Source: Chloroflexota bacterium (lineage in GTDB: Bacteria; Chloroflexota; UBA11872; VXOZ01). Taken from it: a stretch of 64,000 bases of DNA. Location: contig OZ244814.1 in assembly GCA_965220175.1 (NCBI GenBank), positions 300,992-364,991 of the forward strand, written 5' to 3'. The notes beneath the pieces were generated by a model that was given only the letters and a program-made list of their open reading frames with translations, was not told the origin of the DNA and searched no databases. This document shows positions 1 to 64,000 of this stretch, one piece after another (the first letter of the stretch is position 1; each line of letters starts with the position of its first letter). Position numbers and translations under genes: made by a program.

Positions 1-272
1 CCTAATTGGTCCTCGAGCATCGCCGCATCGTCCTGATGCAGCATGGCGGGGGCGCCGGTTTGCTCGCGGTAAAAGTCAACGCAATCGACGTGATCGAAGT
101 GGCGGTGCGTATTGAGTATGTAGCGCAGCGTGAGCTGATTGTCCTGGATTGTCTGCAGCACGTCTTCGCTCATCATGGCGGGATCGATGATCGCCGCGTC
201 TTTGCTCTGCTCGTCCCAGAGCAGATAGACGTTATTGAGGAGCGGCCCCCGCACGAAGGTCTCCACCCTCAT
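1..272 (-). CDS. MBL-fold metallo-hydrolase (partial, N-terminal ~90 aa; gene continues beyond window start)
   Basis: Minus-strand translation from ATG at 272..270 reads MRVETFVRGPLLNNVYLLWDEQSKDAAIIDP...LNTHRHFDHVDCVDFY. It carries the HxHxDH metallo-beta-lactamase signature. The start overlaps the stop of the upstream gene by 4 nt (ATGA). Confidence 0.6.
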   Translation of the reverse strand, partial: MRVETFVRGPLLNNVYLLWDEQSKDAAIIDPAMMSEDVLQTIQDNQLTLRYILNTHRHFDHVDCVDFYREQTGAPAMLHQDDAAMLEDQL

Positions 273-1513
273 GCGGTGGTCTCTTTCTGGCCGGAACCGG
301 CCTTCTCGGTCGCCTCGCTATCCGCCGACGCCTCGACGGTAGCCGGCTCAGCCGCAGACGCCTGCGCTTCCGCGTCTTCCGCGCCAGCTTCTGCCGCGCT
401 CTTCACCTCTGAGTTTGACTGCTCTGCAGCGGCGGTGTCCGGCTCACCCGCCGGGGCGCTGTAGGCTTCAGCGAGGGCAGCAAATTCGGAGACTTCCTTT
501 GCAGCCTCACCTGTGCTAGCTGCCGGCTCTTGCGGTTCTGAAGATTGCGCCGCCTCTGCGGAAGCACTGGTCCCATCCCCGTTTTTTTCAACTGCCGGTT
601 CGGCTGCAACGGGCTCCGGCTTTGGGGGCGGGGGCGGCTTGGCGAACACTAACTCGCACCACGGATCGCCCGCCGTGAGATGGGAGTCCCACTTCACCTC
701 GGCGGCGCGTTCTGCGAGGAATGCCAAGTCATACGCGCCGCACGACTTGCAAAGGGCAACGTCGTCGGTCTCGGCAAAGCTAAACGGGCATTGGCGCATC
801 CGGACGCGGTAGTCTTTCCCGGTTTCGATGATCTGCAAACTGCCGTCGGGCAGCGCATTGCGGTGCATATCCGCCCACGAGCGCACGAGAGTCGCAGTAT
901 CCTGGTTGTCTCCGGTGTTCCTTTCGGCGGCGCGCGCACCGAGATCGCGATAGATGTCCGCCTGCTCCTCGAGCCAGCCCTCGCCAAGCCGCGTCTGGAG
1001 GCTGCGCATGAGTCCTGCAAAGAGGTCTTGCTGGAGCGGTGAACCGCTACCGGTCTGTGACCCCTGGGGCGTCCAGGTGGCGCCGCGCTCGCTCTTCGCC
1101 GGCCGCGCGGGCGTCTGCGCGGCGGCAACCGCTGCCGGCGCGTTGGCTTCCGCACCTACTTGATCGGGGCGTGTGGCACCGGCTTCCTTCGCTGTTTCAT
1201 CAAGACCGCGCTGGATGTCCACGCCGGCGGTCTTTACTTCGCTCTCTACCTTCTCCACGTCCTTCTGTACGTCCTCCGCGGTAGAGCGGACTTCGCCCTG
1301 AATTGAGGAAATCTCGCCGCGGATGGCGTCGATGTCTTCCTGTACGTCGCCGAGCTGATCTTTGAAGACTGCCAGGGCGTCGCCATAGCTCGAACGCAGC
1401 ATGCGGATGAAGCCGGTAAACTGGCGGATCACCCCGGGCAAGCGGTCCGGTCCCAGCAGGACCAGGCCCAGCACCAGGATGATCATAAGTTCCGGCAGGC
1501 CGATGTCAAACAT
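269..1513 (-). CDS. TatA/TatB-like twin-arginine translocase component fused to a long C-terminal extension (Cys-containing domain plus Ala/Glu/Pro-rich tail)
   Basis: N-terminus MFDIGLPELMIILVLGLVLLGPDRLPGVIRQFTGFIR is a TatA/TatB-type TM segment plus amphipathic helix. The 414-aa ORF then continues through a region with CPFSF...CKSCG cysteines and ends in low-complexity A/E/P-rich sequence. Confidence 0.6.
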   Translation of the reverse strand: MFDIGLPELMIILVLGLVLLGPDRLPGVIRQFTGFIRMLRSSYGDALAVFKDQLGDVQEDIDAIRGEISSIQGEVRSTAEDVQKDVEKVESEVKTAGVDIQRGLDETAKEAGATRPDQVGAEANAPAAVAAAQTPARPAKSERGATWTPQGSQTGSGSPLQQDLFAGLMRSLQTRLGEGWLEEQADIYRDLGARAAERNTGDNQDTATLVRSWADMHRNALPDGSLQIIETGKDYRVRMRQCPFSFAETDDVALCKSCGAYDLAFLAERAAEVKWDSHLTAGDPWCELVFAKPPPPPKPEPVAAEPAVEKNGDGTSASAEAAQSSEPQEPAASTGEAAKEVSEFAALAEAYSAPAGEPDTAAAEQSNSEVKSAAEAGAEDAEAQASAAEPATVEASADSEATEKAGSGQKETTA

Positions 1514-1793
1514 ATTCGCTCTTTTTCTGCGGAAGTCGCGTGTGGGCTTGCGCGGGCAGCGGCCCGCTTAGCCTTATTCTATCCCGCACAGCGCACAGGG
1601 GCAAAAGCGGTACGCTCAAGCCGGTAGCATGGGTCTCTAACCCCGTATGGAGTGCGGGACAGGCTCCGCGCCCGACAAAGGGCTGCCATGCGCCGGTTAC
1701 GTAGGTTCTCAACCTGCGCCCTGCAAATGCTGTACGTGCAAAGAGACACACAGTATCATGTGATTTGAATACGCACATGAGGGAGCATAACCG

Positions 1794-2084
1794 ATGGCAG
1801 TGCGACAGAGAGTATGGCAACCGGAGGTTTCGTGGCGCGCCTTTCGCAAGGAACTACCCAATGACTGGTGCCTGCGCATCAATGAACGCTACACGGTGCC
1901 GTTCGCCAATGGCTACGTCTTGCAGATAACCCGTGCGGAGCACAATGACGACGGCTGGGAGTGCGCGCTCGAGCGCCGGGGCCGCATCGCGAAGCACCCT
2001 GACTTTCCCTATGGGCCGCAGTTGATCATGGAAGAGACTGAGGTCGATGCCCTGGTTGAGCGTGTCGCGGGCTATCCTAGCTAG
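1794..2084 (+). CDS. hypothetical small protein (96 aa)
   Basis: ORF with a GGGAG-like RBS upstream in a locally lower-GC segment. Composition looks protein-like (W, Y, F, C present). No recognisable domain. Confidence 0.35.
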   Translation: MAVRQRVWQPEVSWRAFRKELPNDWCLRINERYTVPFANGYVLQITRAEHNDDGWECALERRGRIAKHPDFPYGPQLIMEETEVDALVERVAGYPS

Positions 2085-2228
2085 TACGTAACAGCCGTAC
2101 CATAGCAAGGCGGCCAGAGGTTCGCTAGGGTGCATGGGCCGGTTGGATTGTACTCCTCTAAGACCGATGGGGGTCTGCAACTGGAAGCCGGTCTCCCTTT
2201 TGGAAATCGACATGCAAGCGGAAGCGAG

Positions 2229-2324
2229 TCCGTCACTCCGGCGAACGCCGGAGTCCAGGGAAAAGAGCCGGAGAAGATGGATTCCGCGCCCCCGTACGGG
2301 GTCGAGCTTTCGCGGGAATGACGG
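2229..2324. repeat. Family A composite hairpin repeat (TCCGGCGAACGCCGGA module plus GGATTCC...CGCGGGAATGACGG module)
   Basis: Direct sequence match to copies at 11301..11355, 13665..13736, 29988..30452, 35983..36012, 41587..41781 and 58656..58702. It has perfect short inverted repeats around 4-nt loops. Confidence 0.8.
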
Positions 2325-2410
2325 ATTGTGTCGCGCTTGACTTCTGCTGCCGGAGACCTAGGTGCTTCTAAGCCAATCTCAACTCCGCGTGATGCTGAAA
2401 GGAACCGTCC

Positions 2411-3472
2411 GTGCCGATTGTCACCGCTGATGCCTTGCGCCAAATCGGCCGGGAGTTCTTTATTGCCTTAGGCTGTCTTCCTGATGACGCTCAGATTGTT
2501 GCCGACCACCTGGTGCAGTCGAGCCTCTATGGGCACGATTCCCACGGCATTCTGCGCATGTACGAGTATGCGGACGCCGTGAGCGAAGGACGCGTCCACC
2601 CCCAGAATGCGCCCGAGATCGTAAGCGAAAGCCCGTGCACGGCGGTGATCGACGCCAACGACGGCTTTGGACAAGTGGGCGCGACTCTGGCCGCCACCAT
2701 GGCGATCGAAAAGGCGCGGCAACACGGGCTGGCGAGTATCACCTTGCGCAGAGCAAGCCACATCGGCCGGGCGGGAGAATACCCCGCCATGATCGCTCGC
2801 GCCGGACTGATTGGCACGGCCTACGTCAACTTCGGTCGCTTGGGCATTCAGGTGGCGCCCTTTGGCGGCATTGACGGCCGCCTGGCGACGAATCCGCTGG
2901 CTTTCGCCGCGCCCCGCCGCGACGCTCCGCCCATCATGGTGGACATGACGACGAGCACCGTCGCCGACGGCAAGATCCGTTTGGCTACCAATCTCGGGAA
3001 GCCGCTGCCGGAGGGTTGGATCCTTGATGCGGACGGCAAACCCAGCACGGACCCGCACGACTACTTTGCCGAGCCGCGCGGGGCAATCCTGCCGCTGGGC
3101 GGCCCGCTCGGCCATAAGGGCTACGCGCTGTCTATGATGGTGGAACTCTGCGCCGGGGGCCTGAGCGGTCAGGGCATGGCTTCCGGCGACCCGCGAGCGC
3201 CCGCCAATGCCTTCCTGCTTACCGCCTACAACATCGAGCACTTTACGGACATGGAATTCTTCTACGAAGAGGTGGAAGCCCTGGTCGGCCACGTCAAGTC
3301 GAGCCGCACCGCGCCGGGCGTGACGGAGATACTCTTACCCGGCGAGCCGGAGTTTCGCACCGAGCGTGAGCGCAAACAGTCGGGCATCTCCATCGACGAT
3401 ACCACCTGGGATAGGGTCTGCGCCGCGGCGCGTGACATCGGCCTCGATCCAACTTCCTGGGATTTCGCCTGA
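2411..3472 (+). CDS. Ldh_2 family (malate/L-lactate dehydrogenase family 2) NAD(P)H-dependent oxidoreductase, paralog 1
   Basis: GTG start with AAAGGA RBS. Conserved DSHG, HIGRAGEYP, FGGIDGRLATNPLAFAAP and GGPLGHKGYALS blocks typical of the ureidoglycolate / sulfolactate / pyrroline-2-carboxylate reductase family. Its antisense ORF 2468..3292 is judged spurious. Confidence 0.85.
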   Translation: MPIVTADALRQIGREFFIALGCLPDDAQIVADHLVQSSLYGHDSHGILRMYEYADAVSEGRVHPQNAPEIVSESPCTAVIDANDGFGQVGATLAATMAIEKARQHGLASITLRRASHIGRAGEYPAMIARAGLIGTAYVNFGRLGIQVAPFGGIDGRLATNPLAFAAPRRDAPPIMVDMTTSTVADGKIRLATNLGKPLPEGWILDADGKPSTDPHDYFAEPRGAILPLGGPLGHKGYALSMMVELCAGGLSGQGMASGDPRAPANAFLLTAYNIEHFTDMEFFYEEVEALVGHVKSSRTAPGVTEILLPGEPEFRTERERKQSGISIDDTTWDRVCAAARDIGLDPTSWDFA

Positions 3473-3490
3473 TGCCAAGAGGAGCCGCCT

Positions 3491-4555
3491 GTGCCTACCG
3501 TCGCCGCTGACACTTTGCGCCGCATTGGGTACGCCTGCTTCGAGGCCTTGGGCTGCCGTGCGGATGACGCGCGCATAGTCGCCGATCACCTGGTGCAATC
3601 CAACCTCTTCGGCCATGATTCCCACGGTGTAACCCACATTGAACGGTATGGCCGCGCCGTGTGGGAAGAGCGGCGGGTTGATCCGCAAGCCGTGCCGGAA
3701 GTCGTGCGTGAGCACCCTTGTACGGCAGTGGTGGACGCGCATCATGGGTTCGGCCAGGTGGGCGCGACCTTCGCAACCGAGCTCTTGATCAAGAAGGCGC
3801 AGCAGCACGGTGTCGCCAGTGTCGCATTGCGCAACACAAGCCACATTGGCAGGGCCGGCGCGTACCCACTGATGGTGGCGCGGGCCGGCATGATCGGGCT
3901 GGTCTTCGTCAACGCCGGTCGGATGGGTTTTCAGGTCGCGCCGTTCGGCGGCATCGACGGCCGCCTGGGCACAAATCCGCTGGCCTTTGCCGCGCCGCGC
4001 CGCGCACACGCGCCGCTCTTTGTGGACATGAGTTCCTCAACCGTCGCCGACGGCAAGATCTATCTCGCCGCTAATCAGGGCAAGCCGGTGCCTGAGGGCT
4101 GGTTCGTCGACGCGGACGGCAACCCCAGCACCGACCCGCATGCGTACTTTGAAGAACCGCGCGGGGCTGTGCTCCCGCTGGGCGGGCCTCTAGGGCACAA
4201 GGGGTTTGCGTTGAGCATGCTGATGGAGATCTGCGGTGGAGGGATGAGCGGCCAGGGCATGTCTCAAGGCGACATGCGCGTGAGCAGCAACGGCGTACTC
4301 ATGACCGCCTACGACATCGCCCAGATCGGCGATGTGGAGTTCTTCTATGACGAGGTAGAGGCCCTTGCGCGCCACGTCAAGTCAAGCCGCACGGCGCCCG
4401 GCGTAGACGAAATCCTGCTTCCCGGCGAACCGGAATACCGCGCCGAGCGCGAGCGGACACAAGCGGGCATCCCCATTGACGACACCACGTGGGAGAAGCT
4501 CTGCGCGGCTGCGCGGCACCTCGGCTTGGAACCGACTGCCTGGAAACTCTGCTAA
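3491..4555 (+). CDS. Ldh_2 family oxidoreductase, paralog 2
   Basis: GTG start with GAGGAG RBS, 18 nt after paralog 1. Same conserved blocks. About 75% identical to paralog 3 by eye. Confidence 0.85.
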   Translation: MPTVAADTLRRIGYACFEALGCRADDARIVADHLVQSNLFGHDSHGVTHIERYGRAVWEERRVDPQAVPEVVREHPCTAVVDAHHGFGQVGATFATELLIKKAQQHGVASVALRNTSHIGRAGAYPLMVARAGMIGLVFVNAGRMGFQVAPFGGIDGRLGTNPLAFAAPRRAHAPLFVDMSSSTVADGKIYLAANQGKPVPEGWFVDADGNPSTDPHAYFEEPRGAVLPLGGPLGHKGFALSMLMEICGGGMSGQGMSQGDMRVSSNGVLMTAYDIAQIGDVEFFYDEVEALARHVKSSRTAPGVDEILLPGEPEYRAERERTQAGIPIDDTTWEKLCAAARHLGLEPTAWKLC

Positions 4556-4656
4556 GGTGAAGTCGCGAACCTGAGTGGAATGCCGCCTCGTACGCGTCCG
4601 GCCAAGACTAATTTCCTGCTCAGACTTGACTGGTCCAACGCCGAAAGGAGCCGTTT

Positions 4657-5721
4657 GTGCCTACCGTAACCGCTGAAGCCCTGCGCCGCATTGGCTACGC
4701 CTTCTTTGAAGCGCTGGGCTGCCGACCGGATGATGCCCGCATCATTCAGGACCATCTTGTCCAGTCCAATCTCTACGGCCATGACTCCCACGGCGTGGTG
4801 CGCATGGAGCAGTACTGGCACGCCGTGCGGGAAGAGGGTGTGGTTGACCCGCAAGCGGCGCCGGAAGTCGTGCGTGAACACCCGTGCACCGCGGTCGTGG
4901 ACGCGCATCACGGCTTCGGTCAGGTGGGCGCGGTGTTTGCCACGAAGCTCTTGATAGAGAAGGCGCAACAGTACGGCATCGCCAGTGTCTCGCTGCGCAA
5001 TACGAGCCACATCGGCAGAGTGGGCGAGTATCCGCACATGGTCGCGCAGGCCGGCATGATCGGGCTGATTTTTGTCAATGCGGGGAGGCTGGGCTTTCAG
5101 GTCGCGCCCTTTGGCGGTATCGACGGCCGGCTGGGCACGAATCCACTCGCATTTGCCGCGCCGCGGCGCAACGATCCGCCCTTTTTCGTGGACTTGACGA
5201 CGTCCACCGTCGCCGACGGCAAGATCAAGATAGCCGCTAACGAAGGTAAGCCCTTGCCCGAGGGCTGGATTGTCGATGCGGATGGCAACCCCAGCACGGA
5301 TCCCAGCGACTACTGGGACGAGCCGCGCGGGGCTGTGCTGCCGGTGGGCGGCCCTTTGGGACACAAAGGCACTGCGCTGAGCATGCTGAATGAGATCTGC
5401 GGCGGCGGATTGAGCGGACAGGGCATGTCGGCCGGCGACATGCGAGTGGACAGCAACGGCGTGCACATGACCGCCTACGACATCGGGCAGTTTGTGGAGC
5501 CGGAGTTCTTCTATGACGAGATCGATACGCTCATCAGCCACGTGAAAACCAGCCGCCCGGCTGCCGGCGTGGACGAGGTCCTGGTCGCCAGCGAGCCGGA
5601 GTACCGCGCGCAGCGTGAGCGCGAAAAGACGGGCATCCCTATCGACGAAACGACGTGGAGCAAGCTCTGCGACGCTGCCCGCGACCTGGGATTGAAACCG
5701 GATACCTGGGTACTGGCCTAG
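4657..5721 (+). CDS. Ldh_2 family oxidoreductase, paralog 3
   Basis: GTG start with AAGGAG RBS. Same family blocks. The 409-aa antisense ORF 4552..5781 is judged spurious. Confidence 0.85.
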   Translation: MPTVTAEALRRIGYAFFEALGCRPDDARIIQDHLVQSNLYGHDSHGVVRMEQYWHAVREEGVVDPQAAPEVVREHPCTAVVDAHHGFGQVGAVFATKLLIEKAQQYGIASVSLRNTSHIGRVGEYPHMVAQAGMIGLIFVNAGRLGFQVAPFGGIDGRLGTNPLAFAAPRRNDPPFFVDLTTSTVADGKIKIAANEGKPLPEGWIVDADGNPSTDPSDYWDEPRGAVLPVGGPLGHKGTALSMLNEICGGGLSGQGMSAGDMRVDSNGVHMTAYDIGQFVEPEFFYDEIDTLISHVKTSRPAAGVDEVLVASEPEYRAQREREKTGIPIDETTWSKLCDAARDLGLKPDTWVLA

Positions 5722-5803
5722 AACGGAATTGGTAGACTTGGGTCTAGACCGTGGAGAAATGAAATTAGACGTATGAACCAACGTCTAAGGTGGGTCCTCG
5801 GAT

Positions 5804-5900
5804 CGTCATTCTGAGGAGCGGAGCGACGAAGAATCTCGAATCAGGAGCTCTTTAGATTCCACGAACCGTGTTCGACGAACCCCGTTCGACGCTGAGCTTG
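5804..5900. repeat. Intergenic hairpin repeats (family E GTCATTCTGAGGAGCGGAGCGACGAAGAATC plus partial family B CGTTCGACGCTGAGCTTGG)
   Basis: Reverse-complement copy of the family E core at 25491..25523. The family B motif recurs at 8931..8990, 18497..18575, 19849..19986, 27203..27264 and 58753..58810. Confidence 0.6.
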
Positions 5901-5981
5901 GAGTGACAGGAAACGACTCCCTCAACGCTACCAAGTCTATTGCTACTAAGTCCGGCCTAGAAGACTCTTGCGCTAGAAAGG

Positions 5982-7052
5982 ATGCCGGTTGTGCCGACTT
6001 TCACAGCAAATACCTTGCGCCGCATCGGCGAAGAATTCTTGATCGCCCTGGGATGCCGTCCAGCAGACGCGCAGCTTGTGGCCGATCACCTTCTTCAGTC
6101 AAACCTCTTCGGCCATGATTCCCATGGTGTTTTGCGTTTGTATGAATATGCCCGCGCCGTGCATGAAGGACGCCTCGATCCCTTGGGTTCGCCGGAAATC
6201 GTGAGCGAACACGCTTGCACGGCGGTCGTGGACGCGCACGACGGCTTCGGCCACGTGGGCGCGGCTCTGGCAACCAAGCTGGCGATCGAGAAGGCGCGGC
6301 AGCATGGCTTGGCAAGCGTTTCGCTGCGCCGCGCGAGCCACATCGGCCGGGCGGGAGCGTATCCCCTGGTGATGGCCCAGGCAGGCATGCTCGGTGTGGC
6401 CTACGTCAACTCCGGCCGCATGGGATTCCAAGTAGTGCCGTTCGGCGGCATCGACGGTCGCCTTGGCACCAATCCGCTGGCCTTCGCCGCGCCCCGCCGC
6501 GCCGACCCGCCCATCATGGTGGATATGACGACCTGCACCGTTGCCGACGGCAAGATCCGCGTGGCCACCAATCTCGGCAAACCGCTGCCGGAGGGCTGGA
6601 TCATCGATAAGGCAGGCAATCCCAGCACGGACCCGCAAGTGTATTGGGAGGAACCGCGCGGCGGAATCTTACCTCTCGGCGGTCCGCTCGGGCACAAGGG
6701 CTATGCGCTCAGCTTGATGATGGAACTCAGCGCCGGCGGGCTGAGCGGACACGGCATGTCTTCGGGCGACATGCGCTCACCCGGCAACGGTGCGCTGTTC
6801 ACCGCATACGACATCGCCCACTTCACTGACCTGGACTCCTACTACGACGAGGTTGAGGCCATGGCAAGGCACGTCAAGTCAAGCCGTCCCGCGCCGGGCG
6901 TGACTGAGATATTCCTGCCCGGCGAGCCGGAGTTCCGCACGGAGCGCGAGCGTAAGCAAACAGGCATCTCCATTGACGAGACTACATGGGCAAAGCTCTG
7001 CGAATCCGCTCGCGAACTGGGCCTGGATCCTGGCGCTTGGTGGAATCCGTAA
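5982..7052 (+). CDS. Ldh_2 family oxidoreductase, paralog 4
   Basis: Same family blocks. Most similar to paralog 1. The start may be the in-frame GTG at 5991 rather than ATG at 5982. Confidence 0.8.
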   Translation: MPVVPTFTANTLRRIGEEFLIALGCRPADAQLVADHLLQSNLFGHDSHGVLRLYEYARAVHEGRLDPLGSPEIVSEHACTAVVDAHDGFGHVGAALATKLAIEKARQHGLASVSLRRASHIGRAGAYPLVMAQAGMLGVAYVNSGRMGFQVVPFGGIDGRLGTNPLAFAAPRRADPPIMVDMTTCTVADGKIRVATNLGKPLPEGWIIDKAGNPSTDPQVYWEEPRGGILPLGGPLGHKGYALSLMMELSAGGLSGHGMSSGDMRSPGNGALFTAYDIAHFTDLDSYYDEVEAMARHVKSSRPAPGVTEIFLPGEPEFRTERERKQTGISIDETTWAKLCESARELGLDPGAWWNP

Positions 7053-7245
7053 GACGAAGATTCGTCGCCACTCAACTCAAGGGACACTGCGATTGGGGTG
7101 TTGGGTGAGGAGTGGCGGGGATGCGTCTTCCATGACGCAGCAGAGGGGGTAGACTGTGTTCTTTGGTAGTTACCGGTTCAACAATTCTACGATTGCTAAG
7201 CAAACGCTATAATTGGAATATAGGATGTGAACCCTGGAGGCCGCG

Positions 7246-7527
7246 ATGGACGCAAAGCAAGCAGTGCAAGAAGCAAAAAACTACATATTGGATCTCTTTG
7301 AAGGCGAAGACATCGAATATGTCGGCCTCGAGGAAGTAGAGTTCGACCACGAATCTGAAGAGTGGAAGGTTACCCTAGGCTTCTCGCGCCCTTGGGATCG
7401 TCCCAAGTCACTTTCGGTTGCGCTGCGCGACGAGCCGCTTAGGCGCTCCTACAAATTAGTTCGTATAGACGACACTACGGGTAAAGTCACATCTGTTAGG
7501 GACCGCGCCCTGGTGACCGCAAGATAG
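7246..7527 (+). CDS. hypothetical acidic small protein (93 aa), candidate partner of downstream PIN nuclease
   Basis: GGAGG RBS. Preceded by a low-GC leader with a TATAAT hexamer at about 7212..7217. Stop is 5 nt before the PIN gene start. No known antitoxin fold recognised. Confidence 0.5.
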   Translation: MDAKQAVQEAKNYILDLFEGEDIEYVGLEEVEFDHESEEWKVTLGFSRPWDRPKSLSVALRDEPLRRSYKLVRIDDTTGKVTSVRDRALVTAR

Positions 7528-7532
7528 GTTCG

Positions 7533-7997
7533 ATGCCGACACCAGGTGTCTTCATCGACACGAACCTCCTATTGCTCCTCGTCGTGGGCAGTGCCGACAA
7601 GGCCATAGTTGCGAAACACAAGCGGCTAAAGGGTTACACGGCAGAGGATTACGATACTCTTCTCGACCTACTCGATCTCTTTCCCCAAGTCCTAGTCACG
7701 CCCCACACGCTCGCGGAGACCTCCAATCTCCTTGCGCAACACAACGATCCCGAGCGAACCCGGCTGTTTGGGCAACTCCGTTTCCTCATCCATGAATGTA
7801 AGGAAGTGGCAATTGCAGGTACCGTCGCTGCAAACAACAGTGCGTTCCCGCAGCTTGGACTGACAGACTCGGCTCTATTGGAGGTGGTAGCGCCTGAATC
7901 TCCGCTGCTCACTGTCGACTGGGGGCTATTCCAGCAGGCATTGGCAAGAGGATCGGACACGGCGGTCAATTTCACGGATTTTCGGGGACTCGATTGA
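7533..7997 (+). CDS. PIN-domain ribonuclease (VapC-like)
   Basis: N-terminal VFIDTNLLLLLVVG plus downstream conserved acidic residues (LAETSN, LTDSAL, TVDWG) match the four-acidic-residue PIN active site. Confidence 0.7.
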   Translation: MPTPGVFIDTNLLLLLVVGSADKAIVAKHKRLKGYTAEDYDTLLDLLDLFPQVLVTPHTLAETSNLLAQHNDPERTRLFGQLRFLIHECKEVAIAGTVAANNSAFPQLGLTDSALLEVVAPESPLLTVDWGLFQQALARGSDTAVNFTDFRGLD

Positions 7998-8121
7998 CCG
8001 CAGGGAATTTCAAGAGGAAGCTGTTTCGCGGTGCCGCCAATCTCTTGGTTCAAGACGTTGGCGGCGTGGTCAATGCCCCAGTTCGGCAAATTCGAAGAGG
8101 CCTAGGACAGAATCAGCCCAC

Positions 8122-8790
8122 TCAAAACAAGCTGAGTTGATCGTCAGCAGGCTCATCGGCGGCAGCAGCGGATTCCGCGGGTGCCTCCTGCTTCTGCTCA
8201 AAGTACCCATCGGCCTGTAGTTCCTTCAGGCGTTTGGCTATGGCGGGGAGCCGTTGCACGTCTTCGAAGAGCATCTGCTTGATGGCGGGAGTGCGCAATC
8301 CGGCGGCGGGATGGTAGAAGGGCACGTAGGCGCGGCCGTCGGCGAACTTGGGTTCGCCGTGCACGGCGGAAATTTTGGCGCCGGGGAAGAAGCGCGCCAG
8401 TGAATAGCGGCCGAGCGTGACGACGATGCGCGGGTCGATGGCGGCAAGCTGGCGTTCGAGAAACGCGTTGCAGGCGGCGATTTCGTCCGGCTGGGGATCG
8501 CGGTTGCCGGGCGGGCGGCACTTGACGACGTTGGTGATAAACACCTGCTCGCGCCGCAAACCCACCGCCTCCAGCATCTCCTCCAGCAGCTTGCCCGCCT
8601 GGCCGACAAAGGGCCGCCCCTGCTGGTCTTCGTGAAACCCCGGCCCCTCGCCGATGAACATGATGCCGCTCTTGATGGCGCCCTCACCCGGGACGGCCTT
8701 GGTGCGCTGCTCACACAAACGGCACGCCGTGCACCGTCGCACTTCCGCGCCAATTGCGTCCAACACTTGCTCAGGGGATTCTGCCGCCAC
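8122..8790 (-). CDS. uracil-DNA glycosylase, family 4 (4Fe-4S type)
   Basis: GEGPG motif, CTAC...C cysteines, VVKCRPPGNRDP and HPAA motifs characteristic of family 4 UDG. Confidence 0.85.
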   Translation of the reverse strand: MAAESPEQVLDAIGAEVRRCTACRLCEQRTKAVPGEGAIKSGIMFIGEGPGFHEDQQGRPFVGQAGKLLEEMLEAVGLRREQVFITNVVKCRPPGNRDPQPDEIAACNAFLERQLAAIDPRIVVTLGRYSLARFFPGAKISAVHGEPKFADGRAYVPFYHPAAGLRTPAIKQMLFEDVQRLPAIAKRLKELQADGYFEQKQEAPAESAAAADEPADDQLSLF

Positions 8791-8930
8791 CGGGAAACTC
8801 CGTTGCTAAAGACAAGAGGCTCGCAGCCACCAGTGCTCATAGGCACAATCTGCACCTACAGTACAGAATCTGCCCAAAAAGGGGCAAGGGGGACCATTCC
8901 GCTCGCGCCAGACTTGCTAGGGCTAGGCTA

Positions 8931-8990
8931 GTGTTTCCGTTCGTGCTGAGGGCTGCGTGAAGCCTTTGTCGCAGTACGAACAGAAACACG
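8931..8990. repeat. Inverted pair of family B repeat (GTGTTTCCGTTCGTGCTGAG ... CAGTACGAACAGAAACAC) forming a long hairpin
   Basis: The two arms are near-perfect reverse complements separated by about 20 nt. The core CCGTTCGTGCTGAG recurs at other family B sites. Confidence 0.6.
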
Positions 8991-9074
8991 GACGTACCGA
9001 GCCAGCCAAACCCGTTCACCCTTCGACGGGCTCAAGGCGAACGAAATTGGCGCCTGCGGCGAGCAAGAACATCG

Positions 9075-9383
9075 ATGGACACAACGTATCGTGGTACTCT
9101 AGCTAAAGGATTACCGAGGAGGCACCCAACCGTGACACAAGAGCGCCGAGAGGACCAACTCGCCCGCTTTCAGCGGGACGCCGACTACTTTGAGTCGCAC
9201 TACGAGCAACTCCTGCGAGAGTACCCCGAGCAGTGGGTTGCAGTCTTCAATCAGACCGTCGTGGGAACCGCCTCGGATTTCGATGCACTGCTTGAAACTC
9301 TGGATCAAGCTGGAATACCTATCGAGAGAGCCTTGATCGAGCGCGTTACCGCCGAGGAAGATATCCTCATTCTGCATACATGA
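9075..9383 (+). CDS. DUF5678-like small protein, translationally coupled to downstream aspartic protease
   Basis: C-terminal EQWVAVFNQTVVGTASDFDALLETL resembles DUF5678-type small proteins (assignment from memory, uncertain). The more likely start is in-frame GTG at 9132, preceded by a GAGGAGG RBS at 9116..9122. The stop overlaps the next gene (ATGA at 9380). Confidence 0.5.
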   Translation: MDTTYRGTLAKGLPRRHPTVTQERREDQLARFQRDADYFESHYEQLLREYPEQWVAVFNQTVVGTASDFDALLETLDQAGIPIERALIERVTAEEDILILHT

Positions 9384-9844
9384 TACGCGGCTACTTCCTC
9401 TCCCGTGGCGGCATACGTCGCCCGTTCGTGTCGGCCCGCTTCCAGTTCCCCTCTTTGGACAACCAGATTCTAGAAACACGACTGCTGGTCGACTCTGGTG
9501 CTGACAGCACTGTTCTTGCCCCTCGGGACAGTAAACGGTTGATGCGGCAAGTTGGGCTTGAATTTAGCACTTTGACCGCGACAAAGCCGGGGGCAGGCGT
9601 GGGCGGAAAAGTCAAGATGCGCACGCTAGAGGCTATCATGACCATCCCGCCCTACTCGATACCGCTAACTCTGACCCTATTGGAGCCAGAACCAGGAGAC
9701 ATATCTCCGCTCCCTTCCTTGCTGGGGCGCGACATTCTTTCCCACTTTGCCCTTTTCATGCAAGAACGAACCGGGCAGCTTCTCCTACTCGAACCGGAGG
9801 AAACCCGCGCGGCCGGTGTATTCGAGCGCATTCCCTCAACGTAG
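9380..9844 (+). CDS. retropepsin-like (clan AA) aspartic peptidase
   Basis: LLVDSGADSTVL is the hydrophobic-hydrophobic-D-S/T-G-A active-site motif of retroviral-type aspartyl proteases. Size 154 aa, consistent with a dimerising single-domain protease. Confidence 0.6.
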   Translation: MIRGYFLSRGGIRRPFVSARFQFPSLDNQILETRLLVDSGADSTVLAPRDSKRLMRQVGLEFSTLTATKPGAGVGGKVKMRTLEAIMTIPPYSIPLTLTLLEPEPGDISPLPSLLGRDILSHFALFMQERTGQLLLLEPEETRAAGVFERIPST

Positions 9845-10135
9845 TTATCCTTACACGAGGCTGTATGGGAATGCTCCGCACAGGCTAGCTAGTGGCCGTA
9901 ACCGGCCTAGTTTGCCCACATCCCGCGCCGATTGCGTCGTGCGACGGCTTGTGCGGCTACGAAACGATACCGGTACTTGCACGGCTTGTTGAAATAGGTT
10001 TGCTCGCGCGCGTAGCCATTCTTAACCAGCCACTCATTGGCCAACCCACCGAATTAAGGGGGATTTAACACGTTGAAACCACGAGGCACTCGTGCATTGA
10101 GAGAATGCACGAGTGCCTCAGAGTATTGCGAAACT

Positions 10136-11062
10136 CTACGCCGTTGCCAGGACCGACAGATTCGGATCCAATTCATACTCGCCCAGCAGTTCGCGGAGGG
10201 TGTGGGCGAACGCGTCGGGGACGGGGATCAGGGGCAGGCGGTGGCCGCCGGCGTTGAAGCCGGAGAGGTTGAGGCAGGCCTTGATGGCCGCCGGGCTGGC
10301 GACCGGCGAGATTGGCGGGAAGATGGACGTAAAGAGCGGCATGAGTTGCTGGTGGAGCGCGCTGGCCGTAGGAATGTCGGAAGCCAGTGTAGCTTCGATC
10401 ATCTTCTTGATTTGCAGGCCGATGACGTGGCTGGCGACGCTGATGATGCCGTAGCCGCCCATGCACATGATGTGGTACGTATCGGAATCGTTGCCGCTCC
10501 ACACGCGGAAGTCGGGCGGCGACAGGCGGAGCACGTCGGAGATTTGCCCCAGGTCGCCGGAGGCCTCTTTCACGCCGATGATGTTGTCCACCTCGGCCAG
10601 GCGTGCCGTGGTGGCGGCTTCCATGTTGCGCACCGTGCGGGTGGGCACGTTGTAGACGATGCATGGCAGCGCCGTGCTTTCCGCGATCGTGCGAAAGTGC
10701 TGGTAGAGGCCCTCTTGCGGAGGGTTATTGTAATATGGCACCACGAGCAGCAGGCCGTCCACGCCGAGGGCTTCGGCCTCTTGCGAGAACGCCACGCTCT
10801 CGCCCGTACTGTAGTTGCCGGTGCCCGCAACCACGGGGACGCGGCCGTCCGCGGCCGCCATCACGGTGCGGTAGCATTCCAGCTTTTCCTCATGAGAAAG
10901 GGTGGGCGATTCGCCGGTAGTGCCCGTGACGAGCAGCGCGTCCGAGCCGCCTGCAATCAGTTGCCCGGCAAGCCGTCCGAGTTGGTCGAAATTCACCGCG
11001 CCATCGTCGGCAAAGGGCGTGACCATCGCCGTAATGAGTCTGCCAAGCTCTGTGCCTGCCAT
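10136..11062 (-). CDS. dapA: 4-hydroxy-tetrahydrodipicolinate synthase
   Basis: DapA-type sequence with LLVTGTTGES, GTGNYST and VKEASGD blocks. The likely start is the internal Met (MAGTELG). The antisense ORF 10073..11194 is rejected. Confidence 0.8.
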   Translation of the reverse strand: MAGTELGRLITAMVTPFADDGAVNFDQLGRLAGQLIAGGSDALLVTGTTGESPTLSHEEKLECYRTVMAAADGRVPVVAGTGNYSTGESVAFSQEAEALGVDGLLLVVPYYNNPPQEGLYQHFRTIAESTALPCIVYNVPTRTVRNMEAATTARLAEVDNIIGVKEASGDLGQISDVLRLSPPDFRVWSGNDSDTYHIMCMGGYGIISVASHVIGLQIKKMIEATLASDIPTASALHQQLMPLFTSIFPPISPVASPAAIKACLNLSGFNAGGHRLPLIPVPDAFAHTLRELLGEYELDPNLSVLATA

Positions 11063-11300
11063 GTGTGCGCTCCTTCTCCATTCGCGTGCGGTCGTTTGAG
11101 TCAGTGTACCGTACGCCCTAGGCATTGTCACTCGTTTCCGATGCCTATAGTTTGCAGCACCTCACCAATCCAAGTAGACGGCAGTCAGCTCTGACTAGGA
11201 CTTGCTCTGAACTGCTGCGCCGCAAGCGGACAGTCGCTCAAACGCCCTCTCGGCTTCTAGACTTAGGCCCTCGAAAGCAGTGGTCCAAGGCGATCTCAAT

Positions 11301-11355
11301 AAAGATGGATTCCCGCTTTCGCGGGAATGACAGACACTTTTGCGGGAATGATTGA
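11301..11355. repeat. Family A repeat, partial (GGATTCCCGCTTTCGCGGGAATGAC module duplicated)
   Basis: Matches module 2 of the composite repeat seen at 2276..2324 and 30090..30120. Confidence 0.7.
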
Positions 11356-11524
11356 CAAAGAGATTATTCGGACGGACGCAACGCGCAATCAAGAAGCTCG
11401 CTAGCCGCACAATGACAAGCTCAACTATGTGCGGTCTCTCTGAGATGATTCAAGGGGAGACCCCGTGCGAGCAGACGCGGCACGCTGGGTCTATAGGCGG
11501 TCTCGTCGTGCGGGAATTGCCCGC

Positions 11525-12589
11525 TCACTCGGTAGCGCCAGCTATGCTGCGTGCGACTGAAGTTGCAGTGTCCGCCGCGGCTTCTTCTAGGCGTGCGCCC
11601 GCAACGGGACGCGGGAAAAGGATGCGGGAGGCGCCCGCCTGTTGGAGTTGGTTACCGAGGCGCTCCGGCTCCGGATGCAGGGCGATGATCGTGCCGCCGT
11701 CACCGGCGCCCGCCAGTTTTGCTCCCAGTGCGCCGTTGCGCAGCGCCGCCGCTATCAAGCGCTCGTTCTCTTCCCCGGAACCGCCCAGGTCGCGCTGGAT
11801 GGCGTGGTTCTCGTTCATCAGCCTGCCCAGCAGATTCCAGTCCGCTTCCAGCAGGGCTTTCTTGCCCTCGCGGGCGAGGCGGCCGATCTCGGTATAGGCC
11901 TGCACCACGTGGCGCTCGCCTTCCAGCCAGCGTTCGCGGATGGGTCTATGGACAACGTCGGCGCGATGCTCGACGCCGGTGTGCGCCAATACAAAAGGCA
12001 GTTCCGGCACCAGCGGCGTCAGCGCTTCGACCGCGGCATACGGCTCGCTGTGTACTTCCCGGTAGAATTCCTTGTCGCGAAACTCCATGTAGTTGAGCCC
12101 GCCGAAGGTGGGCATGTAGAAATCCTGGTAGCCGCAGATCACGCCCATGTCGTTCAGCTCGATGCCGCGGGCGGTCTCCGCGAAGAGGTAGGCATTCATC
12201 GCGCGACCCTGATAGGACGTCAACGCGTAGAGGGCGGCGACAACCAGCGACGAAGAGCTTGAGAGGCCGGAACCGATGGGCACGTCACTCCAGCAGGTGA
12301 AGTGGGCCTTCATTCCGAGGCATTGCTGTTGCGAAATCACCGCGCGCAGCACGTCGAAGTGATCGCCGCGCTGCCGCAAGTCGTCACGCGCGCCTATGCT
12401 GACCACGCCTTGATCCGATTCCAGCGTGAGCCAGTCGGCGGCGCGTATTGAGACGTAGCTGCGCTCAGGGATTGTGCAGGAGAGTACGCTGCCGCCGTAC
12501 ATATCGGTTGGGTTGCCGATGATGCCGCAGCGTCCGGGAGCGGAAGCGACCACGGTAGCCCCCGTGGTGTGTTGGCTAGTGGAAGGCAT
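11525..12589 (-). CDS. GHMP-family sugar kinase
   Basis: PIGSGLSSSSSLVVA glycine-rich phosphate-binding motif of GHMP kinases. The start overlaps the stop of the upstream nucleotidyltransferase gene. Confidence 0.75.
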   Translation of the reverse strand: MPSTSQHTTGATVVASAPGRCGIIGNPTDMYGGSVLSCTIPERSYVSIRAADWLTLESDQGVVSIGARDDLRQRGDHFDVLRAVISQQQCLGMKAHFTCWSDVPIGSGLSSSSSLVVAALYALTSYQGRAMNAYLFAETARGIELNDMGVICGYQDFYMPTFGGLNYMEFRDKEFYREVHSEPYAAVEALTPLVPELPFVLAHTGVEHRADVVHRPIRERWLEGERHVVQAYTEIGRLAREGKKALLEADWNLLGRLMNENHAIQRDLGGSGEENERLIAAALRNGALGAKLAGAGDGGTIIALHPEPERLGNQLQQAGASRILFPRPVAGARLEEAAADTATSVARSIAGATE

Positions 12590-13476
12590 CAGAGTGCAGA
12601 GGTCTTGCGCAGCAAGTGTTGCCGCACGAGATAGCCGTATTTCTCATCGGATAGCGCGAAGTCGATGAAGGCCTTGAAGTACGTCTCGAAATTGCCGATG
12701 TCGTAGCGCACCTCTTCAGACGCAAGCTCAACGCAGCGCACCAGTTGCTGCTGTTTGATGAGCACCTCAATAGAGTCAGCCAGCCAGAGTTCGTTGCCTT
12801 TGCCGGGCAGGGTCAGGCGCGTGGCTTCAAAGATCTCCTTATTCATGATGTACCGGGGCACCACGGCGTAGTTGCTCGGTTCCGCGCCGCGCGGCGGTTT
12901 CTCAACAATGCCTTCGATTGCGAAGTCGGGTCCCACCGTGTCTGCAGGTTTCACGACCCCATAGCGATGGGCATCCTGCGGCGCGACGCGCTCGACGGCC
13001 ATGGTGCACACCGCACCGCTCTGCGCGTGGCTCTCCACCATGCGGCGCACGAGATTGCCGCCCTTGATGATGGTGTCGCCAAAAGCCACGACGAACGGCT
13101 CATCGCCGACAAATTCCTGGGCAAGACGCACGGCGTCCGCCTGGCCGGTCTGTACGCTCTGGCGGGTGTAGTAAACGTGGAGCAGCGTATCAAAGTTCGG
13201 CAGCCGCTCTGCCAACTCCAAATCATCGTTGCCGAGCCGCTCTTCCAGTTCGGGATCGCGATCGAAGTGGTCTTCGATTGACCCCTTCTTGCGGCCGGTG
13301 ACGAAGAGAATCTGGTTGATGCCCGCCTGCTCCATCTCCTCAACCACGTACTGCACCACCGGCTTGCGGCCGACGGGCAGCATTTCCTTGGGCTGGGACT
13401 TGGTGGCAGGGAGCAGCCGGGTGCCGAGACCGGCAACGAGGATAACGGCCTTGGAGACATGGGATTGCTGTGCCAT
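12589..13476 (-). CDS. UTP--glucose-1-phosphate uridylyltransferase-like sugar nucleotidyltransferase
   Basis: N-terminal KAVILVAGLGTRLLPATKSQPKEMLPV signature of GalU / sugar-1-P nucleotidyltransferases. Confidence 0.8.
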   Translation of the reverse strand: MAQQSHVSKAVILVAGLGTRLLPATKSQPKEMLPVGRKPVVQYVVEEMEQAGINQILFVTGRKKGSIEDHFDRDPELEERLGNDDLELAERLPNFDTLLHVYYTRQSVQTGQADAVRLAQEFVGDEPFVVAFGDTIIKGGNLVRRMVESHAQSGAVCTMAVERVAPQDAHRYGVVKPADTVGPDFAIEGIVEKPPRGAEPSNYAVVPRYIMNKEIFEATRLTLPGKGNELWLADSIEVLIKQQQLVRCVELASEEVRYDIGNFETYFKAFIDFALSDEKYGYLVRQHLLRKTSAL

Positions 13477-13658
13477 GGGAGGGCATGCTCCAGTGGGACG
13501 GCCAGACGTACCTGATTCACGGTAGCGCGGGAATTACTGGGTTGTCAACGTTTTTGAGGATAGGAGTCAGTAGACTTGGCATTAGACCGTAGAGAGAGAA
13601 ACTGAAAGTGTTGTCTAATTCGCTGACAGAACCTGCCGCCAGTTCAATCTTACAAGGC

Positions 13659-14519
13659 CTAGAGTACGCCTCTTCCCGTCATTCCGGCGGCAGCCGGAAT
13701 CCATCTTCTCCGCGTGCCCTGGACTCCGGCTTTCGCCGGAGTGACGGACCTTTGTGTTTCATGTGTTTCTGAATTCAGTTCGTTTCCGCAGCAAACGGGC
13801 TTGTTGTGCCTGGTGCCGGTATTTATTTCCCATTGGCGTGCCAGTATAAGCAAGGCAAAGTTCACCGACCCAAAGTTCTGGCGCATGAATTCAGTCTCGA
13901 ACTCCCCCGGGACCTCGCTGCCGGGCACGTCCCGCACGGCGGATAACGTGAGTCCGGCATCAGATACAGCTTGGAGATAGTCGTCACGGGTATGCGTTTC
14001 GTTGGGCAGGTGATAGGTCACGCCGTCCTCGACGAACTGTGTCGGCATGCCACAGGAGACAAAGTCGGGATGTACGTCAGTAATGAGCAGATGCGCTCCA
14101 GGCTTCATCAAACGGTAGAACTCACCGACCGCCCCTGTGAGATTCGCGACATGGCAGAGAGTCAGTGCGCAGACCACCAGATCGAAGGCGGCAGACTCGA
14201 CCGGAACTTCGTCCTCTAGCGACGAACTCTTGAATTCAATGGGGAGGTTCTCACTGGCTGCGGCGCGTTTTGCAAAGGCTCGCATTTGAGGATTGGGCTC
14301 AACGGCCGTAACCTGCCAGCCTCGCCGTGCAAGTTTCAGGGCAAACCGTCCGGTCCCGGCGCCTGCATCGAGCGCGGTGCTACCCTCCAAGCCATCCAGT
14401 ATGTCCAGCGAGTATACCTCTTCGGTGGCGATGAGTGTATTCCACGTCGTGTCGTAGCTCTGCGCCCAGCGTGAGTAGCCTTCCATCAGGCTTACCTTGA
14501 CTGGTGTCGGCTGTCCCAT
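13659..14519 (-). CDS. class I SAM-dependent methyltransferase (C-terminal ~30 codons supplied by a family A repeat)
   Basis: LDAGAGTGRFA motif I. The reading frame runs through repeat copy 13665..13736 (translated ...VTPAKAGVQG...WIPAAAGMTG) before stopping. Confidence 0.7.
   Translation of the reverse strand: MGQPTPVKVSLMEGYSRWAQSYDTTWNTLIATEEVYSLDILDGLEGSTALDAGAGTGRFALKLARRGWQVTAVEPNPQMRAFAKRAAASENLPIEFKSSSLEDEVPVESAAFDLVVCALTLCHVANLTGAVGEFYRLMKPGAHLLITDVHPDFVSCGMPTQFVEDGVTYHLPNETHTRDDYLQAVSDAGLTLSAVRDVPGSEVPGEFETEFMRQNFGSVNFALLILARQWEINTGTRHNKPVCCGNELNSETHETQRSVTPAKAGVQGTRRRWIPAAAGMTGRGVL
13665..13736. repeat. Family A composite repeat (inverted orientation) overlapping the 3' end of the methyltransferase gene
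   Basis: CGTCATTCCGGCGGCAGCCGGAATCCATCTTC ... CCCTGGACTCCGGCTTTCGCCGGAGTGACGG. Confidence 0.8.
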
Positions 14520-14626
14520 CCTGCTTACTGTCCAGCCTTGCTTCAGTTCGTGCTTCTCGCTCTAGAGCGAGTACTCTCGTTTGACACATTATCGCCACGG
14601 TACAGGTGCGCGTGAGCGGCGGTAGG

Positions 14627-15403
14627 TTACCCTTGCTCGTGCTCGCGGCGCATGTCATCGAGCTTCGCGATAGTCTCGATGATGTACTCGGCCTGGCGCG
14701 CCACACCTTGCTTGGTGCGTTCTTCGCCGGCGTCGCGGTCGGCCTTGGTGGGAAAGCCCCACACCCCGCTCGGCGTGTAGTACTCTGTCGGGATCATGTC
14801 CACGTACTCGGAGCCCAGGTCCGGCGACGAGTCGACCACCTTCTCGGTACGCATCAGTTCGGGATAGGCGTACATGAGCCGGGAGGTCTCGCTCTCGCCC
14901 GAGTGCCGGTCTTTGCCGGGTCCCGAGCCCCCCGCGCCGACCGGCGCGCCCCACATCACCAGGAAGTCCGGGTCCCACATGTTGAGCTCGCGAATCGTGG
15001 GCTTCAGGATCCAGTTGCCGCCGTGGGAACTGGTGACGATCATGCGCTTGAAGCCCTGGCGCTTCAGGCAGGCGGCGGTGTCCTCGAGGATAGCGGCGAC
15101 GGTATTGGGCTTGAGGCTCAGGGTGCCCTTGTAGTTGAGGAACTCGCTCGATGTGCCGATGGGAATTGGCGGCAGAAGATAGACGATGAGCCCGCGCCGG
15201 GCCAGCTCCCGCGCCAGTAACCGGCTGCCGGCGAGACCGAGCAGCCAGTCGGTGCCGAGCGGCATGTGGTACGAGTGCTGCTCGATGGCGCCGATGCAGA
15301 AGAGCGCCGTATCGCAGCCGCTCTCCTCCACCTCCTCGAAGGTGGAAGCCCAACTCAAGAAATCCTCTTCCTGCATGTCGTCAAACCAGTGATGTTCGCT
15401 CAT
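14627..15403 (-). CDS. creatininase-family amidohydrolase
   Basis: ALFCIGAIEQHSYHMPLGTD and SSHGGN motifs typical of the creatinine amidohydrolase family. Likely start MSEHHW. Confidence 0.8.
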   Translation of the reverse strand: MSEHHWFDDMQEEDFLSWASTFEEVEESGCDTALFCIGAIEQHSYHMPLGTDWLLGLAGSRLLARELARRGLIVYLLPPIPIGTSSEFLNYKGTLSLKPNTVAAILEDTAACLKRQGFKRMIVTSSHGGNWILKPTIRELNMWDPDFLVMWGAPVGAGGSGPGKDRHSGESETSRLMYAYPELMRTEKVVDSSPDLGSEYVDMIPTEYYTPSGVWGFPTKADRDAGEERTKQGVARQAEYIIETIAKLDDMRREHEQG

Positions 15404-15767
15404 AGTTCCTTCTTTCAAATGCTATGTGCCCTCGCGATATACGGTGGACTTGATCTATACTTTGCTGCGCATACCCTCTGTGACAACAGTAATCTAACGG
15501 GGCGGAAGCCAGACTCAGCCTATCCCATGGTGAATCTGAAAACTCACTCCTTGAGAACGCTGCACGGCCATCTCGCACAATGTCACCGATTTGTGGTAGT
15601 CACGCAATGGCGCGACAAAGAACGTCAAACCTGCTAGGCAGAAATCCTCTCGCCCCGCCTTGTCCCGAATGGAAAGTAAGCAATCCTCTCGCTTATTGCC
15701 GAGATTTCTCTAACGCATGTCGAGGCAATGATCAGTAATCTGTCGTCCCAATTGGCGGGGATCGTGC

Positions 15768-15812
15768 GCAGAGCCTGTCCCGTACTCGATACGGGGGTGC
15801 AAACCTGCGCTA
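15768..15812. repeat. Family C repeat (GCAGAGCCTGYCCYGTAYTCGAYACGGGGKTGCAAACCTGCG)
   Basis: Copies at 18182..18240, 58929..58955 (partial), 59050..59085 and 60484..60510. Contains the hairpin CCCCGTA...TACGGGG. Confidence 0.7.
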
Positions 15813-15890
15813 TCGAAAAGACAGACGATGGACAAATCCTTTTGCAGGTTCGCAATGTAGCGGCGGAGTCAGGTTGTCTAAAAATCTTGG

Positions 15891-16769
15891 TTACTGTCCG
15901 CCAAACTGCACCGGAATCGTCACGCCATCGAATTTCCCGTCCTGCGCGTCGAAATCGCCGACCTGCAGCGTCCCGGTACCTGTGCCGGCGGGGATTGCAA
16001 TTTCCTTGGAGAAGAATCCCCACGTCTCGACATAGTCCGTGGAATTCACTAAGGCGCGGTCGATCTCCTTGCCGGCGCTATCTTTGAGAATGATGACGTT
16101 GTTTGCCTCGAAGTTCCGGGAGTACCCGCTCACCGTCACGGTACCTTGCAGGGTGGCACCGGGCCGCGGCGTGATGAGCACCATGTTTTTGGCCGTAGCG
16201 GGAAGAATGTGCGTTTCTTTGCCGCCGGGCGCCACGTCAACCACCAGCCGCAGCGGGTCCCACAGCTCCTGCAAGCGGACCTGGTACTCAGCCGGAATGA
16301 AGACGTCTACGAACAGGCTGCCGTCCGGCGCGCGCACGACGTAAACGTGGGTAAACCAATCGAACTTGTCTACCAGTTGCGCATCGGTGAACGCCGTCTC
16401 AGTCACCGTCGGCAGGTGAATGCGCACCACTCCTTCTCCTGGCGCCTTCTCAATTCGCCAATGCGGCACTCCGTTCGCGTCCCCTTGCTCAGTAGCAAAG
16501 TCGATGACCAAGCGCTCGAAATGGGGATGTTTTCCCAGGCGGATGTCCGTAATGCGGGCCGCCGGGGCATCTTCTATGTCCGTAAAGGCCGACGAAGCCG
16601 CAGACGCCGGCGCGTCGGGCTCGGTTGCATCCGACGCAGCCTGCGCTGCAGGCGATTCCGTTGCCTCCGCGGTTGCGCCCGTTTCGCCGGACGGCAATGC
16701 TTCCGTCCCCTCCTGCGTGGCGCAGGCGCTAAGCAGAAGCGCCAACGCCAGCATCAGAGCGCCGGCCAT
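15891..16769 (-). CDS. lipoprotein with GerMN / Gmad2 immunoglobulin-like domains
   Basis: Signal peptide with lipobox (ALLLSAC). C-terminal region resembles the Gmad2 Ig-like domain. Start taken at internal MAGALM; the N-terminal extension of the ORF is probably untranslated. Confidence 0.55.
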   Translation of the reverse strand: MAGALMLALALLLSACATQEGTEALPSGETGATAEATESPAAQAASDATEPDAPASAASSAFTDIEDAPAARITDIRLGKHPHFERLVIDFATEQGDANGVPHWRIEKAPGEGVVRIHLPTVTETAFTDAQLVDKFDWFTHVYVVRAPDGSLFVDVFIPAEYQVRLQELWDPLRLVVDVAPGGKETHILPATAKNMVLITPRPGATLQGTVTVSGYSRNFEANNVIILKDSAGKEIDRALVNSTDYVETWGFFSKEIAIPAGTGTGTLQVGDFDAQDGKFDGVTIPVQFGGQ

Positions 16770-16972
16770 CCAGCGAATACCAAGACCCTTCTTGGCAGGC
16801 GCGATTTTCCCCTTGGCTAGGGGCCGTGCGGCATGGCTTCTGAGGCACACGCCCTGCCCTGCAGATGAGATTAAACGAAGAATCACTTTCTCTATACCTC
16901 CTGGAATCCGGCCTTTTTTTCCTACGGCCAAAGAATGTATGACGTTCTCGATTGGGTAGTCCATTTCCGGCG

Positions 16973-18154
16973 CTATGCCTCTTGAGGACGCGGCCCGTAC
17001 CAACGACGCGCGGACCGTCCCGCATGGTTATACACCTCGCCGGCGCGTATCGTGTAGGCTGCCTCCAGGTGCTGCTCGCCGGTGCGCGTATTGCCCTCGG
17101 CATCCAGCATGGGGTACGGTCCGTCCACGAGGCGCAGCGCCGCGATATCGGCGACGCCTCCGATGCGCAGGTGCCCCAGAGAGTCTGCCATATCGATCGC
17201 GGCCGCCGCGTTGCGCGTAGTGCGCGCCACCACGTCGGGGACGTCCCGCCCCAGGTAGAGGAATTTCGACATTACGTCGGGCAGGCTCTGCGCGGTGGCG
17301 TGGGACGAATAATTGTGGAGATCGGTGCTGATGGTATCGGGCAGGAAACCATCTGCCAGGGCATCCCGCGCCACTTCAAATGAGAAACTGCCTTGTCCGT
17401 GACCCACGTCAAAGGCGATGCCGTTCTGTTGCGCGGCGCGGACTTCCGGCAGCACCGTGCGCTTCTGCTGATCCAGAATTAGTCTCCCTCTGCCCGTAAA
17501 GCAGTGCGTAACGATGTCACCGGGTTTCAGGATGGGCAGAATCTCCGACATGAATTGCTCGCTATCGGAAATGTGCACCATCATGCGCGTGCCGGTGGCA
17601 TCGCGCACCGCCGCCGCGCGGCGCAGCGGTTCTAAGCCGTTGGGACCGCAAATCGGTTTTGCGACACGCACTTTCACGCCTATCGCCACGTCGCGGTTGG
17701 CCTCTATGGTCTTGATCGCGTCCTCCACGCCGCAATAGGCGAGATTGAGATTCTCGCCCACGCGCATGTCAGTGATGCCGATGCTCGATATGTTGACGAA
17801 GGCATACGTCCGCGTGCGCGCTTGCCCAGCGATGAAGTGACGGAAGCCGGTAAAATTCGCCCACCCCGCGCTGCCCGCGTCCGCCGCCGTGGTGACGCCG
17901 GTGGTCAGACACGTTGGGTCGGGCAGCACGCCAAGATCGGTGCCGCCCCAGTAAAGGTGCGTGTGCAGGTCTATCAGTCCCGGCGTGACAAAATGGTCGG
18001 CTACGTCGAGAACAAGCCATGCGTCATCGGGAGCAAGGTCTTCCTCCAGCGCGGTGATGCGGCCGTGCTTGGTGCCGATGTCTAACTCGGCATCAATGCC
18101 CTGCGCGGGGTCGAGGACGCGCCCTCCCTTGAGCAATACGTCAAAGGTTGCCAT
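16973..18154 (-). CDS. amidohydrolase-family metal-dependent hydrolase / deacetylase
   Basis: DLHTHL metal-binding HxH motif near the N-terminus. Overall resembles dihydroorotase-like amidohydrolases. Confidence 0.75.
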   Translation of the reverse strand: MATFDVLLKGGRVLDPAQGIDAELDIGTKHGRITALEEDLAPDDAWLVLDVADHFVTPGLIDLHTHLYWGGTDLGVLPDPTCLTTGVTTAADAGSAGWANFTGFRHFIAGQARTRTYAFVNISSIGITDMRVGENLNLAYCGVEDAIKTIEANRDVAIGVKVRVAKPICGPNGLEPLRRAAAVRDATGTRMMVHISDSEQFMSEILPILKPGDIVTHCFTGRGRLILDQQKRTVLPEVRAAQQNGIAFDVGHGQGSFSFEVARDALADGFLPDTISTDLHNYSSHATAQSLPDVMSKFLYLGRDVPDVVARTTRNAAAAIDMADSLGHLRIGGVADIAALRLVDGPYPMLDAEGNTRTGEQHLEAAYTIRAGEVYNHAGRSARRWYGPRPQEA

Positions 18155-18181
18155 GAGGATTGCTTCCTTCTACTAGTGGGC

Positions 18182-18575
18182 GCAGAGCCTGCCCTGTATT
18201 CGACACGGGGTTGCAAACCTGCGTTACCGGGAATACGTCGAGAGTTGCCATAGCGGTTGCTTCTTTCTGCGTAGGGCTGCGCTGTGCAGACTACAAGCTG
18301 AGGGGGGAATCGTGATAGGCTGTGCGGGGGGTATACACCATTATATGACGGATGCACTGAGAAGCAAAACTTAACGGGCAAACTGGTGCTGCTGCGGGCA
18401 ATTGGCGTAGGGCCCTCAGCACGAACGGGCAAAGCTGTCCATTGCGTGCACGAGAAGAGTTAGAGCTTGCAATAGCCCTGATCAACCACGGTGGCGAGCG
18501 TTCGCACTGAGCCGTTCGCCCTCCTCCGTTCGCACTGAGCACTTCGACAAGCTCACCACAGGCCTGTCGAAGGGC
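18182..18575. repeat. Intergenic cluster of family C (18182..18240) and family B (18497..18575) hairpin repeats
   Basis: Sequence matches to other copies (see 15768, 19849, 27203, 58753). Confidence 0.65.
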
Positions 18576-18648
18576 AATTCTTAGCAATTTGATCGATTGA
18601 GGCTTCACCTGGTCGTCCGGTTGAGCAATTCAAGAGCAGATCGCGCCT

Positions 18649-19809
18649 ATGAAGATTACTAACGTTCGATCCACCGCCGTCCGAGTGCCGCTCAGCGAGC
18701 CGGTGAAGTGGTCGGGCGGCACGCGCGGCACGGCGCCGGCGCTCATCGTCGAGATCGAGACCGATGCGGGCATTGTCGGACTGGGCGAGTGCTCCGGGCC
18801 GCATATTCCCGTCATACAGACCGCGGTCGATGCAGAGCTCAGGCCGCTGCTCATCGGACAGGACCCGTTGCGCACGGAGTTTCTGCTCCACCGCATGGAC
18901 GAGCACGTCATTCACTGGTTCCGCACCGGCAATCATGCCATTGCCGGCCTGGAAATGGCGCTCTTGGACATCAAGGCCAAGCATTGGGGTACCAGCGTCT
19001 GCGATTTGCTCGGCGGCCGGTATCGCGACGCGGTCGACTACATGGGCTACCTCTTCATTGACACGCCGGAACGCAATGCGGCCAAAGCCAAGGCGTACGT
19101 AGACCGGGGCTTTCGCAGCCTAAAAGTGAAGGTCGGACGCAGCATCGCCCAGGACGCCGCCGGCATTGCTGCCATACGCGACGCCGTGGGCCCCGACGTG
19201 CGGATCCGCATCGACGCCAACCAGGGCTGGAGCGTGCCCACGGCCATCAAGGCCATCCGCGCCATGGAGGCCTACGGCCTGGAGTACGTGGAACAGCCGG
19301 TAACAGACCGGGACTTCGACGGCATGGCCCAGGTCGCGCAGGCCGTGGAAACGCCGGTGGCGGCAGACGAGAGCTGCAAGACCGTGTTGGACGCACTGCA
19401 ACTCGCGCAAAAGCAGGCATGCGGCGTGTTCGTCATCTATGTGTCAGAAGCCGGCGGTCTCTTGAAGTCGCGGCAGATCGCGGACATTGCCTATCAATAC
19501 GGCATTACGTGCGTGCTGGGCACGTGGGCGGAACTCGGCATCGGCACGCTGGCGGGCGCGCACCTCATCGCCAGCCACCGCAGCTTTGCCCTGGCGAACG
19601 ACACCCACTATCCCATTCAGCAGGACGACGTGATTACGCCGCTCCTGCGCATTGAAGAGGGCAGCCTGCGCCTTCCCGATGAGCCTGGTCTGGGGGCGAC
19701 ACTCGATAGAGGAAAGCTCGCCCACTTTGCAGACTTCCCGGCGCGGGAAACCGTCCACGGCGACCCGGAGAGCCCGGATACGATTCTACGCCGCGGGCAA
19801 ATCCTCTGA
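18649..19809 (+). CDS. mandelate racemase / muconate lactonizing enzyme family protein (enolase superfamily)
   Basis: Capping domain plus barrel with typical metal-ligand spacing (KVKVGR, RIDANQGW, EQP). Overall resembles enolase-superfamily racemases/dehydratases. Confidence 0.8.
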   Translation: MKITNVRSTAVRVPLSEPVKWSGGTRGTAPALIVEIETDAGIVGLGECSGPHIPVIQTAVDAELRPLLIGQDPLRTEFLLHRMDEHVIHWFRTGNHAIAGLEMALLDIKAKHWGTSVCDLLGGRYRDAVDYMGYLFIDTPERNAAKAKAYVDRGFRSLKVKVGRSIAQDAAGIAAIRDAVGPDVRIRIDANQGWSVPTAIKAIRAMEAYGLEYVEQPVTDRDFDGMAQVAQAVETPVAADESCKTVLDALQLAQKQACGVFVIYVSEAGGLLKSRQIADIAYQYGITCVLGTWAELGIGTLAGAHLIASHRSFALANDTHYPIQQDDVITPLLRIEEGSLRLPDEPGLGATLDRGKLAHFADFPARETVHGDPESPDTILRRGQIL

Positions 19810-19848
19810 TTAAGGGCCATTTCACAATTCGGATCGACGTGCCAACTC

Positions 19849-19986
19849 GTGCTGAGCTTGTCGAAGCCCGAACGGATTGTTCGCCTTTCCGTTCGCCCCC
19901 CGTATCATCCGATACAGCGCTTCGGCGCACGGGGCAGGCTCTGAGCACATCGACAAGCTCGGTGCAGGCCTGTCGAAGGGCGGGTC
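19849..19986. repeat. Family B repeats (GTGCTGAGCTTGTCGAAG ... CTGAGCACATCGACAAGCTC ... GCCTGTCGAAGGGC)
   Basis: Direct and inverted copies of the GAGCTTGTCGAAG / CTTCGACAAGCTC core. Confidence 0.65.
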
Positions 19987-20080
19987 CGCACAGAGCAATA
20001 TACCTATGAGTTGAGTGCTCGCACTCTTGCCGTGAAGGCGTAGTTGCCGGGCACGTTAGAGAAAAGGCTTTTGCAGAAGC

Positions 20081-21028
20081 TCAGCCCTCCGCAAATTCCT
20101 CTCGCTTGAGCTGGTCCGGGCCCGCGCCGTACCAGGTGAGCTGCTTGGCGATGCTCCACCAGGGATTCCAGGCCTCCACGCGGACGCGCCGCAACGAAAA
20201 GAGCGTCTCGGCTGATTGATGCACGCCGGGGCCGATTGCCACTGCCGCTTCGTAGCCCGCCTCCCGCACTACCTGCCGGATCTGCTCATTCTGGTAGCCA
20301 CGCGGATAGTCGAAGTAGCGCGTCGTCTTGCCAAGCCGCTCCTCCAGGAGTTGTTTGGAAATGACAACCTCCGCCAGCACCGCGCCCCAGTCCGTCTTTG
20401 CAAGCAGGGGCAGATCAGCATGATTCAGGGTGTGCGACTCCACCTCCATGCCAAAGTCCGCGATGGCGCCAAGTTGGTCCCAGTCCATGTAGCCCTCTTG
20501 GCGCTCATGGAATCCCGGCATTACAAAGAACGTCGCCGGTATCTTGTACTGCTTGAGCACGGGAAAGACCGCGTCGTACTGTATCCGCCAACCGTCGTCG
20601 AACGAAAGCACAATCGGCATGGCGGGCAGTTCTTCTTCTCCCAGTAGTCCCTTTACCGCATTGTGCAAGGAGAGCGGCCGGTAACCGGCAGTAAGCATGG
20701 CGACGAGTTGCGCTTCGAAGACTTTTGCCGCCGTGGCGCGATGGTACATGAGGATCGGTAAGACGACCGGATTCTCCGGCAGGGCCGGTTCAGGCTGGTA
20801 GGGCGGCTGCCAGTACACCGGCTGGGCCGGGGCAGGGCTTCCAATCTGTGGAACCGGCTTTTGAACAGGCGCAGCGGGCTGATCACGGACAAGACTAATG
20901 TCATCGTCGCCGGTGTCAGCCAGAGCCGTCACAGGCAGCAAGCCCGCCATCGGGACCGCCACCGCAGCCTGCAGCAGCCGCCGGAGCACATCCCGACGCG
21001 AACTGCCAGCGCCTACGCCATTGCCCAT
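20081..21028 (-). CDS. secreted polysaccharide deacetylase (NodB domain) with Tat signal
   Basis: SRRDVLRRLL twin-arginine signal. SFDDGW and HTLNHADL NodB motifs. Confidence 0.8.
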   Translation of the reverse strand: MGNGVGAGSSRRDVLRRLLQAAVAVPMAGLLPVTALADTGDDDISLVRDQPAAPVQKPVPQIGSPAPAQPVYWQPPYQPEPALPENPVVLPILMYHRATAAKVFEAQLVAMLTAGYRPLSLHNAVKGLLGEEELPAMPIVLSFDDGWRIQYDAVFPVLKQYKIPATFFVMPGFHERQEGYMDWDQLGAIADFGMEVESHTLNHADLPLLAKTDWGAVLAEVVISKQLLEERLGKTTRYFDYPRGYQNEQIRQVVREAGYEAAVAIGPGVHQSAETLFSLRRVRVEAWNPWWSIAKQLTWYGAGPDQLKREEFAEG

Positions 21029-21277
21029 GTTGCACCGTCCCGCCGCGGCAAACAGCTACGCCTGCTGTGAATTGCCGCCATCCTTCCTGATACCCCCACC
21101 ATACTACTCTCCGGAGCTCTGCGCACCCCCTCTTCGTCGTTTCTTGCCCTCACAGACGGATGCGCCGCGGGAGAACACTCCGTCTCGAGCGGACATTGCT
21201 GCCGGCACGTTGCCGCAATCTCAACGAAGGCGTTTTCTCCTCGCTATGTGACTCATTCAGCCAGGTCTCAGGTATGA

Positions 21278-23935
21278 TTGACACAATTAACAATAGTGTG
21301 GTGGTGTGTAGAAATGGGGAACCGACCCGTCGCGTCCTGGCTTATGGGCATTAGCGCTCACGTGATGCAAGCAATCGGCCACAGCGTCGTAGGGTGGCGC
21401 CCGCGAAATCGCTTGGGGCGTCAGGCGGTACGCGGCTGTGTCTTGCTCGTCGGCATGTTTGTCGTCGCCTGCGGTCCGCAGATAGCGCCGGGCAGCAACG
21501 TCGTCACGGACGCCGACTACGCCGCGTGCCTGGAGCAAATTCAAAACCAAGCGCTGCCGGCGACCAGCTACATTTACGACCGCCACGGCACCCTGCTCGC
21601 CACAGTCACCGATCCGGATGAGGGCCTGCGCATAGTTCTCGCATCCGAAGACATTCCTCTCGTCATCAAGCAGGCCACCATCGCTGCCGAGGACCGCTTC
21701 TTCTACCAGCACCCGGGCTACGACATGCGCGCCATTACCCGCGCCTGGGTCCAGAATCAACAGGCCGGCGAGGTCGTTTCCGGCGGCAGCACGATCACCC
21801 AGCAACTCGTCAAGAATATCTGTCTGACGCCGGAGCAGACGTATGACCGGAAGCTGCGCGAGATCAACCTCGCGGCGCGGCTGACGGCGCAGTTCAGCCG
21901 GGAATCCATCCTCACGTTCTACCTCAACAAGGTCTACTACGGCAGCCAGGCCTATGGCATCGAGGCCGCGGCCAACGTGTTCTTCGGCAAACAGGCAATA
22001 GACTTGACGCTGTCGGAAGCCGCCCTGCTTGCCGGCTTGACCCAGTCGCCCTCGCGCGACAATCCCTATACGAATGCCGACAGGGCGAAGGCCCGGCAGC
22101 GGTACGTGCTCGAGCAGATGGTGGTGGCCGGCTACATCACACCAGCCGAGCTGGAGGAGGCGTTCGAGGAGCCGTTGGAGTACAAGCGCAAGCAGCAAGA
22201 GGCAGCCGCAGGCGAGGATGGAGCAATCACAGAGGACGAGGAAGCTACGGATAGCACGGTGCTGGCGCCGCACTTCGTGCAATTCGTGCGGAACCAGCTA
22301 GCGGAGCATTATGGAGCCGAGCGCGTTCGTCAGGGCGGTTTGCATGTGTACACCACGCTCGATCTGAATATGCAAAACATCGCGGAAGAAGCCGCACGAG
22401 AGCACATTGCTACTCTTGAAGGCTTCAACGTTTCAAACGCCGCCGTTGTAGCGATCAGACCCAAAAGCGGCGAAATCCTCACCATGGTCGGTAGCCTGGA
22501 CTTTCACGATGAAGACATCGACGGACAGGTGAACGTGGCATTAGCGCCGCGTCAGCCGGGTTCGGCCCTTAAACCGCTCTTCTACGCGGCGGCCTTCGAG
22601 AGAGGCTGGACGCCGGCCACCACGATCTGGGACGTCCCGACGGCAATTGCAATCCCCAACGAGCCCACCTATGCGCCGCGCAACTTCAGTGGAGAGTTTA
22701 AGGGCCCTGTCACCGTGCGCCATGCCCTGGCCAACTCCTTCAATGTCGCCGCGGTGCGCATGGGCCTCTTTCTCGGTCTCGAAACGGCTATCGACACCAT
22801 GCAGAGCCTGGGCATGACGACCTTTGAGGACCGCAGCCGCTTCGGCCCCAGCATTGTGCTCGGCGGCGGCGAGGTGAAGCTGCTGGAGTTGACGAATGCC
22901 TATTCCGTGCTGGCGCGCGGCGGCAGCTACATTCCCGTGTCCGCCATTCGGCGCGTGGTCGATGGCCGCGGCAATGTGCTGGAGCGCTATGAATATCCGG
23001 AAGTCCAAGACGTGTTCGATCCGCGCATTGCGTACCAGATCACCCATATCCTCTCCGACAGCAAGACGCGGGCAGCGGAGTTTGGACCGTGGACGCCGCT
23101 CGATCTCAGCCGCCCTGCCGCGGCCAAGACCGGAACCACCGACGATAACCGTGACGGCTGGACGATTGGCTACACGCCGCAACTCGTCACCGGCGTTTGG
23201 GTGGGAAATTCCGACGGGACGCCTACGTGGAACCTGACCGGCATGCGCGGAGCGACGCCCATCTGGAATGCTTTCATGGAAGCGGCGCTTGCCGACACGC
23301 GGGTGCTTAGCTTTGAAGAGCCGAGGGGACTGGTGGAGGTGGAGGTCTGCACGCAAACCGGCTTGCTGCCAACGCCGTATTGCGGGCCGACCCACAGCGA
23401 GATCTTCCTTAAGGAAAACGTCCCGCGGCTGGTAGACAACATTTTCGTGCCGTTCCGCGTGCACAAGGAATCCGGTCTGCGCGCCGGCCCCAACGTGCCG
23501 GCCTCGCAGACAGAGGTGCGCGTCTTCATGGTCGTGCCGGAAGAAGCACAAGAGTGGGCCGCCGCGGAAGCAGTGGCGGTGGCGCCCACCGAGGAACACA
23601 GCCTGCCGCCGGATGATCCCGTGATCATTCTGCATCCCCGCGACGGCGATACCGTGCGCAGTATCCTGGAAATTCGCGGCAATGCGTTCTTCCCGGGATT
23701 CCAGTCGTACGAAGTATCCTATGCCGGGCAAGCCAACCCGGACATGTGGGTGCGCATCAGGTACTCTACGGAGCCAACCGCCAATGACGTGTTGGCGGCA
23801 TGGGACACGGCGCAGAATCCCGATGGCGTGTACACCGTGCGCCTGATCGGACAGGATGCCGATGGGGGACAGAGAGTGCGCATGGTGACGTTTGCGATTC
23901 AGAATTCCGAAGTGGCGGCGGACGGCGAAGAATAG
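21278..23935 (+). CDS. class A penicillin-binding protein (PBP1A-type transglycosylase/transpeptidase)
   Basis: GT51 motifs EDRFFYQHPG and GGSTITQQLVKN. Transpeptidase SxxK (SALKP). N-terminal TM segment. 885 aa with C-terminal extension. Confidence 0.85.
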   Translation: MTQLTIVWWCVEMGNRPVASWLMGISAHVMQAIGHSVVGWRPRNRLGRQAVRGCVLLVGMFVVACGPQIAPGSNVVTDADYAACLEQIQNQALPATSYIYDRHGTLLATVTDPDEGLRIVLASEDIPLVIKQATIAAEDRFFYQHPGYDMRAITRAWVQNQQAGEVVSGGSTITQQLVKNICLTPEQTYDRKLREINLAARLTAQFSRESILTFYLNKVYYGSQAYGIEAAANVFFGKQAIDLTLSEAALLAGLTQSPSRDNPYTNADRAKARQRYVLEQMVVAGYITPAELEEAFEEPLEYKRKQQEAAAGEDGAITEDEEATDSTVLAPHFVQFVRNQLAEHYGAERVRQGGLHVYTTLDLNMQNIAEEAAREHIATLEGFNVSNAAVVAIRPKSGEILTMVGSLDFHDEDIDGQVNVALAPRQPGSALKPLFYAAAFERGWTPATTIWDVPTAIAIPNEPTYAPRNFSGEFKGPVTVRHALANSFNVAAVRMGLFLGLETAIDTMQSLGMTTFEDRSRFGPSIVLGGGEVKLLELTNAYSVLARGGSYIPVSAIRRVVDGRGNVLERYEYPEVQDVFDPRIAYQITHILSDSKTRAAEFGPWTPLDLSRPAAAKTGTTDDNRDGWTIGYTPQLVTGVWVGNSDGTPTWNLTGMRGATPIWNAFMEAALADTRVLSFEEPRGLVEVEVCTQTGLLPTPYCGPTHSEIFLKENVPRLVDNIFVPFRVHKESGLRAGPNVPASQTEVRVFMVVPEEAQEWAAAEAVAVAPTEEHSLPPDDPVIILHPRDGDTVRSILEIRGNAFFPGFQSYEVSYAGQANPDMWVRIRYSTEPTANDVLAAWDTAQNPDGVYTVRLIGQDADGGQRVRMVTFAIQNSEVAADGEE

Positions 23936-24165
23936 GCGGAAGTTTCGCCGCCATCTTGCTATACTAGGGGAGGATATCCGGCCGGCCGGATATCCGTATG
24001 CTGTCTAGAATTTGGTCTCAGGAAGCAGAGTGGGGGACTCTCTTCCAACCGGCGCACGTGCGGGCTTGGTTCCACCGCCGAGCGTGTGTTGGGCTGCCGG
24101 AATTGGTGTGCGTTCGCGGGCGGCGGTAACGTCACCCGTCTCAGTAAAGGGAGAGCGGCCTTGTC

Positions 24166-25314
24166 ATGGCTACCAAAGTAATTCCCGGCCTTGAAGGTGT
24201 TGCTGCGGCAGAGACGCGGCTGAGCTATGTTGACGGTCTCGCCGGTGAGCTCTTTATCGGCGGGCATCCGCTCATGGAGCTTGCTCCCCATGCGACGTTT
24301 GAAGAGGCCGCGTTTCTCTTGTGGCACGACCGGCTCCCCAACGAAGCAGAGCTTGCGGCCCTCAAGTCCCGCTTCCGGGGTGGCCAAGAACTCCCGCGCA
24401 CCACCAAGCACGTGCTTGAAGCTGCAGCCGCGCGGAAAGCGCCCGTGATCGACGCGCTCCGCATGGCGTGTGCGACACTCTCCCTTGGAGATGCTAACCC
24501 GGATGATATCACTCCTGAAGGGCAGTTGCGCCGCGCAGAAAGGATTTGTGCGGCGTTTCCCGTTATTGTGGCAAACTACGTGCGCGTCCGAGAAGGGAAG
24601 GACGTGGTTGCGCCGTGTGATGACTTCGGCCAAGCCGCCAACTACCTTTACATGCTGAACGGCGAAGAGCCGCATGCCGACTTCGTGCGCGCCATGGATA
24701 CCTATCTCGTTACCGCCATGGACCACGGCATGAATGCCTCCACTTTCACGGGAAGAGTGATCGTTTCCACTGAGTCCGACCTATATTCGGCCATTACAGG
24801 CGCCATCGGCGCGTTGAAAGGGCCTGCCCACGGCGGCGCGCCCGGACCCGCGCTGGACATGGTGTTCGAAATTGGTACGGCGGATCGCGCCGATGCGAAC
24901 ATCCGCGAGCGACTTGAAAGGGGCGAGCGCTTGATGGGCTTCGGCCACCGCGTCTACAAGGTCCGCGATCCCCGCGCCGACGTGCTCTCGCAGGCGGCGG
25001 AACGGCTCTACGAACAGGCCGGCGACCGCACCCTCTACGATCTCGCGCGTGCAGTCGAGGAGACTGCGCTGCGCCTCCTGGAGGAATACAAGCCGGGCCG
25101 CAATCTGCAGACGAACCTCGAATACTACACGGCGCTGGTGCTGCACGGTGTCGGACTTTCCGCCGAACTCTTCACGCCCACGTTCGCCGTGGGCCGCGTC
25201 GGCGGCTGGTCGGCCCACTGCCTGGAGCAACTCTCGCACAACCGGCTCATCCGTCCTTCCTCGGTGTACACCGGACCGAAAGACCGCCGCTGGCTGCCGC
25301 TGGAGCAGCGCTAG
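24166..25314 (+). CDS. citrate synthase
   Basis: GFGHRVYK motif and overall citrate-synthase architecture. 382 aa (short form). Confidence 0.85.
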   Translation: MATKVIPGLEGVAAAETRLSYVDGLAGELFIGGHPLMELAPHATFEEAAFLLWHDRLPNEAELAALKSRFRGGQELPRTTKHVLEAAAARKAPVIDALRMACATLSLGDANPDDITPEGQLRRAERICAAFPVIVANYVRVREGKDVVAPCDDFGQAANYLYMLNGEEPHADFVRAMDTYLVTAMDHGMNASTFTGRVIVSTESDLYSAITGAIGALKGPAHGGAPGPALDMVFEIGTADRADANIRERLERGERLMGFGHRVYKVRDPRADVLSQAAERLYEQAGDRTLYDLARAVEETALRLLEEYKPGRNLQTNLEYYTALVLHGVGLSAELFTPTFAVGRVGGWSAHCLEQLSHNRLIRPSSVYTGPKDRRWLPLEQR

Positions 25315-25748
25315 GATTTTTGCATTCAGACCCGGCTGTGCAGGCAGCCGCCTCGTTTGCTTCAAATAGCCGTTGTCAGTTTGGCAGGTATTCTCTGTAG
25401 CGGGATCAGTCGATTCACGTTTGATTTCCTCATCGGATTAGGCTTCATGTCATTCCGAGCGTAGCGAGGAATCTAAAATGCCCCCAATTCTAGATTCTTC
25501 GTCGCTGCGCTCCTCAGAATGACATTTGCGAGTTGGCTCAGATCTAGGACGATCACTTGTCTTACCTTTGGCTACGCCAAGCCCAAGTCTGCAAATTCCG
25601 ATCTGAAGTTCCCTTGACACCTGCCGTATTTCGCTGCAACCTATAAGGCAATATCGGCGTGAGGTGCGCAAGCAGCGCGTGGGGGACTTTGAGAATCCAG
25701 TCAAGCAGTGCGTATCTCAATTGGAGAGCATGTAGAGGAGCAATTCTC

Positions 25749-27119
25749 ATGTTGAAAAAGCGATTTTCGCGGCGCGCATTTCTTGGTTCTACCACGGCGG
25801 TAGGAGGCGCAGCGATCCTGGCGGCTTGCGGCGCCCAGACCGGCGCCATGCCGGCAGAAGAGATGCCTGCCAAGCAGGAAGAGGAGGCCAAAGCTGAGAT
25901 GGCTCCCAAAGAGGAGCCGGTACAGCTCATCTATCTCTCACGAGACTCCGCCTCAACCACTGAGAAGGTGCGCGCCTACTTCGACACCTACGAGGCCGAG
26001 ACACCCAACGTCAAGATCGAGCTGCAGAACCTCGCCAGTGTAGGCGAGGCGGAGACGAAGCTCAAGGTCGCGGCGGCGGCGGGCGTGCCCATCGACTTCC
26101 TCCGCTGCAGTTGGGGTTCCTATCTCGACTTGGCGGAAGCAGAAGTGCTCTCGCCATTGGATGATTTCTTTAAGCGCGACGGCTTGGTTCCCACCGAGAT
26201 TTTCACACCCGCTACGCTGACACAGTGGCTGGACAAAGGCATCTTGTGGGGCATGCCCGGATCCGGCAACTGCGACGCCCTGCTCATGAACAAGCAATTG
26301 CTTGACAATGCCGGTCTGGATGCGCCCTCCGCCGACCCGGCGGACGCATCCTGGACAATGGACAAGTTCCTGGAATACGGCAAAGCCATGACCCAGGGCG
26401 ATCAACAGTTCGGTCACACCGGCGGGGTCTCGGCGTTCAACGTTTCCGGCATCGCTACCGGCACCTACTTCGGCGAATTCTGCTGGAACGTGGAAGAAGA
26501 GCGCGGCAACATGGACCACCCGGTGTTCATCGAAGCGCTGCAGTATTGGCGTGACCTGCGCGACAAGCACCAGGTTGTGCCCAATGCGGACCAGTCCGCC
26601 GCCCTCAGAGGCGAACAGCACATTTGGCAAACCGGCAAAGTCGGTTTCCACATTACTAACGGCTACAAGCCGGCGGTGGAATTCGAGGTGATCGGCGCGG
26701 CCCTGCCGTATACGGGCGAAGCGCCGAACAAGTCCGGCCGCGCCTGGTACCCGGCCATCCTGATGGGCGTCGGTGAAAAGGTGGACCACGCCTGGAACGT
26801 GCTGAAGTGGATGATGTCCGGCGAAAATAGCGTTGGCTACACGTTGGCGGTAAACCACACCATCAGCCCCGTCGCCGCAGTTTCCACGCTGCCCGCGGAG
26901 CGGCTGAAGGCAGAGACGGGCTACGATTCGGTTGCCCACGCCAATCAGTCAGCGTATAGCGGTCCGGCCGGCTGGGGCTTGCTGCGCTACACCACGTGGG
27001 GTGAATGGCGCACCGAAATCAAGCCGGTTTACGATGAGTTCAACGCGGGCAACATGACCGCCGAGGAATACGGCCGCGCCGCCACCGATCTGCTGAACGC
27101 GATCATTATTCAAGAGTAG
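25749..27119 (+). CDS. ABC transporter substrate-binding lipoprotein (carbohydrate-type SBP family 1)
   Basis: GAGGAG RBS. MLKKRFSRRAFLGSTTAVGGAAILAACG Tat-type signal with lipobox. Body typical of extracellular solute-binding proteins. Confidence 0.75.
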   Translation: MLKKRFSRRAFLGSTTAVGGAAILAACGAQTGAMPAEEMPAKQEEEAKAEMAPKEEPVQLIYLSRDSASTTEKVRAYFDTYEAETPNVKIELQNLASVGEAETKLKVAAAAGVPIDFLRCSWGSYLDLAEAEVLSPLDDFFKRDGLVPTEIFTPATLTQWLDKGILWGMPGSGNCDALLMNKQLLDNAGLDAPSADPADASWTMDKFLEYGKAMTQGDQQFGHTGGVSAFNVSGIATGTYFGEFCWNVEEERGNMDHPVFIEALQYWRDLRDKHQVVPNADQSAALRGEQHIWQTGKVGFHITNGYKPAVEFEVIGAALPYTGEAPNKSGRAWYPAILMGVGEKVDHAWNVLKWMMSGENSVGYTLAVNHTISPVAAVSTLPAERLKAETGYDSVAHANQSAYSGPAGWGLLRYTTWGEWRTEIKPVYDEFNAGNMTAEEYGRAATDLLNAIIIQE

Positions 27120-27386
27120 CGGCGAGTACTGCGATTTCCCGGCAAAAGAGGGTGAGCAGTCGCTAGGAGAGAGTGCTAACTGAGAAACTGTGTGCACTCG
27201 TAACGTTCGCCGTGAGCTTGTCGAAGGGCCGTTCATGCTTCGACACGCTCAGCACGAACGGTTTTCCTATGCTCTGCAGAATTCCTCTGAGGTAGAAATG
27301 TAAAGAGGCGGGAGGCCAAGCCTCCCGCCTCTTGCTGATGTCACCGCGCAACTGCTGAGCCAGCAGCACGCGCCGATTGTCTGACG

Positions 27387-28745
27387 TCAGGCAGTAGATT
27401 CCGTTTCTTCTCCCTCCTCCGATTGAGCCTTTTCGCTCCGGTATTCCTCCAAGCATTCAATGACAATCCTGTTGATCTCAGGGAACTGGCCTTGGGCGAA
27501 ATCATCGAGTCTGCCTGAAATGGTCCGGCGAATCCTCTCCTCGTCCCACCAGTGCTCGTAGTCCGAACTCTCCAGAATGCCCCGCTTAAAGGGCAGTTCG
27601 ATGTAGTCTTCGGAATACCCTGGCAGCGGGCCTTTGAACATCCCGGGGTCTGCCTTGACACGATCGAGTAGCCTTTTCTTCAGATCCTCAGGGCCTCTCT
27701 TGGCAAAGACAAGGAACAGGCCCGCCGCGTTGTTCGTGACACGAACCTGAAAAAGCAGTAGGCTGTGAGGCCAACAGTCAATCTTGAGCTCCTCGTATCT
27801 GTCCCAATCGGTGGAGACAAACCGGGCGTACGGACGATTGCTCGTGCCTTTCTTCCATTCCTTGTGCTTGCTGACCTCCTCGCCCACCATGTGGTATCCC
27901 TCGCTCACGTAGTTGGGCTCGTACCGGTCCCGGTGCTCGATTATGAGATCGATGGCCTTCTTATGTTTCCGGTAGATTTTACGGGCCAGCTCGTGTACAT
28001 CGTCGCTGACTTCGGGCACGATATTTCTCCTTAATGTGATCGCGTATTGACGCAGCGCGGCGGCAACGTCCTGGTGAACAGCGGCGCCCTTTGCCTCGAT
28101 TGTCCGGTCAAGTATTCGCCGAATGCGCGAGTAGTCAAGCGTAGTCCAATGGTCCCATTCCGTTGCGTTTTCGGGCATGTCCCCTCTCGGCGTGAGAAAC
28201 ACCAGGCGCATCGTGTAGTCTGGGTAATGCTCCTTGAGCGCCTGCCGGTAGAAGGCCAGTTGATTGCCGCTTTCCGGCGACCACACTTTGTTTTCCACCG
28301 CGCACAGGAATCCGGCTTGCTCGTTGTGGATGCAGATGTCCAACCGGCCGCTTTCCCCGTCAAGTTCGAGGTTTTGCTCCCGGCACACCGTGGTGCTAAT
28401 CCGGGCGCCGGCGCGGGCGGCGCCGATTTCGACAAGGAACTCCCTGAGGAAATAATCGTCAAGGCCGTGATTGTCTCCAGGGCGCAGCAGCCAGGCGAGG
28501 AAATCGGAATGAAATTTTTCGATATCAACCAATCCCAAGGTCCTGAAGACGTCCACCTCCTCTTGCCACTTTGGAATCATAGCCGCTAACCGCGCCAGAT
28601 CCTCTCCGTCCTCCGCCAAGCGCCGCAAGGACCGGTGGGCCGCTTCATTCTCAAGAATGAAGAGTTGCTCAAGGTCTCCTAGGTCGTTCTGAAGCTCTTC
28701 TAAAGCGCCAGTCAGCTCGGAGCTTAGACTGCCGTCAGTCGCCAT
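27387..28745 (-). CDS. PD-(D/E)XK nuclease superfamily protein (about 450 aa) in a locally low-GC patch
   Basis: LDICIHNEQAGFLCAVENKVW contains a D...E-x-K restriction-endonuclease-like motif in the N-terminal half. Long C-terminal region of unknown function. Start taken at MATDGS (the ORF could start 29 codons earlier). Confidence 0.55.
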   Translation of the reverse strand: MATDGSLSSELTGALEELQNDLGDLEQLFILENEAAHRSLRRLAEDGEDLARLAAMIPKWQEEVDVFRTLGLVDIEKFHSDFLAWLLRPGDNHGLDDYFLREFLVEIGAARAGARISTTVCREQNLELDGESGRLDICIHNEQAGFLCAVENKVWSPESGNQLAFYRQALKEHYPDYTMRLVFLTPRGDMPENATEWDHWTTLDYSRIRRILDRTIEAKGAAVHQDVAAALRQYAITLRRNIVPEVSDDVHELARKIYRKHKKAIDLIIEHRDRYEPNYVSEGYHMVGEEVSKHKEWKKGTSNRPYARFVSTDWDRYEELKIDCWPHSLLLFQVRVTNNAAGLFLVFAKRGPEDLKKRLLDRVKADPGMFKGPLPGYSEDYIELPFKRGILESSDYEHWWDEERIRRTISGRLDDFAQGQFPEINRIVIECLEEYRSEKAQSEEGEETESTA

Positions 28746-28995
28746 AGCATTCTCATTTGTAAAGAGATAAATACGTGCGAGGAAGGATGTGACGAGTCTG
28801 CCAAATCCCCGTTTCAGGCAGGAGTATATCACTCACGCACAGTGAGCGGAGGAATTCCCGTGATCTGAACTTACCAGTTTTAGGCAATAGTGCGCCGGTC
28901 GTTGGTCACGACCCGGAGACCCGCTGGCATTTGACCTGCGAGCGGTGCTCAACCTGAAACGGCTGGCTCCCATTGCGTGGTTTGCAAAGAGGCTC

Positions 28996-29835
28996 TTAGG
29001 TATCGATCTGTTTGAGCCAAGCAACGAACGCTTCGGAACACCAGCGCGGCGGATCGGCCTCGGCAAGCTCAAGCCAGCGGTCTACCATGGGCCGGGCGCG
29101 GGTACCGCGGATAGTAGCCGCTCCGATCGTGCCGTAATGCAGGCCTCCCTCCTCTGCCAAAACGGCTTCGAATGCCTCACGCGGCTTTAGACCGATGCTC
29201 GGCCACACGCCCGGCTGCTGCCAACCGCTTATCTGTGCCGCCAGGCATTCGCGCTGCTCGGGCGCGGCTCTCTGCAGTGCGCGCTCTACCAGCCTGCTTT
29301 CTACGAAGTGCACCATCGTATTGAAGTGGAAGTTGATACCCAGGAAGCAGTAGGCCACGTTCCAATCGTAGAACTTCTGCCAGGGACTCTCTCGCGCGAA
29401 GGCGCGCGGACCCCAGGGTCCAAGGCGCTGGCCCGCTGCGCCATGATTGGCAGTGAGTTCCCGAGCGCGTGGGCCAATAGCCGACACCGAGTGCGTGCCA
29501 TGGTCGCTGCGTATGGCTTCCGACCGGTGGCGCAGGACTTCGGTGATACGCCCGACGCACGAGACCGAGGTCTCGATGTTCCAGCGGTCGAACGTCAGGT
29601 GCCGCTCGCCGTCCGGCATGCGGCAGAGGGTGGGCACGACGACTGTGCCCTCGGGGCCAACCGCATCCAGGAACCCGTCTATCACCGTATCCGCGCCGCC
29701 GACCACCCAGCCCATGCTGCTCAGGGAACTGTGGAACATCACCGTGTCACCGGGCCGCACACCGACTTGCTGCAGGGCGTTGGTGATCTCCTGGCGTTCA
29801 ACGTTGCTTGCTGTACGGCGGGCGTCAGTCACCAC
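28996..29835 (-). CDS. aminoglycoside N(3)-acetyltransferase family protein (AAC(3))
   Basis: VMFHSSLSSMGWVVGGADTVIDGFLDAVGPEGTVVVPT and the downstream RSDHGTHSVSAIG blocks match the Antibiotic_NAT (AAC(3)) family. Confidence 0.8.
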   Translation of the reverse strand: MVTDARRTASNVERQEITNALQQVGVRPGDTVMFHSSLSSMGWVVGGADTVIDGFLDAVGPEGTVVVPTLCRMPDGERHLTFDRWNIETSVSCVGRITEVLRHRSEAIRSDHGTHSVSAIGPRARELTANHGAAGQRLGPWGPRAFARESPWQKFYDWNVAYCFLGINFHFNTMVHFVESRLVERALQRAAPEQRECLAAQISGWQQPGVWPSIGLKPREAFEAVLAEEGGLHYGTIGAATIRGTRARPMVDRWLELAEADPPRWCSEAFVAWLKQIDT

Positions 29836-29987
29836 GTGTGGACTCCTCTTCTATTACGCGTCCCTTACCCGCCTATTCTACAATGCACGGGATTGAGTGA
29901 AGCGGAATCGCCGCTTACGGCACTCCCAGCGCGGCTTGAAGCAATCGACTTCACTGTTTGCGACTAAGGCGCGGAATTAGACGCGTA

Positions 29988-30452
29988 GCGCGGGGGCTTG
30001 TCCTCCGCTCCGCCATTTAGAATAAGGAACGACACCTATCCGTCACTCCGGCGGAAGCCGGAGTCCAGGGCACGCGGGCCCGGAATAAAGATGGATTCCC
30101 GCGTGCGCGGGAATGACGGTCTGACGGCGCAGATTGCAGTACCGCCTTCTATTCACCGTATCGCGGGGGCTTGTCCTCCGCTCCGCCATTTAGAATAAAG
30201 AACGGCACCCATCCGTCACTCCGGCGAAAGCCGGAGTCCAGGGCGCCCGCGGCAGGAATGAAGATGGATTCCCGTTTTCGCGGGAATGACGGTCTGACGG
30301 CGCAGGTTGCAGTGCCGCCCAATCTTCACCGTAGTGCGGGGGCTGATCCACCGTATCGCCATCAAACCAAACCACGGAACCTTTCCGTCACTCCGGCGGA
30401 AGCCGGAGTCCAGGGCACTCGCAGCAGGAATGAAGATGGATTCCAGCATGCA
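29988..30452. repeat. Tandem array (about 2.7 copies of a ~175-bp unit) of family A composite hairpin repeat
   Basis: Units start at about 29988, 30163 and 30335. Each contains CGCGGGGGCTTGTCC, CCGTCACTCCGGCG(G/A)AAGCCGGAGTCCAGGG, GATGGATTCCCG(C/T)(G/T)T(G/T)CGCGGGAATGACGG and GACGGCGCAG(A/G)TTGCAGT. ORFs called inside it (29998..30198, 30171..30476, 30190..30375) are artefacts. Confidence 0.85.
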
Positions 30453-30615
30453 GACCTCTCTATTGTGGTGGGTTGAGCTACTCGCTGTCTTAATCATATG
30501 ACTGGCTGTCTTTTGAAAAGTCAACGCAACCTAGTATAGTGATACCCACAAGCGACAGGGCGCCACCACAAAAGGGGCCTGAGTTTCAGCTTTGGAGTGT
30601 GGGTGGGGCGTCAAT

Positions 30616-31884
30616 ATGATTGGGGCGTTGACGGACGCCTTGCAAGAGTGCGACTTCTTGTCTGAAAAGGCCGGTGAGACTATGTACGGCGTAATCTGGA
30701 CGTATCCCTGGGACGTGCTCGACGCGGGCGTTGACACTGCGATGGCGCAGATCGCCAATGAAGGCGGCATGCAGGCGGTTTCCCTCAGCCACAGCTACCA
30801 CAACGTCAAGCACTTGCGGCCCCACAACCCCGGTCGCAAGCTCTTTGTCGCTAACTCGTCGGCCATTTACTTTCAACCCGACCTCAAGCGTTACGGCGCC
30901 ATCAAGCCCATCGTGGCCCCGCTGGTGCAGGAAGACGACGGCATGCGCCGCATCCGCGACGCTGTAGAAAGACACGGCCTCGCGTATCATGCCTGGACGG
31001 TCACCCTGCACAACAGCGCGCTTGGCACGATTTATCCCCACATCAACACGCTCAATGCCCTGGGCGACCGCATTCCCCATTACCTCTGCCCCAGTAATCC
31101 CGATGTGCGCATCTACTTTACGGCGCTGCTGAGCGATATGGCCGACAATCTCGCCCCCGACCAGGTCGAACTGGAGTTCCTGCATTTCGGCACCTTCGAA
31201 CACGACGTCCACCACGGCATACAGAGTGTGGAATTGGACCCTTTCACCGAATACCTGCTGGGTCTCTGCTTCTGCGAGCATTGCTTGGGCCGCGCTCAAG
31301 CGGCAGGGGTGGATGGTGAGGCCGTGCGCCGGTGGGCCCAGGGCCACATCCTCGACTACCTGGAAGGCGATCAGTTGCCCGCGCTCGGGGGCTTGGGCGA
31401 CAACATCGCCGGCCATGCGCTCACGTTTGCCGCGCTTGACGGCTACCTGCGCATGCGCATCGATAGTGTCATGTCGCTCTGGGCCGAGTGCAAACAGGCC
31501 TTGGGCGGCAAGTCGGACTTTGTGCCCATCGTCAACATGGGCGTCGGCATGCCTGACCAGGCATCGGTCAAACAGGCGCTGGACGGTGTCGACATCGGCC
31601 GCGCTCTCGATGAAGGCATCCCAAACGAACTGCTCGACTGCGCCGCGTATTCGCTGGACGGTCTCATTCTCAGACGCGCCGTCCACGACTTGCGACGGTT
31701 GGTAGATGATCGGGTGCCCATCCGCGAGGGATTGCGGCTCATTCCGCCGCAGGTGATTACGTCGGCGGACGTGGCTGGACAGATCGAAAAGGTGCGCGCG
31801 CTCGGCATCGACCGCGTGAACGTCTACAACTACGGCCTGATGCGCCTAGCCAATCTGCGGGCAGCCAAACAAGCGCTGGCGTAG
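30616..31884 (+). CDS. hypothetical protein (possibly a TIM-barrel glycoside-hydrolase-like fold; unassigned)
   Basis: Long ORF with protein-like composition (W/Y/F/H rich). The antisense ORF 30586..31686 has antisense-type R/A/V/G bias and is rejected. No firm family recognised. Confidence 0.5.
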   Translation: MIGALTDALQECDFLSEKAGETMYGVIWTYPWDVLDAGVDTAMAQIANEGGMQAVSLSHSYHNVKHLRPHNPGRKLFVANSSAIYFQPDLKRYGAIKPIVAPLVQEDDGMRRIRDAVERHGLAYHAWTVTLHNSALGTIYPHINTLNALGDRIPHYLCPSNPDVRIYFTALLSDMADNLAPDQVELEFLHFGTFEHDVHHGIQSVELDPFTEYLLGLCFCEHCLGRAQAAGVDGEAVRRWAQGHILDYLEGDQLPALGGLGDNIAGHALTFAALDGYLRMRIDSVMSLWAECKQALGGKSDFVPIVNMGVGMPDQASVKQALDGVDIGRALDEGIPNELLDCAAYSLDGLILRRAVHDLRRLVDDRVPIREGLRLIPPQVITSADVAGQIEKVRALGIDRVNVYNYGLMRLANLRAAKQALA

Positions 31885-32079
31885 GTCACATGTATGCCGC
31901 CCTCCTACCCAACAAACAATGAAAGATGGCGGGGCGGCGTAGGGGCACGATATATCGTGCCCCTACAAGATAATGGATGGCGGTAGTAAAACCAAAGACG
32001 ATACATACCTGAACCGATTGAAGATGGAATAGGCAGTTTATGAGGCTCAGGTTTTGTTCCCTCTCCTGGGGGAGTGTAT

Positions 32080-33335
32080 AGACCGGGTTGATGGGTAACA
32101 CTTGTTCGGGCTGATAGGTTACACCTAAAGGCATGGAGAATCTTGCAGCAGGAGGATGGCCATGCCGTGGAAGGTGGAAACACTTATGTCTGCTCGGGAA
32201 GAATTTATCGCTCTGGCACTGGCTGACGGGGCGAACATGAGTGAGCTGTGTCGGCGCATGGGGATCAGTCGGAAGACCGGGTACAAGACGCTGCGGCGGT
32301 ACGCGCAGAGTGGTGCAGACGGTCTGCAGGACCGGTCGCACCGCACGCACACGTGTCCGCACCGCACGAGCCGGGAGATGGAGGAACGCATCATCGCGTT
32401 GCGGCTGGCGCATCCCAAGAAGGGCGCGCACGTGCTGCGCAGGATGCTGCAAGACCAGGGGGTGACCGACGTGCCGGCCAAGAGCACGATCCAGGCCATG
32501 CTCAAGCGCAATGGCCTCATCGACCCTGCAGAGAGCGCCAAGCATACTCCCCAGGTGCGCTTTGAGTACCCTGCGCCCAACGACCTGTGGCAGTTGGACT
32601 TCAAAGGGCATTTCAGCATGCAGCACGACCGCTGCCATCCGCTCACGCTCCTGGACGATCATTCTCGCTTCAACCTCACGCTCCAAGCCTGTGCCAACCA
32701 GCGTGGCGAGACGGTGCAAGACCGCCTCACCACGGCCTTTCGCCGCTACGGCCTGCCCCAGGCCATGCTCATGGATAACGGCTCACCCTGGGGCAACGAC
32801 GCCGGTCAGCCCTACACGCCCTTCACCGTCTGGCTCATGCACCTGGGCATCACCGTGCGCCACAGCCGACCCTACCATCCCCAAACCCTCGGCAAGCTCG
32901 AACGCTTCCACCGCTCCCTCAAAAGCGAATTGCTGCAGGGCCGTACCTTCACCGACCTGGAGCACTGCCAACGCGCCTTCGACACGTGGCGTCATTTCTA
33001 CAACTTGGAACGCCCGCACTATGCCCTCGGCCTGGACACTCCCATCAGCCGGTACACGCCCAGTGCACGCTCCTTCCCCGAGACCCTGCCTGCCCTTGAA
33101 TACGACCCCGACGATCAGGTGCGCAGCGTCGACGTCTCCGGCCGCATCTCTTTCCAGGGCAGCAGGCTCCGTGTCGGCAAAGCTTTCACCCACAAACAGG
33201 TCGCACTGCGACCCACCCCAACAGACGGCGTCTGGAACGTGTACTTCTCAAGACAACGCCTAAAGTCCATAGACCTCAGAGAACAAAATGTGTAACCTAT
33301 CAACCCGAACATCTGTTACCTATCAGCCCAGTCTG
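32080..33335 (+). mobile_element. IS481-family insertion sequence (~1.25 kb) with ~40-bp imperfect terminal inverted repeats, inserted into a family D palindromic repeat
   Basis: Left end CCGGGTTGATGGGTAACACTTGTTCGGGCTGATAGGTTACAC pairs with the reverse complement of the right end CTGGGCTGATAGGTAACAGATGTTCGGGTTGATAGGTTACAC (36 of 42 positions). The flanks (CCCTCTCCTGGGGGAG on the left, CAGGGAGAGGGTTAGGGTGAGGGG on the right) are the two halves of a family D repeat. Confidence 0.75.
32156..33295 (+). CDS. IS481-family transposase (DDE integrase core)
   Basis: N-terminal HTH region followed by an rve-type integrase core (LWQLDFKG, MLMDNGSPW, RPYHPQTLGKLERFHRSL). Confidence 0.85.
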   Translation: MAMPWKVETLMSAREEFIALALADGANMSELCRRMGISRKTGYKTLRRYAQSGADGLQDRSHRTHTCPHRTSREMEERIIALRLAHPKKGAHVLRRMLQDQGVTDVPAKSTIQAMLKRNGLIDPAESAKHTPQVRFEYPAPNDLWQLDFKGHFSMQHDRCHPLTLLDDHSRFNLTLQACANQRGETVQDRLTTAFRRYGLPQAMLMDNGSPWGNDAGQPYTPFTVWLMHLGITVRHSRPYHPQTLGKLERFHRSLKSELLQGRTFTDLEHCQRAFDTWRHFYNLERPHYALGLDTPISRYTPSARSFPETLPALEYDPDDQVRSVDVSGRISFQGSRLRVGKAFTHKQVALRPTPTDGVWNVYFSRQRLKSIDLREQNV

Positions 33336-33396
33336 TACAGGGAGAGGGTTAGGGTGAGGGGTCAAGAGGGACTATACGTACACTGAGAAGGTACTT

Positions 33397-34413
33397 ATGG
33401 TAGCAATCACGCAATGGAAATTCGGTAAACGCTGGGTCTATTCCACCACTTATGACGAAGTGGTGACCTCGACCGTAGAGAACGGATTGCCCATCCACGA
33501 GCAATTCGGCGCGCCGGGGCACATAACCGTCGTTGTAGGACAGATGGGCGAACCCCGCGACGTGCAGGGCAGCGGCTACGACGCTACCTATCGACATATC
33601 TCTGTAGAGGAGTGCAAGTTGGCGCAGCGGTACGGCTGGACGGTTTCCAACCATTCCATGACGCACAACAGGCTACCGGGCGACATGTCCGTGCCGGAGA
33701 ACGCCCGTATCGAGGTGGTGGACGCCACGCGCTTGCTGGAAGAGCGGCTGGGCACTCCGGTGACGACGTTCATTGCGCCGGGGAGCGATCACTGCCTGCC
33801 GTATGCCTGGCCGCTGGCAGAGGAAGCCGGGTGTCTGAGCATGTTCGGTGTGCGCGACCGGCTCAACTACCCCGATTCGGACCTCATGCAACTCAGCCGG
33901 CCGGTGGTCTACCACAAGCTCGATGAATACAACCGGCGCTACGATCCCTACCGGCTCGTCTACCGCGCCCGTGAAACCGGCGGCTGGATCGTGGATTACA
34001 CCCACGCGGTGCAGGACGAGCTTGTCATTCCCAACCGTGAATTGACGCCCACTGAACTCGGCAACCGCTTGGAAGCCATAACACGCGTCGGCGGAGACGA
34101 AGTCTGGCTGGCAGTGCCGGAGGAGGTGGTGGACTACCTCATCGTGGCGCGGGAAACGACAGTCGTTGACGAGCGGCGCACGCCGACTGCCATCACGTAC
34201 CGCCTGGCGGCGCCGGCTATACCGGACCGCATCCAATGGCACACGCTGACGTTCACGTGCACGGTGCCGCGCGAATGGTCGGATGTTGGCGTCGTGGTTA
34301 CCCACGCAGGCGAGATTGAACCGGTCACCCTGGAACGGCTCGACGACACGACCATACGTTACAGCCACCTTGTTGCCGACGGTCAGAAAGTGACGATCGA
34401 ACCGAAGAGCTAG
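33397..34413 (+). CDS. polysaccharide deacetylase-like (NodB-fold) protein
   Basis: VSNHSMTHNRL histidine motif and overall deacetylase-like layout. Weaker match than 20081..21028. Confidence 0.6.
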   Translation: MVAITQWKFGKRWVYSTTYDEVVTSTVENGLPIHEQFGAPGHITVVVGQMGEPRDVQGSGYDATYRHISVEECKLAQRYGWTVSNHSMTHNRLPGDMSVPENARIEVVDATRLLEERLGTPVTTFIAPGSDHCLPYAWPLAEEAGCLSMFGVRDRLNYPDSDLMQLSRPVVYHKLDEYNRRYDPYRLVYRARETGGWIVDYTHAVQDELVIPNRELTPTELGNRLEAITRVGGDEVWLAVPEEVVDYLIVARETTVVDERRTPTAITYRLAAPAIPDRIQWHTLTFTCTVPREWSDVGVVVTHAGEIEPVTLERLDDTTIRYSHLVADGQKVTIEPKS

Positions 34414-34488
34414 CGGCTGGCGCCGGATGGTATACACGTATTGAGCCACCTACAGGCGCGAGCGTCGAGATCATCAGGAGTTCTCGCC

Positions 34489-35811
34489 ATGTCACCACAG
34501 GGACTACCCGGCGCAGTCAAAGCGGAGATTACGCGTCACGGGGCAGCCTTGCAGGACGAGGCCACGGACTTTCTGCGGCAACTCGTCGCGTGCGAGACCG
34601 CCGTACGGAGCCCCGTTACGCCGGAATTCGTCGCCGAGACCCGCAAGTGCCGCCGCCTCGTCGCGGGTTTTCTCGAAGAACTTGGTTGCGAGGTGCATGA
34701 GTGGGACACGCGAAACGGCTATCCCACCCTGGCGGCGCGGCTGCCCGGCAGCGGCGGCGGTAGATCACTGACCTTCAACGGGCACATTGACGTGGTTCCC
34801 GTAGGTGATACATCGGCATGGACCCGCGATCCCTGGGCCGGGGAGATCGAATACGGCAAGATGTACGGGCGCGGCACCGCCGACATGAAGGCCGGTCTTG
34901 TAAGCATGCTCTATGCCGCCAAGTCTGTGCTGAGTGCGGGCTATCGTCCGGCGGGCGACGTGTGGTTCCACGTGGTAAGCGATGAGGAGCTGGTGGGTCT
35001 GGGCACGCGGGAGTGCATAGAGCGGTTTCCGCCCTCCGACGCCGTGCTCGACGCCGAACCCACCGATCTGATCGTCATCCCCACCGAAGGCGGACTGGAG
35101 CACCTGCGCATTGAGATCGAAGGCCGCGAAGCCCATGCCGGCAGCCGCTGGCGCAATCTCGCGCCCGGCGAAAACGGCCCCGGCGTGAACGCGGTGGAGA
35201 AAGGCGTCAAACTCGTTACCGCTATTCAAGACCTGGAACGCCAGTGGGTGAACCGCAAGTCGCACCCGCTCTTTCCGCCCGGGTATAACTCCATCCTGCC
35301 GGCCATCTTCATCGGCGGTCCCGGCGGCGGGAAGGACGGCCAACTCAACGTGGTCAACAATCCCGGCACCATGGCGAATTACTGCGCCATCGAGTACAAC
35401 ATCTGGTACTACCCCGACGAGCCGTGCAAACAGGTAAAGTCAGAGTTCGAGGCGTTTGTGCACGCGGTCTGCCAAACGGACGAGTGGCTGCGCGAACACC
35501 CGCCAAAGCTCACGTGGGGGCTGCGCCAGGTGACGTTTCCGGCGTTCGAGACCGCCCCTGAGCATCCCTTTATTGAACTGCTGACACACAATGTCGCGCA
35601 GGCCGGTCTGCAGCCTGACATCAAGGGCTTTTCAGCCGCCAGCGACCTGGCCTGGTATGCCCAAGCCGACATGCCCGGCTGTCTGTTCGGTCCCGGCGGC
35701 ATCGCCCAGGCGCACAGCCCCGATGAATTCGTGTCGCTGGCCGACTTCTATCGTGGGATTGAAGTCTGCGCCGCGCAACTCGCCGGCTGGTGCGGTGTGA
35801 AAAAAGCGTAG
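34489..35811 (+). CDS. M20-family metallopeptidase / deacylase (ArgE/DapE-like)
   Basis: AGGAG RBS. GHIDVVPVGD and GRGTADMKAGL metal-binding motifs of peptidase family M20. Confidence 0.8.
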   Translation: MSPQGLPGAVKAEITRHGAALQDEATDFLRQLVACETAVRSPVTPEFVAETRKCRRLVAGFLEELGCEVHEWDTRNGYPTLAARLPGSGGGRSLTFNGHIDVVPVGDTSAWTRDPWAGEIEYGKMYGRGTADMKAGLVSMLYAAKSVLSAGYRPAGDVWFHVVSDEELVGLGTRECIERFPPSDAVLDAEPTDLIVIPTEGGLEHLRIEIEGREAHAGSRWRNLAPGENGPGVNAVEKGVKLVTAIQDLERQWVNRKSHPLFPPGYNSILPAIFIGGPGGGKDGQLNVVNNPGTMANYCAIEYNIWYYPDEPCKQVKSEFEAFVHAVCQTDEWLREHPPKLTWGLRQVTFPAFETAPEHPFIELLTHNVAQAGLQPDIKGFSAASDLAWYAQADMPGCLFGPGGIAQAHSPDEFVSLADFYRGIEVCAAQLAGWCGVKKA

Positions 35812-35982
35812 AGGCATGCTTGCAAAACACTTCGGCAACTCGATAACAGAGCCTTGACGACTCTGTGTCACTGTCTTGCGCATTGAACTCCACCGCTGGA
35901 GCCGAAATTGAATTCATCCGCCAGAGGTGAATTTGAGGGTGCGTTCACCAATTCGGTAGCTTCATGGGACTGGGGGAATTGG

Positions 35983-36012
35983 TCCGTCATTCCGGCGAAA
36001 GCCGGAATCCAG
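35983..36012. repeat. Family A repeat module (GTCATTCCGGCGAAAGCCGGAATCC)
   Basis: GAAA-looped perfect hairpin identical in design to module 1 elsewhere. Confidence 0.7.
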
Positions 36013-36125
36013 AAGCCGTAGCGAAATTGCGGTAACTGTGAAGCGAATTCTCTTCCATTCTGTCCCAGACTGCACAGTATGCAGAAGATTGTGTCTCGCA
36101 ATAGCATTCGATTGGCAAATCGCCC

Positions 36126-37112
36126 ATGGCACAAGTGAATCCTCCAACAAATGAACCTGAAGGGTTCAAGGAAGCGAGCGTACAGCGCACGGCTGTCGAC
36201 CTTGCGCTTCCGGACGATTCAAGAGTCTCAATTCCAGTTACCCACATCTTTGGCCAATGTCCGCGGCCAAGAGTGGTGATTGTGGCCGGTGTGCACGGCG
36301 ACGAGTTGGTTGGACCGCAGGCATTGGTCGAGTTGGCGCGGGAGCTAACCCCAGGCGACTTGCGCGGTACGGTAGTTCTAGTGCCGAGTGCCAATCCACT
36401 GGCCATTGCCGCCGGTCTGCGCACAGCGCCACATGACGACGTGGACCTGAACCGCATCTTACCTGGCAAGCGCGGCGGCTCGGCGACCGAGCGCATTGCC
36501 AACTGTCTCGTCACATCGGTTATTGCTGACGCAGATTGGGTAATTGACCTCCATAGCGCGGGACGGGAGGGCGATCTGCTGCCGCTGAGCGGCTTCCGTG
36601 AGGCGACCGGCGAATGCGCGCGCCGTTCTGCCCTGGCAGCCGCGGCCTTTGGTCTGGAGCACTACTGGATGATGCGCTGGTCCCCCGGCACGCTCTCCAC
36701 GTGGGCCAATCAGCAAGGCATTCCGGCCGTAGGCTGCGAGGTGGGCGGCCGCGGCATGGCTACACGCGAGCAGATCGACCTCTACAAGAAGGGTATGCGC
36801 CGCTGCCTGCGGCACCTCGGCATGCTCGATCCGCCGCTGGAGGTCGCCATGCCGCCCAAGGTCTGGACACAAGAACACCTTTTCGCCCCGTGCGGCGGAC
36901 TGTTGGAATCTCTTGTAACGCTGAGGCAAGATGTTCAGGCCGGGGAAGCACTCGCCCGCGTGCATGATCTTTGGGGGAACGTCTGCGGCGAAATCACCGC
37001 GCCAGAGGACGGCAAGATCCTGCATACTCGCGTTCAGCAGTCAGTAGCAGCGGGTGACAACGTCTTCTGGCTGGGACGCGAGGAAGACAATCCGTTGCAT
37101 TCGTCCACGTAG
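36126..37112 (+). CDS. succinylglutamate desuccinylase / aspartoacylase family (AstE/AspA) zinc deacylase
   Basis: VVIVAGVHGDELVGPQAL zinc-ligand motif and DLHS...E arrangement typical of the AstE_AspA family. Confidence 0.75.
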   Translation: MAQVNPPTNEPEGFKEASVQRTAVDLALPDDSRVSIPVTHIFGQCPRPRVVIVAGVHGDELVGPQALVELARELTPGDLRGTVVLVPSANPLAIAAGLRTAPHDDVDLNRILPGKRGGSATERIANCLVTSVIADADWVIDLHSAGREGDLLPLSGFREATGECARRSALAAAAFGLEHYWMMRWSPGTLSTWANQQGIPAVGCEVGGRGMATREQIDLYKKGMRRCLRHLGMLDPPLEVAMPPKVWTQEHLFAPCGGLLESLVTLRQDVQAGEALARVHDLWGNVCGEITAPEDGKILHTRVQQSVAAGDNVFWLGREEDNPLHSST

Positions 37113-37195
37113 TGCGTCTGTCGGTTACATGCTTCGCTCGAATGAGGACTGCAAGAGAGTGGATGCGGTCATTACTGACGGGGAAACCAACAGGC

Positions 37196-38938
37196 CTAGC
37201 AATCGCTCATGATCGGCTGAGCGCTCTGCGCAACGCGCGCGATGGCGTCCAACTTCTCGCCTATTTCGGGATCGATTTCGTCCTGCGGCACAAATTCGGC
37301 CAACTCGTAGAAGGCTTTCTTGCGCATGAGGTTGGGCAAACTGAGGTGCCGAAAGTAGGCTTCGAACACCGGCCTAAGGAAGTCGTCGCTCGCCTTAATG
37401 TCAGAGTCCCACGGCGAGCCCAAGCCTAGAGTGCGCAACGCTTCTGCGATATTGGCAACGGCTGCGCGCATTGCCTCAAGCCGTCGCGGGACTTCAGCGC
37501 GCGCAAACAAGGGGCCAGGCGCGTCAGACTCCGCCGTACTTTGTGCGTAGGCCTCCAGTGTCGCTTGGGAACAAAGGTAGTTTTCAATCTCGCGCCGCTG
37601 CCAGGTTAGCCGCTCAACCTGACCGGTCTCGGGCGTACCGGAGTCTGGGCGGTCGAAGAGCGCGACGCCTTTTAGATGCGGCAGCGCCTCCCTGAGTCCG
37701 TGAAAGTGATGCGGTACTGCTGAAGCGTTGTTGCCAACGTAGTGCACGTAGGGACGTTCCAGGGCACGACCCGCCTCTGCGTGTCCAAGGCGTCGCGCGA
37801 ATGCCTGTAAGATCGAGAGGTCTGTGGATCCCTCCAAGTAGAGCACCCAGCCCGTCTGCTTCGCCTGATAGTAGTGTTCGAAGCCAATGTCCTTTGGGGA
37901 CTTCAAGAGTTGACTACCCTGGTCGTCGATGCGGTGGGGCTCTCCAATGAACGCGATCACCATATCCTTGCCGGCAGCCTCGTCGAGCAGCACTTCAGAG
38001 TGGCTGGCTGCGATGATCTGGCTACCGCTGGCGGTAGCGGCGTCAGTGATGAGGCGATAGATTTGGCGCTGCCTCAAGATTTCAAGGTGTGCGTCCGGCT
38101 CATCCAGCATGAGCACTGCACCTGGATTGGCATACATATAGGCCAAAATGAGCAGAGTCTGCTGGAGACCCCGTCCGCTGGATGATAGGTCTAGCGTGAC
38201 ATCATGTTCACGATAGCTCATGGCAATCTCACCACGCTCCGTGATGTACCGGGGCGGCTCAATGTGCACACCAAACAAGCTGCGAATCTGAGCAGTTAGC
38301 TCCTGCCAAGCCTCAGAGTGTTCCTCGTAGATACCGTAGCAGAGATTTCGCAATACCTCCGCCGTACGTCCCTCGCCTACACGTACAGTCACCGCCCCAG
38401 GGTCTAGCCGTGTTTCTGTAGCAGCAAGACCGGACATTGGTGGCAAGAACGCAACCTGCACACTGCCAGCCGCTTCTGGTACCGGCATTCTTTCGGCCGT
38501 GCTGGTATTGGTTTCTCGCAATGGGCGGCAATAGAATGATTCCTCGTTGGCGTAGTCAAACTCCAGCCCACAGGTCCACGGTTGATCGTCAGTGACGCCC
38601 TCCACGATGACATCGATCCGCACGTTCTGGGTTTGCTGCTTGCCGTTCTCTATGCGCACGTCTCGCGAATGTAGTCCGTGCCACAAGAGACGTGCACTCG
38701 GCACCGGAATGGCAACAAGGTCTCGTCGATTGACAGTTACACCAGGTCGCTTTTCTGGCGCGCCCTTGCCCCGACGCTTCTCATTCCATCGTTTCAGCCC
38801 AACGTCCCAAAGCGCCAGCGCCTGCATGGCTGAGGTCTTGCCCGAGTTGTTGGGGCCGATGAACGCCACCGGGCTGCCAAGCTCGATCTCCACCTCGTCA
38901 AAGCGCTTGAAGTTGCGGATGGTGAGTTTAGTCAGCAT
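37196..38938 (-). CDS. OLD-family / PARIS-like ABC-ATPase fused to a C-terminal TOPRIM-like (DUF4435-like) nuclease domain
   Basis: Walker A FIGPNNSGKTS at the N-terminus. Walker B VLMLDEPDAHLE about 300 aa downstream (split ABC ATPase as in OLD/AriA/GajA). C-terminal WVLYLEGSTD ... ALFDRPDSG resembles the TOPRIM glutamate and DxD motifs. Start taken at MLTKLTIRNF; the ORF extends to 39016. Confidence 0.6.
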   Translation of the reverse strand: MLTKLTIRNFKRFDEVEIELGSPVAFIGPNNSGKTSAMQALALWDVGLKRWNEKRRGKGAPEKRPGVTVNRRDLVAIPVPSARLLWHGLHSRDVRIENGKQQTQNVRIDVIVEGVTDDQPWTCGLEFDYANEESFYCRPLRETNTSTAERMPVPEAAGSVQVAFLPPMSGLAATETRLDPGAVTVRVGEGRTAEVLRNLCYGIYEEHSEAWQELTAQIRSLFGVHIEPPRYITERGEIAMSYREHDVTLDLSSSGRGLQQTLLILAYMYANPGAVLMLDEPDAHLEILRQRQIYRLITDAATASGSQIIAASHSEVLLDEAAGKDMVIAFIGEPHRIDDQGSQLLKSPKDIGFEHYYQAKQTGWVLYLEGSTDLSILQAFARRLGHAEAGRALERPYVHYVGNNASAVPHHFHGLREALPHLKGVALFDRPDSGTPETGQVERLTWQRREIENYLCSQATLEAYAQSTAESDAPGPLFARAEVPRRLEAMRAAVANIAEALRTLGLGSPWDSDIKASDDFLRPVFEAYFRHLSLPNLMRKKAFYELAEFVPQDEIDPEIGEKLDAIARVAQSAQPIMSDC

Positions 38939-39067
38939 TGGTAACCATCGTGTTCTTTCATTCAGCCTCGCAATTCTGCACTTCGCGGAAGATCGGCTTT
39001 CGCAGCAGTGTACCACTCGGCGCAGGGCGACCGAATGGCGTAGCGACCGCCAAATGCCAAGTCATCG

Positions 39068-39379
39068 TCAAGTCTCATAGATGGGCGTTCTCGTGGCCTC
39101 GACTGCTTCCATGAAGTATGGGTTCCTGATGGCCGACTCGACTACCAAGTCCACCGGCTTGTTGAAAAGCCGTTGCAGAGCTTCCAGCAAACCAAAGTAC
39201 GTGTTGGCGTAGACGCCGGGTGGCAGCGGTTCGAACTCCACCACAAAGTCGAGGTCGCCTGCCGCCGCCAAGTCCCGGCCGATCGCGGCTGAACCAAACA
39301 GGGCAAGCCGCCGGACACGGTAGCGGCGGCAGAGCCGTTCCACATCGGCAGCCTGTTTGCTAATGACCGGGTGAGGCAC
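39068..39379 (-). CDS. minimal nucleotidyltransferase (MNT, Pol-beta superfamily) domain protein
   Basis: RLALFGSAAIGRDLAAAGDLDFVVEF is the GSxxxG...DxD nucleotidyltransferase signature. Probable GTG start at 39379 preceded by GGGAGGG. The longer ORF to 39595 overlaps the purH fragment and is judged an artefact. Confidence 0.6.
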   Translation of the reverse strand: MPHPVISKQAADVERLCRRYRVRRLALFGSAAIGRDLAAAGDLDFVVEFEPLPPGVYANTYFGLLEALQRLFNKPVDLVVESAIRNPYFMEAVEATRTPIYET

Positions 39380-39461
39380 GTCGCCCTCCCGCCTGTCTAG
39401 GCAAGAAAATAACTTTAGTTGCTCCTGCTCACCGTCATCTTGGTCAGGTGCACGGCAGGTG

Positions 39462-40034
39462 TCACGTGACCTTCTTGAAATACCCCGCAATATGCGTGTC
39501 GTAGTCGGCGGTGTGTTGAAAGGCCTTGGCGGCGAGGCGGGTGCGCAGGGCGGAGTCAACCTGCCCGCCGGTGAGCGCGCTGAGCACCGGAGCATAGTCG
39601 GCCGGGTCTACCACCACGAGCACGGAATCCGCGTTCTTGGCGGCGGCGCGAATGAGCGTCGGGCCGCCGATGTCGATGTTTTCCACGATCTCGTCGTGCC
39701 CGGCTCCGCTGCGCAGAGTTTCGACGAAGGGATAGAGATTCGAGGCAACTATCTGCACCGGCGCGATGGCGTGGTCCCGCAACGTTTGCATGTGTACCGG
39801 GTCGTCCTGCCGCGCCAGGATGCCGGCATGCACCACCGGGTGAAGCGTCTTTACGCGGCCGTCCAGGATTTCGGGAAAGCCGGTCACGTCGCTGATGCCG
39901 GTGACGGAAACTCCCGCCGCTACCAGCGCTCCCTGCGTGCCGCCGGTGGAGACGATCTCCCAGCCGAGCTTGGCCAGGCCCTGACCGAATTCTACGATGC
40001 CGGATTTATCGAATACGCTAAATATGGCGCGCAT
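39462..40034 (-). pseudogene. purH: purH 5' fragment (IMP cyclohydrolase / MGS-like N-terminal domain only, 190 aa); the AICAR transformylase part is absent
   Basis: Translation aligns residue-for-residue with the first ~200 aa of PurH (VSDKSGIVEF, GRVKTLHP, NLYPF, DIGGPTLIRAAAKN, HTADYDTHIAGYF) and then stops. The position where the C-terminal ~320 aa should be encoded is occupied by the MNT and ATPase-TOPRIM genes. Confidence 0.5.
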
Positions 40035-40527
40035 GCGTTTCAGTTCCTCTTTGCGTACCTGAGTAAGTTGATTGCCGCCCCGTACTTGCTTCGGGGCAAA
40101 CCCTTTACGGGAAGGAGAATAGCAAAACCGGCGGTTGGTCCCGTCAGACTACCCCTGTAGCTGTGATTATACACGTGTGCGTGCGGTTACTCTGATGCAC
40201 GCATCCCACGCGCTAGGCCGACCGAAACGGGATTGGTTCGCACAGTAAAAGCATGTCCTTTTGCTACCAGTCCCCAAGCAACGCCCGGACTCGACGACGT
40301 ATGTCGCACACAGTAAGATAGGCGAGGACTGCCGCGCCTCCCGGTGTGCAGCGGAGATTGTCCAAGTTTGGTCATGTCCCAGCGCTCAGTCTCCAGCTCG
40401 CAATGCTTGAGACAGTGCTCTACGGCACCCGCAAACGCGACTGACGAATGGTTGCCTCTCGCTTGGCGCTCTTCGCGCTTGCACGAGAATTCCCATTGCA
40501 AAGACAACCCCCATCGAGGAATTAACC

Positions 40528-41493
40528 ATGGCACAAGAACGTCTCAAATTCGTCGTTCCCGGCGATTTTCCGCCGCAGATTCAGGGCTCCCCACATCTGA
40601 AGCGCCTTGAGCCCTACGGCGAGGTTGACCTCTATCTTGACCGGCCGCAGAGCATGGCAGAGCAAATGAAGCGCGTGGAGGGCGCCCACGTGATTCTCAA
40701 CACGCGCGGGGCGATCAAGTGGTTTGCGCCAGAGCTCCGGGCATTGCCGGACCTACGTCTCATTGCCACCTGTTCCATTGGCGTCGACTCGATTGACGTC
40801 GAGGCGGCCCGTGCGTGCGGCGTCGCCGTGGCCAACCAGCCGGGGCGCACGGCGCCCGTCGTTGCCGAGCACATCATCAGCCTCATGTTCGCCGCCGCCA
40901 AGCGGGTGGCATTTCAAACAAGCGAACTCAAGGCCGGACGCTGGACGCTCAAACAGAACGTCATGCTCAGCGGCAAGACACTTGGCGTCGTCGGCACGGG
41001 CAACGTGGGCCGCGAGGTGGCGCGGGTTGCCAACCTGCTCGGCATGCGCTGCCTGGCGTGGACGTTCAACCCCTCGCCGGAACGAGCGCGTGAACTCGGG
41101 GTGGAATTCGTCGAGTTAGACGATCTGCTAAAGGAATCGGACGTGGTGAGCTTACACGTGCGGCTCAGTGACGAGAGTCACCACCTCATCGGCGCGCGCG
41201 AAATCGGCTTGATGAAGCCGGGCGCGCTCCTTATCAACGCCGGTAGAGGTGACCTGGTGGATACCGCCGCTCTCGTTGCCGCACTACAGTCCGAGCACCT
41301 GGCTGGCGCCGGTCTCGACGTGTTTGATCAGGAGCCGCTGCCGCCGGATCATCCCATCCTTGCGTGCGAGCAGGTCGTGTTGACGCCGCACCTGGCAGAC
41401 CAGACCCCGGAAGGCATCGAGCTGCTGAACGAGGGCGCGGTCTCGAATACTATCGGCTTCATCGAGGGTCGCCCACAGAACATCGTTACATAG
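40528..41493 (+). CDS. D-isomer-specific 2-hydroxyacid dehydrogenase (phosphoglycerate dehydrogenase-like)
   Basis: GKTLGVVGTGNVGREVAR NAD-binding motif and catalytic R/E/H layout of the D-2-hydroxyacid dehydrogenase family. Confidence 0.8.
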   Translation: MAQERLKFVVPGDFPPQIQGSPHLKRLEPYGEVDLYLDRPQSMAEQMKRVEGAHVILNTRGAIKWFAPELRALPDLRLIATCSIGVDSIDVEAARACGVAVANQPGRTAPVVAEHIISLMFAAAKRVAFQTSELKAGRWTLKQNVMLSGKTLGVVGTGNVGREVARVANLLGMRCLAWTFNPSPERARELGVEFVELDDLLKESDVVSLHVRLSDESHHLIGAREIGLMKPGALLINAGRGDLVDTAALVAALQSEHLAGAGLDVFDQEPLPPDHPILACEQVVLTPHLADQTPEGIELLNEGAVSNTIGFIEGRPQNIVT

Positions 41494-41586
41494 CGTCCTA
41501 CGGCCCTCTCCAACCAATGTTCCCGTACGAGAGTTCGTCACTCTCGCACGCCGTATTGTCATTACTGTAGGTGGCAGGCCACTTGA

Positions 41587-41781
41587 CCGTCGCTCCGGCG
41601 AAAGCCGGAGTCCAGGGGTGGGGCGGGTGGAGTGTCCGGTAGACGCGAGATGAGGTGGGCACTCCTTGCAAAGCGGTGGATGGATTCCGCGCCCCCGCGC
41701 GGGGGCGAGCTCTCGCGGGAATAACGGGCGAAATCAGCCCCCTCACCTGGGCCTCTGGATTCCGGCTTCCGCCGGAGTATC
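41587..41781. repeat. Family A composite repeat (module 1, module 2, inverted module 1) immediately adjacent to the IS110 element
   Basis: CCGTCGCTCCGGCGAAAGCCGGAGTCCAGGGG ... GATGGATTCCGCGCCCCCGCGCGGGGGCGAGCTCTCGCGGGAATAACGG ... GGATTCCGGCTTCCGCCGGAGTATC. Confidence 0.8.
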
Positions 41782-41794
41782 TGTGTTAGAAGTC

Positions 41795-43105
41795 AAGTTA
41801 ATTTAGGGACCTGCAGCAAGGTAGTCCTGCCACGGTGTGCCGCGCCGGACGATGGCGTTGAGTTGCAGGAGCATTTTGCGCATTACCGCCACCAGGGCGA
41901 CTTTGCCCGGCTTACCCCGCTGGCGCAGACCTTGGTAGAAGCGCTGCAGGCTGTTGTCCTGGCGGATAGCAGACAAGGCGGCGAGGTAGAGAGCGCGGCG
42001 CACGACGCCCCGGCCGCCGCGGATGGCGCGATAGCCGCGCTGCTGTCCGCTGTCCCGTGACCACGGTGCGAGACCTGCCAGCGCGGTCAAGGCCTTACCG
42101 GAGAGCTGACCGAGTTCGGGGAGGAAGGCGGTGAGGATGGCGGCGGTCAAGTCGCCGACGCCGCGCATGCTGCCGAGCAGTTGGGCGCGCTGGCGCAGGT
42201 GCTGGCTGCGCTGCAGGGTCGCTTGATACTGCTGGTCCAGCCGTTCTATCTCCTTATCCAGCCAGCGGATGTGGCGTGTGACGGAGCATTGGCTAACGGA
42301 GGAGAGGCCTTTGTCCAGACGGTTCTGTTCCTGCACACGTTGCTTGACGAGTTGCTGGCGGCGCTGCAGCACATCTTGGAGCTGTTCACGTTCCGGGGAG
42401 GGCGCCGGAAGGTCCTCCAGCGCCATCACAGCGCCGTACCGGGCGAGCACCTGCGCATCCAGGCGATCGGTCTTCGCTTCCTTGCCACAGGCGCGGGCAA
42501 AGGCCCGCACCTTGTTGGGATGCGCCACCTCCACTGAGGGCAGCGCCGTGTGCAGACGCTTTACCACTTGGCGCTCATACCCGCCGGTCGGCTCACACAC
42601 TGCCACCGTGACGCCTGCAGCTTGCAGCCAACGCACCAGGGCGGTGATACCCACCGTGGTGTTCGCGAAACGCCGCACGGGGCCGCCCGCTACCGACACA
42701 TCGAGTTGCGCTTTCCCAACATCGATCCCTGCCACAACTTTCATCCCGCTCTCCTTCCTGGCATACTGGTGGTGTCCTCCACACTTGCAGATGCGGGCCA
42801 TTGGTCTGCCCAGGTATCTGTTCGGAGCGACATTCTGGCGCGAGGGGTGTCGTACTCCGGCGCGATGCAGCCAGGCCACTGCCTCGGCTCACCTAATGAC
42901 GGACGACGCGCCCCTCGCGTTGCCACTCAACTTCGCTCATTTGCCCGCCTTTTTCAACATACAAATGACGGAAAGAGGAGCGCGCGAGGCCTTGCAAGTG
43001 CGAATCGACAGCAGATTCTGCCAACGAATTACTCAACACTTGCACCAATGACCAAAACGTCAACTCTCCCTGTTGGAAGGCGATTCCATCAACGCATTGC
43101 ACAAC
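41795..43105 (-). mobile_element. IS110-family insertion sequence (~1.3 kb, approximate boundaries) flanked by family A repeat modules
   Basis: DEDD-type transposase gene inside. No clear terminal IRs, as expected for IS110. A family A half-module (TTCCCGCTTTCACGGGAATC) lies at 43113..43132 on the far side. Confidence 0.5.
41803..42744 (-). CDS. IS110-family transposase
   Basis: MKVVAGIDVGKAQLDVSV start with GGAAGGAGAG RBS. C-terminal region typical of IS110/IS1111 transposases. Confidence 0.85.
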   Translation of the reverse strand: MKVVAGIDVGKAQLDVSVAGGPVRRFANTTVGITALVRWLQAAGVTVAVCEPTGGYERQVVKRLHTALPSVEVAHPNKVRAFARACGKEAKTDRLDAQVLARYGAVMALEDLPAPSPEREQLQDVLQRRQQLVKQRVQEQNRLDKGLSSVSQCSVTRHIRWLDKEIERLDQQYQATLQRSQHLRQRAQLLGSMRGVGDLTAAILTAFLPELGQLSGKALTALAGLAPWSRDSGQQRGYRAIRGGRGVVRRALYLAALSAIRQDNSLQRFYQGLRQRGKPGKVALVAVMRKMLLQLNAIVRRGTPWQDYLAAGP

Positions 43106-43154
43106 ACTTCCCATTCCCGCTTTCACGGGAATCAACCCTTAAGGAAGCCGTCCG

Positions 43155-43958
43155 ATGGATAGACGACTCGAAACGAACCGTATCAACTGGAACGAAAGAA
43201 CCGCCGGTCACGCCGCTTCCGATTTTTATGACGTGGCCGGCTTCAAAGCCGGCAATATTGCGCTCAAAGACATCGAGCGCGAAGAGGTCGGCGACGTTGC
43301 CGGCAAGCGCTTGCTTCACCTGCAATGCCATTTCGGCTTGGACACCATGTCGTGGGCACGGCTGGGCGCGCAGGCGACCGGCGTGGACTTCTCTGAGGAC
43401 GCGATTGAACTCGCACACGCGTTGAATGCTGAAGTCGGCACCGGCGCTCGCTTCATTTGTTCTGACGTGTACAATCTACCGGACGTGCTCACAGAGGAGT
43501 TCGACATTGTATTCACGTCGTATGGCGTCCTGTGCTGGTTGCCGGACCTCGACCGCTGGGCAGAAGTGATTTGGCGCTTTCTCAAACCGGGGGGCACATT
43601 TTACATTGCGGAGTTCCACCCGGTCCTGCAAACGCTCGAATCTACCGCAAGTGGTGAGGCTCGGCCCTTTTACAGCTACTTCCGCGAAGAGCTATTCTTC
43701 GCGGGCGATGAGCCATCCTACGCCGGGGAAGGGACGATCAAGAGTCCTCAATATGAGTGGCAGCACAGTCTGGGAGAGATCGTCACGGCCTTAGTTGAGG
43801 CCGGACTTGAAATCGAGTTTCTCCATGAATTCGCCTACTGCTGCTATCAGGCGCTGCCCACCATGGTGCAAGGTGAAGATGGCTGGTGGCGGTTCCCGGA
43901 GAAGAACGACTCAGTCCCGCAGATGTTCTCCATCCGGGCAACCAAACCTGGCACCTAG
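43155..43958 (+). CDS. class I SAM-dependent methyltransferase
   Basis: Methyltransferase fold with motif I region (LLHLQCHFGLD) and motif II/III spacing. 267 aa. Confidence 0.65.
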   Translation: MDRRLETNRINWNERTAGHAASDFYDVAGFKAGNIALKDIEREEVGDVAGKRLLHLQCHFGLDTMSWARLGAQATGVDFSEDAIELAHALNAEVGTGARFICSDVYNLPDVLTEEFDIVFTSYGVLCWLPDLDRWAEVIWRFLKPGGTFYIAEFHPVLQTLESTASGEARPFYSYFREELFFAGDEPSYAGEGTIKSPQYEWQHSLGEIVTALVEAGLEIEFLHEFAYCCYQALPTMVQGEDGWWRFPEKNDSVPQMFSIRATKPGT

Positions 43959-44200
43959 CAAGTGGCTGACAGTGGACTCGACCGCCCACGGCGAAGACAA
44001 TGCGAAACCTGTCAATCGTGGCGGCGTAGTTCGGATGCACCCGAAGCCTGCTCACCCCAGTCGATATACTTGGGGAAAAGGAAGGCTCTGTAGTGTAAGC
44101 GCGGGTTTCGCTGGGTCACACCATGGGCCAAGGAGGCTGGCAGGCAAGAGTGGCGGAAGGGTCACGCAGGAAGAGAAGAGAACCCGGCGCAGGACAGCGG

Positions 44201-45382
44201 CTAGCGGTTGCGCCGCCGGCGGCGCAGAAACGCCGGCAGGTCCAGGTCATCCACTTCCGCTTCCGCGTCTTCCCGTTGCGGCTCGCTCGCCGCTCCCTCG
44301 TCCGGTGACGAACGCTGCCTGCTGCCGCGCTGCTGTTGCTCGCCGGGGAGGCCGGTGGCAATCAGCGTGACTTGCACCTCTTCCTGAATCGCCGGATCGA
44401 TCGATGCGCCAAAAATGATGTTTGCTTCGCGGTCTACCGTCGTGCTGACGATCTCAGCGGCGGCGCTGATTTCTTGAATGCTCATGTCGGGGCCGCCGCG
44501 GAAGTTCAGCAGGACGCCGCGGGCGCCTTTCACCGGCTTGTCCGAGAGCGGGTCTTTCATCGCTTCTTCCACCGCACTTACCATGCGGTTTTCGCCGGAG
44601 CCGATACCAACTCCCATCATGGCGGTGCCCGCATTCTGCATCACCGAGCGCACGTCGGCGAAATCAACGTTGATGATACCCGTCGTGGTCACGAGTTCAG
44701 TAATGGACCTCACCCCATTCACGAGCATCTCGTCCGCCAGGGCGAAGGCCTCGGTCATCGGCGCCGATGCCGGCACCGCGGCGAGCAGGCGGTCGTTGTG
44801 AATGACGATGAGCGTATCCACGTGTTGTTGTAGTGCCTGCAGTCCGGCGACGGCGTTGCGCTGCCTGGGACGACCCTCGAACATGAAGGGGAGCGTAACC
44901 ACGCCCACCGTAAGGGCGCCGTGGCGCTTAGCGAGTTCAGCCACGAGGGGCGCCGCGCCCGTGCCGGTGCCGCCTCCCATGCCAGCCGTGACGAATACCA
45001 TGTCGCCGTCATTGACGAGTTGCTCGATGTCCTGAATGCTCTCCTCTGCCGCCCGCTGACCGAGTTCCGGCTGTCCGCCGGTGCCGCGGAGCCGGGTAAC
45101 GCGGTCTCCAATCGCAAGTTTCTCCTCTGCGCGTGAGACCTGAAGCGCCTGCGCATCGGTGTTGATGACCGCATAGGAAGCGCCGACCACACCGGCGTCG
45201 ATCATGCGGTTTACCGCATTGCTACCGCAGCCGCCGACCCCGACGATGCGAATCTGAATGCTCCCGCGGGCCTCACGGGCCTGCGAGCCGGGCGTGACGA
45301 TATCGGGAACCACCGGGCGGGGACGTGTGGAATCCTTGACGTTTTCTAACCGTTCGGGATCAAAGCCGGGCCGCTTCGACAC
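44201..45382 (-). CDS. ftsZ: cell division protein FtsZ
   Basis: Tubulin signature [14 protein letters not shown], plus NTDAQAL and [18 protein letters not shown]-binding blocks. Confidence 0.9.
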
Positions 45383-46136
45383 GGTCTAACACCTCTCTGG
45401 CTAGCAACTGATACGCATCTCTTGCTTTCTTTGCGCCAACATACGCGTTCACTGGGACACCCGCCGACGCGGCTTCCAGGATCTTGCTGTTCGTCCCGAT
45501 TTCCGTGGCAAAGACCCGGTCGCCCCAGCGCTCGTGCAGATATTGCCAAACCGCCTTCTCTTCCCGCAAGCGCCGGTCGTACTTGCTAAGCAGAACGCCG
45601 AGAATCTCGATTTTCGGGTTGAGCGACGCCGCCTCCGCAATGGTCTCCTGCAGCATGTACAAGCCCTGCAGGGAGAAGAACCGCGCTTCCGTGGGAATGA
45701 TGACACAGTCGGCCGCTACCAAGGCATTCACCGTGAGCAGACCGAGTGACGGAGGCGTGTCAATTAGGATGAAATCATAGTTGTCCCGAAACCGTTCCAG
45801 GCGTTCCCGCAACCGCAACTCACGACCTATGACGGCAGCCAGTTGAAACTCGACACTGGCAAGCTCCAACGACGCGGGAACGATGTCAATTGCCGTGCCG
45901 GTGTCATCTTCGATACGATAGATGGGCAACTCGCCGTTGCGGTCGCGCAACGCGTTAGCTACCGAGGTCTCTAGCTCTCGCTCCAAGCCAAAGTGTGCGG
46001 TCAGGTTGGCCTGTGCATCCATGTCTACCACCAGAATGCGCTTACCCATTCGCGAAAGCGTTGCACCCAAATTGGCAGTTGTCGTTGTCTTGCCAACACC
46101 ACCCTTCTGGTTGGCACAGGCAATTATGAGAGCCAT
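45360..46136 (-). CDS. ParA/Soj-family P-loop ATPase
   Basis: Deviant Walker A KGGVGKTTTTANLGA. Overlaps the ftsZ start by about 23 nt. Start taken at MALIIACANQKGG. Confidence 0.8.
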   Translation of the reverse strand: MALIIACANQKGGVGKTTTTANLGATLSRMGKRILVVDMDAQANLTAHFGLERELETSVANALRDRNGELPIYRIEDDTGTAIDIVPASLELASVEFQLAAVIGRELRLRERLERFRDNYDFILIDTPPSLGLLTVNALVAADCVIIPTEARFFSLQGLYMLQETIAEAASLNPKIEILGVLLSKYDRRLREEKAVWQYLHERWGDRVFATEIGTNSKILEAASAGVPVNAYVGAKKARDAYQLLAREVLDRVEAARL

Positions 46137-46559
46137 ACCTCTTGCTCTGCAGCCTCCCGCGACCAAGCATCCCGCTGTATCCACGTAGTGTATCATAAGG
46201 CCAATACGCTCACAAATAACCGCTTGATGGTTCTTTTTAGTTGTATGCAAACTGCCCTACTACCGGGCACCGCGCGGCTCCTGTCGGGACCAGAATCTTG
46301 CCCAATCACGCTGTGGGGAGATCCAAGCAGGGCCGCCGCCTTGAGGGGCAATGCATGCGTCTTGCCGACCCGGCGGTCCGTTTCCCGGTGGTTTCCGGAT
46401 ACGGGTAGGGTGACACTGGTCTTTCGCCCGCCGGTACGGGCGGTGCGCCAGTTTTCCGTGCCGCTATTCAAGGATTTCGAACTTCACTCTTCGGCTCGCT
46501 GAGCGCGTGAGAAAGACGCTATGCCCCGGAGTTCAAGTTTATGACCAGATTTCAAATCT

Positions 46560-47219
46560 ATGAATAGTACACCGGCACTCGATCTCCGTCTCTACGTCGT
46601 GCTCGATCCGGCAGTGGCCGGTGGGCGCTCCGTGGTGGAAATCGCCGAACAAGCCATTGCCGGCGGCGCGACGATGCTTCAACTGCGCGACAAGCGCTCT
46701 CCCGACCGTGAGGTCTTTGACGCAGCCACCGCCATTGCCAGGCTCTGCCGGACGGCGAGCGTACCCTTCATAGTGAACGATCGCGTGGATATTGCCTGGG
46801 CGTCCGGCGCGAACGGTGTGCACCTGGGGCATGATGACCTGCCGCCTGAAGTCGCGCGCAGGCTGCTGGGCAATGACGCCACCATCGGCATGTCGGCAGG
46901 CAATCCCGCTGAGCTTGCTGCGGCGTTGCCCGCGCAACCCGATTATCTCGGCGTCGGCCCGATGTACGCGACAAGCACCAAGAGCGATGCCGGCGCGCCG
47001 GTCGGCCCCGCCATGGTCCGCACGCTGCGGAATGCCGCTCCCGCCACCCCTCTCGTCGGCATTGGCGGCATTACGGCCGCAAACGCGGCAGCGGTGCTGG
47101 CAGCGGGGGCTGACGGCATTGCCGTGGTCTCCGCCGTGGTGGCCGCGCCGGACGTGGCAGCCGCCACCCGCGCACTGCGCCGCCTGCAGGACAAATCTCC
47201 CCGCGCGGGCACCGATTGA
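46560..47219 (+). CDS. thiE: thiamine-phosphate synthase
   Basis: LYVVLDP, MLQLRDK, VPFIVNDRVDIA and GVHLGHDDL blocks characteristic of ThiE. Confidence 0.8.
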   Translation: MNSTPALDLRLYVVLDPAVAGGRSVVEIAEQAIAGGATMLQLRDKRSPDREVFDAATAIARLCRTASVPFIVNDRVDIAWASGANGVHLGHDDLPPEVARRLLGNDATIGMSAGNPAELAAALPAQPDYLGVGPMYATSTKSDAGAPVGPAMVRTLRNAAPATPLVGIGGITAANAAAVLAAGADGIAVVSAVVAAPDVAAATRALRRLQDKSPRAGTD

Positions 47220-47397
47220 ACCTAGGTGCTGCCTCCAATAGCTCGGCTCACGATGCGACCCTGCGCTTCGTTCTCGCAGCCTGCTTGTTTCCCTCTCGGC
47301 CCGTCGTATATGCTCGTAACTGAAGGAGCGTTCGCACGTTCCCCGGCATTGAGACTCTTTTCCCAGGCTATATCAGCGACGGCGCTAAGCGGCTTAC

Positions 47398-49362
47398 ATG
47401 GCAGAATTTCAGCAGAAACACTATGACGCAATTGTGGTCGGCGCGGGTCACGCGGGCTGCGAGGCTGCCTTGGCGGCGGCGCGCATGGGTTGCGCGACGC
47501 TGGTCGTAACGGGTGACCGCGACCGCATCGCCTTTATGCCCTGCAATCCCTCGATCGGCGGCCCAGCCAAGGGACATCTCGTACGCGAGATCGATGCCCT
47601 AGGCGGCGAAATGGGCAAGAACACCGACCGCACTTTGATACAGATTCGCTTGCTCAACAGCAGCAAGGGCCCCGCGGTACAGGCGCTGCGCGCCCAGTCC
47701 GATAAACACCTCTACGCCCAGGCCATGCGGCAGGTCTTGGAGAGTGAAGCGAACATCGCCATTCATGACGGCCTGGTAGAAGACCTGCTCACGAGCGAAG
47801 GCGCCGGCAAGCGCCGGCGTGTTACCGGTGTACAGACCAAGGCAGGGCGCACGTTTCACGCGCAGACCGTGGTCTTGACTACCGGCACCTTTTTGCAGGG
47901 CATGCTGATAACGGGAGAGAAGCGCATCGGCGGCGGGCGCGCGGGTGAAGCGCCCGCGCAGGGCCTATCCCATGCCCTGCGACGCCTCGGCTTTCGGCTG
48001 CGCCGCCTCAAGACCGGCACCCCGCCGCGCGTGCTGGCGGAGAGCATTGACTTCGCGCTGACCACACCGCAGCCCGGTTCCCCACAGCCCCTGCAGTTCT
48101 CCTTTACTCCTTTGCGAGCGGAAGAAATCCGGCGCGACGAACCGGACCCGGTCTATCCCTTTCAAGTTGAAACGCCCTGGCGCCGGCAGATGGTCTGCTA
48201 TCTGGTGCACACCAATCCGGCGACTCACGACGTGATTCGCGAGAACCTCCACCGCGCGCCCATGTTCAACGGCGCTATCAGTGGTGTGGGGCCCCGCTAC
48301 TGTCCCTCCATCGAAGACAAGATCGTGCGCTTTGCGCACAAGGACTCCCACCAGCTCTTTCTGGAACCGGAAGGGTTCACCACGCATGAGGTGTATGTGC
48401 AGGGCGCGAACACGAGCTTGCCTGAAGATGTGCAAGCGGACATGCTGCGCACCGTTCCCGCCCTCCTGCATGCAGAAATCGCCCGCCATGGCTACGCGGT
48501 GGAGTATGATCACGTCGTTACGGACCAAACCAACGTCACGTTGGAAGCCAAAGCGGTCAAAGGCCTCTTCTTTGCGGGACAAATCAACGGCACGTCCGGC
48601 TATGAAGAGGCGGCGGCACAGGGCCTGATCGCCGGCATCAATGCCGCTCGCCGCGTGCAAGGCAAACCGGCTATCGTGCTGGGACGCGATCAGGCGTACA
48701 TCGGCGTGATGCTGGATGACCTCGTGAGCCAAGAACACCGGGAACCGTACCGCCTCTTCACGTCCCGCGCCGAGTATCGACTACTGCTGCGCCACGACAA
48801 CGCCGACCTTCGCCTGACACCTCTCGGCTATGAAATCGGCCTCATTGGCGCGGCACACTACGCACGGGTCGCAGCGAAGCGTGAGCACATTACGCGTGCG
48901 ATGGAGCGTCTCCGCAGCTACTCGATATCGCCCTCGCCTCAGGTGAACGCTACGTTGACGGCGGCAGGCGTACAACCGCTTCGCAGCCAGACCAAGGCCC
49001 TGAGTCTCCTGCAACGCCCGCACGCGCGGTACCAGGATGTAGCCGCACTCATGGGCGAACGAGTAGATGAACTTGACGGTGATACTGTCGCTCAGATCGA
49101 ACTGGAGGCGCGCTATGCGGGGTACGTGGAACGGCAACAGTCGCAGGTGCGCAAGATGGCCCGCATGGAGGCCATGGAACTTCCGCAGGCATTCGACTAC
49201 GAGCAACTTCCCTCCCTGCGGGTGGAAGCGCGCCAGAAGCTCATGCAGTTCCAGCCGCGCACCATCGGGCAGGCCGCCCGGATCGCCGGCGTCACGCCGG
49301 CAGACATTGCCGTACTCATGGTGCACGTCCACCGCAGAACGGAAGAAGCAACGGCACGGTGA
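47398..49362 (+). CDS. mnmG: tRNA uridine-5-carboxymethylaminomethyl modification enzyme MnmG (GidA)
   Basis: YDAIVVGAGHAGCEAALAAARMG FAD motif and full-length GidA layout (654 aa). Confidence 0.9.
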   Translation: MAEFQQKHYDAIVVGAGHAGCEAALAAARMGCATLVVTGDRDRIAFMPCNPSIGGPAKGHLVREIDALGGEMGKNTDRTLIQIRLLNSSKGPAVQALRAQSDKHLYAQAMRQVLESEANIAIHDGLVEDLLTSEGAGKRRRVTGVQTKAGRTFHAQTVVLTTGTFLQGMLITGEKRIGGGRAGEAPAQGLSHALRRLGFRLRRLKTGTPPRVLAESIDFALTTPQPGSPQPLQFSFTPLRAEEIRRDEPDPVYPFQVETPWRRQMVCYLVHTNPATHDVIRENLHRAPMFNGAISGVGPRYCPSIEDKIVRFAHKDSHQLFLEPEGFTTHEVYVQGANTSLPEDVQADMLRTVPALLHAEIARHGYAVEYDHVVTDQTNVTLEAKAVKGLFFAGQINGTSGYEEAAAQGLIAGINAARRVQGKPAIVLGRDQAYIGVMLDDLVSQEHREPYRLFTSRAEYRLLLRHDNADLRLTPLGYEIGLIGAAHYARVAAKREHITRAMERLRSYSISPSPQVNATLTAAGVQPLRSQTKALSLLQRPHARYQDVAALMGERVDELDGDTVAQIELEARYAGYVERQQSQVRKMARMEAMELPQAFDYEQLPSLRVEARQKLMQFQPRTIGQAARIAGVTPADIAVLMVHVHRRTEEATAR

Positions 49363-51095
49363 GTGGTTAGCCAACCAAACGCGAACGCCGCCCGGCTCTT
49401 CTCAGCGGTATGTGCCGTCGCAGGATGCAGCAGTGCCCCCGCGCTTAAGAAGAGAATAGCGCGAGCACGCGCTCGCGCTTCACATCTTGCGTCGTGTCTG
49501 GGTCAAGATCTGCGAACGCCTCAGGAAGAAGAGTTTTCCCGATATTGGCAAACTCAGCCGGGACGTACAGCCCGGCTGAAACCGCAATGCAACGGGGATT
49601 CACCGCAGGTATGCAGTCTCGCTGCATTTCGCGCAGCAGGTGCCTTGAGCATCACCTGCACAGTCAGCAACGGTGCTCAATTGTATGCCGCTACCATGGA
49701 ATGGCAATGGCTGTGACTGTAGTATTGCAGGCGTGCGGCTGAGGAATCTTAGTGGAAACAGGGCTATTCCACTAGTGCCGGCGACGCAAGCGAGAGCCGC
49801 CTACAGTACCCGCATCAGCCTGGAACTCGGCACAGAAAACAGAGTATTCACTGCTGTACAATTCTCCTTATGCCACGATGCCACTTTACGGCAATGACCG
49901 TACCGCAAAGGTTTAGTTTCTGGTTGCGGTTTCCTAGTTAACCACACTGCCTTTCCACGTGTCAACCGCCCATTCCTGCCGGTCAGGAGCCCACTTCTTG
50001 CGTTACCATCCAACCGGAATCCGATCGTTCCTGGGCCCTTTTTCAGGCTATTTGACCGGTGTAATTCCGCCTCCCACTCATGCTATGACTCTGCCAAGTC
50101 GCTGCCGGGAAGACAGATTCCGTCTGGAAATCCGTGTGGGAGCGCGGGCGGCTACCTGCGTGATCTCCCCATCAAGTCGAGAGGTAATGGGCCCTAGACT
50201 CCGTGCTATCCCTCCTCAGTTCTGTGCTGCCATTGACCGCTGGCGGTCACACCACGCCGCAGCACTTATCCAATTCCGGTGGGCTTTTCCCAAATTTGAC
50301 TACCAAGTAAACCACAGTGCCTTTGAACGTGTCAAACGCGACCGGAACTACCTCACTCCGCTCCCGGCAACGGATTCTGCATACGGCGATATACCGCAAC
50401 CTGCCCACGGCTATCCTTGGGTAACGCCCGCCAATGGCGCTGAACAGAGCGGGTGCGGAACTCCGGCGCACGCTTCAAACCACCGCCCGGCACCCGCAGC
50501 AAGAGTTCCTGGCTTGGCATCCACTGACCGTTACTTCGCTACAGAGGGACCCTCCCGTGCCTGCCCTTAGCCGCCGGCAGCTGCCCTTTGACCGCGTATT
50601 CGCGGCCATCATCTGCGTACCCGCAGCAGTCTTCTGCGTACCTGAAACACTCTACGACTGCGTGTCGCTTCCACCCTTGCAGCGACTGTTTTCTTGCAGC
50701 CAAGGCCACACCGAAACGCTTTGGCACTCAGCTACGGCCCCCAGTAAACCACACCTTTATACCAAGTGTCAAACACTCAAAGGGAGCTTGCCACGTACGT
50801 CTCCACAGAGACGGGTGACTGTGTACTTGTGGTATGGCGGCGTTACTCCTTGGGTTGCCGCGGAAGCATGCGCGCAGGCGCAGCAACGCGTAGCATAGGA
50901 ATGGCTGCTGCCTCCATCGGGTTCTGACACATCCTTGTCAATCCTAAGCCTAAGACTGCACCCAAGCCATTGAAAGCCTGCTGTTACGGACGTAACCAAG
51001 CAGCCCTATCGCCGGCATGGCCAGGCGCTTCGTGGAAAAAGGACGGTTGCCCCGGCATAGTTTGTGGCGCCGGGAGTCAATCTGCGTGGTGCCCT
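49363..51095. other. 1.7-kb noncoding region between convergent mnmG and ABC-2 permease genes, with three spaced copies of a ~30-bp motif
   Basis: No ORF with protein-like composition. Motif copies: TAACCACACTGCCTTTCCACGTGTCAACCGCC (49941..49972), TAAACCACAGTGCCTTTGAACGTGTCAAACGCG (50308..50340), TAAACCACACCTTTATACCAAGTGTCAAACACT (50746..50778). Copy 2 contains the palindrome TTTGA-N5-TCAAA. Confidence 0.45.
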
Positions 51096-52361
51096 CTAGG
51101 CGGCGTGGCGAATGGCCAGCCAGAGACCGCGGAGGCTCATGCGTTGGCCGTAGATGAGGATGCCGGCGCGGAAGACGCGGGCGGCAAGCCAGAGCATGGC
51201 GAGACCGCTGCCAAACGTCACGATCAGGCTCAGGGCAACTTCCCAGAACGCCACGTCCGTCACCCCTAGTCGTATCATCATGGTGGCGGGAGCAGTGAAG
51301 GGGATAAAAGTGAGTATCCGCGCAAACACACCGTTCGGTGCGAGCGAAATCAGCGCGGAGAGAACCAGCGGCGCCAGAGCGGGAAGCAATACGATGCTGG
51401 ACAGTGAAGACGCCTCCCGCGCGGACACCGTAGCCGCGCTAAGGCCCGCCATGACAACGGCAAAGACGAAGTAGCCTGCCAGGAAGAAGACAACAATCGC
51501 CGCCGCCAACCCCGGCGCCAGCGAGAGATCACCAATCTCCGGAAAGGCGCTCACGATGCGCGGCACCCCAATTGCCGCCGAAACCAGCCAGATGCCGACC
51601 TGCAGCAGTCCGGTAGCGCCCAATCCCAGCACCTTGCCGGTCATCAATCCCAGCGGCGATACCGACGTCAAGAGCACCTCAACGACGCGGTTTTCCTTCT
51701 CCTCCGAAACACTCTGCAGCAGGGCGCCGCTCACCATGTAGATAACCATGATCATGATCCACGCCGACAGGAACGGCACGGTGAAGAACGTGAGGACTTG
51801 CCCCTCTTCTTCGGCTGCTACCTCACCTTCGCGCGAGACTTCGAAACGCGTGAGATTCAGCGGGAAAAGGATGCGCTCAATGCGTTCGGCGGAAAGATCA
51901 GAGGCCGTCAGCGCCTGCAACACCAGAGCGCGCATGCGGTCTTCGCTCTCATCCCCCGCTATGAGGCTGCTCAAGCCGCTATCGGTATGCAGCCACTCGA
52001 TGCGGCCGGTCTGCAGGAAGTCTGCGGGAATAATGAAGAGATCGTCCGCAGCCCCATCCTGCAAGGCCGCCAGACCGGCCGCGCGATCTGCGAGAACCTG
52101 GAACGAGTCTGAGTCCGCAACGGCAAAGTTCAGCTCGGCAGACTCATTGACTACCGCTATCACTCTCCCGGTATCGGTCGCCCCGGCGCTCTCACCATCA
52201 TCTGCCAGAAATCCGCGCACCAGGGGTACCGCGAGCGCCAGCACAAGCAGAATGACGACCGGCGTAACGGTGATGATAAGGTATTGCTTGCGGCGGATCT
52301 GTCGCCGCACTTCCTCAGTTAAGACAATCCTGGTTTCTGACAAGAGTTTCTGCATGCGCAC
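51096..52361 (-). CDS. ABC-2 family transporter permease (paralog 2)
   Basis: N-terminal TM helix, large extracytoplasmic loop, then five C-terminal TM helices, typical of ABC-2 exporters. Paralogous to 52861..54135. Confidence 0.7.
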   Translation of the reverse strand: MRMQKLLSETRIVLTEEVRRQIRRKQYLIITVTPVVILLVLALAVPLVRGFLADDGESAGATDTGRVIAVVNESAELNFAVADSDSFQVLADRAAGLAALQDGAADDLFIIPADFLQTGRIEWLHTDSGLSSLIAGDESEDRMRALVLQALTASDLSAERIERILFPLNLTRFEVSREGEVAAEEEGQVLTFFTVPFLSAWIMIMVIYMVSGALLQSVSEEKENRVVEVLLTSVSPLGLMTGKVLGLGATGLLQVGIWLVSAAIGVPRIVSAFPEIGDLSLAPGLAAAIVVFFLAGYFVFAVVMAGLSAATVSAREASSLSSIVLLPALAPLVLSALISLAPNGVFARILTFIPFTAPATMMIRLGVTDVAFWEVALSLIVTFGSGLAMLWLAARVFRAGILIYGQRMSLRGLWLAIRHAA

Positions 52362-52539
52362 ATCAGTGAGTCGCTAGATTGGGAACTCCGTTCACTCTGC
52401 CTGCAAGCGACACTGCTCTTAATCTGAAAAGGAGGGACTGATCAATCGCAGTAATCGGCACACGTATTTGCTTGGAGTGCTCGCCATTCTTGGCGGGGAA
52501 CTTCGATGCACTCTCAACTACATGACAGATCGAGGCTAT

Positions 52540-52773
52540 CTATCGCGATAGCAACTCCAGAGCGGCGAGAATCGCCACGCCCGCCGCGACCATACCTCCC
52601 AGACGCAGCGTCAATCGCAACTCTAGCTCACGCAGTCGGGCATCTAAGTGATCTTTGGTCACCAACGCGCCAAAGCCTTCCTTTCCCACATCCAGCAGGG
52701 CTTGGGCTTGGCGCTCGGTAAACCCAGCTTCCACGAGCGTCGTAAATGCCTTGTGCGTGTCGAATACCGCCAT
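52540..52773 (-). CDS. DUF1640-like small coiled-coil / TM protein
   Basis: MAVFDTHKAFTTLVEAGFTERQAQAL... then a coiled-coil and a C-terminal hydrophobic helix. Sits between the two permease paralogs. Confidence 0.45.
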   Translation of the reverse strand: MAVFDTHKAFTTLVEAGFTERQAQALLDVGKEGFGALVTKDHLDARLRELELRLTLRLGGMVAAGVAILAALELLSR

Positions 52774-52860
52774 CGGTTTTGCCCCCTCGCTTCACGCGGG
52801 TTCATCCCGTCACTACGTATTGTACGGGATACCGGCCTTGCTATGTACTTCACCAGATGC

Positions 52861-54135
52861 TCACCCGCCATAACGCAGCGCCGCCCACGCTGCTCGCAGG
52901 CTCATCCGCTGGCCGTACAACAGCAGGCCGGCGCGAAATACGCGGCTTGCCAGCCAGAGCAAGAGTCCCGCCGTCGCTACCATCAAAAGGAGACTGAGCG
53001 CAATTTCGATTGGCGCAACGTGGCTGGACGCCAACCGCAGCATCATCGACGTGGCCGCTGTGATGGGGATAAACGAGAGTAGGCGTGTGAGCCAGTGGCC
53101 TGCGTCGGTAAGAAACAGCGGCATGGCATAGAAGGGCACCGCCAACGGAATGATGACCAGGGCGCTCAACGGCCCCGCCTCCGTGGTCGAGGTAGTTGCC
53201 GCGCCGATACCCGCCATGAGCGCCGCCGCTATGGCGTATCCGGCGAGATAGAATGCCAACACAAGACCTAAATAGCCAAAGTCCAGGGGAATGGCGCCGA
53301 TATCCGGGATTACGCCCGCAAAGCGGGGCACAATTATGATTACTGCAGTAATCCAGATTGACATCTGTATCAAGCCCGCCAGACCCAACGCCAGCACCTT
53401 GCCCGTCATGATGGCCAACGGTGAGGCAGAGGTGAGCAGCACCTCTACCATGCGGTTCTCTTTTTCCTCAGACACCGTCTGCAGCAGAATCGTGCCATAG
53501 GCAATCAACGTGAAGATAAGGGCAATGGCGAATGCTTGCCCCACTACGAATGAGACGGCTACGGCGGCACCGCTCTCCTCGGCTATCTCTCCATCCTCGG
53601 CTACCGTGAAGCCTTCGAACCGCGGCCGGGCCAGCGCCCGCACCCTGTGTTCAGGCGATTGTGTCTCCCCCAAGAGTTCATTCCTTAGAATGAGGCGCAG
53701 TTGCTGCCGGCCCTCGCCGTCGTCGTTGGAGAAGTAGTACTCAACTTGGCCGGTGGAAAGATAGTCCGGCAAAATTACGAAAAGTTCGTCGATTTCTCCC
53801 GACTTCAGGTCACTCACGCCCGCCGCCGAATCGGGGTACACCTGAAACTCGGGAAACTGGCTGAAGTCTACAGACACGTCCGTCGTCTGCATGACGACGC
53901 CAATAGGTTTTACGGCAGCAGACTGTTCAGACCTTGTGCCGGTCGTGCCGGCGGCGCTACCGGCGGCGGCATCCCCGCTATCATCCGTTAGCCCTCTAAT
54001 CAGCGGAATGGCGATCCAGATGAGGACAAGCAGGACCGGTATCGTCAGCGTGGCGATAAGGAAGCCCTTGCCGCCCACCTGTTTGCGAAACTCGTGCCCA
54101 AATACGATGCGGGTGCCTTCAAGCGCTGCGGGCAC
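52861..54135 (-). CDS. ABC-2 family transporter permease (paralog 1)
   Basis: Same architecture as 51096..52361. Its start overlaps the stop of the upstream ATPase gene. Confidence 0.7.
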   Translation of the reverse strand: MPAALEGTRIVFGHEFRKQVGGKGFLIATLTIPVLLVLIWIAIPLIRGLTDDSGDAAAGSAAGTTGTRSEQSAAVKPIGVVMQTTDVSVDFSQFPEFQVYPDSAAGVSDLKSGEIDELFVILPDYLSTGQVEYYFSNDDGEGRQQLRLILRNELLGETQSPEHRVRALARPRFEGFTVAEDGEIAEESGAAVAVSFVVGQAFAIALIFTLIAYGTILLQTVSEEKENRMVEVLLTSASPLAIMTGKVLALGLAGLIQMSIWITAVIIIVPRFAGVIPDIGAIPLDFGYLGLVLAFYLAGYAIAAALMAGIGAATTSTTEAGPLSALVIIPLAVPFYAMPLFLTDAGHWLTRLLSFIPITAATSMMLRLASSHVAPIEIALSLLLMVATAGLLLWLASRVFRAGLLLYGQRMSLRAAWAALRYGG

Positions 54136-55027
54136 GGCTCACCTCTTCGATGAACATGTCGCGCAGGGAGGGCAGGGCGACTTCAAACCGTTCTACCGGG
54201 ATGCCGCTATCGAGGAATGACCGCAGCACGACATTCGCGTCGGCCCCCTCGCTGAGAAGGAACTCGAATTGCCCGTTCTCGGCCTTGGTAGTGCTCACGC
54301 CGGGCACGTCCGCCGGCTGCCGGGGCGCGGACACCCGGATGTTCTGGATACCCCGCGCGCGCTTCAGTTCGTCCAGAGCGCCGTAGAGCAACACGTTGCC
54401 GCCGCTGACGAGCACGACGCGTTCGCACATCTCCTCCACGTCTTCCATGTTGTGCGAACTGAAGATGATGGCGGCGCCGCGCTGTTGTTGCTCGACGATG
54501 ATGTCTTTCATCACCTGCACATTGAGAGGGTCGAGCCCGGAGAACGGTTCGTCGAGAATGACAAGATCGGGCTGGTGCAGGAGCGCGCTGGCAAATTGCG
54601 CAAGCTGGTTCATGCCGCGCGAGAGCGCTTGCACTTTCTTGGCACGGTGCTCGTACAAGCCGACTCGTTCCAGCATGGCGTCGGTGCGTGCTTGCGCGTC
54701 TTTGCTGCTCAAACCCTTGAGCCGCCCCAGGTAGCGCAGCACGTCGCTCACGACCGCTTTTTGGTAGAGCCCGCGTTCCTCGGGCAGGTAGCCGACACGC
54801 TGCAGGGCTTGACGCGTCGGCGGGCCGCCAAACAGCGCCACCGAACCGGCATCCGGATGGATGATGTCCAGCGCCATGCGGATGGTGGTGGTCTTGCCGG
54901 CCCCGTTGGGACCCACCAGCCCCAGAATCTCCTGGGGCTCCAACGTGAACGAGACGCCGTCAACGACCGTGTTGCGGCCAAAGATCTTCTTGACACCGTC
55001 AACGGTCAATGCACCGGCCACGAGCAT
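54119..55027 (-). CDS. ABC transporter ATP-binding protein
   Basis: Walker A GPNGAGKTTT, Q-loop, signature LSRGMNQ, Walker B LVILDEPFSGLD. Confidence 0.85.
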   Translation of the reverse strand: MLVAGALTVDGVKKIFGRNTVVDGVSFTLEPQEILGLVGPNGAGKTTTIRMALDIIHPDAGSVALFGGPPTRQALQRVGYLPEERGLYQKAVVSDVLRYLGRLKGLSSKDAQARTDAMLERVGLYEHRAKKVQALSRGMNQLAQFASALLHQPDLVILDEPFSGLDPLNVQVMKDIIVEQQQRGAAIIFSSHNMEDVEEMCERVVLVSGGNVLLYGALDELKRARGIQNIRVSAPRQPADVPGVSTTKAENGQFEFLLSEGADANVVLRSFLDSGIPVERFEVALPSLRDMFIEEVSRARSA

Positions 55028-55334
55028 GGCTCCTATTGCAACAGTTCAGGCGGCACACCTGGAGTGCTCCATCGCGCCGCGCGACAATAGCGCCCATTAA
55101 CAGTTTAACACTTGAGAAGGTTCTGGTGACAAGAGTCACCAGAAATCAAGCAAGGGCTGTTACAGTGCTCTGTGGGATGGCCCGCCGGTGGTACCCTGAG
55201 TAACCACTTTCGCAGTCTTGCATTGCGCCGCTGCGGGCGCAAAGGAAGTGCTGGGGCCAGGACTCGCGGAGCAGCGGCGACTTGCGCAACGCCGGCCGGC
55301 TGGGACAGGGAGGGATGCGACCGGCAGTTCCGGC

Positions 55335-55997
55335 CTACTCTTCGCTCTCTTCCTCCGAGGCGGCCTCTTCGCCTTCTTCGCCTTCGCCTTCCTCGCCCTC
55401 CAGTTCCTCGTCCTCTTCCGGCGTCTCTTCCTCGATCACGCGCGGCCGCTCTGCCCGGACCAGGAGTTCGTCGGCTTCGGCCTGGATGGTAACCTCTGCC
55501 GGTGCAGCCAAATCACCGACGTGCAAGGCATCGTCTATGTCCAGGAGCGGGGTGACGTCTACTTCGAAACTCTCCGGTATGTCATCCGGCAAGGCCGAGA
55601 CCTCAATCTCATTGATATGCTGGATTATGATGGCGCCTTGCTCCACTGCCGGCGAATCGCCAACGACGTAGACCGGCACCATGGCATTCACAGGCTTTGT
55701 CAAGTCTACTTGCAAAAAGCTGACGTGCAGCACCCGGCTCGTCGGGGGATCGTGCTGGACTTCCTGCACGAGCACCGGCAACGAATCCGCGCCGTTGACC
55801 GCCAGGTCAATCACACCGGTGCTACCGGCACGCTGATGCACCGCAATGAACTCAAGCCCGTTCAGCGTAAGCGGGATCGGCTTCATGTCGAGCCCGTAGA
55901 CGTTCCCCGGCACCATGCCGTCGCGCCGGAGCCGCTTCACTTTCTTGCCAAGGGCCTCGCGCCTGTCTGCGTGTAACTGTTCGTGTTTTCTGGCCAT
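55335..55997 (-). CDS. rplY: 50S ribosomal protein L25 / general stress protein Ctc, with acidic C-terminal tail
   Basis: RLRRDGMVPGNVYG and VHQRAGSTGVIDL L25 blocks. C-terminal EEEGEGEEGEE tail. Confidence 0.8.
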   Translation of the reverse strand: MARKHEQLHADRREALGKKVKRLRRDGMVPGNVYGLDMKPIPLTLNGLEFIAVHQRAGSTGVIDLAVNGADSLPVLVQEVQHDPPTSRVLHVSFLQVDLTKPVNAMVPVYVVGDSPAVEQGAIIIQHINEIEVSALPDDIPESFEVDVTPLLDIDDALHVGDLAAPAEVTIQAEADELLVRAERPRVIEEETPEEDEELEGEEGEGEEGEEAASEEESEE

Positions 55998-56461
55998 GCG
56001 CCCGTCAATCTCCTGCGTCGCCCACCGGCCTCTCGCCAGTTGTCGTCTGCTGCGATACGTAAATAAAGGCACGCTCTTTGTCGCGCCCGACCTGCGGCCG
56101 GATAGCGTGCCACCTACCTACTTTACACGCTTGTCAGACGCACGCCAAGTGCAAATAGCCGATCTCCCATGCATGCAGCAGTAAGTAGAGAGCGAAGCCC
56201 GTGCACTGCTACCGCGCACTGGCGCCGCCTCGCGCCGCTCCGGACTGCATACCAGGCAAGACGAATTCGCTACAATAGGGAGGTGCAGCCCGGCCGGCGA
56301 GCCCGCAATCCCCAGATAGAGGGATGCCTGAAGCGAGCACGGCGTCAAGCTGGCGCGGGCACGATGGGAGCGAGTGCGACTCGCGAGCAAGCGCCGGTCG
56401 AGACGGCTTGAGAGTCTCATTGGCTGTGGCGCCTCCCAGAGTCATCAATAGAAGGTGAGCC

Positions 56462-56977
56462 GTGGACGACTCAGAACGGACTATACGACCTCTCGTTGGC
56501 GTCATCATGGGCTCCAAGTCCGACTGGGAGACCATGCGCCATGCGGCGGAAACGCTGGAACAACTGGGCGTACCGCATGAGGTGCGGGTTGTCTCCGCGC
56601 ACCGGACTCCCGATCAAATGTTTGCCTACGCCGAGACGGCGGCAGAGCGGGGCATCGAGGTCATCATTGCCGGCGCGGGAGGCGCGGCGCATCTGCCCGG
56701 CATGACGGCGGCGAAAACCAGCCTGCCCGTGCTCGGCGTGCCGGTACAGTCGCGCGCCCTCAACGGCATGGATTCCCTCCTCTCCATCGCGCAGATGCCC
56801 GCAGGGGTGCCGGTAGGCACGTTGGCCATCGGTCGGGCCGGAGCGGTCAACGCGGCGCTGCTGGCTGCTGCGATGCTGGGCAACAAGCACCCGCAATTCC
56901 GTGCGGCCTATGAAAGATATCGCGAGCAACAGACCGGCGACGTGCTCGCTCACCCCAATCCGAGAGATGCCGAATGA
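56462..56977 (+). CDS. purE: N5-carboxyaminoimidazole ribonucleotide mutase
   Basis: [14 protein letters not shown] and [13 protein letters not shown] blocks. Confidence 0.9.
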
Positions 56978-58062
56978 ATGTTGGCATCCTCGGCGGCGGG
57001 CAGCTTGGCCGCATGTTAGTTTTGGCGGGGTATCCCCTGGGTCTGCGGTTTCGTGTGTTCGACACTTATGCTGATGCCCCGGCCGGCGAGATGGCAGACC
57101 TCACGGTCGGCAAGAGCTTTGCCGATCCCAATGCGCTCGAACCCTTCATTGCCGATCTCGACCTTGTCACCTATGAATTCGAAAACGTCCCGGTGGACGC
57201 GGCGTGCTTCATCGACGCCCGCGTGCCAGTCTTTCCTCCGCCTGAGGCGCTGGAAGTCTCGCAGGACCGCCTGGCTGAGAAAGTCTTCTTTCGCAACCTG
57301 GATATCCCTACACCCAACTTCAGCGTGGTTGATTCTCACGAAGCCCTGGAGGCTGCCCTAGAGAGGCTTGGCACACTGGCCGTGCTCAAGACCCGGCGGC
57401 TGGGCTACGACGGCAAAGGCCAGCGCATCATCCAGCAAGCAACGGACGTTCAAGCCGCCTGGAACACGCTAAAAGGACAACCGCTGATTCTGGAGTCTTT
57501 CGTCCCCTTTGACCGTGAAGTGTCGCTGCTCTCCGTGCGCGGCCGGGACGGCGCCACTGCGTTCTACCCGTTGGTGGAGAACTTTCACCACAGGGGCATC
57601 CTCCGTCGTTCTAACGCACCGGCTCCGGGAACTTCACCGGAGTTGCAGCCACAAGCGGAGGACTACGGCAAGCGGGTGCTGGAGGCCCTGGACTACGTGG
57701 GCGTGCTGGCTATCGAGTTCTTTCAACAAGACGGCCGGCTGCTCGCCAACGAAATGGCGCCCCGCGTGCACAACTCCGGTCACTGGACGATTGAAGGGGC
57801 GGAGACCAGCCAGTTCGAGAACCACCTGCGGGCGGTGCTCGGTCTTCCGCTGGGTTCTACCGCGCCGCGCGGCCATGCCGTGATGCTCAACCTCATTGGC
57901 ACCATACCCGACAGCGCCACCATCTTAGGGGCGGGCGACGCTCATCTCCATCTCTATGCCAAGGAGCCGCGACCCGGCCGCAAGCTCGGTCACATTTCGT
58001 TGCGCGGCGAGGACGCAGACACCGTCCGGTCACAGGCCGACGCGCTTGAGAAACTTCTGTAG
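56974..58062 (+). CDS. purK: N5-carboxyaminoimidazole ribonucleotide synthase
   Basis: ATP-grasp fold. Start overlaps the purE stop. [14 protein letters not shown] block. Confidence 0.85.
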
Positions 58063-58206
58063 TTGTCGCTCGCACAGCGAAACCCGACCCCAAAACTGCA
58101 AGCCCGTATACTTCTGGCTTAGCTCACCGGGGCTGCCGGCAGGCAGGCTGGTATATAGTGGAATTAAGCACAACCCACATATTTCGCTCTCCAGGAGTAA
58201 CGGTCC

Positions 58207-58644
58207 ATGGATGTACAGGTTTACGGGGTCAATCACGTCGGCATCGAGGTCGACGATGTCGAGAAAGCGGTCGCCTTCTACGAGGACGTGTTCAATCTCG
58301 AAATGCTGCGCGGGGGAGAAGGCGCGGCGTGGTGCCAGCTTGGAAACCACCAGTTTCTCGCAATCTTCGAGGTGGAGGAGTTGCAGCCGGAGCGCTCCCG
58401 CCACTTTGGCATTATGGTGCGGGACGAGGAGCAACTCGCGCACGTGCGCGACAAACTGCGCACGAAATACAACCTGGATGTCATGTCCAACGACTACATT
58501 CGCTGTGACTTTCGCGATCCGTGGGGCAACCGCATCCAGGTGGTTGACCTCCATGACGAGTCCCTGGTGTGGCTGCTGCCCTACCAGGAAGTGCAGGAAG
58601 CGGGCATCGTCTTCCCGGCGCCGGTCGACGCAGCGACCGATTAG
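58207..58644 (+). CDS. VOC-family (glyoxalase/bleomycin-resistance/dioxygenase) protein
   Basis: VNHVGIEVDDVEKAVAFYEDVFNLE beta-alpha-beta-beta-beta module start typical of the VOC family. Confidence 0.65.
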   Translation: MDVQVYGVNHVGIEVDDVEKAVAFYEDVFNLEMLRGGEGAAWCQLGNHQFLAIFEVEELQPERSRHFGIMVRDEEQLAHVRDKLRTKYNLDVMSNDYIRCDFRDPWGNRIQVVDLHDESLVWLLPYQEVQEAGIVFPAPVDAATD

Positions 58645-58655
58645 AGCACAGGCGG

Positions 58656-59085
58656 GGATGGATTCCGCGTCCCGGTTCGGGGCGAGCTAGCGCGGGAATA
58701 TCCATGGCCTTGTTCAGGCCGCGCAAGGGAATGAAAGTGAACGCACATCTCTCCGTTCGTGCTGAGCACTTCGGCAGGCTCAGTACGAGCTTGTCGAAGT
58801 ATGAACGGAGATAATAGGGTGCGGAGTTGCTACCAATGCTGTCGCACTAAGATTAGGGCGGTACGCCCGTTGGGTGCGCTCTGCCCCCTCTCCCTGGGGA
58901 GAGGGCCGGGCTGAGGGGAAATGGCGGGCGCAGGTTGCAAACCTACGCTACCGGGGACGTGTGGCGCGGTGTTCATTGCCACATCATTTAATGTGACAGC
59001 ATTGGGAGTTGCTACTCGCTACCTCCGCCGTTCACCCTGCGACGCTGCTCAGAGCCTGCCCCGTACCGGATACGGGGGCGAACGG
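58656..59085. repeat. Intergenic repeat cluster: family A module (58656..58702), family B (58753..58810), family D (58882..58917), family C (58929..58955 and 59050..59085)
   Basis: Each matches copies elsewhere in the window (see the other repeat entries). Confidence 0.7.
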
Positions 59086-59225
59086 TGTGATAGCCTATTC
59101 TCACGGTAGTGACGGATTGTATAGCGTAGGATGACAGACTGGGTAGCGCGGGGGCTTGTCCCCCGCCTGTGCGCTCAGGAGAGAACGGCAGAGTTTCGCC
59201 AGCGACGAACGAGGAGCGGCAGCGC

Positions 59226-60347
59226 ATGACACCGTCCGAGGTACGGGACCTCTTTCCCATACTGCAAGAGCGGGCCTATCTCTTCAGCGGCGGCATGGCC
59301 CCGGCCTCCTCGCCTATGCTGACGGCCCTCGACCACCATCTCGCCGCGCTCGCGCATCGTACCGGCGACCTCTATCCCAGCTTCATGGACGAGACCCGCG
59401 CGCTGCGTGAGCGGTTTGCGGAACTCATTGGCGCCGATGATGACGAGATCGTCGTAAACGACAGTACTTCGGCGGGATCGAGCCTCGCGGTCAGTTTGGT
59501 CGAGCCAAGGCCCGGCGGCAATGTGGTTTTCGACGGTTTCCCTTATCCCTCCAGTGTCTACCCCTGGATGTTGCCGCCGCGTGACGCGCTGGAACGCCGC
59601 TTTGTGGAACCGCGTGATGGTGTGATCCATCTGGAAGACTTGGAACAGGCTATTGATGACAACACCGTCGCCGTCAGTGTCTCCCACGTCACGCCCGCGC
59701 AGGGCTTTCGGCATGACCTCACCGCGCTGGCCGAAATCGCCCATGCGCGCGATGCCTTGCTGCTGGTGGACGGCGCGCAGTCGGCGGGCGCGCTCAACAT
59801 CGATCTTCACGCCACCGGCGTAGACTTCTTTGCCACCACTGCCATGAAGTGGCTGCTGGGCACGGCGGGGGTGGGCTTCCTCTACGTTGCCAAGCGGCAT
59901 CTGGAACGGCAGCCGACGACGGCCGGTTGGGTGAGCACGACCCAAACGGACATGGAGCGGTTGCGCCTGCTGCCCAGCGCGGAACGCTTCCAGCTTGGCA
60001 TGCCAAACCTGATGGGCGTGGCGGCATGCTTACCGGGAATTGAAATACTGTTGGAAACCGGCATGGAGACGGTGGAATCTCACGTGCTCGACCTGACGGC
60101 ATACTGCATCGACGGTCTGCAAGAACGGGGAATAACGGTGCGCACGTCCAGTGATCCCGCACTGCGTGGGGGCGTGATAGCCGCTGAAATCGACGATGCG
60201 GGCGATCTCCAAGCCTACCTAACTGCGCAAGGCGTGGATACCTACTTCCTGCGTAATCTCTTTCGCGTCGACCCGCACATCTTCAACGACCGCTCGGACA
60301 TAGACCGCTTGCTCGCAGGGATTGACGCCTTCCGCGCAAGCCAATAG
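59226..60347 (+). CDS. class V aminotransferase (cysteine desulfurase / isopenicillin-N epimerase-like)
   Basis: PLP-fold-type-I layout with a TTAMKWLLGTAGVGFLYV lysine block. Start taken at MTPSEVRD. Confidence 0.75.
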   Translation: MTPSEVRDLFPILQERAYLFSGGMAPASSPMLTALDHHLAALAHRTGDLYPSFMDETRALRERFAELIGADDDEIVVNDSTSAGSSLAVSLVEPRPGGNVVFDGFPYPSSVYPWMLPPRDALERRFVEPRDGVIHLEDLEQAIDDNTVAVSVSHVTPAQGFRHDLTALAEIAHARDALLLVDGAQSAGALNIDLHATGVDFFATTAMKWLLGTAGVGFLYVAKRHLERQPTTAGWVSTTQTDMERLRLLPSAERFQLGMPNLMGVAACLPGIEILLETGMETVESHVLDLTAYCIDGLQERGITVRTSSDPALRGGVIAAEIDDAGDLQAYLTAQGVDTYFLRNLFRVDPHIFNDRSDIDRLLAGIDAFRASQ

Positions 60348-60483
60348 TGCACCGATGCGTCTGTCTGGTTGAGCGAGAGTAGAAATAGCACGAGACGAAG
60401 AGGCGGGGGACAAGCCCCCGCGCTACGTTGCGGCAGCGGTGCGCTGGCTCGCGATGACGGCACGAGCCTCGAAACCTTGAATC

Positions 60484-60510
60484 CGGTAGCGCAGGTTTGC
60501 AACCTGCGGC
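60484..60510. repeat. Family C repeat (CCGGTAGCGCAGGTTTGCAACCTGCGG)
   Basis: Reverse complement of GGTTGCAAACCTGCGCTACCGG seen at 18213..18236 and 58929..58955. Confidence 0.6.
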
Positions 60511-60738
60511 AATCCAAAGTGCCGTCGAAGTTTCCCGCCGTTCTGGTTACTCCTCGAAACGTCAATGCTACGCCACTGAATTGCTTGTTTTGCTCACACA
60601 TCCAGTGGCTTGGCGACAAAACTCTTGTCCGATTCTCTGATGAATCTCCACGGCCCTCAGAGCACCTTGGCGTCGCAGTCCACTAAAATAGTAAACGTCC
60701 TTACGAAGGAATTGTATCGGTACATTAAGGAAGACCAA

Positions 60739-61773
60739 ATGCGAGTCGGACTAGTCGGTGCTGGGGGCATGATGCAGATCACGCATCTGCCGTCGCTGTT
60801 ACAGATTGCAGACGTAGAACTGGTCGCGATAGCGGAGTTGGACCGCGCCCGCGCGGAAGCGTTGGCGGCTGCGTACGGAATACCACGGATTCTCGGTAGC
60901 GCGGAAGAGCTCGCCGCCCATGCGGAACTGCTCGACTGCGCCGTAGTCGTGACGCTAAAGGAACACCACTCAGCAGCCATCATCCCCTTCCTCGAAGCCG
61001 GTGTTCCCGTATTCACCGAAAAGCCGTTGGCAGGCTCACGCGCGGACGCCGAGAAGATCCACGCTGCCAGCGAGCGCACCGGCACGCCGGTCATGGTGGG
61101 CTACATGCGCCAATTCGACCCTGCCGTGCAGCGAGCGAAGGAACTGCTTGCGAAAGGCTGCATCGGGGACATCCGCTTCGCCCAGTTCCGCGACTTCGGC
61201 GGCAACTGGCAGATGGGAGCGGCGGCGCTCCATTCCTTGCCCATTGCGCCGCCACCGGCTAAACTCCCTGCAGCCTTCACCGCGTCTTCTCCCTCCCAAC
61301 CGGAGCCAATCAAACGCGCGCTCACCGAGTTGATCGAAGTCTGGGTGCACGATGTCAACATGATGCGACACCTGCTCGGCGATCCGCAGGGCATTCGCTT
61401 CGCCTCCCTAGGCCCGCCCCGCCTCGCCGTCCTCGATTACGGCGCGCATGAGGCCGTGCTGGAAGTCGGACAGTCAACGTACGCCAATGCACCCTGGGAC
61501 CAGGCGGCCACGATCTACGGAACTGAGGGGCGCATAGATCTGGTGCACACGCCGCCGCTGCTCTTTCGCCAACCCTCCGCCCTCACCCTGCATACGCCGA
61601 CCGGTTCCACGCGCCTGGACGTGCCGGCGCGGGAGGCATTCACGGAGGAGATTCGCTACTTCCTCCGCTGCGTGCAGCAGGACATTACTCCAACTCCAGA
61701 CGCTGCGGAAGGCGTCGCCGACATGGCACTTTGCGAGCAGATCGTCGCCGCAGCAACGCAACCGCAAAATTAA
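60739..61773 (+). CDS. Gfo/Idh/MocA-family NAD(P)-dependent oxidoreductase
   Basis: AAGGAAG RBS. MRVGLVGAGGMMQITHLPSL Rossmann start. EKPLA motif. Confidence 0.75.
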   Translation: MRVGLVGAGGMMQITHLPSLLQIADVELVAIAELDRARAEALAAAYGIPRILGSAEELAAHAELLDCAVVVTLKEHHSAAIIPFLEAGVPVFTEKPLAGSRADAEKIHAASERTGTPVMVGYMRQFDPAVQRAKELLAKGCIGDIRFAQFRDFGGNWQMGAAALHSLPIAPPPAKLPAAFTASSPSQPEPIKRALTELIEVWVHDVNMMRHLLGDPQGIRFASLGPPRLAVLDYGAHEAVLEVGQSTYANAPWDQAATIYGTEGRIDLVHTPPLLFRQPSALTLHTPTGSTRLDVPAREAFTEEIRYFLRCVQQDITPTPDAAEGVADMALCEQIVAAATQPQN

Positions 61774-62044
61774 CTCAGGCCGTTACGGGCAGGTTTCCGT
61801 TCTGCTCTGTCTGTCCGCGTGGGAATCTGTCACTTGCGGCCTTAGGGTCGACAGCGATGGCGGGCCCCGGTGAATTGTCGTTGATAACCGCCATCCGGCA
61901 CTCTCGCGTCACGCCATTGCTATCCCGGCTCCGGGACTTTCCGCTCACTACAAACGATTGCCACCCATTTGGTGAGAGACCCGTGTGCAATTGAAACGCA
62001 CTTGGTATACTAGACCAAGCATTTGGCGTCTTAAACTATGTCGG

Positions 62045-62080
62045 CGTCTTCTACGGAGTCGACGTCTACTACGAAGTCGA
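62045..62080. promoter_or_regulatory. Two tandem 18-bp direct repeats (CGTCTTCTACGGAGTCGA / CGTCTACTACGAAGTCGA) about 55 bp upstream of coxS, preceded by palindrome CTTGGTATACTAGACCAAG (62004..62022)
   Basis: Direct reading of the sequence. A partial third unit (GTCGGCGTCTT) precedes them. Position is consistent with an operator/promoter for the cox-like operon. Confidence 0.3.
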
Positions 62081-62134
62081 TGTCTTTCGCGAAGGCGGCG
62101 CATGCACATACGCTCTGCGTAGGGGGATAGACGT

Positions 62135-62605
62135 ATGCCCAGTGAAATTTCCGTAACCATAAACGGCACGCGCCATACGAGCAGTGTCGAACCGCGCATG
62201 TTGCTCGTGCACTATCTGCGTGACGAGCTCGGGCTCACCGGCACGCACGTGGGGTGCGACACCAGTCAATGCGGCGCGTGCACGGTCATCGTGGATGGCG
62301 CCGCGGTCAAGAGTTGTACCGTGCTGGCGGTGCAGGCCGACGGCAGCGAGGTGACCACTATTGAGGGCTTGGCGCAGGACGGCGAACTGCATCCGGTGCA
62401 GGAAGGCTTCTGGGAGGAGCACGGGTTGCAGTGCGGCTTCTGCACGCCGGGCATCATCATGACTTTGCATCAGGTACTGGACGAGCAGCCCGATCCCAGC
62501 GAAGACGAAATCCGCCACTCGCTGGCCGGCAACATTTGCCGCTGCACGGGCTACCAGAACATCGTGAAGGCGGCCCAGTTTGCCGCCCAACGCATGCAGG
62601 AGTAA
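62135..62605 (+). CDS. coxS: (2Fe-2S)-binding small subunit of a molybdopterin dehydrogenase (CoxS / xanthine-dehydrogenase-family)
   Basis: [18 protein letters not shown] and CRCTGY cysteine clusters of the two [2Fe-2S] centres. Confidence 0.85.
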
Positions 62606-62870
62606 GCAATAGAAAGCTTGCCGCGCAGTGTGCGCACGTGCGGTCCCAATTGCGATCCTCAAGAGCGGACAACACCTGTGCTTGAAGCACGGCGCAGCAC
62701 CCAAATGCGGTTCGACTCTCATGCGTGGGGCTTTTTGCTTTACCGGGACTGCAACGATCAGTAGGAAACTCTCATGCACATGGGTTTCATGTTGGGACAG
62801 TCCTCGTAGGAGCGACAGAGGCTATTACCGTATCCAGATAGATTTGGCAGGTAGTTGGACTTCGGGCTTA

Positions 62871-62907
62871 TCCCCTCTCCCTGAGGGAGAGGGCTAGGGT
62901 GAGGGTG
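62871..62907. repeat. Family D palindromic repeat (CCCCTCTCCCTGAGGGAGAGGGCTAGGGTGAGGGTG)
   Basis: Copies at 58882..58917 and split around the IS481 element (32052..32068 and 33340..33365). Confidence 0.7.
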
Positions 62908-62967
62908 AAGCACCTGAACAGAACTAAGCCGAAGGGGTTTGAGGTGCGTAAGTAAAGGAGCGAGGCG

Positions 62968-64000
62968 ATGATCGCGGGCCAGGTATCGAAATTGATCGGT
63001 TCGCGCGTGAAGCGCAAGGAGGACCCTCGTCTCATTACCGGCGAGGGCAAGTACACCGATGACGTCATCCTGCCGGGCATGGCGTTCTTTGCGGTGCTGC
63101 GCAGTCCGTATGCCCACGCGCGCATAAACAGCATTGATACATCGGCGGCAGCGGCACACGATGACGTGTTGGGAGTGATGACCGGCGCGGAAATCAATGA
63201 GCGCTGCAGTGAGCCGTTCCCACTCTTTGCAATCTTGCCGGGTATGCAGTATCCGGAGCGCTGGCCGATGGCGGCGACGAAAGCCAACTACGTCGGCGAA
63301 CCGGTGGCCGCCGTGGTCGCCTCCTCGCGGGCAGCCGCGCGGGACGCGCTCGATCTCATCGAGGTTGATTACGATCCGCTGCCCGTCGTGACGGACATGG
63401 AGACGGCGGCGGATGCCGACACGCCCGTGATCTTCGAGGAAATGGGCACCAACCTCTGCTACGAGGCCACCGACCAAGCCGGTGACCCCGACCGCGCCTT
63501 TGCCGAGGCCGACGGCGTGGTGGAGGCCCGCATGGAGCAGCCCCGCCTCATTCCCAATCCCATGGAACCGCGGGCGACGGTGGCGGACTACGAACGCAGC
63601 ACCGGCAACGCCACGCTGTGGGTCACGACGCAGAACCCGCACATCGAGCGCATGGTCGCGGCCAAGATGCTCGGCATGCCGGAAAACAAGCTGCGGGTGA
63701 TTGCCATCGACGTGGGCGGCGGTTTCGGCTGCAAGATCAATACGTATTCCGAATCGCTTATTGCCGTAATCCTGTCCCAGGAAGTCGGCCGGCCGGTGAA
63801 ATGGGCGGAAGACCGCACCGAGCACTTCGTTGCCACCAGCCACGGCCGGGGCCAAGCGCAGTACGTGCAAGCCGCCTACAAGAAGGACGGCACGCTGCTG
63901 GGCATGAAGCTGAAGATTTACGCCGATTTAGGGGCGTACGCCCAGGTGATTTCTCACGTTATTCCCACGCTCACGCCGTCGCTGGCGCCGGGCGTCTACA
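62968..64000 (+). CDS. coxL: molybdopterin-binding large subunit of CO-dehydrogenase / xanthine-dehydrogenase family (CoxL-like), 5' partial in window
   Basis: AAGGAG RBS at 62955..62960. Translation MIAGQVSKLIGSRVKRKEDPRLITGEGKYTDD ... GGGFG is the canonical start of CoxL/XdhA-type proteins. Runs off the window end. Confidence 0.8.
   Translation, partial: MIAGQVSKLIGSRVKRKEDPRLITGEGKYTDDVILPGMAFFAVLRSPYAHARINSIDTSAAAAHDDVLGVMTGAEINERCSEPFPLFAILPGMQYPERWPMAATKANYVGEPVAAVVASSRAAARDALDLIEVDYDPLPVVTDMETAADADTPVIFEEMGTNLCYEATDQAGDPDRAFAEADGVVEARMEQPRLIPNPMEPRATVADYERSTGNATLWVTTQNPHIERMVAAKMLGMPENKLRVIAIDVGGGFGCKINTYSESLIAVILSQEVGRPVKWAEDRTEHFVATSHGRGQAQYVQAAYKKDGTLLGMKLKIYADLGAYAQVISHVIPTLTPSLAPGVY

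What the first reader, a model, noticed from the sequence alone, without database searches (positions are those of the whole stretch)
2411..7052. Four tandem Ldh_2-family oxidoreductase paralogs with nested A-B-B'-A' similarity
Four consecutive same-strand genes of 353, 354, 354 and 356 aa all carry the Ldh_2 blocks DSHG, HIGRAGEYP, FGGIDGRLxTNPLAFAAP and GGPLGHKGxALS.

By eye, copies 2 and 3 are most alike (about 75% identical). Copies 1 and 4 are most alike to each other. This implies successive duplications rather than a single amplification.

The spacers grow along the array (18, 101, 260 bp). The last spacer carries hairpin repeats.

Ldh_2 enzymes reduce 2-oxo/imino acids (ureidoglycolate, sulfolactate, delta1-pyrroline/piperideine-2-carboxylate, 2,3-diketogulonate). 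Nearby genes are all deacylases/amidohydrolases: AstE/AspA, M20 peptidase, polysaccharide deacetylases, creatininase, amidohydrolase.

Together this points to a catabolic island with diversified substrate specificities, not gene-dosage amplification.
Basis: partly seen in the sequence, partly recalled or inferred. Interest (0 to 1): 0.55.

Follow-up and report, generated by a model that had tools for sequence, protein, structure and literature searches.

The report
Ancient four-gene Ldh_2 dehydrogenase paralog array
A marine-symbiont Chloroflexota chromosome carries four old, individually conserved tandem copies of an Ldh_2-type 2-oxoacid/2-hydroxyacid dehydrogenase, always preceded by a small orphan gene; this is a real but fairly ordinary case of enzyme-family diversification whose substrates remain unknown.

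Summary
Four same-strand Ldh_2 (PF02615) genes lie at 2411-7052. Pairwise identities are c2-c3 76.6%, c1-c4 72.5% and 65-69% for the rest. The spacers are 18, 101 and 260 bp.

The array is not an artefact or a recent amplification. Synonymous sites between copies are saturated. The same array of 2-4 copies, in the same order, occurs in about 17 related Chloroflexota genomes. Copies cluster by position rather than by genome, in four orthogroups, A, B, B' and A'. Each orthogroup is under strong purifying selection (dN/dS 0.06-0.15).

Catalytic and core cofactor residues are invariant. Substrate-shell and adenine-pocket positions differ between orthogroups and are fixed within them. That supports divergence of substrate or cofactor use.

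The "catabolic island" reading is not supported. The cited deacylases lie 7-29 kb away among housekeeping genes and are not syntenic in relatives.

New points:
- A strongly conserved 96-aa orphan gene (1794-2084) heads the array in every relative examined.
- The hairpin-rich third spacer is a window-specific 239-bp MITE-like insertion with a 9-bp target duplication.
- Copy 4 probably starts at GTG 5991, giving 353 aa.

No characterised enzyme is closer than about 37% identity (E. coli HcxB), so the substrates are unknown. I file it as a new member of a known kind, of modest interest.

The parts
1794..2084 (+). orf96: a conserved orphan 96-aa gene that precedes the Ldh_2 array.
   Evidence: It is present directly upstream of the array in all 16 related loci that include the upstream flank, at 84-94% identity. 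dN/dS is 0.05-0.09 with dS 0.5-1.3. There is no Pfam match. Only 2-4 homolog clusters were found in 5.8 and 1.8 billion proteins. The AF2 model has pLDDT 77, with no significant PDB fold match.
2085..2410 (+). Leader between orf96 and copy 1. It is variable in length among relatives and holds REP-like palindromes. Only the last ~25 nt (RBS region) are conserved.
   Evidence: Alignment with L005-L008. No Rfam family in the window.
2411..3472 (+). Ldh_2 copy 1, orthogroup A (353 aa).
   Evidence: Pfam Ldh_2 E 1.1e-106. Orthogroup assignment. dN/dS 0.08-0.13 against orthologs. Pocket signature: R49, Y/F141, A265.
3491..4555 (+). Ldh_2 copy 2, orthogroup B (354 aa), 18 nt after copy 1.
   Evidence: Pfam E 4.5e-110. 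dN/dS 0.10-0.15. The essential Arg48 position of AllD is His in 14 of 15 orthologs, with Arg three residues later. AllD Tyr226 is replaced by Phe.
4556..4656 (+). B-B' spacer. Its length is conserved at 101-104 nt in 12 genomes.
   Evidence: No conserved RNA structure was found (4 invariant pairs, no covariation).
4657..5721 (+). Ldh_2 copy 3, orthogroup B' (354 aa). It is the most conserved copy and the only one present in every relative.
   Evidence: Pfam E 5.5e-106. dN/dS 0.055-0.09. The adenine pocket is remodelled: AllD Y226 to T, and P305-G306 to A-S.
5715..5962 (.). A 239-bp MITE-like insertion (5724-5962) with its 9-bp target-site duplication GGCCTAGAA (5715-5723 and 5954-5962). It has imperfect terminal inverted repeats and an internal REP-like unit.
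   Evidence: Repeats. The empty site is seen in L005, L006 and L009. The fold is -82 kcal/mol, z -2.0. The internal 59 nt recur at window 25465-25523 and in L011 and L017.
5991..7052 (+). Ldh_2 copy 4, orthogroup A' (353 aa from GTG 5991; the ORF is open from ATG 5982).
   Evidence: Pfam E 6e-108. Start position. dN/dS 0.07-0.13. Pocket signature: R49, S141, G265.
269..1513 (-). Divergently transcribed 414-aa gene with a TatA/B-like N-terminal helix. It is a syntenic neighbour of orf96 plus the array in all relatives. It is context, and is not shown to be functionally linked.
   Evidence: Pfam TatA_B_E at 20.6 bits, just below the cut-off. Synteny.

Best explanation
The locus is an old, lineage-specific tandem family of four Ldh_2-type NAD(P)H-dependent oxidoreductases. 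This family interconverts 2-oxo (or cyclic imino) acids and 2-hydroxy (or amino) acids.

A single ancestral gene duplicated within this Chloroflexota lineage into an A type and a B type. Each type duplicated again, giving the order A-B-B'-A'. That order requires at least one non-adjacent duplication, or a larger duplication followed by loss (inference).

All four copies keep the full catalytic machinery: the His general base and the His/Ser/Tyr/Thr/Pro/Asp/Lys cofactor set. Each has fixed its own residues in three places: the substrate-binding helix, the lid loop and the adenine pocket. They most likely act as separate homodimeric enzymes on different but chemically related 2-oxo/2-hydroxy acids, or with different cofactor preference.

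They are probably expressed together with the upstream orphan gene orf96 as one unit.

Shown: family membership, age and order of the duplications, purifying selection, orthogroup-specific pocket residues, and synteny with orf96.

Inferred: different substrates, independent homodimers, co-transcription, and any role for orf96. The substrates themselves are unknown.
For: - Family membership: Pfam Ldh_2 end-to-end matches. The best solved relatives are E. coli YbiC/HcxB, P. horikoshii MDH and M. jannaschii sulfolactate DH.
- Age: paralog dS 0.9-1.5 with dN/dS 0.16-0.24.
- Conservation: arrays of 4, 3 or 2 copies in related Chloroflexota genomes, single copies in outgroups.
- Phylogeny: copies cluster by position. 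A+A'+A0 has 94% bootstrap, B+B' 97%, B 93% and A' 87%. The array clade is monophyletic against 66 outside homologs in 30 of 30 bootstraps.
- Selection: ortholog dN/dS 0.055-0.15 for every copy.
- Active site, mapped on E. coli AllD (PMC3527362). S43, H44, Y52, H116, T156, P158, D174 and K224 are invariant.
- Pocket positions differ by orthogroup:
  - R48 is H in B.
  - S140 is Y/F in A, S in A' and A in B and B'.
  - R259 is A in A, G in A' and S in B and B'.
  - Y226 is Y in A and A', F in B and T in B'.
  - P305-G306 is A-S in B'.
- Enrichment: orthogroup-specific columns are enriched within 2 residues of known active or cofactor sites (9 of 27 against 57 of 349, Fisher p 0.019).
- Independence: single copies are lost in some genomes. 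A is missing in L004 and L020, A' in L010, both in L019, and B is frameshifted in L011. This argues for separable functions.
- orf96: always adjacent to the array and under strong constraint.
Against: - No substrate can be assigned. Identity to any characterised enzyme is at most 37%. All NCBIfam equivalog cut-offs are missed.
- There is no conserved pathway partner, either at this locus or next to the single-copy homologs in other phyla.
- Pocket mapping is by sequence alignment to AllD at about 30% identity, not by structure. The enrichment test is modest (p about 0.02).
- Co-transcription is not shown. No promoters or terminators were informative. The orf96-to-copy-1 gap is 100-330 bp and variable.
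- NJ resolution among A, A' and the A-type copies of three-copy genomes is weak (28-64%).
Confidence: 0.7

Rival explanations
1. The four products assemble into obligate heteromers, for example A-type with B-type subunits. The array would then encode one multi-subunit enzyme rather than four enzymes, and orf96 might be a further subunit.
For: - Gene order and tight spacing are conserved (18-21 nt between A and B in the closest relatives).
- Ldh_2 enzymes are dimers. The interface buries about 25% of the monomer surface, and the cofactor adenine lies at the subunit interface (PMC3527362).
- B and B' differ exactly in adenine-pocket residues.
Against: - Different copies are missing in different genomes, and one genome has only B and B'.
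- In one genome the array is split into A+B and B'+A' about 170 kb apart (L011 and L018).
- Every copy keeps a complete catalytic set.
- No heteromeric Ldh_2 enzyme turned up in the papers I read. This was not an exhaustive search.
Confidence: 0.12
2. The copies are isozymes for the same reaction. They would be kept for dosage or for condition-specific kinetics or regulation, without a change of substrate.
For: 168 of 353 columns are invariant across all orthogroups, and the catalytic residues are identical. All four score alike against every characterised subfamily model.
Against: - The divergence is old, with 23-35% amino-acid differences.
- Fixed orthogroup-specific changes fall at first-shell positions. 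One is the Arg that is essential in AllD (R48A is inactive; PMC3527362).
- There are also fixed changes in the lid loop and the adenine pocket.
- Dosage amplifications are normally near-identical and unstable. These copies are stable across species.
Confidence: 0.13
3. One reading: the array is the redox module of a catabolic island formed with the nearby deacylases and amidohydrolases.
For: Such genes exist in the window:
- creatininase 14627-15418
- amidohydrolase 16973-18154
- polysaccharide deacetylases 20081-21028 and 33397-34413
- M20 peptidase 34441-35811
- AstE/AspA 36126-37112
.
Against: - They are 7.6-29 kb from the array and mostly on the other strand.
- They are interleaved with UDG, a GHMP kinase, a nucleotidyltransferase, methyltransferases, PBP1, citrate synthase, a nuclease and two IS elements.
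- Relatives keep the array with different downstream genes: an aldo-keto reductase and an aldolase-SDR fusion, or Amidohydro_2 and MFS, or DHDPS.
Confidence: 0.04
4. An assembly duplication artefact or a very recent amplification.
For: None beyond the tandem layout.
Against: - DNA identity between copies is only 69-77%, and third positions are 46-59% identical.
- The same four orthogroups occur in independent assemblies, including complete 3.3-3.7 Mb chromosomes.
Confidence: 0.01

Closest known systems
E. coli HcxB (YbiC), hydroxycarboxylate dehydrogenase B; PDB 2G8Y; NCBIfam NF007504
   Same: It is the best-scoring characterised relative (PDB E 1.3e-64; NF007504 273-287 bits). It has the same fold family, the same catalytic His/Ser/Tyr/Lys set, and the same LLPGE...R.ER C-terminal motif. 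Like the homologs here, it sits alone without pathway partners. From my own knowledge, it is described as a broad NADPH-preferring 2-oxoacid reductase (2-oxoglutarate, phenylpyruvate, 4-hydroxyphenylpyruvate).
   Different: It is only 35-37% identical and the window proteins score below the equivalog cut-off of 336 bits. It is single-copy in E. coli. Its substrate-helix residues differ (Met at the AllD-R48 position, against Arg or His here).
E. coli AllD, (S)-ureidoglycolate dehydrogenase; PDB 4H8A and 4FJU
   Same: Same family. It was used here as the structural and mutational reference. H116, H44, S43, Y52, T156, P158, D174 and K224 are conserved in all four copies.
   Different: It is 29-31% identical. 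TIGR03175 scores 150-171 bits against a cut-off of 496. The AllD-specific substrate residues S140 and D141 are Y/S/A and G here, and the M251 loop is deleted. The window genes are therefore not ureidoglycolate dehydrogenases.
M. jannaschii ComC, (R)-sulfolactate dehydrogenase; PDB 2X06; NF040650
   Same: Same family, and the third-best solved relative (E 2.7e-48).
   Different: The score is 200-210 bits against a cut-off of 500. No sulfonate-pathway genes are nearby.
Tandem paralog expansions of catabolic enzyme families in marine Chloroflexota (general pattern, from my own knowledge of SAR202 genomics)
   Same: A lineage-specific multiplication of one oxidoreductase family with divergent pockets, in a heterotroph living on complex organic matter.
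   Different: I found no paper describing an Ldh_2 array of this kind or the orf96 gene. Whether this lineage belongs to SAR202 was not determined.

Membership tests
Ldh_2 / type-2 malate-lactate dehydrogenase superfamily (PF02615) | Full-length match to the family HMM above the gathering score. | tested here: met
   355-368 bits against 38.8, covering profile positions 1-332 of 333, for all four copies.
Ldh_2 / type-2 malate-lactate dehydrogenase superfamily (PF02615) | The conserved catalytic and cofactor residues defined in AllD: H44, H116, T156, P158, D174, K224, G306. | tested here: met
   All are invariant in all orthogroups, except that G306 is Ser in B' (16 of 17) (PMC3527362).
Ldh_2 / type-2 malate-lactate dehydrogenase superfamily (PF02615) | NAD(P)H-dependent oxidoreductase activity as a homodimer. 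| not testable with these tools
   Needs purified protein.
HcxB/YbiC equivalog (NF007504) | Score at or above the curated cut-off of 336 bits. | tested here: not met
   273-287 bits; 35-37% identity.
Ureidoglycolate dehydrogenase AllD (TIGR03175 / NF011599) | Score at or above the cut-off (496 / 356 bits), and the AllD substrate residues R48, S140 and D141. | tested here: not met
   150-175 bits. S140 is Y/F, S or A, and D141 is G in all copies.
L-sulfolactate dehydrogenase ComC (NF040650) | Score at or above the cut-off of 500 bits. | tested here: not met
   200-210 bits.
2,3-diketo-L-gulonate reductase DlgD/YiaK (NF009750) | Score at or above the cut-off of 316 bits. | tested here: not met
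   117-138 bits.
Pyr2C/Pip2C reductase (DpkA type) | Close similarity to DpkA, and the Arg-Arg pair that binds the 2'-phosphate of NADPH. | tested here: inconclusive
   PDB 1WTJ and 2CWH match only at E 4.5e-34, which is weaker than HcxB, MDH or ComC. The residues aligned with the AllD equivalents of that pair are P-E, with an R..R.R cluster 3-8 residues later. No DpkA sequence was aligned directly.
MITE-like non-autonomous insertion (spacer 3) | Target-site duplication flanking the element, and an empty site in relatives. | tested here: met
   A 9-bp GGCCTAGAA repeat on both sides. L005, L006 and L009 lack the 239 bp and carry a single copy of the 9-mer (one mismatch in L005).
MITE-like non-autonomous insertion (spacer 3) | Terminal inverted repeats, and multiple copies in the genome. 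| tested here: inconclusive
   The inverted repeats are imperfect (15 nt at 80%, with a 9-nt perfect core). No second full copy was found in the 64-kb window or in JGI metagenome contigs. Only the internal REP-like unit recurs. The rest of the genome is not available.

The most novel reading that the evidence does not exclude
orf96 plus the Ldh_2 array could be a dedicated module specific to this symbiont lineage. In this reading the orphan protein is a new accessory subunit or regulator. The four dehydrogenases would work as a coupled set, for example as heteromers, or as opposed-specificity pairs that racemise or trans-hydrogenate a family of host-derived 2-hydroxy/2-oxo acids. The recently assigned Ldh_2-family malate-lactate transhydrogenase (PMC13034625) is a precedent for that kind of chemistry. 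The alternative is four independent reductases.
Probability: 0.12. Interest if true: 0.55.

Novelty: new member of a known kind. Interest (0 to 1): 0.3.

Why it matters
Most members of the Ldh_2 family have no known substrate. A set of four closely linked paralogs is a compact natural experiment on how specificity evolves in this fold. Their catalytic residues are identical, and the helix, lid and adenine-pocket residues have each diverged in a fixed way.

The array also marks a clade of uncultured Chloroflexota whose record titles and co-retrieved taxa suggest sponge and coral hosts. It could point to a class of 2-oxo/2-hydroxy acids important in that niche. The always-linked orphan gene orf96 is a clean target for assigning a function to an unknown protein.

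None of this overturns current understanding, so the interest is modest.

Tried and rejected
- Rfam scan of the whole window: no family matched.
- Conserved RNA structure in the length-conserved B-B' spacer: only 4 invariant pairs and no covariation.
- Promoter and terminator scan: no more sites than in shuffles.
- Gene conversion or mosaicism between paralogs. Sliding-window identities show that the B' C-terminus diverges fast. Partitioned bootstraps give no supported alternative topology: A+B grouping scored 0-6%. Copies cluster by position rather than by genome. Concerted evolution is therefore rejected.
- Function of orf96:
  - no Pfam match;
  - only near-identical homologs plus one at 61% identity, and the three weak multi-stretch hits look spurious, with no Pfam match above a gathering score;
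  - Foldseek against PDB found nothing at E below 1;
  - the AlphaFold-database library was unavailable.
- Gene context of single-copy homologs at 58-60% identity in other phyla: no shared neighbours.
- Exact look-up of the window's copy 1 in the assembly index: not on record.
- Search for further copies of the spacer-3 element's end: none in the window or in JGI metagenome contigs.
- Literature searches for Ldh_2 arrays in sponge Chloroflexota: nothing relevant.
- Mapping divergent residues in three dimensions: not possible, because model coordinates are not exposed. Sequence mapping onto AllD was used instead.


Full report
**Observation**

The window has four consecutive + strand ORFs at 2411-3472, 3491-4555, 4657-5721 and 5982-7052. 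Each matches Pfam Ldh_2 (PF02615) over essentially the whole profile, with E 1e-106 to 5e-110.

Pairwise protein identities are 76.6% for c2-c3, 72.5% for c1-c4 and 65-69% for the other pairs. DNA identities are 69-77%, with third positions only 46-59% identical. The spacers are 18, 101 and 260 bp.

One correction concerns copy 4. In relatives it starts at the codon equivalent to GTG 5991, which is ATG in L009. The ATG at 5982 arises from a window-specific G-to-T change inside the Shine-Dalgarno sequence. The protein is most likely 353 aa.

**Not an artefact, and not recent**

Synonymous divergence between the copies is saturated (dS 0.9-1.5), with dN/dS 0.16-0.24.

A database search with copy 2 returned hits named only as Chloroflexi or Chloroflexota MAG proteins, and several of them shared contigs. 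Fetching those contigs, plus a scan of one genome per species, gave related loci from about 17 Chloroflexota genomes. Many are complete chromosomes of 3.3-3.7 Mb.

The record titles include Plut_88905 and SB0662_bin_44. The co-retrieved outgroups include Poribacteria, Latescibacterota and Ca. Spongiisocius. Together these suggest sponge or coral holobionts. That is my inference and was not verified.

An HMM scan of all loci gave these copy numbers:
- Four copies in the window and five other genomes.
- Three copies in ten genomes.
- Two copies in one genome.
- One genome with the array split into A+B (B frameshifted) and B'+A' about 170 kb apart.
- Single copies in all outgroup phyla.

**Phylogeny**

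In a bootstrapped NJ tree the copies group by position in the array, not by genome. This gives orthogroups A (position 1), B, B' and A' (position 4). Bootstrap support is 94% for the A-type clade, 97% for B+B', 93% for B and 87% for A'.

I then added the 120 best database homologs. The array clade holds exactly the 54 closest proteins and is monophyletic in 30 of 30 bootstraps against 66 outside homologs of at most 61% identity. The family therefore arose by duplication inside this lineage. The duplications predate the divergence of the sampled species, and there has been no concerted evolution.

Sliding-window and partitioned analyses gave no supported sign of gene conversion. The C-terminal third of B' simply evolves faster.

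The nested order cannot come from simple duplication of a two-gene unit, which would give A-B-A'-B'. It needs a non-adjacent duplication, or a larger duplication followed by loss (inference). Resolution among A, A' and the single A-type copy of three-copy genomes is weak (28-64%), so the timing of the A/A' split is uncertain.

**Are all four functional, and do they differ?**

Ortholog comparisons give dN/dS of 0.055-0.15 for every copy.

I aligned all copies with E. coli AllD. Its active site has been defined by structures and mutagenesis (PMC3527362). The mapping shows the following.
- The general base H116, and S43, H44, Y52, T156, P158, D174 and K224, are invariant in all orthogroups.
- Positions lining the substrate and the adenine moiety differ between orthogroups and are fixed within them.

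| AllD position | A | A' | B | B' |
|---|---|---|---|---|
| R48 (R48A is inactive in AllD) | R | R | H in 14 of 15, with R three residues later | R |
| S140 | Y/F | S | A | A |
| R259 | A | G | S | S |
| Y226 (adenine pocket) | Y | Y | F | T |
| P305-G306 | P-G | P-G | P-G | A-S |

The lid loop also has four distinct signatures.

Of 353 columns, 168 are invariant and 27 are conserved within each orthogroup but different between them. Nine of those 27 lie within two residues of known active or cofactor sites, against 57 of 349 positions overall (Fisher p 0.019). This fits specialised substrate or cofactor use. It rests on a sequence alignment at about 30% identity, not on structures.

**Which enzyme?**

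None of the characterised subfamilies fits. The NCBIfam equivalog models score as follows.

| Model | Score (bits) | Cut-off (bits) |
|---|---|---|
| HcxB/YbiC | 273-287 | 336 |
| Sulfolactate dehydrogenase | 200-210 | 500 |
| AllD | 150-175 | 356-496 |
| Diketogulonate reductase | 117-138 | 316 |

Identity to E. coli HcxB is 35-37% and to AllD 29-31%. The AllD-specific residues S140 and D141 are absent.

The characterised functions of the family are listed in PMC13034625. They are malate, lactate, sulfolactate, ureidoglycolate and hydroxycarboxylate dehydrogenases, Pyr2C reductase, diketogulonate reductase and malate-lactate transhydrogenase. These define the reaction type but not the substrate.

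Single-copy homologs at 58-60% identity in other phyla stand alone with unrelated neighbours. Gene context gives no help.

**Neighbourhood**

- creatininase 14627-15418
- amidohydrolase 16973-18154
- polysaccharide deacetylases 20081-21028 and 33397-34413
- M20 peptidase 34441-35811
- AstE/AspA 36126-37112

They lie 7.6-29 kb from the array. Between them and the array are a uracil-DNA glycosylase, a GHMP kinase, a nucleotidyltransferase, methyltransferases, PBP1, citrate synthase, a nuclease and two IS elements. The rest of the window is ordinary chromosome, with FtsZ, ParA-like, MnmG, PurE/K and ThiE.

Relatives keep the array but have different downstream genes. The catabolic-island reading is not supported.

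**What is conserved next to the array**

This orf96 precedes the array in all 16 related loci that include the upstream flank, at 84-94% identity. It has a good Shine-Dalgarno sequence. Its dN/dS is 0.05-0.09 with saturated dS, and about 40 residues in its core are nearly invariant.

It has no Pfam match and essentially no homologs outside this lineage. Its AF2 model (pLDDT 77) has no significant solved neighbour. Its role is unknown. Co-transcription with the array is an inference from linkage.

**Spacers**

The third spacer is 23-35 bp in most four-copy relatives. In the window it contains a 239-bp insertion (5724-5962) bounded by a 9-bp duplication, GGCCTAGAA. The first copy of the 9-mer includes the stop codon of copy 3.

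The insertion has imperfect terminal inverted repeats and a strongly folding interior. Its internal unit of about 45-59 nt recurs at 25465-25523 and in related genomes. No second full copy was found. It is a recent MITE-like insertion, not a feature of the array.

The B-B' spacer keeps a length of 101-104 nt in 12 genomes, while the other spacers range from 18 to about 800 nt. It shows no conserved RNA structure. This is unexplained.

**Verdict**

The evolutionary part of the interpretation, successive old duplications and diversification rather than dosage, is supported. The island part is not.

The locus is a new, lineage-specific member set of a known enzyme family with unknown substrates. 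It comes with a tightly linked orphan gene. Interest is modest.

Noticed in passing
window 1794-2084 (+): A 96-aa orphan gene (orf96) under strong purifying selection always sits directly upstream of the Ldh_2 array in related genomes. It has no family, no homologs outside the lineage and no solved fold neighbour.
   Followed up: yes
window 5715-5962: A 239-bp MITE-like insertion with a 9-bp target duplication lies between copies 3 and 4 and is absent from the closest relatives. Its internal REP-like unit (about 45-59 nt, GTCATTCTGAGGAGCG.AGCGACGAAGAATC) recurs at window 25465-25523 and in L011 and L017.
   Followed up: yes
window 4556-4656 and the equivalent spacers in 11 relatives: The spacer between copies B and B' keeps a length of 101-104 nt across genomes, although all other spacers vary widely. 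No conserved RNA structure or obvious promoter was found.
   Followed up: partly
window 7246-7527 (+) and 7533-7997 (+): A tight pair of small genes (93 aa and 154 aa). The second begins VFIDTNLLL, which looks like a PIN-domain start. The 154-aa gene is conserved downstream of the array only in the closest relatives, and the 93-aa partner precedes it in the two of those loci with gene calls (L002, L003). There is no Pfam match. It may be a toxin-antitoxin pair.
   Followed up: partly
L011 3238-5377 and L018 8905-11056 (both from OZ242329.1): In one related genome the array is split into orf96+A+B and B'+A' about 170 kb apart. Copy B is read in two frames, which is either an apparent frameshift or a long-read error.
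   Followed up: partly
window 2085-2410: The leader between orf96 and copy 1 holds palindromic REP-like sequence (GGATTCC...GCGGGAATGACGGA) and varies from about 100 to 330 nt among relatives. Only the last ~25 nt before the start codon are conserved.
   Followed up: partly
window 32156-33295 (+) and 41803-42879 (-): Two transposase genes, an IS481-like rve integrase and an IS110-family gene. Related genomes have a DDE_Tnp_1 transposase directly beside the array: upstream in L004, which lacks copy A, and downstream in L001.
   Followed up: no
window 37196-39016 (-) and 39068-39595 (-): An AAA_15/AAA_21 ATPase next to a small nucleotidyltransferase-domain (NTP_transf_2) gene. A PD-(D/E)XK nuclease family protein lies at 27387-28832. 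These may be defence or toxin-antitoxin related.
   Followed up: no
window 9075-9383 (+) and 9380-9844 (+): An overlapping pair: a DUF5678 protein and a retropepsin-like aspartyl protease domain protein (weak Pfam matches).
   Followed up: no
window 269-1513 (-): A 414-aa protein with a TatA/B-like N-terminal helix, a long acidic low-complexity region and a Cys-rich segment. It is syntenic with orf96 and the array in all relatives.
   Followed up: partly

What the first reader, a model, noticed from the sequence alone, without database searches (positions are those of the whole stretch)
7060..7997. Low-GC islet with an unannotated small acidic protein tightly coupled to a PIN nuclease
Roughly 200 bp of markedly lower-GC sequence containing a TATAAT hexamer and a GGAGG RBS precedes a 93-aa acidic ORF. 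That ORF ends 5 nt before a 154-aa PIN-domain protein with all four catalytic acidic residues.

The layout matches a type II toxin-antitoxin module of the VapBC type. The putative antitoxin, however, shows none of the usual RHH/AbrB/Phd/MerR DNA-binding signatures. It could be an unrecognised antitoxin class, or it could be unrelated to the PIN protein.
Basis: partly seen in the sequence, partly recalled or inferred. Interest (0 to 1): 0.55.

Follow-up and report, generated by a model that had tools for sequence, protein, structure and literature searches.

The report
PIN nuclease with novel small partner protein
A small, highly conserved protein of a fold not seen in known antitoxins is almost always encoded just ahead of a divergent PIN-type RNA-cutting enzyme across many bacterial phyla, which most likely makes the pair an undescribed toxin-antitoxin-like module; this has not been tested by experiment.

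Summary
ORF-A (7246-7527, 93 aa, pI 4.9) ends 5 nt before ORF-B (7533-7997, 154 aa), behind a conserved TATAAT and a GGAGG, in a stretch of low GC and low GC3.

B hits no Pfam, NCBIfam or PADLOC model. Its AlphaFold model (pLDDT 93.6) matches almost only PIN/VapC structures, and D9, E62, D112 and D129 are invariant in the family.

A hits no profile either. It folds (pLDDT 87.8) as one helix plus a four-stranded sheet, a cystatin/PepSY/NTF2-like roll with no DNA-binding fold. It is therefore not a VapB.

The pairing is not chance:
- 64 of the 80 closest A loci from separate species carry B directly downstream, most often 4 nt away.
- B relatives down to 31-37% identity nearly always have A upstream, including on cyanobacterial plasmids inside BREX-related defence loci.
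- Decay is one-sided. A survives alone, under purifying selection, or beside broken B genes. B without A is almost never seen.

Best reading (about 0.6): a mobile two-gene module in which A directly inhibits a PIN RNase. Toxicity, binding and regulation are inferred only. This is a new variant of a known kind, of moderate interest.

The parts
7208..7213 (+). TATAAT, a conserved -10-like hexamer 33 nt upstream of the A start codon
   Evidence: Only TATAAT on the + strand in 64 kb. ACGCTATAAT is invariant in orthologous loci L001-L003 while neighbouring spacer positions vary. No canonical -35 was found.
7236..7240 (+). GGAGG ribosome-binding site for A, 5 nt before the ATG
   Evidence: Read directly from the sequence. 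Conserved in L001 and L003; L002 has GGGG.
7246..7527 (+). ORF-A: 93-aa stand-alone protein with a cystatin/PepSY/NTF2-like alpha+beta roll; proposed inhibitor (antitoxin or immunity protein) of B
7378..7398 (+). Codons for the GFSRPWD motif (A residues 45-51; G45-W50 invariant, D51 nearly so), at the end of strand 2
   Evidence: G45, F46, S47, R48, P49 and W50 are invariant and D51 is >=90% conserved in 35 diverse sequences. With G27-L28-E29-E30 and R67/K70 they sit at neighbouring strand ends, which I infer forms one conserved patch.
7441..7455 (+). Codons for RRSYK (A residues 66-70), at the start of strand 3
   Evidence: R67 and K70 are invariant; S68 and Y69 are >=90% conserved. A similar RREYKV is present in the divergent viral-contig A-like ORF of L170.
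7528..7532 (+). 5-nt spacer between the A stop codon and the B start codon (translational coupling)
   Evidence: In 64 related loci the spacing is 4 nt in 33 cases, and it falls between a 14-nt overlap and a 10-nt gap in 59 of 64.
7533..7997 (+). ORF-B: 154-aa divergent PIN-fold protein; proposed Mg2+-dependent endoribonuclease (toxin or effector)
   Evidence: AF2 pLDDT 93.6. Foldseek against PDB: almost all of the top 50 chains are PIN/VapC/FitB (the exceptions are chains of the cyclodehydratase RohQ and a pre-ribosome subunit), best 2fe1 with E 8e-4, probability 1.0, TM 0.59/0.68. PGAP names relatives 'PIN domain-containing protein'. dN/dS 0.14-0.20.
7557..7559 (+). Codon D9, first acidic residue (end of strand 1, FIDTN)
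   Evidence: Invariant in 40 sequences. Placement from the secondary structure.
7716..7718 (+). Codon E62, second acidic residue (helix after strand 2, TLxETSNL)
   Evidence: Invariant. N65 is also invariant.
7866..7868 (+). Codon D112, third acidic residue (GLTD)
   Evidence: Invariant.
7917..7919 (+). Codon D129, fourth acidic residue (LLTVD, after strand 125-127)
   Evidence: Invariant.

Best explanation
A and B form a self-contained, horizontally mobile two-gene module of the toxin-antitoxin / toxin-immunity kind.

- Expression: both genes are transcribed from the conserved -10-like element at 7208 and translated in a coupled way, since the A stop codon lies 5 nt before the B start codon.
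- B: a very divergent PIN-domain, metal-dependent endoribonuclease whose four acidic residues (D9, E62, D112, D129) are intact.
- A: a small, stably folded cystatin/PepSY-like protein that neutralises B by direct protein-protein binding. The likely contact surface is its invariant patch (GLEE, GFSRPWD, RRSYK). Its basic residues R48, R67 and K70 are candidates for plugging the acidic, Mg2+-binding active site of B, as FitA/VapB arginines do in known complexes.
- Regulation: A has no DNA-binding domain, so classical antitoxin-mediated autorepression is not expected. Control would lie in stoichiometry, in release or turnover of A, or in a trigger such as phage infection.

Status of each step. 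Shown: the genes, their coupling, their conservation as a pair, the folds, the catalytic residues, and the one-sided decay pattern. Inferred: RNase activity, toxicity, A-B binding, the interface, and the trigger.
For: 1. Pairing seen from A. 64 of the 80 closest A loci, each from a different species, have B directly downstream. The most common spacing is 4 nt, and some pairs overlap.

2. Pairing seen from B.
- 4 of 4 distant B relatives (36-46% identity) have A overlapping upstream.
- 72 of 84 metagenome and viral loci show A upstream. Most of the remaining loci are cut by a contig end.
- All 5 plasmid records with B also carry A adjacent.
- Chromobacterium carries an intact pair.

3. Fold and residues of B. 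PIN fold and an invariant acidic tetrad.

4. Fold of A. A confident globular fold of a class that includes protein inhibitors and immunity proteins (cystatins, latexin, PepSY propeptides, colicin M immunity protein), with no DNA-binding fold. No fusion to a DNA-binding domain appears among 150 family representatives.

5. One-sided decay.
- 16 loci keep A with no trace of B.
- 5 loci keep an intact A beside a truncated or frameshifted B.
- Orphan A genes remain under purifying selection, dN/dS 0.06-0.22.
- B without A was seen once (L137), plus one rearranged case (L101).
- This is what is expected if B is harmful on its own and A is protective.

6. Mobility.
- At least eight phylum-level groups: Chloroflexota, Latescibacterota, Nitrospirota, Gemmatimonadota, Acidobacteriota, Verrucomicrobiota, Pseudomonadota, Cyanobacteriota.
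- Unrelated flanking genes in different genomes.
- Low GC3 relative to neighbours.
- Presence on plasmids, on 4 IMG/VR contigs and in defence loci.

7. Precedent. PIN toxins neutralised by non-canonical antitoxins (PanA, DUF2680, DUF2080 and SynP1 domains) have been validated experimentally (PMC10440598).
Against: - No experiment and no co-fold exists. A-B binding and B toxicity are inferred only.
- A is at least as constrained as B. dN/dS is 0.03-0.17 for A against 0.14-0.20 for B, and mean pairwise identity is 0.52 against 0.55. A also has an invariant surface motif across phyla, whereas classical antitoxins usually evolve faster than their toxins.
- A is predicted to be compact rather than partly disordered, so the usual labile-antitoxin logic may not apply.
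- Orphan A genes under purifying selection could mean that A has a function of its own.
- B is itself acidic (pI 4.8).
- Inter-protein covariation on about 105-130 pairs was uninformative.
Confidence: 0.6

Rival explanations
1. A and B are two subunits of one working, non-toxic enzyme. A would be an obligate specificity, activating or RNA-binding subunit of a PIN RNase used in RNA processing or as a defence effector, not its inhibitor.
For: - A is as conserved as B or more so, with an invariant surface patch.
- The tight translational coupling would also suit a stoichiometric complex.
- In one locus the pair sits inside the infB-rbfA-[A-B]-truB-rpsO-pnp ribosome-biogenesis operon (L087).
- In cyanobacterial plasmids the pair sits 4-5 nt upstream of the DUF1156 methylase gene of a BREX-related system, as if it were a component of that system.
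Against: - The decay pattern is one-sided. A persists alone in 16 of 80 loci and beside broken B genes in 5, still under purifying selection, while B almost never occurs without A. A mere helper subunit should be lost together with B.
- The flanking genes differ in nearly every lineage, which argues against a housekeeping role.
- Distribution across phyla is patchy.
Confidence: 0.2
2. A is the primary functional protein, with a role independent of B (for example binding a ligand, or inhibiting some other enzyme such as a protease, as cystatin and PepSY folds do). B would be a frequently associated but secondary passenger.
For: - The A family is large, with 2688 clusters at 50% identity.
- 20% of the nearest A loci lack B, yet A stays under purifying selection there.
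- The fold class is best known for protease and peptidase inhibitors.
- A-A tandem duplications exist (P0222, P0244, L026).
Against: - 80% of the closest loci have B within a few nucleotides, and virtually every B has an A, so the two are clearly tied.
- A has no signal peptide, whereas PepSY and cystatin-type inhibitors are mostly extracytoplasmic (direct reading of the sequence).
- No protease gene is consistently nearby.
- Where B is missing, the downstream genes are unrelated to one another.
Confidence: 0.12
3. A is a transcriptional autorepressor with a DNA-binding fold not yet recognised, making the module a classical type II TA system after all.
For: - A sits upstream, in the position of classical antitoxins.
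- Its C-terminal half is strongly basic, pI 11.2.
- There is a conserved promoter-like element.
Against: - The structural neighbours listed include no classical DNA-binding fold.
- The only inverted repeat in the 5' region (7053-7130, 71% complementary) lies about 80 nt upstream of the TATAAT rather than over it, and no operator-like repeat overlaps it.
- The spacer is poorly conserved apart from the -10-like element.
Confidence: 0.05
4. The adjacency is a coincidence, or ORF-A is not a real gene.
For: Only the lack of any functional annotation or profile hit for A.
Against: - Hundreds of homologues exist, with dN/dS far below 1.
- The structure prediction is confident.
- Adjacency is conserved across phyla and on plasmids.
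Confidence: 0.01

Closest known systems
VapBC / FitAB type II toxin-antitoxin systems (PIN toxin with an RHH, AbrB, Phd or HTH antitoxin)
   Same: - The upstream small gene is tightly coupled to a roughly 150-aa PIN-fold protein with the canonical acidic tetrad.
- Distribution is patchy and mobile, including plasmids.
- Structural neighbours of B are VapC, FitB and PAE PIN proteins.
- The proposed inhibition by basic residues reaching into the acidic active site mirrors FitA/VapB (my own knowledge of the FitAB structure; the paper is cited within PMC10440598).
   Different: - A has no DNA-binding domain and no disordered toxin-wrapping tail. It is a compact helix-plus-sheet roll.
- According to PMC5499597, PIN partners are RHH 29%, AbrB 24%, Phd 22% and HTH 16%, plus UPF0175. 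A is none of these.
- B is not detected by any PIN profile.
- A is at least as conserved as B.
NetFlax-type TA pairs: PIN/VapC-like toxins with non-canonical antitoxins (PanA, DUF2680, DUF2080, SynP1; PMC10440598)
   Same: A PIN-type nuclease toxin neutralised by a small partner domain other than the classical RHH/AbrB/Phd/HTH antitoxins. This is experimentally validated precedent for partner swapping.
   Different: The A family hits no Pfam model, so it is not one of the Pfam-based antitoxin domains (PanA, DUF2680, DUF2080, RHH_6) named in that paper; SynP1 could not be compared. In the loci sampled here A is almost monogamous with one PIN subfamily, the only other same-strand partner being ApeA in two related genomes, rather than promiscuous.
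Globular nuclease inhibitors and immunity proteins (barnase-barstar, colicin nuclease-Im, polymorphic-toxin immunity proteins; colicin M immunity protein Cmi as a structural neighbour)
   Different: Those systems protect producers of secreted toxins. B has no secretion or delivery domain, and the pair is intracellular. No sequence relationship to any of them was found.
PIN endoRNase 'backup effectors' embedded in BREX-related DUF499-DUF1156-helicase (Type-1 BR) systems (PMC12839542)
   Same: In 4 of 4 annotated cyanobacterial plasmids, distant A-B pairs lie inside such loci, directly upstream of the DUF1156 methylase in three of them (L173, L175, L176). Four metagenome loci also have DUF1156 adjacent.
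   Different: The window locus and most related loci have no DUF499 or DUF1156 genes nearby. In the text searched, that paper does not describe a small partner protein for the PIN effectors.
PepSY / cystatin / NTF2-like domains
   Different: There is no sequence similarity (no Pfam hit at E<=10), no signal peptide, a cytoplasmic context, and a family-specific invariant motif GFSRPWD...RRSYK.

Membership tests
PIN domain superfamily (for B) | Match to a PIN sequence profile (Pfam PIN clan or NCBIfam VapC models) | tested here: not met
   No Pfam or NCBIfam hit at E<=10.
PIN domain superfamily (for B) | PIN three-dimensional fold (alpha/beta/alpha sandwich with a parallel sheet) | tested here: met
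   AF2 pLDDT 93.6. Almost all of the top 50 Foldseek PDB chains are PIN/VapC/FitB/SMG6-type; the exceptions are chains of the cyclodehydratase RohQ and a pre-ribosome subunit. Best hit 2fe1: E 8e-4, probability 1.0, TM 0.59/0.68.
PIN domain superfamily (for B) | Four conserved acidic residues forming the metal-binding active site | tested here: met
   D9, E62, D112 and D129 are invariant in 40 sequences. Their placement at the strand-1 end, the helix after strand 2, the GLTD helix start and the TxD after the last strand follows the canonical pattern. That placement is inferred; residue-level superposition was not available.
PIN domain superfamily (for B) | Ribonuclease activity | not testable with these tools
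   Needs an in vitro cleavage assay.
VapBC family (for the pair) | Antitoxin is a VapB: an N-terminal RHH, AbrB, Phd or HTH DNA-binding domain plus a C-terminal toxin-binding tail | tested here: not met
Type II toxin-antitoxin modules (generic) | Two small co-directional genes, antitoxin first, overlapping or a few nucleotides apart | tested here: met
   5-nt spacer here. Spacing falls between a 14-nt overlap and a 10-nt gap in 59 of 64 related loci.
Type II toxin-antitoxin modules (generic) | The pair is conserved as a unit, with patchy, horizontally mobile distribution | tested here: met
   64 of 80 A loci carry B; nearly all B loci carry A; at least 8 phylum-level groups; variable flanks; plasmids and IMG/VR contigs.
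Type II toxin-antitoxin modules (generic) | Toxin is not tolerated without antitoxin, so orphan antitoxins and decayed toxins occur but orphan toxins are rare | tested here: met
   16 orphan A loci and 5 loci with an intact A beside a degraded B, against 1 B without A and 1 rearranged case among roughly 150 B loci. This is indirect genomic evidence only.
Type II toxin-antitoxin modules (generic) | Toxin arrests growth; antitoxin neutralises it by direct binding | not testable with these tools
Covariation was uninformative.
Type II toxin-antitoxin modules (generic) | Antitoxin is proteolytically labile and autoregulates the operon | tested here: inconclusive
   No DNA-binding fold, and the fold is predicted compact (pLDDT 87.8, with only loop 50-67 and the last 7 residues low). 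No operator-like repeat overlaps the -10-like element; the one inverted repeat lies about 80 nt upstream. Lability cannot be computed.
PepSY / cystatin superfamilies (for A) | Sequence-profile membership | tested here: not met
   No Pfam hit at E<=10. The profile search of PDB sequences gave only chance-level hits with E>1.
PepSY / cystatin superfamilies (for A) | Fold similarity | tested here: met
Type-1 BREX-related (DUF499/DUF1156/helicase) system accessory | Located within or adjacent to a DUF499-DUF1156-helicase locus | tested here: not met
   No DUF1156 or DUF499 relative was found in the 64-kb window or in most loci. The feature is met only for the distant cyanobacterial plasmid subfamily and a few metagenome loci.
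Known anti-phage defence systems (PADLOC-DB v2) | Match to a defence-system protein model | tested here: not met
   No PADLOC hit for A or B at E<=10.

The most novel reading that the evidence does not exclude
A is not a passive antidote. It would be the sensing and regulatory half of a new two-gene abortive-infection or defence module. In this reading, its invariant GLEE/GFSRPWD/RRSYK patch holds the PIN RNase inactive until a phage product, a ligand or a failing neighbouring defence system (for example the BREX-related loci where distant pairs sit) displaces or modifies A, releasing B. That would define a large antitoxin/sensor family (about 2700 clusters at 50% identity) with an inhibitor-type cystatin/PepSY fold, so far without any description. 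It would also explain why A is so strongly conserved and why it is kept even without a cis-encoded B.
Probability: 0.2. Interest if true: 0.7.

Novelty: new variant of a known kind. Interest (0 to 1): 0.5.

Why it matters
PIN-domain toxins are the most abundant toxin class in prokaryotes. According to the 2017 PIN classification (PMC5499597), their partners are almost always DNA-binding antitoxins.

This pair would add a partner class built on an inhibitor-type globular fold, with three notable properties:
- It has no model in Pfam, NCBIfam, PADLOC or PHROGs.
- It is very large and widespread: 2688 clusters at 50% identity, relatives in 398 species genomes, and at least 8 phylum-level groups.
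- It is unusually well conserved for an antitoxin.

If confirmed, several things would follow:
- Thousands of 'hypothetical protein + PIN domain-containing protein' gene pairs could be annotated.
- There would be a compact, structured protein inhibitor of a PIN RNase to study.
- It would provide a test case for toxin control without antitoxin-mediated autorepression.
- The embedding of distant members in BREX-related defence loci makes a role in phage defence directly testable.

Tried and rejected
- Sequence profiles. Pfam, NCBIfam, PADLOC and PHROGs gave nothing for A or B. The only entries were chance-level: a D-aminoacyl-tRNA deacylase model at 13.8 bits, and PHROG hits with E>=0.09.
- Profile searches against PDB sequences gave only E>1 hits. 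The 'SRPW' resemblance between A and amoebiasin-2, a chagasin-family inhibitor with an RPW loop, has E=1.1. I rejected it as chance: the fold class differs and the other chagasin motifs are absent.
- Co-folding of A with B could not be run.
- The afdb50 fold library was unavailable.
- BFVD viral structures gave no hit with E<=0.001 for A.
- Inter-protein covariation was tried two ways: mean-field DCA on 129 pairs and MI-APC on 105 gap-filtered pairs. The first was dominated by gap artefacts and the second by phylogenetic signal. Inter-protein pairs were not enriched (44 of the top 100 against 48 expected), and the known strand pairings in A were not recovered, so the analysis is uninformative.
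- The sigma-70 promoter scan found no full promoter. The only terminator-like site belongs to the convergent UDG gene.
- Rfam and tandem-repeat scans of 6900-8300 found nothing, so an RNA antitoxin or a repeat array is unlikely.
- Apparent longer proteins containing the A domain are mostly mis-called starts, frameshift fusions or A-A tandems, not fusions to DNA-binding domains.
- GenBank phage genomes contain no A relative.
- Literature searches for a cystatin-, PepSY- or NTF2-like antitoxin of a PIN toxin found no description.
- A look-up of the exact B protein's contig was not on record.
Full report
**1. What is in the sequence**

ORF-A runs 7246-7527 on the + strand (ATG start, 93 aa). ORF-B runs 7533-7997 (ATG start, 154 aa). 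The A stop codon and the B start codon are 5 nt apart.

- GGAGG sits at 7236-7240, 5 nt before the A start codon.
- TATAAT sits at 7208-7213. It is the only TATAAT on the + strand of the whole window.
- In the three orthologous Chloroflexota loci L001-L003 (84-86% nucleotide identity, same Ldh_2 paralogues upstream), ACGCTATAAT is invariant although the surrounding spacer has diverged.
- The simple sigma-70 scan finds no usable -35. I call this a conserved -10-like element, not a proven promoter.

Base composition:

| Region | GC |
|---|---|
| Window mean | 0.609 (sd 0.047 for 200-bp windows) |
| 7140-7245 | 0.47 |
| A | 0.518 |
| B | 0.557 |

GC3 is 0.56 for A and 0.61 for B, against 0.75-0.80 for the neighbouring Ldh_2, UDG and DHDPS genes. 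The compositional anomaly therefore covers the whole ~1-kb module, which fits horizontal acquisition.

A is acidic overall (pI 4.9). It is strongly polarised, with an N-terminal half of pI 4.05 and a C-terminal half of pI 11.2. No Rfam family and no tandem repeat lies in 6900-8300.

**2. What B is**

No Pfam, NCBIfam, PADLOC or PHROG model recognises B, even at E<=10.

The case for PIN rests on structure and residue conservation:
- 97 homologues were found. In a 40-sequence alignment D9, E62, N65, E91, D112 and D129 are invariant.
- The AlphaFold model is confident, with pLDDT 93.6 and pTM 0.88.
- Its Foldseek neighbours in the PDB are almost exclusively PIN proteins: PAE0151, PAE2754, VapC4, VapC20, FitB, Shigella, Rickettsia and Mycobacterium VapC, and SMG6. 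The best is 2fe1, with E 8e-4, probability 1.0 and TM 0.59/0.68.
- NCBI's pipeline names several relatives 'PIN domain-containing protein'.

B is therefore a very divergent PIN-fold protein that keeps the acidic tetrad. Nuclease activity is inferred from this, not shown.

**3. What A is**

A has no profile hit either, but it is clearly a real and important gene.
- A profile search of 1.84 billion cluster representatives finds 2688 clusters at E<=1e-3 and 992 at E<=1e-10. Almost all are stand-alone proteins of 85-105 aa.
- The longer hits are mis-called starts, frameshift fusions or A-A tandems. None is fused to a DNA-binding domain.
- Across 35 diverse members, A6, A10, E21, G27-L28-E29-E30, W40, T43, G45-F46-S47-R48-P49-W50, R67, K70 and S83 are invariant, and D51 is nearly so.
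- The AlphaFold model (pLDDT 87.8) has one helix (3-17) packed on four antiparallel strands (24-34, 39-47, 68-75, 81-86). Loop 50-67 and the last 7 residues are less confident.
- The invariant residues lie at adjacent strand ends (start of strand 1, end of strand 2, start of strand 3). I infer that they form one surface patch.

A is thus not a VapB or any classical antitoxin. It belongs to a fold class rich in protein inhibitors.

**4. Are A and B linked?**

Yes, very strongly.

Starting from A:
- 398 species-representative genomes encode a relative.
- In the best 80 loci, 64 have B immediately downstream on the same strand.
- The spacing is 4 nt in 33 of the 64, and in 59 of the 64 it lies between a 14-nt overlap and a 10-nt gap.

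Starting from B:
- Four distant relatives (36-46% identity) each have an A homologue overlapping upstream, with hmmsearch E from 1e-31 to 1e-37.
- Of 84 metagenome and IMG/VR loci, 72 show A upstream. Nine others are cut by a contig end.
- One locus (L170, a viral contig beside an endolysin-like amidase) has a divergent A-like ORF overlapping B by 4 nt. hhalign E is 0.0025 with the motifs in register, so this is probable but weak.
- Only L137 has B with no A, and L101 has a rearranged A fragment.
- In PLSDB exactly five plasmids carry B, and the same five carry A next to it.
- Chromobacterium spp. carry an intact pair between narXL and narGHJI.
- Pairwise identities of A and B are correlated across 66 pairs, r = 0.62.

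**5. The decay pattern is one-sided**

- Sixteen of the 80 A loci have no trace of B by tblastn.
- Five more keep a full-length A next to a damaged B: L032 has lost the first ~30 residues including D9, L033 is frameshifted, L037 and L045 are truncated, and L073 keeps only the last 29 residues.
- Orphan A genes are still under purifying selection, with dN/dS 0.06-0.22. That is similar to paired A (0.03-0.17). B has dN/dS 0.14-0.20.
- Downstream of orphan A lie unrelated and often defence or mobile genes. These include ApeA HEPN RNase on the same strand in L004 and L006, an HATPase_c_3 protein, DUF6602, a DNA methylase, an IS91-type transposase, a convergent RelE pair and a convergent UDG. L004-L006 lie just downstream of two tRNA-Met genes.

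'A can live without B, but B almost never without A' is what a harmful B and a protective A would produce. It equally shows that A is worth keeping on its own.

**6. Mobility and context**

The pair occurs in Chloroflexota, Latescibacterota, Nitrospirota, Gemmatimonadota, Acidobacteriota, Verrucomicrobiota, Pseudomonadota and Cyanobacteriota. Its neighbours differ from place to place:

| Locus | Neighbouring genes |
|---|---|
| This window | Ldh_2 and UDG |
| L081 (uncultured Methylobacterium) | NTP_transferase and PDDEXK_1 |
| L083 | Nuc_deoxyrib_tr |
| L085 | DLH and CoA_transf_3 |
| L087 | rbfA and truB |
| Chromobacterium | narL and narI |

In the four annotated cyanobacterial plasmids, the pair (31-37% identical B) lies inside a DUF499 ATPase ... 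DUF1156 methylase ... helicase locus, and in three of them (L173, L175, L176) it sits 4-5 nt upstream of the methylase gene. A 2026 analysis calls these Type-1 BREX-related systems and lists PIN endoRNases among rare 'backup effectors' (PMC12839542). Four metagenome loci also have DUF1156 adjacent to the pair. The window and most other loci do not.

**7. Most likely mechanism**

I commit to the following reading, at about 0.6.

A-B is an autonomous, mobile toxin-antitoxin / toxin-immunity-like module. B is a Mg2+-dependent PIN endoRNase. A is made first, and in stoichiometric coupling with B, and blocks B by direct binding through its invariant patch. R48, R67 and K70 are candidates to reach into the acidic active site, as FitA and VapB arginines do (established knowledge of those complexes). 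A's acidic GLEE and N-terminal half may contact the conserved basic KHRRLR segment of B (residues 28-33). Because A has no DNA-binding fold, classical autorepression is not expected, and how B is released is unknown.

Shown: the genes, the coupling, the co-conservation, the folds, the catalytic residues and the asymmetric decay. Inferred: activity, toxicity, binding, the interface and the trigger.

Points against this reading:
- A is at least as conserved as B.
- A is predicted to be compact rather than labile.
- Orphan A is maintained by selection.

These keep alive two rivals: a working A-B holoenzyme (about 0.2) and an independent primary function for A (about 0.12). A cryptic DNA-binding role (about 0.05) and chance adjacency (about 0.01) are unlikely.

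**8. Comparison with what is known**

The pair works like a VapBC or FitAB module, but it is not a member. The defining VapB feature was tested and is not met, and B fails every PIN sequence profile although it meets the structural and catalytic-residue criteria.

The 2017 PIN classification reports PIN partners as RHH (29%), AbrB (24%), Phd (22%) and HTH (16%), plus UPF0175 (PMC5499597). A is none of these. NetFlax validated PIN/VapC-like toxins with non-canonical antitoxins (PanA, DUF2680, DUF2080, SynP1; PMC10440598). A PIN toxin with an unconventional partner is therefore a known kind of thing, but A, which hits no Pfam model, is not one of the Pfam-based domains named there.

Mechanistically the nearest analogy is a globular nuclease inhibitor such as barstar or an immunity protein. 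I found no paper describing a cystatin-, PepSY- or NTF2-like antitoxin for a PIN toxin. That is limited to the open-access library searched.

**9. Verdict**

I rate it a new variant of a known kind, with interest 0.5.

The most novel reading still open (about 0.2) is that A is the sensor or regulator of a new two-gene defence module and the founder of a large, undescribed inhibitor-fold antitoxin family.

Noticed in passing
window 9075-9844 (+); also L175 9354-9988: A second tightly coupled small gene pair lies 1.1 kb downstream. A 102-aa DUF5678 protein (E 1.2e-5) overlaps by 4 nt a 154-aa retropepsin-like clan AA aspartic protease (Asp_protease_2, E 8e-5, just under the Pfam cut-off). A pair of the same kind ('clan AA aspartic protease' plus a 90-aa hypothetical protein) lies next to the DUF1156 methylase on the Nostoc plasmid that also carries A-B. 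The window segment 8802-10136 is not matched in the otherwise syntenic locus L002. This may be another mobile two-gene module.
   Followed up: partly
L175 5502-5648 and L176 5502-5651: Directly upstream of A on two Nostoc plasmids lies a copy of the first 49 codons of the DUF1156 methylase gene, whose full copy starts right after B. It looks as if the A-B cassette was inserted with duplication of the methylase 5' end.
   Followed up: partly
L173-L176 (cyanobacterial plasmids); L104, L106, L108, L116: Distant A-B pairs are embedded in DUF499 ATPase / DUF1156 methylase / helicase loci ('Type-1 BREX-related' systems), together with other small modules such as RelE pairs, HTH plus ImmA, and ThiF/multiubiquitin genes.
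   Followed up: partly
L087 2272-3013: In one metagenome contig the A-B pair is inserted between rbfA and truB, inside the conserved infB-rbfA-truB-rpsO-pnp operon.
   Followed up: no
L004 4365-5810; L006 4414-5838; tRNAs at L004 3168-3601: In close relatives (65-67% identical A), A has no B. Instead it is followed on the same strand by a ~480-aa ApeA protein (ApeA_NTD1 plus HEPN_Apea), just downstream of two tRNA-Met genes. The sister locus L005 has an HATPase_c_3 gene there instead. This is either a defence-island hot spot or a possible alternative RNase partner for A.
   Followed up: partly
L026 3980-5168; proteins P0222, P0244: Tandem duplications of A occur: two A genes ahead of one B in L026, and fused A-A proteins of about 190-200 aa.
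   Followed up: no
L137 1983-2444; L101 1649-2465: These are the only B genes found without an intact A. L137 has no A-like ORF upstream. L101 has fragments of the A C-terminus on both strands next to an apparently intact B, which could be a rearrangement or an assembly chimera.
   Followed up: partly
window ~3000-7052 (+): At least three tandem paralogous Ldh_2-family (malate/L-lactate dehydrogenase type 2) genes, about 69-77% identical at the nucleotide level, lie directly upstream of the module. The array is conserved in L001-L003.
   Followed up: partly
window 8122-8790 (-); L008 4316-5251; L010 3019-3690: A UDG-superfamily gene converges on the module. In two more distant Chloroflexota loci a UDG-superfamily gene abuts A directly and B is absent.
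   Followed up: partly
window 7378-7398 (A residues 45-51): The invariant 'SRPW' of A resembles the RPW loop motif of the chagasin-family cysteine-protease inhibitor amoebiasin-2 (3m86), but only at E=1.1 and in a different fold class. I judged it to be chance.
   Followed up: yes

What the first reader, a model, noticed from the sequence alone, without database searches (positions are those of the whole stretch)
9075..9844. Translationally coupled DUF5678-like small protein and retropepsin-like aspartic protease
A small protein is encoded at 9075..9383. Its more likely start is the in-frame GTG at 9132 with a GAGGAGG RBS, giving about 83 aa.

Its stop overlaps the start of the next gene by ATGA. 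That next gene is a 154-aa protein carrying the retroviral-type aspartyl-protease active-site motif LLVDSGADS.

Free-standing retropepsin-like proteases are uncommon in bacteria. Pairing with a small partner protein suggests a regulated protease/inhibitor or toxin-antitoxin-like two-gene unit.

The pair sits beside the PIN module and a family-4 UDG, in a region with the look of an accessory patch.
Basis: partly seen in the sequence, partly recalled or inferred. Interest (0 to 1): 0.6.

Follow-up and report, generated by a model that had tools for sequence, protein, structure and literature searches.

The report
Retropepsin-like protease with DUF5678 partner
Two overlapping genes encode a small HIV-protease-like enzyme and a small partner protein of unknown function; the two are almost always found together in uncultured bacteria, nobody appears to have described the pairing, and it most likely works as a protease kept in check by its own partner.

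Summary
Gene 9132..9383 (83 aa, GTG start, GAGGAGG 9 nt upstream) passes Pfam's threshold for DUF5678. Gene 9380..9844 (154 aa) is a retropepsin-like aspartic protease by sequence profile and by predicted fold. The genes overlap by ATGA.

The pairing is near-obligate in both directions. Starting from the protease, 81 of 102 copies in 79 genome loci have a detectable partner directly upstream, and the rest have diverged partners in tandem arrays. Starting from the partner, 30 of 32 metagenome genes with room downstream are followed by the protease. The two proteins co-diverge (r = 0.84). No third gene is conserved. Flanking genes differ between lineages.

The partner family has about 2,200 clusters at 50% identity. 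Its predicted fold matches no solved structure. It has a striking hallmark: 75% of members end exactly in a hydrophobic ...T-M/L-I-L-COOH tail, and longer tails usually continue with Pro.

I infer a self-contained cassette in which the partner's tail binds and restrains the homodimeric protease, like an antitoxin or a pro-segment acting in trans. This is untested. Known defence models, plasmids and phages give no hits, and no DNA-binding domain is detected. The neighbouring "PIN" call is not confirmed.

The parts
9116..9122 (+). Shine-Dalgarno-like GAGGAGG, 9 nt upstream of the GTG start of the small gene
   Evidence: Read directly from the sequence.
9132..9383 (+). Small partner gene: 83 aa, GTG start, TGA stop. 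It is a DUF5678-family protein, acidic (pI 4.3), with no signal peptide or membrane segment.
   Evidence: Pfam DUF5678 scores 26.1 bits against a 23.2 threshold. Close homologues are 83 aa. The model has pLDDT 86.7 with helix-helix-strand-strand-helix-strand topology. pI and hydropathy are. dN/dS is 0.21-0.33.
9207..9308 (+). DUF5678 core, residues 26-59: LLREYPEQWVAVFNQTVVGTASDFDALLETLDQA. It includes the family-invariant Trp35.
   Evidence: Pfam match coordinates. Trp35 is invariant in alignments A2 and A3.
9351..9380 (+). C-terminal tail of the partner, residues 74-83 (AEEDILILHT). It contains the family hallmark hydrophobic I-L end, here followed by a 2-residue extension (HT). It is the proposed protease-binding element.
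   Evidence: Model confidence is lower here, with block means of 74 and 61. Ile80 and Leu81 are nearly invariant. 236 of 316 family members end exactly at the hydrophobic triplet. Among the 80 with an extension, the first extra residue is Pro in 30.
9380..9383 (+). ATGA start/stop overlap between the two genes (translational coupling). No separate ribosome-binding site lies at a useful distance from the protease ATG.
   Evidence: Sequence. The same -4 overlap occurs in 42 of 81 pairs in other genomes and in 38 of 63 clean pairs.
9380..9844 (+). Retropepsin-like (clan AA) aspartic protease gene: 154 aa, pI 9.3, no signal peptide or membrane segment.
9491..9505 (+). Catalytic motif Asp38-Ser-Gly-Ala-Asp42. 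This is D(T/S)GAD; Asp38, Gly40 and Asp42 are invariant in the 21-sequence alignment A1 (Asp38 also in the 91-sequence A4).
   Evidence: It aligns to the DTGAD of FIV protease.
9596..9607 (+). Flap-tip motif Gly73-Val-Gly-Gly76. Gly73 and Gly75 are invariant and Gly76 nearly so.
   Evidence: It aligns to the GIGG flap of FIV protease. It lies in the hairpin formed by strands 66-73 and 76-89 of the model.
9719..9733 (+). Leu114-Leu-Gly-Arg-Asp118, the retropepsin 'GRD/GRN' helix motif. It is preceded by the invariant Pro112 and Ser113.

Best explanation
This is an autonomous two-gene cassette. The downstream gene makes a soluble cytoplasmic retropepsin-like aspartic protease. Like other retropepsins it should be active only as a homodimer, with one Asp38 contributed by each chain.

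The upstream gene is translated first and is coupled to the protease gene through the ATGA overlap. It makes the protease's dedicated DUF5678 partner.

I propose that the partner binds the protease through its conserved, flexible, hydrophobic C-terminal tail (...T-M/L-I-L-COOH; ...ILIL-HT in this window). The tail would occupy the substrate cleft like the P-side of a substrate or a cleavage product, or alternatively occupy the terminal-strand dimer interface. Either way it holds the protease inactive. Where the tail carries a short extension, usually starting with Pro, the protease may trim it at Leu|Pro.

Loss or displacement of the partner would free the protease to cut cellular or invader proteins. 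The cassette would then behave like a type II toxin-antitoxin pair, or like a protease with a pro-segment supplied in trans.

**Shown:** gene identities, protease fold, intact catalytic motifs, near-obligate pairing, co-divergence, autonomy of the cassette, and the tail hallmark.

**Inferred:** dimerisation, partner-protease binding, inhibition, tail-in-cleft geometry, trimming, and any toxic or defensive role.
For: **The protease is real and looks catalytically competent.**
- Retropepsin profile and fold matches.
- In the 21-sequence alignment A1, Asp38, Gly40, Asp42, Gly73, Gly75, Gly76, Pro112, Ser113, Gly116 and Asp118 are invariant; in the 91-sequence A4 only Asp38, Gly73, Gly75, Pro112 and Gly116 are invariant, the other five being nearly so.

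**Both proteins lack signal peptides and membrane segments**.

**The pairing holds in both directions.**
- 81 of 102 protease copies in 79 loci have a recognisable partner directly upstream.
- Nearly all of the other 21 lie in tandem arrays, where the intervening ORFs are diverged partners with the same architecture.
- Four distant partner proteins looked up independently are all followed by a protease.
- 30 of 32 partner genes sampled from metagenomes by a partner-only DNA pattern, with room downstream, are followed by a protease. One further case is a degraded copy.
- No protease was found without a partner ORF, whereas extra partner copies do occur (L004, L006).

**The two proteins co-diverge.** Mirror-tree r = 0.84, Mantel p <= 0.001. 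The partner is the faster-evolving protein, with mean identity 30% against 40%.

**The cassette is autonomous.** No neighbouring family recurs in more than 3 of 41 protease groups, and flanking genes differ completely between lineages.

**It is often multi-copy.** Several loci per genome, and arrays of 3-5 units.

**It evolves faster than its neighbours.** dN is 0.20-0.23 against 0.05-0.07 for the adjacent UDG and dapA genes at similar dS. GC is 57% against 61% for the window.

**The tail is a family hallmark.**
- 236 of 316 partners end exactly in a hydrophobic triplet. TMIL and TLIL are the commonest endings.
- Extensions begin with Pro in 30 of 80 cases.
- Family matches run to the last residue in nearly all of the top 150 representatives.
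- The tail is the least confident part of the model, which fits a segment that folds on binding.

**Established retroviral-protease knowledge (not tested here).** These enzymes bind extended hydrophobic peptides, and hydrophobic|Pro is a classic retroviral cleavage-site type.
Against: - There is no direct evidence that the two proteins bind each other.
- Neither protein matches PADLOC defence models or PHROGs.
- There are no copies on 72,556 plasmids or 50,697 phages, and only 1 hit in 2.9 million IMG/VR contigs.
- The pair sits at the same position in three related genomes, so it is not obviously mobile on short time scales.
- The acidic-partner/basic-protease contrast seen in this window does not hold across the families.
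- A hydrophobic C-terminus could instead be a degradation signal for another protease, or simply the last strand of the fold.
Confidence: 0.4

Rival explanations
1. Dedicated substrate. The small protein is the protease's one physiological substrate, a pro-protein. The protease matures it, for example by trimming the C-terminal extension or removing the N-terminal helices, and the processed small protein is the active product.
For: - The pairing is near-obligate and the two proteins co-diverge.
- The conserved tail looks like a retropepsin site, and its extensions often start with Pro.
- No other conserved partner exists in the neighbourhood.
Against: - 75% of family members already end at the I-L terminus with nothing to trim.
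- The small protein shows no recognisable effector domain or fold.
- Neither a secretion signal on either protein nor any recurrently linked downstream gene is present.
- A one-substrate protease kept in tandem arrays of 3-5 diverged units is hard to rationalise.
Confidence: 0.2
2. Positive cofactor. The small protein is an activator, an assembly chaperone or a substrate adaptor. It is needed for the protease to fold, dimerise or find its targets, and is not an inhibitor.
For: - No protease gene occurs without a partner.
- The partner is made first from the same mRNA.
- The protease N-terminus (MIRGYF) and C-terminal strands are highly conserved, and these are the dimer-interface elements of retropepsins. 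A partner strand could complete that sheet.
- The cassette is chromosomally stable in related genomes and absent from plasmids and phages. This fits a housekeeping-type accessory function.
Against: - Characterised retropepsin-like enzymes such as the retroviral proteases, APRc and RloA dimerise and act without a separate cofactor (background from PMC4140852 and PMC11957051).
- Protein evolution is 3-4 times faster than in the neighbouring genes.
- The multi-copy arrays and fully variable contexts look more like a conflict or selfish cassette than a housekeeping enzyme.
Confidence: 0.2
3. Retroelement relic. The pair is the remnant of a Gag-Pro-like piece of a mobile retroelement or virus.
For: - The protease has a retroviral-type fold.
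- The small upstream ORF sits in the -1 frame relative to the protease. This is superficially like a retroviral gag/pro junction.
Against: - No reverse transcriptase, integrase or capsid-like gene appears in any called neighbourhood.
- No neighbouring family recurs.
- Only 1 hit was found in IMG/VR and none in phage records.
- There is no slippery heptamer before the stop codon.
- Both genes are under purifying selection in ordinary chromosomal settings.
Confidence: 0.02

Closest known systems
Bacterial retropepsin-like proteases: APRc/ApRick of Rickettsia (PDB 5c9f, 5c9b, 5c9d; PMC4140852)
   Same: It is the best structural match to the model: Foldseek E 5.7e-6, TM 0.60/0.69. It has the same single-domain D(T/S)G fold, expected to act as a homodimer.
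   Different: - APRc is a membrane-anchored, surface-exposed enzyme of an intracellular pathogen and has no dedicated small partner gene (PMC4140852).
- The protein here is soluble with no signal or membrane segment.
- Sequence identity is only about 19-21%.
- The window protein scores far below the NCBIfam clan_AA subfamily cut-offs.
Retroviral protease with its upstream transframe/p6* segment (HIV-1 Gag-Pol)
   Same: - Same fold and motifs: DTGA, GxGG flap and GRD/N helix.
- From my own knowledge, not tested here: the segment just upstream of HIV protease restrains the enzyme through its C-terminal residues until it is cleaved at a hydrophobic|Pro site. This resembles a partner encoded just upstream that ends in a hydrophobic tail, sometimes followed by Pro.
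   Different: - Here the two are separate polypeptides from overlapping genes, not one polyprotein.
- No frameshift signal is present.
- The partner is a folded 80-100-aa domain, not a disordered linker.
- There is no sequence relationship to p6*. The analogy is functional and unproven.
Type II toxin-antitoxin modules
   Same: - Small upstream gene overlapping a larger downstream gene.
- Autonomous two-gene unit in variable contexts.
- Several copies per genome and tandem copies.
- The partner evolves faster than the enzyme.
- Extra 'orphan' partners occur but no orphan enzyme.
- Elevated dN relative to neighbouring genes.
   Different: - I know of no toxin-antitoxin family with an aspartic-protease toxin, and none was found in the literature searches.
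- The partner lacks a recognisable DNA-binding domain.
- No PADLOC hits.
- No plasmid or phage copies.
- Toxicity and neutralisation are untested.
RimB and RloA retropepsin-like peptidases of Pseudomonas (PMC11957051)
   Same: - They are bacterial clan AA dimeric peptidases encoded in small operons with functionally linked partners.
- RimB is cytoplasmic and both RimB and RloA cleave poly-glutamate substrates in vitro (PMC11957051).
   Different: - Their operon partners are different: the ATP-grasp ligases RimK/RloC and the transglutaminase-like RloB.
- RloA is secreted.
- Neither protease surfaced among the sequence or fold hits here.
- No ATP-grasp gene is linked to the present pair.
Ddi1-type retroviral-protease-like domains of eukaryotes
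   Same: Significant profile and fold matches to the Ddi1 RVP domain: PDB 2i1a and 4z2z at E about 1e-4, and 4rgh, 3s8i and 7d66.
   Different: - Ddi1 carries ubiquitin-like and UBA domains and works in ubiquitin-dependent proteolysis.
- The present protein is a bare protease domain with a separate DUF5678 partner.

Membership tests
Retropepsin-like aspartic peptidase (clan AA; Pfam Asp_protease_2 / RVP / gag-asp_proteas) | Catalytic D-(T/S)-G-(A) motif | tested here: met
   Asp38-Ser-Gly-Ala at nt 9491-9502. Asp38 is invariant across 91 family members, Gly40 across the 21 of A1 and nearly so in A4. The motif aligns to the DTGA of FIV protease.
Retropepsin-like aspartic peptidase (clan AA; Pfam Asp_protease_2 / RVP / gag-asp_proteas) | Glycine-rich flap hairpin and the C-terminal G-R-D/N helix motif | tested here: met
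   G73-V-G-G76 and L114-L-G-R-D118 are conserved and aligned to GIGG and LLGRD of FIV protease. The flap hairpin is formed by strands 66-73 and 76-89 of the model.
Retropepsin-like aspartic peptidase (clan AA; Pfam Asp_protease_2 / RVP / gag-asp_proteas) | Retropepsin fold | tested here: met
   The model has pLDDT 88.6 and pTM 0.82. The top 21 Foldseek hits against the PDB are all retropepsin-fold proteins: ApRick, the EIAV, HIV-1, FIV, RSV and HTLV-1 proteases, and Ddi1.
Retropepsin-like aspartic peptidase (clan AA; Pfam Asp_protease_2 / RVP / gag-asp_proteas) | Score at or above the curated Pfam gathering threshold | tested here: inconclusive
   The window protein is just below the threshold on all three models: 23.7 against 24.3, 19.8 against 20.7, 20.4 against 28.2. 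Many homologues at 40-88% identity carry precomputed PF13650 or PF13975 hits, and some are named 'retropepsin-like aspartic protease' by NCBI.
Retropepsin-like aspartic peptidase (clan AA; Pfam Asp_protease_2 / RVP / gag-asp_proteas) | Homodimeric enzyme with pepstatin-type-sensitive proteolytic activity | not testable with these tools
   This needs protein biochemistry. Only a monomer could be modelled.
NCBIfam clan AA subfamilies TIGR03698 (DTGF) and TIGR02281 (DTGA) | Score at or above the curated cut-off | tested here: not met
   15.3 bits against 57.35, and 13.1 bits against 57.95. The protein is not a member of either named subfamily.
Pfam DUF5678 (PF18929) | Score at or above the gathering threshold over the domain core | tested here: met
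   26.1 bits against 23.2, residues 26-59 matching model positions 1-34 of 49. 36 of 41 partner homologues also match, best E 5.5e-11.
Type II toxin-antitoxin system | Compact two-gene operon with the small gene upstream, tightly coupled, and behaving as an autonomous unit | tested here: met
   ATGA overlap. It is conserved in 42 of 81 pairs. No conserved third gene exists, and contexts vary.
Type II toxin-antitoxin system | Antitoxin carries a DNA-binding domain (RHH, HTH, AbrB or Phd/YefM) that autoregulates the operon | tested here: not met
Type II toxin-antitoxin system | Toxin arrests growth, and the antitoxin neutralises it by direct binding and is the more labile protein | not testable with these tools
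   This needs expression and toxicity assays. Complex modelling was not possible.
Type II toxin-antitoxin system | Association with mobile elements or defence islands, or a match to known toxin-antitoxin or defence models | tested here: not met
   There are no PADLOC or PHROGs hits. Plasmids and phages gave nothing, and IMG/VR gave 1 locus in 2.9 million contigs. Caveat: the host phyla are poorly represented in those collections.

The most novel reading that the evidence does not exclude
DUF5678 plus retropepsin-like protease is a widespread and previously undescribed class of toxin-antitoxin-like or abortive-infection-like cassette. Its effector is an aspartic protease, and its inhibitor works as a product or substrate mimic through a C-terminal ...T-M/L-I-L-COOH tail. 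This would be a prokaryotic counterpart, acting in trans, of the way retroviral proteases are restrained by the segment encoded just upstream of them.
Probability: 0.3. Interest if true: 0.75.

Novelty: new variant of a known kind. Interest (0 to 1): 0.55.

Why it matters
**It gives DUF5678 a first functional context.** The family would become the dedicated partner of a cytoplasmic retropepsin-like protease. No paper in the searchable library discusses DUF5678 or PF18929 in prokaryotes, or links retropepsin-like proteases to toxin-antitoxin or defence systems.

**Few bacterial clan AA peptidases have been characterised** (PMC11957051). This cassette is abundant in Chloroflexota and several other uncultured phyla, with about 2,200 partner clusters at 50% identity.

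**If the partner is an inhibitor,** this would be, to my knowledge, the first toxin-antitoxin-like module with an aspartic-protease effector. It would also be a natural protein inhibitor of a retropepsin with a simple, transferable tail motif, which bears on the evolution of protease regulation in retroelements.

**The hypothesis is cheap to test.** It involves two small soluble proteins, a point mutant (D38N) and a tail deletion.

Tried and rejected
1. **Complex modelling.** The only natural 'fusion' (P0047, 231 aa) turned out to be a frameshift in a 2.46x long-read contig, with the partner's tail replaced, so it is neither Rosetta-stone evidence nor a usable proxy.
3. **Known systems.** PADLOC, PHROGs and NCBIfam gave nothing significant for either protein.
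4. **Mobile elements.** Plasmid and phage tblastn searches gave nothing, and IMG/VR gave a single locus.
5. **RNA or regulatory features around the pair.** There is no Rfam hit and no sigma-70-like promoter. The leader is not unusually structured (z = -0.83). One 18-nt inverted repeat remains unexplained.
6. **Metagenome scans with partner alignments.** These failed because no stretch was conserved enough. A degenerate YPKQWVA DNA pattern replaced them.
7. **Pfam census of neighbours through a pseudo-alignment.** This was abandoned as too large. All-against-all clustering of neighbours replaced it.
8. **Retroelement-relic and programmed-frameshift readings.** Both were rejected: no reverse transcriptase or integrase neighbours and no slippery site.
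9. **The source record.** Looking up P0001 returned nothing. The organism is inferred only as a Chloroflexota relative of L012 and L001, from 87-92% identical flanking proteins.
Full report
**1. What is in the sequence**

The + strand carries an ORF at 9075..9383 and an ORF at 9380..9844.

In the first ORF, the in-frame GTG at 9132 lies 9 nt downstream of GAGGAGG (9116-9122). It gives an 83-aa product. That is the length recorded for the identical public protein P0100 and for most of its close homologues. I take 9132..9383 as the gene.

Its TGA stop (9381-9383) overlaps the ATG (9380-9382) of the 154-aa gene. No ribosome-binding site sits at a useful distance from that ATG, so the second gene is probably translated by coupling to the first. 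That last step is inference from the sequence.

Both genes are under purifying selection against two related genomes, dN/dS 0.21-0.33.

**2. Identity of the 154-aa protein**

- Three Pfam retropepsin models hit residues 32-123 just under their thresholds.
- Homologues at 40-88% identity carry precomputed Asp_protease_2 or gag-asp hits. A few are named 'retropepsin-like aspartic protease' by NCBI.
- A 21-sequence family profile finds the FIV, EIAV and RSV proteases, Ddi1 and the Rickettsia enzyme ApRick in the PDB at E about 1e-5 to 1e-4. The alignment puts DTGAD, the GxGG flap and LLGRD in register.
- In that 21-sequence alignment Asp38, Gly40, Asp42, Gly73, Gly75, Gly76, Pro112, Ser113, Gly116 and Asp118 are invariant; across 91 sequences Asp38, Gly73, Gly75, Pro112 and Gly116 stay invariant and the rest nearly so.
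- The AlphaFold model is confident (pLDDT 88.6, pTM 0.82). Its best 21 Foldseek hits in the PDB are all retropepsin-fold proteins, led by ApRick (E 5.7e-6).
- The protein has no signal peptide or membrane segment.

It is a soluble retropepsin-like protease with an intact catalytic apparatus. It is not a member of the named NCBIfam subfamilies TIGR03698 or TIGR02281, where it scores far below the cut-offs.

**3. Identity of the 83-aa protein**

It passes Pfam's threshold for DUF5678, 26.1 bits against 23.2. So do 36 of 41 partner homologues from other genomes.

The model (pLDDT 86.7) has two N-terminal helices, a beta-hairpin carrying the invariant Trp35 (motif YPxQW-V-A), a helix and a third strand. 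It ends in a less confident 10-residue tail.

No solved structure matches it:
- by sequence;
- by Foldseek, best E 0.16.

It has no recognisable DNA-binding fold.

An exhaustive profile search finds 2,218 clusters at 50% identity with E <= 1e-3, and 601 with E <= 1e-10. Nearly all are 90-100 aa, and the match runs to the very last residue.

**4. The pairing**

*Starting from the protease.* A scan of one genome per species returned 79 loci. Most are Chloroflexota or Dehalococcoidia MAGs. Others are Latescibacterota, Binatia, Gemmatimonadota, Fimbriimonadia, an alphaproteobacterium and an actinomycete.
- In these loci, 81 of 102 protease copies have a recognisable partner homologue ending at the protease start.
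- 42 of those have exactly the ATGA overlap. Most of the others are 0-11 nt apart.
- Nearly all of the 21 'unpaired' copies sit in tandem arrays of 3-5 units in Dehalococcoidia (L057, L068, L074, L078).
- There, the ORFs between proteases encode a diverged protein of the same architecture (...FDDLLREHRGRLVVVYGDxQVLIGDD...), with marginal hits to the partner profile.

*Starting from the partner.*
- Four distant partner proteins (21-31% identical) are each followed by a protease homologue, even where the public gene calls missed it.
- Among 114 metagenome stretches matching a degenerate YPKQWVA pattern, 36 carry 37 partner genes between them. Of the 32 with at least 300 nt downstream, 30 are followed by a protease. 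One has a degraded protease start on a 1x contig. One (L114) is followed by an RNA-ligase-like gene instead.

*Other properties of the pair.*
- Pairwise identities of partner and protease across 63 clean pairs correlate at r = 0.84 (Mantel p <= 0.001). The partner is the more divergent protein, 30% against 40% mean identity.
- No neighbouring family recurs in more than 3 of 41 protease groups.
- The flanking genes are unrelated housekeeping genes in each lineage.
- The one apparent fusion protein (P0047) is a frameshift in a 2.46x contig.

**5. Local context**

The pair lies between a UDG gene (8122..8790, minus strand; 123 bits on Pfam UDG) and dapA. It holds the same position in two related Chloroflexota MAGs, L012 and L001.

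The rest of that interval differs between the three genomes:
- The two-gene unit at 7246..7997 is absent from both relatives.
- L012 has an intact thermonuclease-like gene, where the window keeps only a 45-aa remnant at 9907..10044 (minus strand).
- L001 has about 3 kb of other genes.

At similar synonymous divergence, the pair's dN (0.20-0.23) is three to four times that of UDG and dapA (0.05-0.07). Its GC is 57% against 61% for the window. The pair is inherited vertically over short distances but evolves like an accessory or conflict-type module.

Neither protein matches plasmids or phages, and the protease finds only 1 locus in IMG/VR. PADLOC and PHROGs also give nothing. The host phyla are poorly represented in those collections.

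**6. The tail**

Of 316 partner proteins whose match reaches the end of the profile, 236 stop exactly at a hydrophobic triplet.
- Over 257 partner-family proteins of 70-130 aa, the consensus end is I-D-x-x-x-R-T-(M/L)-I-L-COOH.
- Leu is last in 193 of 257, Ile is second-last in 182, Met or Leu is at -3, and Thr is at -4.
- Among the 80 with a short extension, the next residue is Pro in 30, Ala in 13 and Ser in 11.
- The window's clade reads ...E-D-I-L-I-L followed by HT, PT, PS or PA.

The ATGA overlap only forces the last codon to end in A. It does not force Leu, so the motif is selected.

From established knowledge of retroviral proteases, these enzymes bind extended, mostly hydrophobic peptides. 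Hydrophobic|Pro is a classic retroviral cleavage type. In HIV-1, the segment encoded just upstream of the protease restrains it through its C-terminal residues. These are recalled facts, not tests.

**7. Most likely mechanism**

I commit to a self-contained protease-plus-restraining-partner cassette.
- The partner is made first and in at least equal amount.
- It binds the homodimeric protease through its C-terminal tail, as a substrate or product mimic in the cleft, or as an added strand at the dimer interface. This keeps the protease inactive.
- Removing the partner releases proteolysis.

Shown: identities, fold, intact active site, near-obligate pairing, co-divergence, autonomy, fast evolution and the tail hallmark.

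Inferred: binding, inhibition, geometry, trimming and any toxic or defensive outcome.

I give this 0.4. The rivals are:
- the partner is the dedicated substrate (0.2);
- the partner is an activator, chaperone or adaptor (0.2);
- the pair is a retroelement relic (0.02).

The remainder is for functions I have not thought of.

**8. Comparison with what is known**

The protease is a new member of a known kind (clan AA, retropepsin-like). It is closest in structure to APRc/ApRick, but it is soluble and only about 20% identical (PMC4140852).

The operon logic resembles type II toxin-antitoxin modules, but two typical features fail when tested. The partner has no DNA-binding domain. There is no link to mobile elements or known defence models.

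It also differs from the RimB/RimK and RloABC operons of Pseudomonas, whose partners are ATP-grasp and transglutaminase-like proteins (PMC11957051).

The papers I could search contain no discussion of DUF5678 or PF18929 in prokaryotes. None links retropepsin-like proteases to toxin-antitoxin or defence systems.

**9. Verdict**

The new result from this stage is that the pairing is near-obligate in both directions, widespread, autonomous, and marked by a conserved C-terminal tail. That yields a concrete, cheap-to-test hypothesis.

I rate it a new variant of a known kind, interest 0.55.

Noticed in passing
window 9907..10044 (-); L012 4528..5094 (-): A 45-aa ORF (MANEWLVKNGYAREQTYFNKPCKYRYRFVAAQAVARRNRRGMWAN) is the C-terminal remnant of a thermonuclease (SNase)-like gene. 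That gene is intact at 188 aa at the same position in the related MAG L012. The window lineage has therefore suffered a deletion between the protease gene and dapA.
   Followed up: partly
It has no significant hit in Pfam, NCBIfam, PADLOC, PHROGs or PDB sequences. Only the N-terminal VFIDTNLLLLL motif looks PIN-like. The unit is absent from the syntenic regions of L012 and L001.
   Followed up: partly
window 8931-8948 / 8972-8989: An 18-nt inverted repeat (89% complementary, 23-nt loop) lies in the intergenic region between UDG and the small gene. It has no Rfam match, and the surrounding leader is not unusually stable (z = -0.83). It could be an operator, a terminator for an upstream transcript, or nothing.
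   Followed up: partly
L037 (1095..6189), L057 (2989..6112), L068, L074, L078: Some Dehalococcoidia MAGs carry head-to-tail arrays of 3-5 diverged partner-plus-protease units. One genome (OZ251457) has two such arrays. In the most diverged arrays the partner is only marginally detectable by the family profile.
   Followed up: partly
L004 3259..4441; L006 3113..4441: The arrangement here is partner-partner-protease. Two different partner paralogues (tails ...LLILAS/PS and ...ELFIL) precede a single protease. In L040 the same two partner types each have their own protease.
   Followed up: no
L114 (minus strand; locus reverse-complement coordinates 1751..3177): This is the one clear exception to the pairing. 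A partner-family gene ending ...PQTIIL is followed by a 369-aa RNA-ligase-like ORF (motif EKIHGTS) rather than a protease.
   Followed up: no
L080 4001..4696 (protein P0047): The 231-aa 'DUF5678-protease fusion' in the public protein collection is a frameshift in a 2.46x-coverage long-read contig. The partner's last 11 residues are replaced by out-of-frame sequence. It is an assembly artefact, not a natural fusion.
   Followed up: yes
window 4657..5721 and 5982..7052 (+): Two tandem paralogous genes (about 67% identical) look like Ldh_2-type malate/L-lactate dehydrogenase family proteins, judged from memory of the family. L012 has the same tandem arrangement. I did not run them against Pfam.
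   Followed up: no
L004 412..3181 (-), L040, L061, L075: The most recurrent neighbour of the pair, in only 3 of 41 protease groups, is a large protein with an HD-domain-like N-terminus and a Bergerat-ATPase-like motif (ELLQNAIDT). In another clade (L027, L032, L038, L041, L080) a DUF87/HerA-like ATPase lies nearby. These are possible defence-type neighbours, but too infrequent to count as part of the module.
   Followed up: no
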